IMG/VR virus record: IMGVR_UViG_3300018405_000012
From: an uncultured virus (IMG/VR IMGVR_UViG_3300018405_000012)
Taxonomy: Duplodnaviria > Heunggongvirae > Uroviricota > Caudoviricetes
Length of the DNA stretch: 20,000 nucleotides
Direction: 5' to 3' (one strand)
Shown: in pieces, positions 1 to 20,000 of the stretch
How the letters are laid out: each line of letters starts with the position of its first letter
Position numbering within the stretch: position 1 is the first letter of the stretch
Program-made: the position numbers and the translations under genes
Notes under the pieces: model-generated
What the model saw: only the letters and a program-made list of their open reading frames with translations
The model's database searches: none
What the model was told of the DNA's origin: nothing

Positions 1-650
1 GCGTCGATGTAGAACGCAGTTTCCAGTTCAGCCATCGGGATATCCCCATTAGCATCCTGGGCGAGGCTTTCCAGCGAGGCGGTGCCGTATTTCGAAGACT
101 TGGCGATCCCAGGCTCGTTCACACAATCCCAGGTCACGATCTTCTTCAGCAACTTGGTCTTGATGCCGCCAATGACCTTGTCATCGGTGAAGGAGCGGAT
201 TGAGAAGCATACGTCCTCATCCCGGTTCTCCAGCTGACGGTCAAGCCACATGCTCTCTTTACCAGAGGCTTTGACTTCGCCCACCACCATGGTCACGCCA
301 CGGCCCCGTTCATCGACACCCGGCTCCAGACGAATCCGGCGGATATGGACGCAGACGTTAGGTTCATAGATGTCATTGACACGACCGAACCATTCCAACT
401 GACTCATACCCGGCCGAAACCGCGGATGACCGCACTCGCCACGCAGACGACCTGCATCGATCAGGCGCATCAGGCCACCGGAGCCCTCGATGAGGCGCCG
501 ACCTTCTGGCTCGCTGTACAGCCAGCCCAGAGCATTGAATGCCCCAAGGGCACCCAAACGTACTTCATAATAGCCGTTGTCGAGCTTCTTAAGGTCCCCT
601 GCCTTGTTGATGCCCTGCAACACGTTACACTGATAAACAATACGTTCCAT
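1..650 (-). CDS. Prohead (head maturation) serine protease, phiKZ gp175/SPN3US gp245-like; runs off the left edge
   Basis: Not in the ORF track. Manual translation from ATG at 650, with GAGG upstream, gives MERIVYQCNVLQGINKAGDLKKLDNGYYEVRLGALGAFN...LRGECGHP...VCFSIRSF...IVTWDCVNEPGI...ASLES. It has the GExGHP (His), FSIRS (Ser) and WDxVxEPG (Asp) motifs of T4 gp21-type prohead proteases, and its position matches the phiKZ locus. Confidence 0.9.
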   Translation of the reverse strand, partial: MERIVYQCNVLQGINKAGDLKKLDNGYYEVRLGALGAFNALGWLYSEPEGRRLIEGSGGLMRLIDAGRLRGECGHPRFRPGMSQLEWFGRVNDIYEPNVCVHIRRIRLEPGVDERGRGVTMVVGEVKASGKESMWLDRQLENRDEDVCFSIRSFTDDKVIGGIKTKLLKKIVTWDCVNEPGIAKSSKYGTASLESLAQDANGDIPMAELETAFYID

Positions 651-663
651 GAGGAACCTCAAC

Positions 664-1395
664 TCAAGTTCGCAGAATTCGTTCAGTGCGCTCAACCCGG
701 TCACCTGGGTTCACAATCGCACTGGTCATACCTTCATCAAACCGACTACCTGCCAACTTCGCAATGGTGTTATTCGCACCATAGCTTACGTTACGTAGTG
801 GAATGATGGTCGGAGGATTCTGGTCAATATCTTCATAGGTTTCCACCGATTCCCGGTAGAACCGTCTCAGATCGGACGGGTCACGGCAAATGGTGCTGGC
901 GATGATCTCCATCACCGTGGGGGTCTTACCGACCCTGACGCCGGCGTGTTTACGAGCGGTGGAAAACATCCCACCGAGTTCGCGGTAAGTCAGGTACCAT
1001 GGCACACGTCCTTTCGCAATCAACTCATCGTAAATGCGGTAGAGCAGGTTGTCGATCATCACCAGATCTTCACTGGCAATGACCCTATCACCTGGTTCGT
1101 ACTGCATCTCGATGTACTCCACCTCATCAACGACTACACTGCCCACCAGTGTGGGTTCACTCCGGATGGGTGCACAGATCTTCGAAGCCATGTAGTACGT
1201 ATCGTCGAGGATGATGGCGCAAAACCCCAGGAAGGTGATCTCTTCCTCGAAGACCGCCAGTTCACGCTGGGGAAAGCGTGCTGGGATCTGGACCTTCAGT
1301 GGCTTCAATGCCACGTACGACCCTTCATCGGTGCGAGAAAGGGCCTTGTGTACCCGAGCTGCATCACGGATGTATCGGGAAGATGAAATGCTCAT
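664..1395 (-). CDS. Virion RNA polymerase beta' C-terminal subunit, phiKZ gp176/SPN3US gp244-like
   Basis: 243 aa with an AAGGA RBS. The C-terminus (NTIAKLAGSRFDEGMTSAIVNPGDRVERTERIL) resembles the RpoC C-terminal region. It lies directly upstream of the protease, as in phiKZ and SPN3US. Confidence 0.7.
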   Translation of the reverse strand: MSISSSRYIRDAARVHKALSRTDEGSYVALKPLKVQIPARFPQRELAVFEEEITFLGFCAIILDDTYYMASKICAPIRSEPTLVGSVVVDEVEYIEMQYEPGDRVIASEDLVMIDNLLYRIYDELIAKGRVPWYLTYRELGGMFSTARKHAGVRVGKTPTVMEIIASTICRDPSDLRRFYRESVETYEDIDQNPPTIIPLRNVSYGANNTIAKLAGSRFDEGMTSAIVNPGDRVERTERILRT

Positions 1396-1414
1396 GGTGA
1401 GATATCCTTGAGAG

Positions 1415-1438
1415 GGTCAGTGAGTCGCCCCACCGACC
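1415..1438 (-). other. Intergenic RNA hairpin with GNRA loop and no U-tract
   Basis: Minus-strand RNA GGUCGGUGGG-GCGA-CUCACUGACC forms 10 bp including 2 G-U pairs, just upstream of the RBS of 664..1395. Confidence 0.5.
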
Positions 1439-1448
1439 ACAATTGCCA

Positions 1449-2798
1449 TTACGCCTGAATCAGGCCCAGCTGGCGCGCTTGCCAGTGGCTGATGTACTTC
1501 ACGGTGGCCATCAGCGCCACTTCGCGCGGGTCAGTATCGGCCTCCATCTGCGCACCAACACGATTCATCAGGTTGATGAAGGTCAGGGCATCGGTCTTCG
1601 GGTAGAAAACTTCACAGATGATTTCGGTGATCAGTTGATTCAGATCATCACAGCACTTCTCGTGAATCTTGCTGCACAGATCGACCAGCTTACGCTGCGC
1701 ATCGGCCATGTCCTCGCCGAGGTCTTTCTCAACGATTTCACCATTGACGATCTGGCGCACGCCATCGCGCACAATGCCGGTCATTTCAGACTGTACCTTG
1801 AGGCTGCGCAGGTTCATCTCACGGGTGTAGATCTGTTCCAGAGCGGTCTTGTTCTCGATCAGCTGACCCTGACTGAACCGACGGCCGGCCATCTCGTTAC
1901 CGATCAGTGCCTCCGGGGTAAGACCCTGGTCCAACATCTGGCGGTAGACGCGACCCATCACTGCAACAGTGGTCAGCGAATCCCGACCTGTGGCATAGAG
2001 GGTGCCAGCCTTGTCGGCTGCTTCGTAACGCAACTGGGCACCGCGAATCAACTGGGCAGTTTTGGCCAGCAGGCGGTTGACCAGATCGTTGTACTCGACC
2101 AGTGTCAGGTTAACACCCGGCTCGGGTTCACCGTAGATGGCTTGAGCGGCCACCAGAACACCAGGAAGGTGATCGACGTGGAGTGCCTGTACACCTTTGC
2201 GACCCGACAGCACTTGCTGAACTTCAGCATAGCCTTCGTCGTTGCCCAGCCCCAGAATCACAGCCAGTTCTTCGTCGAAACCAGCCATGCCGGTTTTGCA
2301 GAGGTCCTTGACTCGGTCCAGTTCGACCGGGCACAGGTTGCGAGCGGGAGTGTCCAACTGACTGGCAGTCGGGTAGCGCTCATACAGCTGCTTCAGAACA
2401 GGGTTGCTGTACACGGCAGGGATTTCACGCATCTCCACGGTGTAGGGGAGGGAGGCCTCGACCCGACGGGCACTGACGTAGGCCTGAACACGCGGAACCA
2501 CGTCCTTGATGTGCGGCAGAATGACGTTGCGCGTCATGTCATGTAGACGGGAGATGGACAGCGAAGCCAGTTTGATGATGTCGGCTTTGGCCAGGCGATG
2601 AAGGTCGTTGTTGGAACGCTCTTGCAGTACAGTGGTGACATCACTGTTCAGGGCCAGGGCGTTTTCCACCAAGGCGGTTTCAGTGGTCATGGTCAGGCTG
2701 AGCAAAGGGCTACCTTCGCTCGGCAGCACGCGCAGCTTACGCTCAGCCAAACGCTGAGCCACTGGCAGGGCTGCTTCGATGGCGATACGGTTAAGCAT
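1449..2798 (-). CDS. Putative virion (internal head) protein, phiKZ gp177/SPN3US gp243-like
   Basis: 449 aa ORF whose start overlaps the upstream small ORF (ATGCTTAA). The product call rests on synteny and size only. Confidence 0.6.
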   Translation of the reverse strand: MLNRIAIEAALPVAQRLAERKLRVLPSEGSPLLSLTMTTETALVENALALNSDVTTVLQERSNNDLHRLAKADIIKLASLSISRLHDMTRNVILPHIKDVVPRVQAYVSARRVEASLPYTVEMREIPAVYSNPVLKQLYERYPTASQLDTPARNLCPVELDRVKDLCKTGMAGFDEELAVILGLGNDEGYAEVQQVLSGRKGVQALHVDHLPGVLVAAQAIYGEPEPGVNLTLVEYNDLVNRLLAKTAQLIRGAQLRYEAADKAGTLYATGRDSLTTVAVMGRVYRQMLDQGLTPEALIGNEMAGRRFSQGQLIENKTALEQIYTREMNLRSLKVQSEMTGIVRDGVRQIVNGEIVEKDLGEDMADAQRKLVDLCSKIHEKCCDDLNQLITEIICEVFYPKTDALTFINLMNRVGAQMEADTDPREVALMATVKYISHWQARQLGLIQA

Positions 2799-2985
2799 GT
2801 TCGCGACCCTCGATTACATTGTTCAGTTCGGCAGCCAGGATAGCTGCGATCGTGCGATCGTTCAGCGTGGTACCTTCCAGACGGTTGGAGATCATGTTGC
2901 CGGAGACGTTTCCGATGATCTCGGTGCCGATGTCGACGGCGTTCGCCAACACCGACAGGTTGTCAAAAGTAGTATTGGTGCTCAT
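2791..2985 (-). CDS. Small hypothetical, probably virion, protein
   Basis: 64 aa ORF that fills the gap between beta-N and the gp177-like gene and overlaps the next start by 8 nt, suggesting translational coupling. Confidence 0.6.
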   Translation of the reverse strand: MSTNTTFDNLSVLANAVDIGTEIIGNVSGNMISNRLEGTTLNDRTIAAILAAELNNVIEGREHA

Positions 2986-3013
2986 GAGAGAAAACCCTGT
3001 TTTGTGAAGCTGT

Positions 3014-3052
3014 AAAAGGAGGGCCAGAGACCCTTGAAGATCTCTGGCCTTC
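3014..3052 (-). terminator. Putative intrinsic terminator after vRNAP beta-N
   Basis: Stem GGCCAGAGAUC / GGUCUCUGGCC followed by CUCCUUUU, a few nt after the stop at 3060. Confidence 0.55.
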
Positions 3053-3059
3053 GATCACG

Positions 3060-4184
3060 TTATTTACCGTCCATCCACATCGCGGCAGCGTTTTCACCAA
3101 TCGCTGTCAAGACCGAGATGGTCATGCCAGACAACAGTGCGGACAATACAATCCGGTCCATGACCGACTTGGCACCGAAGACTGCGTTGACTGTCCGTCC
3201 CGATTCGGTCTCATTGATCCCCGACAACCGGTGACCGACAACACTCTTCATCTGGGAGGCAAATACCAACTTGTCCCCTACCGACATTCCTTCACGGTGC
3301 GTGATGTACACCTTGATTGCCATGTGATCGAGTTCGAGACCGTTGCCATCAATACGCAATGACTGATCCACTTGCCCACTGGCTGCCGGTTTACCCAGCC
3401 GCTTGGCCACCTTACGGCGACGCTTGTCGTGAGCCAACGCCAACTCCAAAAGCGAATCCGACATGTCGTCCGGGTCACCATGGTAGAAGACTTCGATCTT
3501 CGAGACTTCACCTACAGCGCCTGCCGAAGGTGTTGCCGATGACATTAGGCGCAAGGTATCCAGATCGTCGTCTGAGAACAAGCCGGATTCGGCTGTTACA
3601 GCGTCTTCGATCGTACATAGGATAGTTGCGATGTCCGTGTGGTCGCCTTCCTTGACCAAGTTACGGATTGTCTGGTCAAACCGAACAACAATGGTCTTGA
3701 CCTTGGTGACTTCCGATCCCAGTTGCTCAGCCAACCAATCATCAATGGCCGAGGAGTCCTCGAGCGTATAGGACGCTTCCATCAAAGCTGTCCGGGCAAT
3801 CACCCCTGCCATCCACTGTACCTGCTTGGGATGGAACCGGCTGGGCTTGAAGAACCCGGCGTTGTACTTGAGGATGTCGCCCTTCTCGATCTTGTCGCCC
3901 AGCTTCAGGGTTGTAGCCTGTCGCTGCGGATAGACCGAACCGGCCGAGATGCCATACTGCGTGGTCAGATCAACGTGTTCAAACGTCCCGTCCTCATACG
4001 CCACCACCAGATGCTCGTCACTCTGCTCAACCACTTCACCTGCTTTAGAAGCAGGCACGGCGAAGATCTCATCGACCCGATGGGCCAGAATGTGATCGTA
4101 ACCGGTGCTGATAGGTGACTCACGGTAACCCTGTGCAGCGATTACGTGAGACTGCTGGATGCCGATGAAGTTGACGCGTTTTGG
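3060..4184 (-). CDS. vRNAP beta-N subunit (gp178-like), exon 3
   Basis: The frame of ORF 3060..4058 is open upstream to 4184 and reads PKRVNFIGIQQSHVIA. It contains the RpoB-like motifs YTLEDS and VGDKLVFASQMKSVV. Joined to exon 2 it gives SPFSDRDD|PKRVNF, comparable to RpoB IPFLEHDDANR. Confidence 0.9.
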   Translation of the reverse strand, partial: PKRVNFIGIQQSHVIAAQGYRESPISTGYDHILAHRVDEIFAVPASKAGEVVEQSDEHLVVAYEDGTFEHVDLTTQYGISAGSVYPQRQATTLKLGDKIEKGDILKYNAGFFKPSRFHPKQVQWMAGVIARTALMEASYTLEDSSAIDDWLAEQLGSEVTKVKTIVVRFDQTIRNLVKEGDHTDIATILCTIEDAVTAESGLFSDDDLDTLRLMSSATPSAGAVGEVSKIEVFYHGDPDDMSDSLLELALAHDKRRRKVAKRLGKPAASGQVDQSLRIDGNGLELDHMAIKVYITHREGMSVGDKLVFASQMKSVVGHRLSGINETESGRTVNAVFGAKSVMDRIVLSALLSGMTISVLTAIGENAAAMWMDGK

Positions 4185-4491
4185 CGATGTCTTCGGTTAG
4201 GTTCGTTAAGCCTAACCCGCACCATTACGTGCAGCTCTGGGCTTTCCCCAGATGTCGAGACTATATCTTTACCCTCACTGTAGGGTAGTCCACATTTCCA
4301 CTCACTTGAGTGTACAGGCTGACGAGGCCTTAGTCGTTGAACCCGATCACCGTATCCGAAGACTTAGGTGCTTGGCTGCTGATTACCCAATCCTCACACT
4401 TTTCTAACCATGACCGTCTGATCTTTCGATCTCCGTTTTGGTAGTGAGGCTCTAAGGATGTCCCAGCAATTAGAGGACGCTCAGTTAACCA

Positions 4492-5508
4492 TTACTGATT
4501 AACCGGACCATTGTTACGGGCTGCATAGTCCGAATAGTACATGAATCTATATCCATCCCCATACGCCCGATCTGGGCGCTTGAGTCTGTAATCAAGAAGA
4601 GTTGGCGAGATATCGAATTTCCTAGCCGCATCTGTACATTGAGGAAATATCTCAATTGACTCACACGTGTCGTCAATTACTACGACAGACCTTTTCTTAG
4701 TGTACAAATCCAATTCCAAGTAGGGGTCTTCTACGTGTCGCCATGGTTTAGGATCACTAGCCAATTTTACCTGAATGTATCCAGGGAGTACTGGCTGGTT
4801 TTCTTGTTTTAACCATAGTGTCAACTTCGATTGATTGGTTCCTAGGAGCATAGCGAGCGTTTTAAGCTTCGAGAATGACTTTATTTTCCCTGTTAGAAGT
4901 TCTCTCACTAAAACTACTTTGCCATTGCGGTCCGGGAATGTCTTCCTTAATTCCTTTCCAGGAATGAACCAATCTTCTTCATCATGGAGACGTTTATACT
5001 GCCGTCCATCGGGAAATACCTTCTGTCCCTTAGACATTATCCTCCACAGTACAGCGTCCTTTGTCAAACCTAGATTAAGTGCGCATTTGATAGCACTTGG
5101 AAACTCAATAACAATACCAGTTACCGAGTCCCTGACAAGGACGGGAACGCATTTACTGGTCAATTGGTTATAACCAGCGTGTTCAGCGTTACCTGTATAA
5201 GTCTCCCACTCGAGATTATCAAGGAAATCATCGCCCTTGATGCAGTTCTTGTGGTTGACCACTAGGTTATCTATTGGGTATCCTGGGTGTTTGAAGACGA
5301 AGCACATGAGTCTGTGTCGACCCCAAGTTAACACCTTTCCATTGTCCCCAATTAATCGAAAGTTAAAGTAACCCTTCGGATTTCGACTTCCTTGCAGATA
5401 TTTCCCATCTGCCCGCCTAATTACTTCCCCAGTTATGGAAATCCCATAACGACTATATCCAGAAATTTCATAGAAACCTGGATAGTCCTCTAACTCGATT
5501 GGATTCAT
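4492..5508 (-). CDS. Intron-encoded NUMOD4/HNH homing endonuclease (I-HmuI-like) with repeated C-terminal DNA-binding modules
   Basis: Contains YGISITGEV...KGYFNFRL...HRLMCFVF...VNHKNCIKGDDFLDNLEW...N. The ATG at 5508 is 6 nt after AGGAG. The ORF is visibly more AT-rich than the flanking exons. Confidence 0.9.
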   Translation of the reverse strand: MNPIELEDYPGFYEISGYSRYGISITGEVIRRADGKYLQGSRNPKGYFNFRLIGDNGKVLTWGRHRLMCFVFKHPGYPIDNLVVNHKNCIKGDDFLDNLEWETYTGNAEHAGYNQLTSKCVPVLVRDSVTGIVIEFPSAIKCALNLGLTKDAVLWRIMSKGQKVFPDGRQYKRLHDEEDWFIPGKELRKTFPDRNGKVVLVRELLTGKIKSFSKLKTLAMLLGTNQSKLTLWLKQENQPVLPGYIQVKLASDPKPWRHVEDPYLELDLYTKKRSVVVIDDTCESIEIFPQCTDAARKFDISPTLLDYRLKRPDRAYGDGYRFMYYSDYAARNNGPVNQ

Positions 5509-5513
5509 GTGCA

Positions 5514-5540
5514 ACTCCTATCATGACATACAATAGGAGT
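5514..5540 (-). promoter_or_regulatory. RBS-sequestering hairpin of the endonuclease with TATG in the loop region
   Basis: ACUCCUAU (5540-5533) pairs perfectly with AUAGGAGU (5521-5514), which contains the SD AGGAG. TATG is at 5530-5527. Confidence 0.75.
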
Positions 5541-5570
5541 ACTATATTCATTACTATACAGCAAACATTA

Positions 5571-7028
5571 ATCGTCTCGGTCAGAGAACGGTGAGATCAA
5601 AGCTGATGTCGACAGCAGGTTAGCCGAACCATCCTTTTCCTTGTCGTACTTGCGAACGGTACCGCGAATGCTGGTGATGTTGGCATTCGGTGACATGTAG
5701 GTGATGACCGCCACGTCCCCCGAGTCCACTGTATCCCCAGAGATGAAGCCAATATCACTTTCCTTGTACAGGCGAGATTCTGCGGTCATCGAGCGGCTGC
5801 TCCGTCCACCGCGACCCCCGTACGTGATGATCTCCTTTTGCTTGAGGTTCTGAATCGGGTTGATGTCATCGACCAGTGCCGACGCCGGGTCTTGGACGAT
5901 GTTGGTCCAGACTTCATGGGGCTTCATGGTGACTTGAGAGTTGCTCGATGCACTGCGCGAGTTATACACCCGAATCGAACGCACCAGTTCCCCATAGACT
6001 GCTCCCGGAATCCGCTCATAGCCCTTGGCTCGTTCGAGACCATCGATCAGACCTTCCGCCCCTTCCACAACAGTTGGGACATAACGGTTGATCAGCAGCT
6101 CGACAGCCCGTAGCAACAATGGCACATACTCGGTGGGTTCTTTCATCCACTCGAGTACGCCCTTGGTGATCGGATCGACCCACATGGCGTTCATCAGGTC
6201 CAGTTCACGCAAATACCGCAACCCGATGCCGTTGGCGTCCAATACCGTGAAGTACACATCCTTGGCATTGAAGCTATGGCGACTGAAGCTCTTGATCTGC
6301 TTGTGATAGTGCACGAACCCGGCGAAAATCATACTGACTTTGTCGTCGGTCTTGTCGAGCACCACCGTTTCATCCAGGAACTTCAACGCGTACTCATCCG
6401 GCCCCATCTGCAGCCTAGTTCCAACAGGGACCGTCCGGAAGCTGGCTTTGGTCAGTTCAAGCAACCGATCAAACCCGACCAGATACGCCAGTGCGATTCC
6501 AACCGGCATGGTTTTACCGAAGATGCTGATTTCAGCCATCCCCACCGGGGCCTTTTCACGGTTCAGGTTAAACAGCTCTTCGACATGACCCAGCTCTTCA
6601 ACCTGTTCATTACCCTTAACCAGGTAGAAAGCATTGTCACGGTCCACCAGTACATAACCGTTGTCGCGCTTACCGCAGACCACCATCCCAGGATGCTTGT
6701 TCTCCAGCGCTTCGACCTGTACCATGTCCAATACACGGCTGCGGTGGCGGTTCTTGTAATCGAACCAGTACTGTCCATTCGACTCAAAGGACATCACACG
6801 GCTGCCGATGATGGTGTAAATCGTGGGCAGGTCAAGTCCGAAGTCCGCTACGTCAGCGACCTTTACATTGTTGATGTCGTTATCGGTCTTATCCAGACCC
6901 TTGGCGACAATCTGCTTACCGATCCAGGCATCGTAGTTGAACACAGAGCGCTGAGAGCGTTCGATGAACAACTTACTGTAGTAGCTGGTCAGTGCTACAC
7001 GGGTGGGGTTAACTTTTCTGATGGGAAT
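5571..7028 (-). CDS. vRNAP beta-N subunit, exon 2
   Basis: 486 codons from IPIRKVNPTRVALTSYYSK to SPFSDRDD. It includes the RpoB-like segments NPIQNLKQKEIITYGGRGG and GFISGDTVDSGDVAVITYM. Confidence 0.9.
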
Positions 7029-7492
7029 CAACCCCATCTGGTTGGACCATATCTTCATCCTCAGCACTCTATTGAGTTGTAGGATGCCTACCGTTTCCCC
7101 ATTCTTAATGAACAGGTACTCTACTCGCTTTAAAGACTCCTAAGAGCCACCACCTGGCTTTATGCAGATGTCATTAGTCCGTATGTACGGATGTAGCTTT
7201 CGATGGCCTCTGAGCACATCCCATGGCCTTGTAGGGCGTTAGGGACTTCGCTGCGTCGGTTGCGCCTATCGTTGACGTTTTTACCATGCTCATCGCTTCC
7301 ATTACTGGGATGAGTGTTACTCTCAGTTTCCTGGAGCAAGTGGTAGCCAATGACCTTAACGGCGTTTTCCCGCAATTAGGTAGGTTTGCTAGTGACGCAT
7401 TACTGCATCACGCGAACATTCGTTTCCGGTGTAATGATTTTACTGGGGTCGAACACATGTCCCCGTGCTTTAACGATTACTGGAAATTATTT
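7029..7492 (-). ncRNA. Group I intron, 464 nt, ORF-less
   Basis: Core elements are P AAUUGCGGGAAA, Q CGACGCAGCGAAG, R CUCAGAGGCCAU, S AAGAUAUGGUCC and P3 CCUACC/GGUAGG. The internal guide GAAUGUUCGC (7421-7412) pairs with 5' exon GCGGAU, with U-G at the splice site, and with 3' exon AUUC. Terminal G is 7029. The spliced protein reads QKAD|IPIRKV. Confidence 0.92.
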
Positions 7493-9301
7493 ATCCGCTT
7501 TCTGAGTCCGCAACCGATACCGTTGACCGTTGGAGATGTACACCCCGCGCTTGTCAACGACCGGCACCCGGAACGAGATGGTCGAAGGTTTTCCCGTTAC
7601 AGGAGTCAACTGGATCTTGTGGATCTCATAGTGACTGACCGCATCCTGCACCACCTCTACCTTATACCCAGTAACTGCTACACCGGCTTTCTGAACGGAC
7701 ATCACCGCATTGAGAATGTCCTTTTTCATCACCCGTTCGATGTACTGACTGTCCATCTGCTCCACGGTGGATTGCAACATGGATTCGTCACGCACCGCGT
7801 CAGTCTTAGGGTAGTTGTCAGCTGCCGAGAGGATTTGATCTTCATCGGTGATGACCAGCGACTCTTCCACAGTCTTCCCTGTGTTCCACGGATCGGGCAT
7901 GGTCTTGTACGACTCGGCCAGACGCTGCATCCGACGGTACTGGGCAGCGGTATACAGGTCCTTGTCCACCAATTCATCGAGCTTAGCCTGAATGCTGCTA
8001 GTCAGGGTGTGTGCGATGTTGCTGGTACCGACCACTTGACCGACGCTTTCGCGTTTATCCTGGTCAGCCTCAATCACCAGCTCCCCGTCCTCATCGGTGA
8101 GTACAGTGTCGGTATTGTCGGTCGCTGGCTCATCGAGTTCTTCAGCCAGTTCTTCTTCCACCTCGTCGATGGTCAGTTCGGGAGTGGTTGACTCCTCCAG
8201 CAGTCGGGCTTCTTCGTCAGCTTCTTCCTTGGCCTGAGCCGCTTCTTCAGGGTCCACCTCGCCTGCTTCAGGGGATTCCTCCAGCAAATCCGGATCAACT
8301 TCGGCCTGCACTGTACTGGTCTGAGCAACAACCCGTGTCAACATCTTCAGGAAGCGCAACTGGATGATCTTGGGGTCAATGCCAGCCGCAGCTTCCATCG
8401 AAACCTGCATGTCCTCATCCAGCGTCATGTCACCATTGTTCTCCATCGAGACATACCGATCAAAGGTCTCCTCGAAGTCAAACTCAGGGTCCGGTTCACC
8501 GATGGTCAGAGATTCCATAGAGACACCGGCACCTGCTTTACGCCAGCTATTGAGCAAGCCCAAGTTGATGGTCAGGAACCCAGTCTCGCGGCGAATAAGC
8601 AGTTCGATCTCATGTAGGCGCGATTCGTCCAACTTAGCCATTGGCGCCTTGGCACGGTGTTCGCCCAACCACATCCACAGATCCAGCAGATCCAGACGCT
8701 CACGTGAGTTGAATACTTTCATCAACATCGGCGTCATGTTGCGCTCTGCTTTACGCAGATCCGACAGGGCTGGCAGGCTCTGAGGGACATCCATCACGAC
8801 CAGATGATGACGTTCGTGAGGAGTCTTCAGCTGATTGATCCGCTCCCATTGCGTGGAACGAATGTTCTTCCAGTACCACCACCGACTCAGAGCCGAACGC
8901 TGATACTTGTACATGTGTCCGATCATGGCGTAGTTGACCACCACCATGTTGGTCAGCTCTTTGGTGCTACCGATGTAATCGCGCATCGGTCGGATGAACA
9001 TGTGCTCACGCCGATACTGCTGAATCATCGGACCAATCAGCTTATAGGTCGGCCGGGGATTGCCGTCTTTAACCAACAGATCAGATACATGATCAATGAA
9101 GACCAACCGCTGGGCCGCCTTGATGGCAGGGTCGTCATTGGCCGGGCCGAGTTCAGTCTCGGTGACGGGCATGTAGTGGTAGACCGTACCACGCGGTAGC
9201 GCAAAGCGACTGATCGGCCTGACCTTGGGGTTTTCCAGACCACCCAAGCGTCGAATACCGAACAGCTTTTCATAGCGCTCGTAAAGAAACATTACAGCCA
9301 T
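7493..9301 (-). CDS. vRNAP beta-N subunit (gp178-like), exon 1; spliced product about 1463 aa
   Basis: The ATG at 9301 is preceded by AGGAGA, a better start than 9322. The exon ends in the RpoB-like FRVPVVDKRGVYISNGQRYRLRTQKAD. The three exons give 603+486+374 aa. Confidence 0.88.
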
Positions 9302-9330
9302 GTTAAATCTCCTGGCGCTCACATATCGAC

Positions 9331-9525
9331 TTAGGCTTTTGCCCGGCCGTGTTTGAAGCGACCCGTCATGTTGGCAATCACGTACTTGATGGTGTCGTAG
9401 TTGTAGGAGGAAAGCAGGCTGCCGTCAGTGTCGACCCAATACTGGCGACTGCTGAGCAGTTTGTCGTTTTCATCCAAGGCTTCATTACTCATCACCAAGG
9501 TTGCAGAACCAGTGTCTCCGTCAAA
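9331..9525 (-). CDS. vRNAP beta'-N subunit (gp180-like), exon 2
   Basis: Begins TTT GAC GGA GAC (FDGD), completing the catalytic ADFDGD motif; 64 codons plus TAA. Confidence 0.92.
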   Translation of the reverse strand, partial: FDGDTGSATLVMSNEALDENDKLLSSRQYWVDTDGSLLSSYNYDTIKYVIANMTGRFKHGRAKA

Positions 9526-9887
9526 CGGTATCTTCGGGTAGAGCCGCAACGCTCTACCCCGTGCACTCAAGCACTGCTCCAGGCTTTCCCTAGATGTCGA
9601 GACTATATCTTCACCTTCACCCTGAGGTGGTCAGGTGTCTCCCATTTCGGAACGCTTGTTCCTACGGGGCGCTACCCCCTAGTCGTTGAACCTTCCCCAT
9701 GCCGTTTGGTTTAGGGGCTTGGCTGCTAAAGGGACTCTTAGAGTCCACGGTTCCCCATTGTACATCCGTCCCGTTTTCAGACCATGGCTTTGCCTTTCGG
9801 CTCGCAGTGGTGGGACAGCTTTAGGGGGTTCCAGCAATTAGAGAGAAATCACTCCATCATTTCGGATGGAGGGGACTTTACTTGTTA
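9526..9887 (-). ncRNA. Group I intron (IA-like, with P7.1/P7.2), 362 nt, ORF-less, inside the DFDGD motif
   Basis: P1 is exon GGAU paired with GUCC, with U-G at the junction. Core elements are P AAUUGCUGGAA, Q UAGCAGCCAAG, R GUUCAACGACUA and S AAGAUAUAGUCU. Terminal G is 9526. Confidence 0.95.
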
Positions 9888-11336
9888 ATCCGCCTGCAAT
9901 CCCACCAGTTTGGCGGAATGTGGTGACTGACTGTCCATATAGGACGTCGATCCAGTCAATGGAAACTCAAGGGCGACATGATCTTCTGGATAGGGTTCCC
10001 AGTTATCGTCGAGTTCAGTCCGCTTCTCACCCACGATGGTCGTCTTGACATAGATGCGGCTCGCATAGATCGAGCGGTTACCGGAAATGGGGTAACGACT
10101 GATCTGGGCAAAATACCGGTTCCAGTGCTTGTAACCACAGAGGTAGAGCAACTCCACCAAGTTGATGGGGTGGACATGATCACGGTTAAGCTCGGCAGGC
10201 ATGTCATGCAGATCGTGGAAGATCTTGAAAGTCATGTCCGGACCTTTATAGATCAGGGCCAGATAATTCCCCTCCACCTCAATAGCCCGATGACGCACAT
10301 CCATCATCTGGTAGCGATCGATGATCCGCTCCAATCCATCGCGGGTGGTCCACAGATCACGGGTTTCAGGCGACAGAGTTACCCACTTGGGACGGAGGGT
10401 TTCCTTGTCAATCAGGCGGGCTTGACCTTCCCCTGGGTTGATCAGCGGCTCTACCAGGTTACGCAGATGGTGGATGGTGACTGGGGTCAGTCCCTTGATG
10501 ACCTGAAACAGGCCAAGGGTCGTGGCATCGAAACCCGGTGCATTAGTGTCATCCAAGTTGGCAATGGAGGTGTCCATTACGGTCAGGACGTTCCGGGTAC
10601 CGTAAGTCACCCGACGGCTGGCCCACTTGTCCAGAATCAGACCATTCTTACCGGACAGCATACCTTCGATGAGGTCGTAGATTTCCATCAGGCAGTTGGT
10701 CAGTGCGTTACGGGCAATGTCCAGGGCGGGTGATTCCATGTCACTGCTAATCGGGATGGTGTTACTGATTGACAGTGCCCGGTAATACAAGTCATGGATC
10801 TCGTTCTTAGAGACCACACCGTTGTCACTGATCTCAAGGTCACGCATCCCAGCCGGAATAATCGGCAAGTACTGCCCCAATGCGGTATCACGCCACTGAT
10901 TAATGAACTCAACGCGCATCTGGCGGGTTGGCGACTTGCTCTTGCGCAGCTGCAGTTCATGGAAGTGACGAACAAAGAAGCTGTAACCGGTTTCAGCCTT
11001 CTCGGACTTGTCTGCAATGAAATCCTTGGACACCGGGTCAAAAATGGCGGTCTCCCGCCCACTGACGATCCCACGGTAAATACCTTTCAGGCTCATCAGG
11101 TCCCTGAAGATCTTGGGGTGAAACACCCGGACCTTGAGGTTAATGTAGGAAAAGGTGGTTTCGCGTTGATCTGAACCCACCCGACCGAAGATCCGGGTTG
11201 AATACAGTCCCTCATCGTGAAATTCACTGCTGGCCCCGTCGTAGATATCAAGGCTGGTGACCGGGGTCAAGCGACTGACCCGTTCTTTAGTCAGGACCAT
11301 TGGCCAGACCTTGGCCGGAATCTCTGCGTAATTCAT
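9888..11336 (-). CDS. vRNAP beta'-N subunit (gp180-like), exon 1; spliced product about 547 aa
   Basis: Contains the RpoC-like motifs DEGLYSTRIFG, LPIIPAGMRD, GKNG..RRVTYGTRNV and SRYP. It ends at LVGLQAD, the first half of the catalytic motif. Confidence 0.92.
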
Positions 11337-11406
11337 AGTGGGATTTCCAACAGTTGGTATGAAAGAAGGCTAATCTTATTTAAAGCCTGCGTGGAGTATC
11401 TAGACC

Positions 11407-14400
11407 ATGGCTAAGAAAGACGAAATCAATTTGGACGACCTCGACCTCGATAGTTTCGACTTCGACGTCCCTGAATTTGATGGCGAAGGTGTGGAGGATA
11501 GCTCTTCCCGCAAACCCATCGAGCGTGTGCTCAAAGGCGTAGTACACGGCGCTAAAAACGAATTGACCAGTGTATCCAGCCTCAGGACCGCTATGTCGCT
11601 GGCAATGCCTGAAGGGTATTCGCTGGCAGCTGACACACTCGAGAATATCGCAACCGACACCCGCTCACTATACGATAAGGTAGCCGGGGATTCTCCAGAA
11701 CTGGTTCGCAGCAGTAAGAGTTTTGGTCGAAAGGCCATGAACCTTCTGGGAAATAAGGTTCTGCCTAAGAAAGTCGCAGACCGCCTGAACAACGCCCTGG
11801 AGGAAGGTGAAGACTACAAGGTCACCTCCGAAGCCCAGTACCGTCGAGAACAGGAAGAGAGTGAGCTGGCTGCGCTGGCTGAGATCTTCAAGGCCAAGGC
11901 CGCTGCCGACGAAGAGCGTTCTGATCAGGATGCAGTTGAGAACGTCGAACGCAAGGCGCTTGAACAGGCTCGCTTAGTCCAACATCCAAGCCCTCAATGC
12001 CATCAATCGCAGCATGGCACGGTTGGTTGGGTATCAGGACAAGGTCACTATTCGTTACCAGCAAAAGATGCTGGAACTGAATTACCGTCAGTACGCGACC
12101 ACCAAGCAACTGACGGACATGATGTCCATTGCGACACAGAAACAACAACAATTACTTGAAACCATCCGCCACAACACCGCGCTCCCTGAGGCAGTTAAGA
12201 TTCGTGGCAGTGAAATGTTTGGTCAGATGGCCAGACAACGACTCATGGGAAATGGTCTTAACACGATTTCCAATTGGTCGCAAAATTACACCAAACAGAT
12301 GATGTCCAACGTCCAGGGCATGGTCAGCGGTTTCCTTGATCCAGTCAAGGATGCCCGCAGCATGACCGAGGGCATGGATAAGAGCTATCTGGCAGGTCAG
12401 ACCCTCGGCGCGACTGCCGCCGGGGCAGCTCGCGATCACGCATCGATGTTCATCTCGCCATTCCTGGCGAAGAACAAGCGTATCGCAATGGGTGGTGAGA
12501 AACTCAGAGGTGCATTCAGCGGCCTGCCGCAGAAAGTCAACGAATACGCGCAAAGTCAATCTGACAACGAAGGCTATGGCTTCAAGTCAGTGATGGGCAA
12601 AGTCTTCAAGAGCTTTTTGCCGCAATTTAGTCTGGATGCACGAACTGGTGGGGATTCGATTGAATCCCTCGATGAGATGGCGACGTTTGATAAACTCTCA
12701 CGCCGTTCATTGATCGAAGTGATTCCAGGTTACCTGTCTGAAATTGCTCACTGGACCAAAACCCTCGCTCGAGGTGAAGAGGGCGAGAAGCAGGTCTATA
12801 ACCTTGCTCGGGGTGGTTTCACTAGCCGCAAAGATCAACTGAAGGATATCCAACGCACGCTGATGCCACGTCAAGAACGTGAAAGTCTACGCGCTGCCGC
12901 GGATGACTTCCTGAAGATGATTGGCGCCGACGGGATGTCTACGCGCGCACAGCGAGTGCTCAAACTGAAGTTGCTCGATGAGTTGGCTAACGGACGCGAC
13001 CTGAAACCCGACCGGTTGTCCGATCCCGACAACTACCCAGGTGAAGAACTGGGGGTGGTGGAGGAAATCACCGAAGCGGTAATCGATGCATTCGGGTTGG
13101 ATGAGAACGGCAAGCGCACTGACATGTCCATCGAGGGACGTAAGCGCTTCAATGACATTGCCGATCACTTCTATCGCATGTCCAGCATGGTACCTGCGAT
13201 AGGCGACAAGACCCGCATCCTCGGAGACCTATTTGGTAAAGACACCCTTAGAGAACTTGGCTTCATACGCCGGGATGGCCGCGAAGACACCATTGATTTC
13301 AACAAATATTGGAGCAACATTCTCGATGGCGACTCCGACGCTGAATCAGGTAAAACAGGAACTCCGCAAGGTCGCAAGGATGACGTTAATCTGCGTGATC
13401 TCCTGCCTGGTAGTATTGCAAAGCTTATTGATCCTGCTGGTGATCATGCCTCGCGGGCTGTTCGAGCTGACGTATCTTCCGCTGGCGCGGCGCAGAGCCT
13501 CGGTCGAAAGACCGGACTAGAGCGTTACCTAGGGGATAAATCCACCCTCCTGACTTTGATCCGTGAATCGCGAGATTTTCACAGTGAGACAGTTGAGCTA
13601 CTCAAGCAACTCAGTACAAAAGGAATGTGCTGCAGTCAGCGCGGGGCCATGGAAGGGATGGCAGGAAAGGTGCAAGGGGCTACCCAGAACCTCTCCGAAC
13701 GCTTCAGGCATTACCGCAATGTTGCCGGTGATCGGGCATCCGATGTCTGGAAACGCGGTAATGAAAAATTCGACAAAGCCAAGGAGCTGGGTAGGGATAT
13801 CTGGCTCCAAGGCGATGATCATCCATTGATCACTGAAGCCAAGCTTAAAGCTGGCGAGTACCGTGACAAAGCCACCGGTGAGATCCTCAAGCACTGGGAG
13901 GAGATTAAAGGCGATGTCGTCGACCTCAAGGGCAAGACAGTCATGCGGTACAACGACTTCATGGAAAGCGGTTACATCGCTGACAAGAAAGGGAAGCTGA
14001 TCAAGCGCGCTGCAGACCTTAAGTTCAGGTTTGCCAGTTCAAAGGCCGGTCAGATGACCAGTGAGGCAGCCCGGTATATCACCGATCAGTCCAACAAATT
14101 GGCAACTGCAGCCAGCCCCCACCTGGACCAGGCAGGCAAGGAACTGAAGCGCCAGAAGCGTACCTTCAGACCTCGCATGAATCGTCTGATGCGCAGGCTC
14201 AAAGGTGAGCTGGGTGCTGATGTTTCCAGTGAGCTGACCGGAGACCATAACGAGGACATGTTGACGCTGGCGCTGCGCAACGTGCAGCTTCAGTACCAGA
14301 CCTTGCAGGAAGTCACCCGCGAGAAAGTCCGTAAGGGATCGTTCCAGGATCTGGCTTCGAGAGCCAAAGGAATGAAAGATGATCTTAAGGACAAGATCAA

Positions 14401-17400
14401 AGGAAAATCCGATGGCATCGGTGGACTCTTTAGTAAAGGTGGTCCGCTTGCTGCACTGATGGCCAAACTCCAAGGTGGGGAAGGCGAAGAAGGCGGTGGT
14501 GTTGGATGGTTGGGTGGCCTCGGCGGCTTATTAGGGGGTGGCCTCGGCGGCTTATTAGGGGGTGGCGATGGCGAGAGTAATAAAGACCGCGAGAATAAGC
14601 GGCGTGCTAAGCGAACCGGTAAACTCGGTAAGCTGATGAACTTTGGGGGACGGGCGCTTGATAAGATGGGGATCGTCGGCAAAGGATTGAAGCTGGGCGC
14701 TAAAGGAATCGGCGGCGCGGCTAAGTTGGGCTGGGGTGCAACCAAGCTCGTGGGTAAGGGAGCCTGGGGTGCAACCAAGCTTGCTGGGCGCCTCCTGACT
14801 AATCCCCTGACCCGTACTGTGCTGGGGACAGGTGCTCGCATGGCCGCCGGTGCTCTCTTGGGTGCGGCTGGTCTGGTCAGTGCTCCGGTACTCGCAGGGC
14901 TGGCGATCGGGGGTGCTGCCATAGCCGGGGGTGCCATGGTGTACTCGTTCGTCAAGGAGAAGGTTCCGCCACTGACGCGTCTTCGGATGGCACAGTACGG
15001 TATCGATCCGAAACCTGACACGGCTGAACTGAAGACCCTGCTGCAACTGGAAGAGTACGTGGGCAAGTACACGACCGTTGACCCAACCGGGAAGGCGCAA
15101 GTGGACATGCAGAGCATGTCGTTCGAACCCATTGCCCAGATGTTCAAGATCAACATGGATGTCCCACCCGCAGAGAACGAACTGTTCCAGCGCGTCAAGG
15201 CGTTTGTGACCGGTCGTTTTGCGGCGGTGTACTTGAACTGGATTGGCAACTACCACATGCTGAACAAGTCGCTTGACCTAGTCAAGATCGACGAGAAGCT
15301 GACCGGTAAGGTGGCGCTGGAGTTTGTGGGTAAGGTCGCCATGAGTGAGCGCTCCGAAGTCCTTAATGCCATGGTCAGTCCGTTCGAGGATGATGAGCTG
15401 GAAATGGATGCCAGGGACGTGGAAAAGATTGTCAAGGATGTCAAGCGAGAAATCGAAGCCAAGGCTGTGAAGTCTACAGTCGATACCGTGGCCAAGACAA
15501 ACGCAGCCGCTGCAGGGATGTCCCCCGGTCACGATGGTGCGGCACGCAAGGAAGCAGCAGCGAAAGCCAAAGCAGAACTGCAAAGCCCATCGACCACCCC
15601 GGCTACTCCACCGCCACAACCGCTGAATAGCCAGAGCAAGACCACGACGGCCAATGTCACTGGGATGGTGAAGGCAAGCTACGACCCGGCTGGCGCCACT
15701 GCCATCATGGGTGCAGGTGCGGCAGTGATTGCTGCGATCAATAAATCGGCTAAGGATTTGACTGACGGGCGGTCTGTCCGTTATCGTGTCTACGGCCTGA
15801 CCGAGATGGTCGAAAGTAAAGTCAATCAATTGGCTGCACTTGAAGCTTACTGCTTTGCTACCACACGCTACAACAAGGATGGCCAAGCTGAACTGGCTGA
15901 TGTTAATACCGGGATGTTGATGGCAGAGAAGATATTCGCCCCCATCGGGGAAGAGGTTGATCGGTGCTATATTTGGTTCCATCGTCGTTTCCTGCCGGCA
16001 TACCTGGCCTTCTGCACTGGGGTGAGGGCACGCGCTAACATCGATGCACAAACTGCCGATGACCGACTGGCACCTGAGCAGTTGATGGAAGTGCTCCGTG
16101 AAACGGCCACGGCACGGGACAATGCCGGTATCTCGGTCTGGGAGATTACAGCGAGCCCATGGCCCGGCTACTACCTCAATGAGGACAGTGACTCGGTCAA
16201 GGAACCCCTGTACAACCTCAGCTTGAAGATTAAGGACAAAGTCCTGTCGGAACAGGAAGCCATTCATAAGGGCCGCACCCGCGGCAAGAATGGTGAACTC
16301 CTGGCTGAAGATCCCACCCAAACCAACCGGCCGAGCGCACCGGGACAAGGCAATGGCCCGAACGGCTCTGCGACCCCAGAATCTCAAAAGGAGAATGGGG
16401 GTAGTTGGTGGTCGAAGACAAAGGACTTCTTCGGACTTGGTAGTAAGTCTGAACAACAGGGGTCTATCAACAGCAGCGGTCAACCCGCTGCACCTGGGGG
16501 TGCATCGACACTGAAGACTGGAACACCCGTCAGCCATCCTGGTGGTGGCACAGGCGGTAACATCAACGACATCCCAGAACCGCAAGGCGATGGGTGGGAA
16601 GCGAACCGGGCTACCTTGATGGCAGCTGCCAACATGGTCGGGGTCGATCCAGCACTGGCTGCTAGTATTGCCGGTGTTGAATCTAACTACAGACCTAATG
16701 CATTGCCATACAAGAACCCGCGCAACCCCTCCGCCGGTGTGCTCTCTTCGGCTGCCAGTTACTACCAGGTCATCAGCGGTACTTGGAAAGAACTGATGGG
16801 TAAGTATGCAGGTAAGTACGGCATCAACCCTGGCACCACGCAGCACGATCCACGGGCAAACGCCCTGTTGGGCCTTGAGTATATCCGGGAAAACATCAAC
16901 ACCATCAAGAAGGCGGTGAACCGTGGCATCACGGACACTGACGTCTACTTGGCACACTTCCTAGGTCCAGGTGGGGCGAGGAAATTCTTGAGAGCACCTC
17001 CGGGCGATCTTGCGATCAACCATGTAGGGCAAGCTCAGGCAAGATCAAACCCCGCGATCTTCTACAGTCGCAGTGGCCAACCGCGTACCGTGGCTGATGT
17101 CTACAACGACTTCGATAAGAAGTTGACGAAGCATCGGAAACAAGACGCAGGTCAAGTGGCCCAAGGGCTGCTGACAGGTTCGCCTGTACTCGCTGCCAGC
17201 GAAACCGCCGCAGGCAATGCTGGAGGAGCCGCAGGTTCAGTGGAGGCAACTGCGGCAACTGAGTCAGTGGCAGTTACCGCCGATGGTACAATGCCATCGA
17301 TGGTTAAGCCTGTTGAAACAGCACCTGCAACAAATACTGTGGCAGAGAACCAGAGTGCACCTTCCGCGACCAGTCTCACCGAACAGGCCGACGCACGGCA

Positions 17401-17716
17401 GACCCAGTCTACCATTGCACCCTTGGCCGTGGCTGCACGTACTGCAGAAGCTCAGACTGCCCCGCAGACTCGAGCCAATGCCGATACATTCGGTGGTGCT
17501 GAAGCTAACATCGGTCGTCTGATCAGTGTTAACGAATCGCAGCTGGAGCAACTGATCACCTTGGTCAGTCTGGTCAAAGGTGGTGCCATGCCCACACCCG
17601 GAGTCACCTCCGGTAAAAGTGAGCTGATGGCCAATTCCACCACTCGACAGAACCCCAGTATCAATGCCACACGACCCGCTCCGAAAGGGACGGTCTCCGT
17701 AGGGCGGATGGCGTAA
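11407..17716 (+). CDS. Tape-measure / tail-associated lytic transglycosylase, phiKZ gp181-like, about 2100 aa, interrupted by a +1 frame break near 11977
   Basis: A GGAG RBS precedes 11407. Frame 1 is protein-like up to EQAR, and the 12014..17716 frame is open from 11978. It has a Gly/Ala-rich hydrophobic stretch with 11-aa periodicity and a C-terminal SLT domain (GVDPALAASIAGVESNY...YQVISGTW...YLAHFLGPGGA). It is divergent from beta'-N as in phiKZ. Confidence 0.8.
14512..14566 (+). repeat. Perfect 24-bp tandem repeat, about 2.3 copies, encoding GGLGGLLG
   Basis: gggtggcctcggcggcttattagg occurs at 14512 and 14536, followed by a partial copy. Confidence 0.9.
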
Positions 17717-17720
17717 CCAC

Positions 17721-17761
17721 AGAGTGAGGGGAGCAATCCCCTCACTCTCTTTTCTATTTTT
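17721..17761 (+). terminator. Intrinsic terminator after the gp181-like gene
   Basis: AGAGTGAGGGGA-GCAA-TCCCCTCACTCT is a perfect 12-bp stem followed by CTTTTCTATTTTT. Confidence 0.8.
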
Positions 17762-17773
17762 AAGAGGTCACCC

Positions 17774-19864
17774 ATGGACAATATCCTCGACGACAGTTGG
17801 GTTAAATCAGCCTTCTTGCTGCCTGCCGATACCATCATCGGGGGTAATGCTGCGGTCGTCAACCGAATTTATTCCACCTCGATGCAGAAGGCCAACGACA
17901 CCACCCTAGGTGGAAACTTTGTCATCAACCCTCTCCCTCAGTTCACTCGGTATGCAGACCTGAAACACAACCTGTTTACCAATCAGCACGGTCGAGGATC
18001 ATCGACCCTGCTCCCGAAGGTATCGCGCAGTCACAGCACTGACCCGAAAGGGTGTAATGGCATGGGTCGTACCTACAGCGAGAAGATTGACGACAACATG
18101 CAGGTTGTACACTTTCGCATGGGCTTTCCGCAGTTCAACAGCCTGACTCAGTTCTACACCAACTATTACTCGGTTCCTGCCTCGTCCATGGCGCGGACTG
18201 GTCGTGCACCAGGGTTCTTCTACACCTTGGGCTGGGCAGTAGGTACAGTGGCAACGATTCCACTGATGCCGTTCATCATGGTTGCAGGTGTGGCCGGTAA
18301 AGCCATCCGGTTCTTCCTGCGTCGGCCGGCGTCAAAATACTACTACCTCAAACCTGCCATGTTGCCTTACTGGCAAGCAGTCAGCTCGATGGTTAACGGT
18401 ATTGCAGCGAACATGGGCATCATCGAACGACCTTTGTTCGAGGGTAACAAACCCATCTACAACAAAGAAAATGGCATCGACCAGAACGATATTAAGAACA
18501 TGCACCGGATGATCCCATCGATCTACCGGAAGAATGGCGGTATCGACGTATTTGCCGTGGCTCAACGTGGTCAGCGTCTGGTCAACCATCGCCGCGAATT
18601 ACTCAATGGTGAATTGGATAAGGTCAACTCTAAAGAAGAGATTCAGGCCATCTTTAAGCGACGCATGTACGGCGATGACATGAATGATGTCATCACAGGC
18701 GTCAACAACATGGATGCCACGCTAGACAACTACGTGGAGATCTGGCGAAAAAGTGAGATGCTCGGGCAAATCAAGGAAGGCGAAGAACTCCTCGCTGAGG
18801 CTAAGGTTGAGAAAGTCGGCCGAATGGAAGACGGCATCGTTGAGCGTACTGCCGATGCATTTATGGCAGAAGCCAGAATGGGTTCCGAGTTCCTGAGCCT
18901 GCGGGTGGACTTCACCGGAACGCAATCCGAGTCGTTCAATAATAGCACCAAGGAACCGTCAATCAGCAGCCAGATCAACAGCATCTCGGCCAGTGCCCGT
19001 GAAACCCGATTCAGCATGTTCGATGGCAACATTGATGGAGCCGGGATCATCGGCGGTGCGGTAGAAGCCTTCAAGGGTTTCATGTCAGGTACTGCTACAG
19101 GACTGGGTATTCAAGGCCTAGCCCAGTTGGCCGGTTCTGCCTATGTGGATATCCCTAAGGTCTGGGACAGTTCAAGCTGTGACTTCAACAAACTGTCGCT
19201 GAACATTCCATTGCGTTCGCCCTATGGTGATCCGATCTCTCGTCTACAGAACTTGATTCTGCCGATGAGTTGCATCTTTGCCATGGCGGTTCCACTGTCC
19301 ACCGGTAAATCTTCTCACACTTCCCCGTTCCTCGTTGAGTACTTTGCTCAAGGTCGTGCGCATTCGCGTCTGGCCATTGTGGATTCGGTGACCTTTACTC
19401 GTGGCGTGGGTGATGTGGGCTGGACCAACAATGGCGCCTTCTTGGGTGTCGATGTCCAGTTGGGCTTGATTGATTTGACCAGTGCAGTCAACATGCCTAT
19501 CAACCCGTCGTTCGAGTATTCGGACAAGGCCATCCAGGCGGCCGGTTACGCGGTAGGTGGTTCTATCGGTTGGTTGAATGGCTATGACTTCTCTCAGGGT
19601 GGGCAGGTCGGTGAGAACATTGCATCGGTCATGCTGGGTTCAACGTACGATGACGATAACAACTACACGGACTACTTGTCGATTCTGGCTGGCATTCCGT
19701 TGGAGGCTGAGATCAACATCGTGCGTAAATGGGCTTTGCGACTGGCGCGTCAGCAAGCTGCATTCGACGACACCCAGTCGCCAGAGCGTGCAGCCATGTG
19801 GGCGATGTCGGGTCTGCTTGGCGAAGGTGCCAAGGCTATCTCGATGGCCACCGACAGACAGTAA
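17774..19864 (+). CDS. Putative tail/baseplate virion protein, phiKZ gp182-like
   Basis: 696 aa with an AAGAGG RBS, directly after the gp181-like gene. The product call rests on synteny and size. Confidence 0.65.
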   Translation: MDNILDDSWVKSAFLLPADTIIGGNAAVVNRIYSTSMQKANDTTLGGNFVINPLPQFTRYADLKHNLFTNQHGRGSSTLLPKVSRSHSTDPKGCNGMGRTYSEKIDDNMQVVHFRMGFPQFNSLTQFYTNYYSVPASSMARTGRAPGFFYTLGWAVGTVATIPLMPFIMVAGVAGKAIRFFLRRPASKYYYLKPAMLPYWQAVSSMVNGIAANMGIIERPLFEGNKPIYNKENGIDQNDIKNMHRMIPSIYRKNGGIDVFAVAQRGQRLVNHRRELLNGELDKVNSKEEIQAIFKRRMYGDDMNDVITGVNNMDATLDNYVEIWRKSEMLGQIKEGEELLAEAKVEKVGRMEDGIVERTADAFMAEARMGSEFLSLRVDFTGTQSESFNNSTKEPSISSQINSISASARETRFSMFDGNIDGAGIIGGAVEAFKGFMSGTATGLGIQGLAQLAGSAYVDIPKVWDSSSCDFNKLSLNIPLRSPYGDPISRLQNLILPMSCIFAMAVPLSTGKSSHTSPFLVEYFAQGRAHSRLAIVDSVTFTRGVGDVGWTNNGAFLGVDVQLGLIDLTSAVNMPINPSFEYSDKAIQAAGYAVGGSIGWLNGYDFSQGGQVGENIASVMLGSTYDDDNNYTDYLSILAGIPLEAEINIVRKWALRLARQQAAFDDTQSPERAAMWAMSGLLGEGAKAISMATDRQ

Positions 19865-19870
19865 CATCCA

Positions 19871-19907
19871 GCATAAGGGGAGGGGCAGCTGCCCCTCCCT
19901 GTTATGC
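19871..19907. terminator. Hairpin between convergent genes, possibly a bidirectional terminator
   Basis: GCATAA-GGGGAGGGGCAGCTGCCCCTCCCTG-TTATGC is an inverted repeat 7 nt after the stop at 19864. Confidence 0.65.
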
Positions 19908-19909
19908 GC

Positions 19910-20000
19910 TTATTTGAGATTGGTGACCATCTTTGGGAATTGTGAACGGATCACTTCGGCCACTGAGACCGCTTGGAAATTAGGCGCGATCTGAACAAGA
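19910..20000 (-). CDS. 3' end of a convergent hypothetical gene (partial)
   Basis: An open frame reading LVQIAPNFQAVSVAEVIRSQFPKMVTNLK* ends immediately next to the hairpin. Confidence 0.45.
   Translation of the reverse strand, partial: LVQIAPNFQAVSVAEVIRSQFPKMVTNLK

What the first reader, a model, noticed from the sequence alone, without database searches (positions are those of the whole stretch)
4185..9887. Three group I introns within 5.7 kb of the virion RNAP genes, only one with an endonuclease
Seen: five RNAP-like ORF fragments become two complete genes (about 547 and 1463 aa) when 9526-9887, 7029-7492 and 4185-5570 are removed, and each removed segment has P/Q/R/S cores, a 5' exon U and a terminal G. 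Known: phiKZ-like phages carry group I introns in RNAP genes. Inference: three in adjacent vRNAP genes is an unusually dense cluster, and the two ORF-less introns may spread by co-conversion or in trans with the single HNH nickase. A functional packaged RNAP would need all three splicing events.
Basis: partly seen in the sequence, partly recalled or inferred. Interest (0 to 1): 0.85.

Follow-up and report, generated by a model that had tools for sequence, protein, structure and literature searches.

The report
Three self-splicing introns in phage polymerase genes
Two neighbouring genes for the RNA polymerase that a giant phage packs into its particle are interrupted by three genuine group I introns; this is real and neatly documented by an intron-free sister phage, but such introns turn out to be common at these same spots in related phages.

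Summary
On the minus strand, 9526-9887, 7029-7492 and 4185-5570 match Rfam Intron_gpI (47.9, 55.3 and 72.1 bits). Removing them gives 547-aa and 1463-aa proteins that align without gaps across all three junctions to intron-free homologues. A sister contig about 98.5% identical in the exons lacks exactly these three segments and has no group I hit in its 250 kb.

The junctions fall in conserved motifs, each after an Asp codon: AD|FDGD (beta' catalytic loop), KAD|IPIRK and DD|PKRV. The last is the site of the PhiPA3 gp210 intron.

The claim of an unusually dense cluster is not supported. In IMG/VR relatives the three sites are occupied in 9 of 80, 7 of 67 and 12 of 66 loci. One other contig has all three, and four more have three to five hits.

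Hitch-hiking on the single HNH is not favoured. Each junction has its own short patch of foreign exon sequence, the exons between stay sister-like, and the introns occur in different combinations elsewhere. HEG-bearing versions exist at both ORF-less sites.

Splicing itself was not observed. Verdict: new members of a known kind.

The parts
9888..11336 (-). Gene A (phiKZ gp180-like virion RNAP subunit carrying the beta' catalytic loop), exon 1, 483 codons, ends ...GLQAD
   Evidence: ORF. 79% identical to DT01 PA10_00092. tblastn finds 309 phage records. The uninterrupted L006 version matches PHROG phrog_2986 'RNA polymerase beta subunit', E 2e-182.
9526..9887 (-). Intron A, 362 nt, no ORF. It splits the AD|FDGD motif and starts with an in-frame TAA.
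   Evidence: Rfam RF00028 47.9 bits, E 6e-10. Absent from L006. 95%-like copy at the same site in L008, whose exons are only about 80% alike. U at -1 and terminal G.
9871..9876 (-). Internal guide sequence of intron A (3' strand of P1). It pairs with the last exon bases, including the U-G wobble at the splice site.
   Evidence: Rfam alignment and pairing scan. The 33-nt insertion of L008 lies in the loop between the 5' splice site and this element.
9331..9525 (-). Gene A exon 2, 64 codons plus stop, begins FDGDTGS
   Evidence: In frame after the junction.
9888..9926 (-). Foreign exon patch 5' of intron A (co-conversion tract). 18 of 39 bases differ from L006, against a background of 1.46%.
   Evidence: binomial P 4e-23. 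12 of the 18 differences are at third codon positions.
7493..9301 (-). Gene B (phiKZ gp178-like virion RNAP beta subunit) exon 1. Start ATG at 9301, ends ...RTQKAD.
   Evidence: The alignment to DT01 PA10_00093 starts at this Met. The uninterrupted L006 version matches PHROG phrog_3148 at 1511 bits.
7029..7492 (-). Intron B1, 464 nt, no ORF, between KAD and IPIRK. In-frame stop after one codon.
   Evidence: Rfam 55.3 bits. Absent from L006. All six compared inserts at this site in other phages resemble it and neither of the other two introns. 60 of 97 predicted pairs show compensatory changes.
7412..7417 (-). Probable internal guide sequence of intron B1. Six pairs with the last six exon bases.
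   Evidence: Pairing scan. Agrees with the P1 position in the Rfam alignment.
5571..7028 (-). Gene B exon 2, 486 codons, ends ...FSDRDD
4185..5570 (-). Intron B2, 1386 nt, with an HNH ORF. It is inserted after the two conserved Asp codons, the same site as the PhiPA3 gp210 intron, and starts with an in-frame TAA.
   Evidence: Rfam 72.1 bits on 4235-4537. Absent from L006. Same gene position as the PhiPA3 gp211/210/209 and Serratia phage 2050HW arrangement. Site description in PMC11620839.
4492..5508 (-). HNH homing-endonuclease ORF, 338 aa plus stop, lying in the P1 loop of intron B2. Its 3' end overlaps the guide sequence and P2.
   Evidence: 42% identical to PhiPA3 gp210 over 325 aa, with His86 aligned to gp210 His82. 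48% identical to the Serratia phage 2050HW endonuclease. PHROG phrog_59 'HNH endonuclease', E 3e-25. PDB 1u3e 'HNH homing endonuclease', E 9e-9. Pfam HNH_3 only 18.6 bits, below its cut-off of 24.8.
5514..5540 (-). Hairpin whose 3' arm contains the Shine-Dalgarno sequence of the HNH ORF
   Evidence: Read from the sequence. Equivalent hairpins stand upstream of PhiPA3 gp210 and the 2050HW endonuclease. A regulatory role is inferred.
4506..4510 (-). Probable internal guide sequence of intron B2, downstream of the ORF
   Evidence: The same position relative to P2 and P3 in the PhiPA3 and 2050HW introns, with different bases that still pair with their own exons.
3060..4184 (-). Gene B exon 3, 374 codons plus stop, begins PKRVNFIGIQQ
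7014..7028 (-). Foreign exon patch 3' of intron B1: 6 of 15 bases differ from L006. Two more differences lie at 7493 and 7496 on the 5' side.
   Evidence: 8 of 19 bases, P 1e-10.

Best explanation
What it is. The window holds the two adjacent virion RNA polymerase genes of a phiKZ-like jumbo phage. One is gp180-like and carries the beta' catalytic DFDGD loop. The other is gp178-like, the beta subunit. Three group I self-splicing introns interrupt them.

How it works. The steps below are inferred from the established group I mechanism and were not observed here.
1. Each intron folds into the P3-P9 ribozyme core.
2. Its guide sequence pairs with the last bases of the upstream exon, with a U-G wobble at the splice site.
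3. An external guanosine attacks that site.
4. The freed exon end then attacks after the intron's terminal G.
5. The message is rejoined so that intact 547-aa and 1463-aa subunits are made.
A stop codon directly after each 5' splice site keeps ribosomes out of the folding ribozyme.

The three introns.
- Intron B2 is the homologue of the PhiPA3 gp210 intron. It sits at the same DD|P site and carries a gp210-like HNH endonuclease in its P1 loop. By homology that enzyme should nick intron-free alleles and drive homing.
- Introns A and B1 are endonuclease-less members of two other site-specific intron lineages. Their endonuclease-bearing versions occupy the same sites in other phages.

How they got there (inferred). 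All three were acquired separately by DNA-level recombination (homing or marker rescue) from diverged donors. This happened in a lineage whose sister phage has none.
For: Ribozyme identity.
- Rfam scores are 72.1, 55.3 and 47.9 bits.
- RNAalifold finds compensatory changes in 48 of 76 pairs for the A/B2 family and in 60 of 97 pairs for the B1 family.

Exact excision.
- The alignment to DT01 is gapless across the junctions.
- L006 lacks exactly the three segments.

Splice-site rules.
- U at -1 and a terminal G hold in all three.
- Occupied alleles end in GAT in 11 of 11 loci counted at the DD| site and 7 of 7 at the B1 site. At the A site 8 of 9 end in GAT and the ninth ends in T after the next codon.
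- Empty alleles are GAC or GAT.

Gene identity.
- PHROG RNAP beta-subunit families match.
- tblastn gives 36-38% identity to the genes of phage fnug (species phiKZ) and matches to PhiPA3 gp212 and gp211/209.
- The genes lie next to a large + strand ORF in the position of DT01's gp181-like endolysin gene.

HNH.
- 42% identical to gp210, with the catalytic His conserved.
- Same insertion site as described in PMC11620839.

Separate acquisition.
- Mismatches to L006 cluster at each junction: 18 of 39, 8 of 19 and 3 of 7 bases, against a background of 85 in 5825.
- The exons between the introns stay sister-like.
- L006's 250-kb record, 94% complete, has no RF00028 hit and no HNH_3 or HNH homologue.
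- In the first set of 15 IMG/VR relatives, 13 are uninterrupted at every site their contigs reach, L016 ends before the DD| site, and L008 carries only intron A. DT01 is also uninterrupted.

Mobility.
- Intron A is about 95% alike in L008, whose exons are about 80% alike.
- The B2 ribozyme is 89.5% alike in L032, whose exon is 72-73% alike.

Endonuclease-bearing versions.
- A site: HNH ORFs in L140 and in Vibrio phage vB_pir03.
- B1 site: Zn-finger endonuclease-like ORFs in L078 and vB_pir03.
Against: - No RNA evidence of splicing was obtained. The one run labelled RNA-Seq that I laid (X14) is held as contigs, is flagged as probably DNA, and shows no joint at the true junctions.
- Intron A is below Rfam's gathering score (47.9 against 50).
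- Pfam HNH_3 on the ORF is below its cut-off (18.6 against 24.8).
- For phiKZ itself, PMC10914365 reports that full-length transcript data gave no evidence for splicing of its predicted introns. Splicing in this phage group has therefore not been shown in any text I read.
- The direction of change (gain here rather than loss in the sister) rests on parsimony only.
Confidence: 0.9

Rival explanations
1. The two ORF-less introns spread together with, or by means of, the single HNH nickase of intron B2. They would either be carried in its co-conversion tract or be mobilised because the enzyme also cuts their target sites.
For: - The three introns lie within 5.7 kb.
- Trans homing of a phage intron with a defunct endonuclease, driven by a neighbouring HNH gene, is reported for T4 mobE (PMC2790892; listing and start of abstract only).
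- Collaborative homing of ORF-less introns with free-standing endonucleases is described in PMC3984707 (passages).
- The empty target sites share GAC at the cut position.
Against: - The exon stretches between the introns (1458 and about 2030 nt) differ from the intron-free sister only at background rate. Each junction has its own short foreign patch.
- L008 has intron A without B1 or B2.
- Contigs of run X4 show A empty, B1 present and a different 1411-letter insert at the B2 site. Contigs of run X9 show A and B1 empty.
- The A and B1 sites have their own endonuclease-bearing introns elsewhere.
- The three empty targets share little beyond GAC.
Confidence: 0.1
2. The common ancestor of the window phage and its sister already had the three introns, and the sister lost all three precisely. 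On this view the foreign patches are in the sister, not in the window.
For: - In the 39-nt patch next to intron A, the window version and the L006 version are about equally far from the other relatives, so the patch itself does not give the direction.
- Precise loss by recombination with an intron-free phage is possible.
Against: - In the first set, 13 of the other 14 IMG/VR relatives and DT01 show no interruption at any of the three sites that their contigs reach. L016 ends before the DD| site and L008 has only intron A. Absence is therefore the likely ancestral state, and the rival needs three gains plus three losses.
- The sister has no group I hit at all.
- In the patch the window has Ala where all 15 other aligned relatives have Thr.
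Confidence: 0.12
3. The inserts are not spliced. The genes would be split into five separately translated pieces that assemble, as jumbo-phage RNAP subunits often are, or they would be dead genes.
For: - Jumbo-phage RNAP genes are naturally split into several polypeptides (PMC7598289, passage).
- No splicing was seen in phiKZ transcript data (PMC10914365).
- No junction reads were found here.
Against: - The 3' pieces were not checked for ribosome-binding sites, but each continues a conserved motif in mid-sentence (FDGDTGS, IPIRK, PKRV). A start codon at the boundary would add or replace residues there.
- One break falls inside the catalytic loop.
- The ribozyme cores are under structural constraint, with compensatory changes.
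- Contigs 99-100% alike to the window, including the intron B2 and HNH region, stand in run X3, which is not flagged as the source of this DNA. Contigs of run X14 also cover that region. A dead phage would not persist like this.
Confidence: 0.02
4. The ORF-less introns entered by reverse splicing into mRNA at sites matching their guide sequence, followed by reverse transcription and recombination.
For: - Introns A and B1 follow the same exon hexamer.
- Reverse splicing needs only four to six matching bases (PMC3984707, passage).
Against: - A and B1 are unrelated ribozymes with different guide sequences.
- Each comes with a patch of foreign exon sequence, which reverse splicing would not bring.
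- Each lineage is tied to its own site across phages.
Confidence: 0.03

Closest known systems
PhiPA3 gp210 mobile intron in the virion RNAP beta gene gp211/209 (Birkholz et al. 2024, PMC11620839)
   Same: - Same gene and same insertion point, directly after the two conserved Asp codons.
- Same layout: endonuclease ORF first, ribozyme core after it.
- HNH proteins 42% identical, with the catalytic His conserved.
- Ribozyme 3' parts alike: 63 nt of intron A are 90.5% identical to the PhiPA3 intron.

   Different: - The phage is different. Its exons are only 34-44% identical in protein to PhiPA3.
- Two further introns stand in the same gene pair. PhiPA3's gp211 is continuous across the B1 site. 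Its A site lies within my locus and no interruption was seen there, but I did not examine that junction specifically.
- Nicking and competition effects were shown for gp210 and are not tested here.
Phage group I introns of T4 (td, nrdB, sunY), SPO1/SP82 (I-HmuI) and Twort
   Same: - Self-splicing introns in conserved motifs of essential genes.
- An in-frame stop after the 5' splice site.
- HNH nicking endonucleases.
- Several introns in one gene in Twort (title cited in PMC11620839; general features from PMC3984707).
- The best solved relative of the ORF is PDB 1u3e, deposited as 'HNH homing endonuclease'. From memory this entry is I-HmuI.
   Different: - The host genes here are the multisubunit virion RNAP genes of jumbo phages.
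- The ORF sits in the P1 loop.
- Subgroup assignment was not made with a dedicated tool.
Unannotated introns at the same sites in GenBank phages vB_pir03 (Vibrio) and vB_XciM_LucasX (Xanthomonas) and in IMG/VR contigs
   Same: - vB_pir03 has an intron with an HNH ORF at or next to the AD|FDGD site and an ORF-bearing intron at the KxD|xPIRK site.
- LucasX has an ORF-less intron after GLGAD, 56.8 bits.
- IMG/VR contig IMGVR_UViG_3300020599_000004 has all three sites filled with ORF-less introns.
   Different: - Those records annotate the pieces as separate hypothetical proteins.
- Their exons are only 33-55% identical in protein to the window.
Trans or collaborative homing of endonuclease-less introns (T4 mobE with the nrdB intron; free-standing endonucleases with ORF-less introns)
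   Same: ORF-less introns A and B1 nevertheless show signs of recent DNA-level transfer. Foreign exon patches flank them, and intron A is about 95% alike between phages whose exons are about 80% alike.
   Different: No free-standing endonuclease gene lies next to the two genes in the window. The 107-kb record holds only the one HNH_3 match. No acting enzyme is identified.

Membership tests
Group I intron (Rfam RF00028) | Match to the covariance model at or above the curated score | tested here: met
   B2 scores 72.1 bits and B1 scores 55.3 bits, above the gathering score of 50. Intron A scores 47.9 bits, just below it, with E 6e-10. Same-site relatives of A score 85.5 (L117), 67.5 (L140) and 43.1 (L008) bits.
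Group I intron (Rfam RF00028) | Conserved paired core kept by compensatory changes | tested here: met
   48 of 76 pairs (A/B2 family, 12 sequences) and 60 of 97 pairs (B1 family, 9 sequences) have at least one double change that keeps the pair. P7 crosses P3, so RNAalifold cannot draw it. It is seen as GACUA/UAGUC in A and B2 and as GGCCA/UGGUC in B1 in the Rfam alignments.
Group I intron (Rfam RF00028) | U as last exon base paired to G of an internal guide sequence; G as last intron base | tested here: met
   Read from the sequence for all three. Occupied alleles in relatives end in T: 9 of 9 at the A site, 7 of 7 at B1 and 11 of 11 counted at the DD| site.
Group I intron (Rfam RF00028) | Removal restores an uninterrupted functional gene | tested here: met
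Group I intron (Rfam RF00028) | Guanosine-dependent self-splicing | not testable with these tools
   Only contigs were available from sequencing runs, and no true junction was seen.
Subgroup IA (phage-type, with P7.1/P7.2) | Extra helices between the 5' strand of P7 and the 3' strand of P3 | tested here: inconclusive
   Inserts of 34, 33 and 108 nt stand at that place in the Rfam alignments of B2, A and B1. Two covarying hairpins are predicted there in the A/B2 family (columns 289-303 and 307-322). The rule that this defines subgroup IA is recalled, and no subgroup model was run.
HNH homing endonuclease of the gp210 / I-HmuI kind | HNH catalytic motif | tested here: met
   His86 aligns with gp210 His82, whose H82R mutant is inactive (PMC11620839; alignment). 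PHROG phrog_59, E 3e-25. PDB 1u3e, E 9e-9. Pfam HNH_3 is below its cut-off, 18.6 against 24.8.
HNH homing endonuclease of the gp210 / I-HmuI kind | Encoded inside an intron at the site it targets | tested here: met
   The ORF 4492-5508 lies inside intron 4185-5570, at the DD|P site shared with PhiPA3 and Serratia phage 2050HW.
HNH homing endonuclease of the gp210 / I-HmuI kind | Site-specific nicking of the intron-free allele | not testable with these tools
   Inferred from 42% identity to gp210.
phiKZ-type virion RNAP subunits gp180 / gp178 | Sequence homology and gene order next to the gp181-like tail lysin | tested here: met
   PHROG phrog_2986 and phrog_3148. tblastn matches to PhiPA3 gp212 and gp211/209 and to the phiKZ-species genes fnug_213 and fnug_212. 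The DT01 neighbour is annotated as like gp181, and a 1900-aa + strand ORF stands beside the genes in the window.
phiKZ-type virion RNAP subunits gp180 / gp178 | Presence in the virion | not testable with these tools
   Taken from the statement on gp178 in PMC11620839.

The most novel reading that the evidence does not exclude
The virion RNAP gene pair of these jumbo phages is a battleground for intron-borne nucleases. At least five recurrent insertion points exist, each after a codon ending in U in a catalytic or conserved motif. Introns arrive singly and quickly: three here against none in a sister about 98.5% identical. The endonuclease-less introns A and B1 are kept because they break up the target sites of nickases carried by competing phages. 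They would then be immunity alleles in the interference competition shown for PhiPA3 gp210, not mere decayed parasites.
Probability: 0.3. Interest if true: 0.6.

Novelty: new member of a known kind. Interest (0 to 1): 0.4.

Why it matters
The virion RNA polymerase starts the infection of nucleus-forming jumbo phages. An intron nuclease aimed at its beta gene was recently shown to decide competition between co-infecting phages (PMC11620839).

This window adds three things:
- a clean natural pair: one phage with three introns in these genes and a sister about 98.5% identical with none;
- exact empty target sites for all three introns;
- short foreign patches that mark three separate entries.

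That makes testable whether introns without a nuclease protect their carrier from nucleases of rivals, and how far conversion tracts reach in these phages.

It also shows that several GenBank jumbo-phage records annotate intron-split RNAP genes as separate hypothetical proteins.

Tried and rejected
- Evidence for splicing from public runs. One search listed 20 runs. Four were laid (X3, X4, X14, X9). All are held as contigs. The one labelled RNA-Seq (X14) is flagged as probably DNA and shows no joint at the true junctions. Its many joints between 4236-4393 and 9615-9829 link the similar cores of introns A and B2, at very high depth, and most likely come from other introns in the sample. This gives no verdict on splicing.
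- Pfam on the four large exon pieces and the 79-aa fragment gave no family at E 0.01. PHROGs was needed.
- Megablast of the whole region against GenBank phages found only 3 records, covering at most 13% of the query.
- The genome search 'own' failed because the assembly is not held. The nearest record, G001, was used instead.
- The notes of this scan held nothing for this genome.
- The AR9 genome paper could not be opened. What I remember about introns in AR9 RNAP genes is therefore not used.
- My first occupancy count, from tblastn breaks, missed two B1-site inserts (L080, L095) and one insert four codons past the DD| site (L043), because alignments ran on into the intron. It was replaced by a stop-codon test.
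- Five inserts had no Rfam hit at the gathering score (L068, L076, L078, L084, L139). They were not checked at a looser threshold. L094 was not scanned.
- An alternative 3' end of intron B1 at 7018, where the Rfam alignment ends, was rejected. It would break the reading frame, and L006 fixes the end at 7029.
- Guide-sequence candidates inside the HNH ORF of B2 were set aside in favour of the position conserved in the PhiPA3 and 2050HW introns.

Full report
**1. What is in the sequence.**
The genes of interest lie on the minus strand. Five RNAP-like open frames stand at 9885-11336, 9331-9630, 7487-9424, 5568-7139 and 3060-4196. A 340-codon frame lies between the last two; from its ATG the ORF is 338 aa.

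Rfam's group I intron model (RF00028) matches three places:
- 4235-4537, 72.1 bits;
- 7018-7432, 55.3 bits, both above the gathering score of 50;
- 9577-9897, 47.9 bits, E 6e-10, just below it.

In the 107-kb virus record that holds the window (handle G001) these are the only three matches.

**2. Exact borders.**

Joining the exons in a script gives two proteins. Gene A is 547 aa: 11336..9888 + 9525..9331. Gene B is 1463 aa, counted from the ATG at 9301: 9301..7493 + 7028..5571 + 4184..3060.

Both align to the uninterrupted genes PA10_00092 and PA10_00093 of Pseudomonas phage pPa_SNUABM_DT01. Identity is 79% and 75.5%, and there is no gap at any junction.

The junctions read LQAD|FDGDT, QKAD|IPIRK and DRDD|PKRVNF.
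- The first splits the DFDGD motif. That this is the catalytic loop of the beta' subunit is established knowledge, from memory.

Each intron puts a stop codon in frame at once (TAA in A and B2) or after one codon (B1). PMC3984707 describes this as usual for introns in protein genes (passage).

**3. An intron-free sister.**
Fifteen IMG/VR loci encode relatives of exon 2. One of them, L006, lies in a 250,515-bp contig estimated 94% complete.
- It aligns to the window's exons at 98.3-98.7% nucleotide identity.
- It lacks exactly 9526-9887, 7029-7492 and 4185-5570.
- Its whole record has no RF00028 match, no HNH_3 match and no relative of the HNH protein.

This fixes the borders to the base. It also rules out the alternative 3' end of intron B1 at 7018, where the Rfam alignment stops.

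**4. Foreign patches at each junction.**
In an ungapped comparison of the joined exons with L006, 119 of 6065 bases differ. Away from the junctions the rate is 85 in 5825, or 1.46%. Next to the junctions the differences pile up:

| Junction | Positions that differ | Count | Binomial P |
|---|---|---|---|
| A | last 39 exon bases before the intron (9926-9888) | 18 of 39 | 4e-23 |
| B1 | 7496, 7493 before; 7028, 7026, 7023, 7019, 7017, 7014 after | 8 of 19 | 1e-10 |
| B2 | 5574, 5571 before; 4182 after | 3 of 7 | 1e-4 |

At junction A, 12 of the 18 differences are at third codon positions. A further difference lies at 9517, just after that intron. These three windows were drawn around the clusters after seeing the data. 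With fixed windows of 15 bases on each side, the counts are 8, 8 and 3 of 30 (P 9e-9, 9e-9 and 9e-3).

In all three cases the empty allele ends in GAC and the occupied one in GAT, which supplies the U needed at the splice site.

The exons between the introns differ from L006 only at the background rate. I read this as three separate short conversion tracts from diverged donors, not one long tract.

The patch next to intron A is about equally far from the other relatives in both versions. The direction, gain here or loss in the sister, therefore rests on parsimony:
- In the first set of 15 IMG/VR relatives, 13 show no interruption at any site their contigs reach. L016 ends before the DD| site, and L008 has only intron A. 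DT01 is also uninterrupted.
- The sister has no intron anywhere.

**5. The introns as RNAs.**
Introns A and B2 have related cores: 45 nt are 89% identical, and the layout and 3' hairpin are similar. B1 is unrelated to both at the sequence level.

An RNAalifold run was made on 12 ribozymes of the A/B2 kind from the A and DD| sites of different phages. It gives 76 pairs, 48 of them with at least one compensatory double change. The same on 9 B1-site ribozymes gives 97 pairs, 60 of them with such changes.

P7, which RNAalifold cannot draw because it crosses P3, is visible in the Rfam alignments. It reads GACUA/UAGUC in A and B2 and GGCCA/UGGUC in B1.

Guide sequences that pair with the exon ends were located:
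- 9876-9871 for A;
- 7417-7412 for B1;
- 4510-4506 for B2.

In B2 this element lies after the ORF. The PhiPA3 and Serratia phage 2050HW introns have it at the same place, with bases that fit their own exons. The endonuclease gene therefore sits in the P1 loop. The 33-nt insertion in L008's copy of intron A lies in that same loop.

**6. The endonuclease.**
The ORF runs from the ATG at 5508 to the stop at 4492-4494 (338 aa).
- It is 42% identical to PhiPA3 gp210 over 325 residues. His86 aligns with gp210 His82, whose change to Arg abolishes nicking.
- It is 48% identical to the endonuclease that splits the same gene at the same place in Serratia phage 2050HW.
- PHROGs places it in HNH endonuclease families.
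- The best solved relative is PDB 1u3e, 'HNH homing endonuclease'.
- Pfam HNH_3 stays below its cut-off.

A hairpin at 5514-5540 holds the Shine-Dalgarno sequence in its 3' arm. Like hairpins stand before the PhiPA3 and 2050HW ORFs.

**7. How common are introns at these sites?**
Two profile-guided scans of IMG/VR returned 67 loci around exon 2 and 80 loci around the end of gene A's exon 1. The test was for stop codons next to the exon borders, after a first count from alignment breaks had missed three cases.

| Site | Interrupted loci | Notes |
|---|---|---|
| A (AD\|FDGD) | 9 of 80 | |
| B1 | 7 of 67 | |
| DD\| (B2) | 12 of 66 readable | |
| PKRV\|, four codons further on | 5 of 66 | a distinct nearby site |

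Two further loci could not be scored: L065 is ambiguous and L056 looks broken.

Insert sizes fall into a short class (about 330-670 nt) and a long class (about 1100-2300 nt).

Rfam support:
- A site: 7 of the 9 inserts reach the gathering score. L008 (listed as L118 in this scan) reaches 43.1 bits, and L139 has no hit at the gathering score.
- B1 site: 2 of the 7 reach the gathering score (L088, L100). Two more score 46.4 and 46.7 bits (L098, L071). L078 and L095 have no gathering-level hit at that place, and L080 was not scanned.
- DD| and PKRV| sites together: 16 of the 17 inserts were scanned (L081 through its GenBank copy L024), and 12 of them have a gathering-level hit. L068, L076 and L084 have none, L043 was scanned with no hit over the cut-off, and L094 was not scanned.

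One contig, IMGVR_UViG_3300020599_000004, is about 51-55% identical in protein to the window. It has all three sites filled by ORF-less introns of 353, 592 and 479 nt (85.5, 46.7 and 54.1 bits).

L095 has five gathering-level hits in 8.4 kb plus an insert at the B1 site. L072, L074 and L093 have three each. L093 and L095 show a further site after GD|K near residue 1400 of gene B.

Among GenBank phages:
- vB_pir03 has ORF-bearing introns at or next to the A site and at the B1 site.
- LucasX has an ORF-less intron at the A site, 56.8 bits.
- Eowyn, pVa-21, SA002, fnug and Noxifer are uninterrupted at all three sites.

The cluster in the window is therefore not unusual for this group of phages.

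**8. Site-specific lineages and their nucleases.**
All six compared B1-site inserts resemble the window's B1 and neither of the other two. A-site and DD|-site inserts cross-match each other.
- The A-site intron of L140 carries an HNH ORF 36% identical to the window's HNH.
- The vB_pir03 A-site ORF has HNH_3 and NUMOD1 domains.
- The B1-site ORFs of L078 and vB_pir03 share DUF723, CapR and DUF4379 zinc-finger domains, and L078's ORF matches PHROG endonuclease families.

Both ORF-less introns of the window thus have nuclease-bearing relatives at the same sites. This fits loss of the nuclease gene after homing, the cycle sketched in PMC3984707.

The introns are much better conserved than their host genes:
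- Intron A is about 95% alike in L008, whose exons are about 80% alike.
- The B2 ribozyme is 89.5% alike in L032, whose exon is 72-73% alike.

**9. Combinations in nature.**

| Source | A | B1 | B2 / DD\| site |
|---|---|---|---|
| L008 | present | empty | empty |
| Run X4 contigs | empty | present | a different insert of 1411 letters |
| Run X9 contigs | empty, with the sister-like flank | empty | not covered |
| Run X3 contigs | not bridged | 3' junction crossed by 8 nt | present, 99-100% alike to the window |

Together with section 4, this argues that the three introns move independently.

Whether the HNH also cuts the A and B1 targets cannot be decided by computation. The empty targets share little beyond GAC at the cut position.

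**10. What is not shown.**
- No spliced RNA was seen.
- For phiKZ, a long-read transcript study found no support for splicing of its predicted introns (PMC10914365, passage).
- In the passages I read, the PhiPA3 paper calls its intron 'putative'.
- I found no text describing introns at the A or B1 sites, or several introns in the virion RNAP genes. Supplements of these papers were not opened.
- Host and taxonomy of the window phage were not determined. The closest isolate, DT01, infects Pseudomonas aeruginosa.

**11. Verdict.**
The finding is real and its coordinates are exact.
- It consists of new members of known kinds: a gp210-type mobile intron, plus two nuclease-less introns of two other site-specific lineages, in the virion RNAP gene pair of a phiKZ-like jumbo phage.
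- The density is ordinary for this group.
- The added value is the near-identical intron-free sister, the three separate conversion patches, and the picture of these genes as a recurrent intron target.

Noticed in passing
window 5514-5540 (-); L005 about 3765-3800; L024 about 5960-5990: A hairpin that locks the Shine-Dalgarno sequence of the intron HNH gene is conserved in place, though not in sequence, in the window, PhiPA3 and Serratia phage 2050HW. It suggests that translation of the nuclease is held back in the precursor RNA.
   Followed up: partly
L095 (IMGVR_UViG_3300042566_001512) 352-656, 759-1072, 4928-5219, 5267-5553, 6497-6739: Five gathering-level group I hits stand in one 8.4-kb stretch of the same two genes. 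They include two back-to-back at or near the A site and two back-to-back at the DD| site, and there is also an insert at the B1 site.
   Followed up: partly
L093 6126-6389 and L095 6497-6739: A further recurrent intron site in gene B, after GD|K near residue 1400. The window has VGD|KLV there and is uninterrupted. This site again follows an Asp codon.
   Followed up: no
L043, L068, L076, L093, L094: A second insertion point four codons after the DD| site (PKRV|NF), used by both short and long inserts. L043 belongs to the window's own 75-81% clade.
   Followed up: partly
window 7473 (run X4): Two X4 contigs both stop matching at 7473, 19 nt inside intron B1, and run on with unlike sequence on either side. 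This would fit an insertion, perhaps a nuclease gene, in the P1 loop of B1 in that population.
   Followed up: no
window 4136-4419 and 9532-9815 (runs X3, X14): Very high summed contig depth (up to about 2000) lies on the conserved cores of introns A and B2 only, with chimeric joints between the two. Many other introns of this family seem to be present in those samples.
   Followed up: no
L078 1986-3140; L025 3878-4966: The ORFs of B1-site introns carry repeated DUF723, CapR and DUF4379 zinc-finger modules and match PHROG endonuclease families. This is a different nuclease type from the HNH of the A and DD| sites.
   Followed up: partly
L026 (LucasX) 8001-10040; L025 (vB_pir03) 1-7940; L024 (2050HW) 903-8454: GenBank records annotate the intron-split RNAP genes as separate 'hypothetical protein' or 'RNA polymerase beta subunit' CDSs, without intron features. 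In 2050HW the gp180-like gene is also cut into three CDSs by apparent frame breaks.
   Followed up: partly
window 9927-14873: The stretch from gene A exon 1 into the large + strand gene (12014-17716, the position of DT01's gp181-like endolysin) is less like L006 than the RNAP genes are: 96.6% identity with 4 gaps, against 98.3-98.7%.
   Followed up: no

What the first reader, a model, noticed from the sequence alone, without database searches (positions are those of the whole stretch)
9526..9887. Intron inserted inside the catalytic Mg-binding motif (LQAD|FDGD) of beta'
Seen: exon 1 ends GCG GAT, the intron opens with an in-frame TAA, and exon 2 begins TTT GAC GGA GAC. Known: DFDGD binds the catalytic Mg2+ in all multisubunit RNAPs. 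Inference: unspliced mRNA gives an inactive subunit and imprecise intron loss would be lethal. The intron may also protect this highly conserved site from endonucleases of competing phages. Automated annotation would wrongly show a polymerase without an active site.
Basis: partly seen in the sequence, partly recalled or inferred. Interest (0 to 1): 0.8.

Follow-up and report, generated by a model that had tools for sequence, protein, structure and literature searches.

The report
Self-splicing intron in phage polymerase active site
A 362-base self-splicing-type (group I) intron with no gene of its own splits the magnesium-binding DFDGD motif of a giant phage's virion RNA polymerase gene; it is real and recently mobile, but phage phiKZ carries an intron at the very same spot.

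Summary
Exon 1 (11336..9888) ends ...LVGLQAD. A 362-nt insert (9887..9526) opens with an in-frame TAA. Exon 2 (9525..9331) starts FDGDTGSATL.

The insert is an ORF-less group I intron:
- Rfam RF00028 covers the full model at 47.9 bits (cut-off 50), E 3.5e-11.
- A U precedes the 5' splice site and a G ends the intron.
- Six same-site introns show compensatory pairs.
- A 98%-identical relative lacks exactly these 362 nt.

The host gene is the virion RNA polymerase beta'-N subunit (phiKZ gp180 homologue).

The intron was acquired recently. The 39 nt upstream of it are 54% identical to the intronless relative, against 97-98% in the rest of the exons. An intron 96% identical sits in a phage whose exons are only 72-76% identical.

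The site is occupied in 25 of 139 non-redundant environmental alleles, some carrying HNH endonuclease genes. It is also occupied in phiKZ (gp180/gp179), Goslar, RTH11 and LucasX.

This is a new member of a known kind; earlier reports of this scan found the same thing on other DNA. One extra: every occupied allele has GAT at the split Asp codon, and 104 of 108 empty alleles have GAC. Splicing itself was not shown.

The parts
9888..11336 (-). Exon 1 of the virion RNA polymerase beta'-N gene (483 codons, ends ...KLVGLQAD; last codon GAT)
   Evidence: PHROG 2986 profile positions 4-484/539, E 2.8e-161. 79% aa identity to the DT01 'virion-associated RNA polymerase subunit'.
9526..9887 (-). ORF-less group I intron, 362 nt. 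It starts UAA (in-frame stop) and ends ...ACCG.
   Evidence: RF00028 at 9577-9897(-), 47.9 bits, E 3.5e-11, model positions 1-253 (same hit). MFE -134.3 kcal/mol, z -3.74, 0 of 100 shuffles fold as well. Exactly absent from L005. RNAalifold on 6 same-site introns: 72 pairs, 41 with compensatory changes.
9331..9525 (-). Exon 2 (FDGDTGSATLVMSNE..., 64 codons plus stop at 9333-9331)
   Evidence: PHROG 2986 positions 485-538/539, E 6.1e-13. 192/195 nt identical to L005.
9888..9926 (-). Probable co-conversion tract: the last 39 nt of exon 1. It is 21/39 identical to the intronless sister allele, whose flanks are otherwise identical in the 169-nt stretch compared.
   Evidence: The changes are mostly synonymous (SPHSAKLVGLQAD against SPHSTKLVGLGAD) and include GAC->GAT at the splice-site codon.
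9871..9876 (-). Internal guide sequence GUCCCC (intron nt 12-17). It pairs with the exon 1 end GCGGAU (P1, U.G wobble at the splice site, one C/C mismatch). The UAAA just 5' of it can pair with exon 2 UUUG (P10).
   Evidence: Read from the sequence and the P1 columns of the Rfam alignment. All six aligned same-site introns carry AAGUCC here. The pairing is inferred.
9536..9560 (-). Peripheral 9-bp hairpin after P9 (P9.2-like), followed by GAAGAUACCG with the terminal G
   Evidence: present in the MFE and centroid folds; columns 391-414. It lies outside the Rfam match, which explains why the intron reaches 51 nt beyond the model's end.

Best explanation
The 362 bases are a group I (subgroup IA-like, T4-type) self-splicing intron without an endonuclease gene. 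[quoted passage not shown] The insertion separates the first catalytic Asp of DFDGD from the other two.

Inferred mechanism. The pre-mRNA folds into the ribozyme. Exon 1's GCGGAU pairs with the guide GUCCCC, giving a U.G wobble at the splice site. An external guanosine attacks after that U, and the freed exon 1 then attacks after the terminal G. The result is an mRNA for a 547-aa subunit with an intact ...LQADFDGD... loop. A ribosome on unspliced RNA stops at once at the UAA.

The element is an ORF-less member of an intron lineage that homes to this exact site with I-HmuI-like HNH nicking endonucleases (phiKZ gp179 type). It entered this genome recently by gene conversion from a co-infecting relative, bringing about 39 nt of donor exon with it. 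By interrupting the target site it should make this allele immune to those endonucleases.

Shown: anatomy, exact empty allele, conserved structure, same-site relatives with and without HNH genes, the conversion-tract signature, and horizontal spread. Inferred: the splicing chemistry, the donor, and the immunity.
For: Intron identity:
- RF00028 full-length match, 47.9 bits, E 3.5e-11.
- z -3.74.
- 41 of 72 consensus pairs carry compensatory changes in six same-site introns.
- In the IMG/VR and phage set, 9 of 9 introns (window plus 8) follow a GAT codon and end in G.
- In the metagenome set, 20 of 20 follow GAT, and 17 of the 17 with exon 2 in hand end in G.
- phiKZ has the same boundaries.

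Empty alleles:
- DT01.
- L005.
- A DNA contig in run X4 joins 9525 to 9892 with 4 letters between.

Host gene is beta':
- PHROG 2986.
- The family profile hits AR9 nvRNAP beta' at E 3e-13 and bacterial beta' at about 2e-6. A second, individually insignificant stretch (i-E about 90), co-linear with the first, lays ...GLGADFDGD... on ...AFNADFDGDQ....
- The AlphaFold model (pLDDT 74.5) finds only RNAP beta' chains; top hit 7s01_d, E 7.9e-13.
- Synteny with phiKZ gp181/gp180/gp178.
- Gp180 is said to contain DFDGD (PMC10612078, passage). DFDGD coordinates the catalytic Mg (PMC2919709, passage).

Mobility:
- The window against L005 is 96.7% identical in exon 1 and 98.5% in exon 2, but 53.8% in the last 39 nt of exon 1.
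- The window against L029 is 347/362 (95.9%) in the intron, against 75.9% in exon 1 and 71.9% in exon 2.
- Occupancy needs at least 20 changes on a tree of 164 beta'-N rows; shuffled labels give a mean of 27.7 and a minimum of 22 in 200.

Endonuclease alleles at the same site.
Against: - The Rfam score is below the gathering cut-off (47.9 against 50), and the default scan missed the intron.
- No RNA evidence of splicing was found. The runs labelled RNA are contigs, probably DNA or other organisms' intron cores, and the only joint seen is a DNA intronless allele.
- For the phiKZ intron at this site, one long-read transcriptome study reported no evidence of splicing under its conditions (PMC10914365, passage).
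- The modelled Mg loop (residues 469-488) has pLDDT below 50.
- Same-site introns do not form one clean clade. The window's core is as close to the PhiPA3 beta-gene intron (71%) as to the same-site L020 intron (73%).
- No endonuclease that could have mobilised this ORF-less copy is identified. The window's only HNH gene belongs to a different intron and resembles PhiPA3 gp210.
Confidence: 0.9

Rival explanations
1. A decayed, no longer splicing intron relic: the beta'-N gene of this uncultured phage is a pseudogene, or the contig represents a defective genome.
For: The Rfam score is under the gathering cut-off. There is no splicing evidence. The neighbouring gp181-like gene carries a 2-nt deletion and frameshift relative to L005, so the assembly or genome has at least one other lesion.
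Against: Both splice-site hallmarks, P1, and the P3-P9 core are intact. The copy is 96% identical to the L029 intron, which passes the cut-off at 53.0 bits. Exon 2 is open and 192/195 identical to the intact relative. The gene is a core virion enzyme of this phage group.
Confidence: 0.04
2. A genuinely split gene. Two polypeptides (483 aa and about 64-79 aa) are translated separately and assemble, as beta' is split elsewhere in these phages.
For: A mechanical ORF, 9331..9570 (TTG start, 79 aa), covers exon 2. Jumbo-phage beta and beta' are already split into separate genes (PMC7598289, passage).
Against: The break lies inside the 5-residue Mg loop. The intervening RNA is a conserved group I fold. 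108 of 139 non-redundant alleles read DFDGD or DYDGD without a break, and three more read DHDGD or DNDGD without a break. The TTG start lies inside the intron's peripheral hairpins.
Confidence: 0.02
3. The intron is retained mainly as a regulator: conditional splicing times or limits production of the virion polymerase. It is not merely selfish or protective DNA. This is compatible with the main explanation.
For: Passages in PMC10914365 cite condition-dependent splicing of phage group I introns. Three introns cluster in the two virion polymerase genes of this phage and nowhere else in the 107-kb record.
Against: Most relatives, including a 98%-identical one, do without it. Its distribution is nearly as patchy as random. 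That pattern fits a mobile element better than a conserved regulator.
Confidence: 0.08

Closest known systems
phiKZ gp180/gp179 intron (Pseudomonas phage phiKZ, virion RNAP beta'-N gene)
   Same: Same gene, same nucleotide position and same phase. PHIKZ180 ends ...LAPLGAD then TAA. A group I core follows (RF00028, 92.2 bits), and an unannotated exon 2 begins FDGDTVSF... after a terminal G. Window intron nt 161-305 are 76% identical to phiKZ 186401-186551. Introns in phiKZ gp180 and gp55 are mentioned in print (PMC11512511, passage citing Ceyssens 2014 and Mesyanzhinov 2002).
   Different: The phiKZ intron is about 1443 nt and carries the HNH gene gp179; the window's is 362 nt with no ORF. The host genes are only about 38% identical in protein. 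The window copy shows a fresh conversion tract.
Escherichia phage Goslar intron HOV27_gs002 with gp206
   Same: P0003 matches Goslar up to residue 483 and again from residue 480 about 2 kb downstream. The RefSeq record annotates 'Intron_gpI' there, next to an ORF 'weakly similar to ORF179 of phiKZ'.
   Different: It carries an endonuclease-like ORF, and the host is distant. I did not read Goslar's splice junctions base by base.
PhiPA3 gp210 intron in the virion RNAP beta gene (Birkholz et al. 2024, PMC11620839)
   Same: Same operon and a related ribozyme: 63 nt at 90.5% identity and 71% over the 3' 300 nt. It is inserted after conserved catalytic-region Asp residues. Its endonuclease was shown to nick the intronless allele of a competitor (passages). 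The window's third intron carries a 42%-identical HNH gene.
   Different: A different gene (beta, not beta') and site, and it has its own endonuclease. The competitive benefit was shown there, not here.
T4-type IA group I introns (td, nrdB, sunY) and other phage introns in catalytic motifs
   Same: Self-splicing intron in the most conserved codons of an essential enzyme. A 43-nt core stretch of the same-site RTH11 intron is 91-93% identical to unannotated stretches in T4-like phage records. The window's intron has two extra hairpins between the 5' strand of P7 and the 3' strand of P3.
   Different: The host gene is a multisubunit RNA polymerase rather than a nucleotide-metabolism or DNA polymerase gene. 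The subgroup assignment rests on recalled definitions and was not tested.
Xanthomonas phages RTH11 and LucasX, unannotated same-site introns
   Same: ORF-less 405-nt group I introns at ...AD|FDGD... (RF00028, 68.9 and 56.8 bits).
   Different: Only 55-56% core identity to the window's intron. Both are annotated as two unrelated CDSs.

Membership tests
Group I intron (Rfam RF00028) | Sequence and structure match to the conserved P1-P9 core at the curated score | tested here: inconclusive
   47.9 bits against a gathering score of 50, full model 1-253, E 3.5e-11 in a 511-nt search. It was missed at the gathering threshold. The 96%-identical L029 copy scores 53.0. Same-site introns score 52-92 bits.
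Group I intron (Rfam RF00028) | U as the last exon base, paired with G of the internal guide (P1), and G as the last intron base | tested here: met
   GAU|UAA... and ...ACCG|UUU. The guide GUCCCC lies opposite GCGGAU. The same boundaries occur in 9 of 9 introns and, in the metagenome set, in 20 of 20 (GAT) and 17 of 17 (terminal G).
Group I intron (Rfam RF00028) | Removal restores one continuous reading frame equal to intronless homologues | tested here: met
Group I intron (Rfam RF00028) | Base pairs kept by compensatory change among homologues | tested here: met
   41 of 72 RNAalifold pairs have both-sides changes in 6 sequences. The alignment is small, and no shuffle control was run.
Group I intron (Rfam RF00028) | Self-splicing with guanosine cofactor | not testable with these tools
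   No raw RNA reads of this phage were available, and the contigs were uninformative.
Mobile (homing) group I intron | Intron-encoded homing endonuclease | tested here: not met
   No plausible ORF lies in the 362 nt; the only mechanical ORF is a 52-aa TTG ORF. Relatives at the same site carry HNH_3 ORFs, and L083 holds a 208-aa remnant without the HNH domain. So this copy works like a passenger of that system rather than an autonomous member.
Mobile (homing) group I intron | Co-conversion of flanking exon and patchy distribution among close relatives | tested here: met
   A 39-nt tract at 54% identity inside 97-98% identical exons. The intron is 96% identical against 72-76% for the exons with L029. 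At least 20 state changes are needed on the tree.
Multisubunit RNAP beta' (double-psi beta-barrel with NADFDGD) | Homology to beta', with the DFDGD aligned to the Mg loop | tested here: met
   Profile against PDB and Foldseek top hits all beta'. Pfam itself gives no hit, and the loop is of low confidence in the model.

The most novel reading that the evidence does not exclude
The base just before the insertion point marks an arms race. All occupied alleles read GAT (28 with the junction read here: 25 non-redundant environmental alleles plus the window, RTH11 and LucasX; phiKZ also). Of 108 non-redundant empty alleles, 104 read GAC. The two other Asp codons of the same motif are GAT in 23-25% of alleles, and Asp codons gene-wide in 40%. 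Needing U for splicing explains the occupied side only. The near-absence of T at empty sites would mean one of two things. Either C is a resistance allele against the gp179-type HNH endonucleases, or T-bearing empty sites are converted almost as soon as they arise. On this reading, ORF-less copies like this one persist because they immunise the catalytic-site DNA during co-infection.
Probability: 0.25. Interest if true: 0.6.

Novelty: new member of a known kind. Interest (0 to 1): 0.3.

Why it matters
Practical value: gene models of the virion polymerase beta' subunit in phiKZ-like phages are often wrong at this spot. The records for phiKZ, RTH11 and LucasX, and 9 of the best 120 database proteins, show a subunit that stops one residue into its Mg-binding motif.

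Biological value: the window and its 98%-identical intronless sister give an unusually clean natural before-and-after pair for intron homing, with a 39-nt conversion tract. The survey shows that the DNA encoding A-D-F-D-G-D is a hot spot. It has three insertion positions within 6 nt and is occupied in about a fifth of environmental alleles.

That makes the site a good place to test whether intron endonucleases shape competition and genetic isolation among nucleus-forming phages, as was shown for the PhiPA3 gp210 intron. The element itself is ordinary for phage biology.

Tried and rejected
- RNA evidence. The look-up of sequencing runs and read laying on X10, X12, X3 and X4 gave only contigs. 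High depth at 9574-9640 reflects the conserved core of many organisms' introns. The single joint (9525 to 9892, run X4) is a DNA intronless allele. Nothing can be said about splicing.
- Donor search. An exact 29-nt search for the conversion tract found 0 matches in viral contigs and 0 in metagenome contigs.
- Free-standing endonuclease hypothesis. The 433- and 446-aa ORFs after exon 2 in RTH11 and LucasX have no HNH hit. LucasX gives a weak phiKZ internal-head-protein hit. Rejected.
- Intron phylogeny. A FastTree of 3' 300-nt cores was unresolved, and same-site introns did not form one clade. I draw no conclusion on single versus multiple origins.
- Pfam on the beta'-N protein gave no family.
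- Structure prediction was not accepted twice and then ran. The Mg loop itself is modelled with pLDDT below 50, so the model supports the fold, not the loop geometry.
- Papers not held: the AR9 genome paper (PMC13189113) and Ceyssens 2014 (PMC4178840). I did not look up Mesyanzhinov 2002. What these say about the gp180 intron is known to me only through a citing passage.
- Literature searches for DFDGD + intron + phage and gp180 + phiKZ + self-splicing found no paper describing this site in detail. Supplements were not consulted.

Full report
WHAT IS THERE. The feature lies on the minus strand. Exon 1 (11336..9888, 483 codons) ends ...SPHSAKLVGLQAD with the codon GAT at 9890-9888. The next triplet is TAA (9887-9885). 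The insert ends ...GAUACCG at 9526. From 9525 the frame reads FDGDTGSATLVMSNEALDEND... for 64 codons, to a stop at 9333-9331.

THE HOST GENE.
- PHROG 2986 ('RNA polymerase beta subunit') matches exon 1 at profile positions 4-484 and exon 2 at 485-538 of 539.
- The closest cultured relative is Pseudomonas phage pPa_SNUABM_DT01 (79% aa). It has one uninterrupted 564-aa 'virion-associated RNA polymerase subunit' reading ...KLVGLQADFDGDTGSATL..., in the same gene order: tail lysin (gp181-like), beta'-N, beta, and so on.
- A profile of 26 family members hits AR9 non-virion RNAP beta' (7S00_d, E 3e-13) and bacterial beta' (about 2e-6). A second, co-linear stretch places ...GLGADFDGD... on ...AFNADFDGDQ...; that stretch is not significant on its own.
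- An AlphaFold model of the intact homologue P0003 (pLDDT 74.5) retrieves only beta' chains. The Mg loop itself is poorly modelled (pLDDT below 50 at residues 469-488).
- Pfam finds nothing.
- The phiKZ literature states that Gp180 contains the Mg-binding DFDGD (PMC10612078, passage). DFDGD coordinates the catalytic Mg in two-barrel polymerases (PMC2919709, passage).

THE INSERT IS A GROUP I INTRON.
- The default Rfam scan reported two group I introns elsewhere in the window (4235-4537 at 72.1 bits; 7018-7432 at 55.3 bits) but not this one.
- A local scan gives RF00028 over the whole model at 9577-9897(-): 47.9 bits against a cut-off of 50, E 3.5e-11 (the same hit appears in the 107-kb record G001).
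- The last exon base is U and the last intron base is G. Exon GCGGAU faces the guide GUCCCC with a U.G wobble at the splice site. UAAA next to the guide can pair with exon 2 UUUG. These pairings are read and are inferred.
- Two extra hairpins lie between the 5' strand of P7 and the 3' strand of P3, and two lie after P9. This suggests subgroup IA; that definition is recalled, not tested.
- The RNA folds at -134.3 kcal/mol, z -3.74, and 0 of 100 shuffles fold as well.
- Six ORF-less introns at the same site give 72 consensus pairs, 41 of them with compensatory changes.

EMPTY ALLELE AND RECENT GAIN. IMG/VR contig L005 is about 98% identical to the window and lacks exactly the 362 nt. It also lacks the roughly 464-nt second intron. 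An ungapped comparison of the spliced window with L005 showed 169 nt identical except for 18 mismatches in the 39 nt just upstream of the site, plus one mismatch 9 nt downstream. Over the whole exons:
- exon 1 is 96.7% identical;
- its last 39 nt are 53.8% identical;
- exon 2 is 98.5% identical.

Most of the changes are synonymous, and they include GAC to GAT at the splice codon. This is the signature of co-conversion during homing.

Locus L029 points the same way. Its beta'-N exons are only 75.9% and 71.9% identical to the window's, yet it carries an intron that is 347/362 (95.9%) identical, with one 34-nt insertion in the P1 loop. The intron is therefore much younger than the divergence of its hosts.

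DISTRIBUTION.
- Protein database: 9 of the best 120 hits are 482-499 aa long and end ...GLxAD plus 0-11 residues.
- IMG/VR: of 80 loci (79 distinct contigs), 6 are split at residue 483/484. The inserts are 353, 396, 369, 1135, 1354 and 2294 nt. RF00028 scores are 53-86 bits for five of them; L084 was not reported at E <= 0.001.
- Metagenome contigs, 80 loci:
  - 55 are continuous.
  - 20 are split at D|F. In 17, exon 2 is in hand. In 3, the contig ends just after the break, so the call is only probable.
  - 2 (L126, L127) are split 2 nt further on (GAC UU|...G|U GAY).
  - 2 (L157, L160) are probably split 3 nt earlier, after GCU of Ala, with an endonuclease-like ORF following.
  - 1 is a fragment.
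- At the gathering threshold, Rfam reports a group I match inside the insert for 9 of the 16 newly found D|F introns with both ends in hand, and for L127. The seventeenth, L092, is the same contig as L020 and was not rescanned.
- After merging alleles at least 99% alike in the 300 nt upstream, 139 remain. Of these, 25 are occupied at D|F (18%), 108 are empty with D[FY]DGD, 2 use the +2 site, and 4 are other (DHDGD or DNDGD variants and the -3 case).
- On a FastTree of 164 rows (residues 1-470 only), occupancy needs at least 20 changes. Shuffled labels give a mean of 27.7 and a minimum of 22 in 200 shuffles. The tree has many long branches and some redundant rows.

ENDONUCLEASE FORMS. Long introns at this site carry HNH_3 ORFs, mostly with NUMOD-type DNA-binding repeats: L080 (597 aa), L045 (319 aa), L110, L137, L149 and L156. 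The L159 ORF has no Pfam hit. L083 holds a 208-aa internally deleted remnant. The window's intron has no such ORF.

ALREADY KNOWN. Earlier reports of this scan on other genomes said that the site is occupied in phiKZ and flagged in Goslar. I checked both.
- phiKZ: PHIKZ180 ends ...LAPLGAD then TAA. Next come gp179 (32% identical to the first 295 residues of the HNH ORF of L080) and a group I core (92.2 bits). An unannotated exon 2, FDGDTVSFNAVY..., follows a terminal G. The intron is about 1443 nt.
- Goslar: the match breaks at residue 483 and resumes about 2 kb downstream. The RefSeq record annotates 'Intron_gpI' (HOV27_gs002) beside an ORF179-like gene.
- Xanthomonas phages RTH11 and LucasX have ORF-less 405-nt introns at the same point, annotated as two CDSs.
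- A 2024 paper mentions introns in phiKZ gp55 and gp180, citing Ceyssens 2014 and Mesyanzhinov 2002 (PMC11512511, passage). I could not read those two papers.
- A long-read study found no evidence of splicing for the phiKZ gp56, gp72 and gp179 introns under its conditions (PMC10914365, passage).
- Introns in jumbo-phage polymerase genes are described in general terms: 201phi2-1 gp273/274 (PMC2919709), PhiPA3 gp210 (PMC11620839), and AR9 and Staphylococcus jumbo phages (10.1101/2020.12.14.422802).

AN EXTRA OBSERVATION. In the 71 distinct intronless IMG/VR loci whose motif reads D[FY]DGD, the first Asp codon is GAC in 71 of 71. The second and third Asp codons are GAT in 18 and 16 of 71, and Asp codons gene-wide are 40% GAT. 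In the metagenome set, the empties are 50 GAC and 4 GAT. Non-redundant totals are 104 GAC and 4 GAT. Every occupied allele is GAT. The splicing requirement for U explains the occupied side. The deficit of T at empty sites is unexplained. It may reflect endonuclease pressure, or tight linkage with repeated conversion. The alleles are not phylogenetically independent.

WHAT WAS NOT SHOWN. Splicing was not shown. The donor was not found. The endonuclease that mobilised this copy, and any protective effect, remain unidentified.

VERDICT. This is a correct call of a real, recently mobile, ORF-less group I intron in the Mg loop of virion RNAP beta'. It is a new member of a known kind.

Noticed in passing
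window about 4194-5570 (-), ORF 4492..5514 (-): A third group I intron (RF00028, 72.1 bits at 4235-4537) lies in the virion RNAP beta gene between DT01-equivalent residues about 1087 and 1085. It carries a 340-aa HNH endonuclease that is 42% identical (E 2e-81) to PhiPA3 gp210, the competition endonuclease of Birkholz 2024. I did not check whether the insertion site is the same as in PhiPA3.
   Followed up: partly
window about 7026-7496 (-): A second, ORF-less group I intron (RF00028, 55.3 bits at 7018-7432) lies in the beta gene near DT01 residue 600. It is also absent from the 98%-identical contig L005. All three group I hits in the 107-kb record lie in the two virion polymerase genes.
   Followed up: partly
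window about 11975 (+), ORFs 11407..12159 and 12014..17716: The gp181-like tail lysin gene is broken by a 2-nt deletion (TA) relative to L005, giving a frameshift. This could be an assembly error, a real lesion or programmed frameshifting; it was not resolved.
   Followed up: partly
L126 about 1509-2003; L127 about 4458-4911; L157 and L160 about 4431 onward: Relatives use two further insertion positions in the same motif: +2 nt (inside the Phe codon, first Asp codon GAC; RF00028 66.9 bits in L127) and probably -3 nt (after the Ala codon, followed by an endonuclease-like ORF).
   Followed up: partly
L053, L070, L115 (motif region): Three intronless relatives read DHDGD or DNDGD instead of DFDGD or DYDGD at the Mg loop.
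   Followed up: no
L166 5770-6146 (Goslar 169269-169645): Goslar has a second annotated 'Intron_gpI' with an HNH gene next to another beta'-like gene, beside the nuclear shell gene. It is presumably in the non-virion polymerase. Its insertion site was not examined.
   Followed up: no
L083 5037-5663 compared with L080 5040-6833: The 208-aa intron ORF of L083 keeps the N- and C-terminal parts of L080's 597-aa HNH protein but lacks the middle, including the HNH domain. It looks like a snapshot of endonuclease decay on the way to ORF-less introns.
   Followed up: partly
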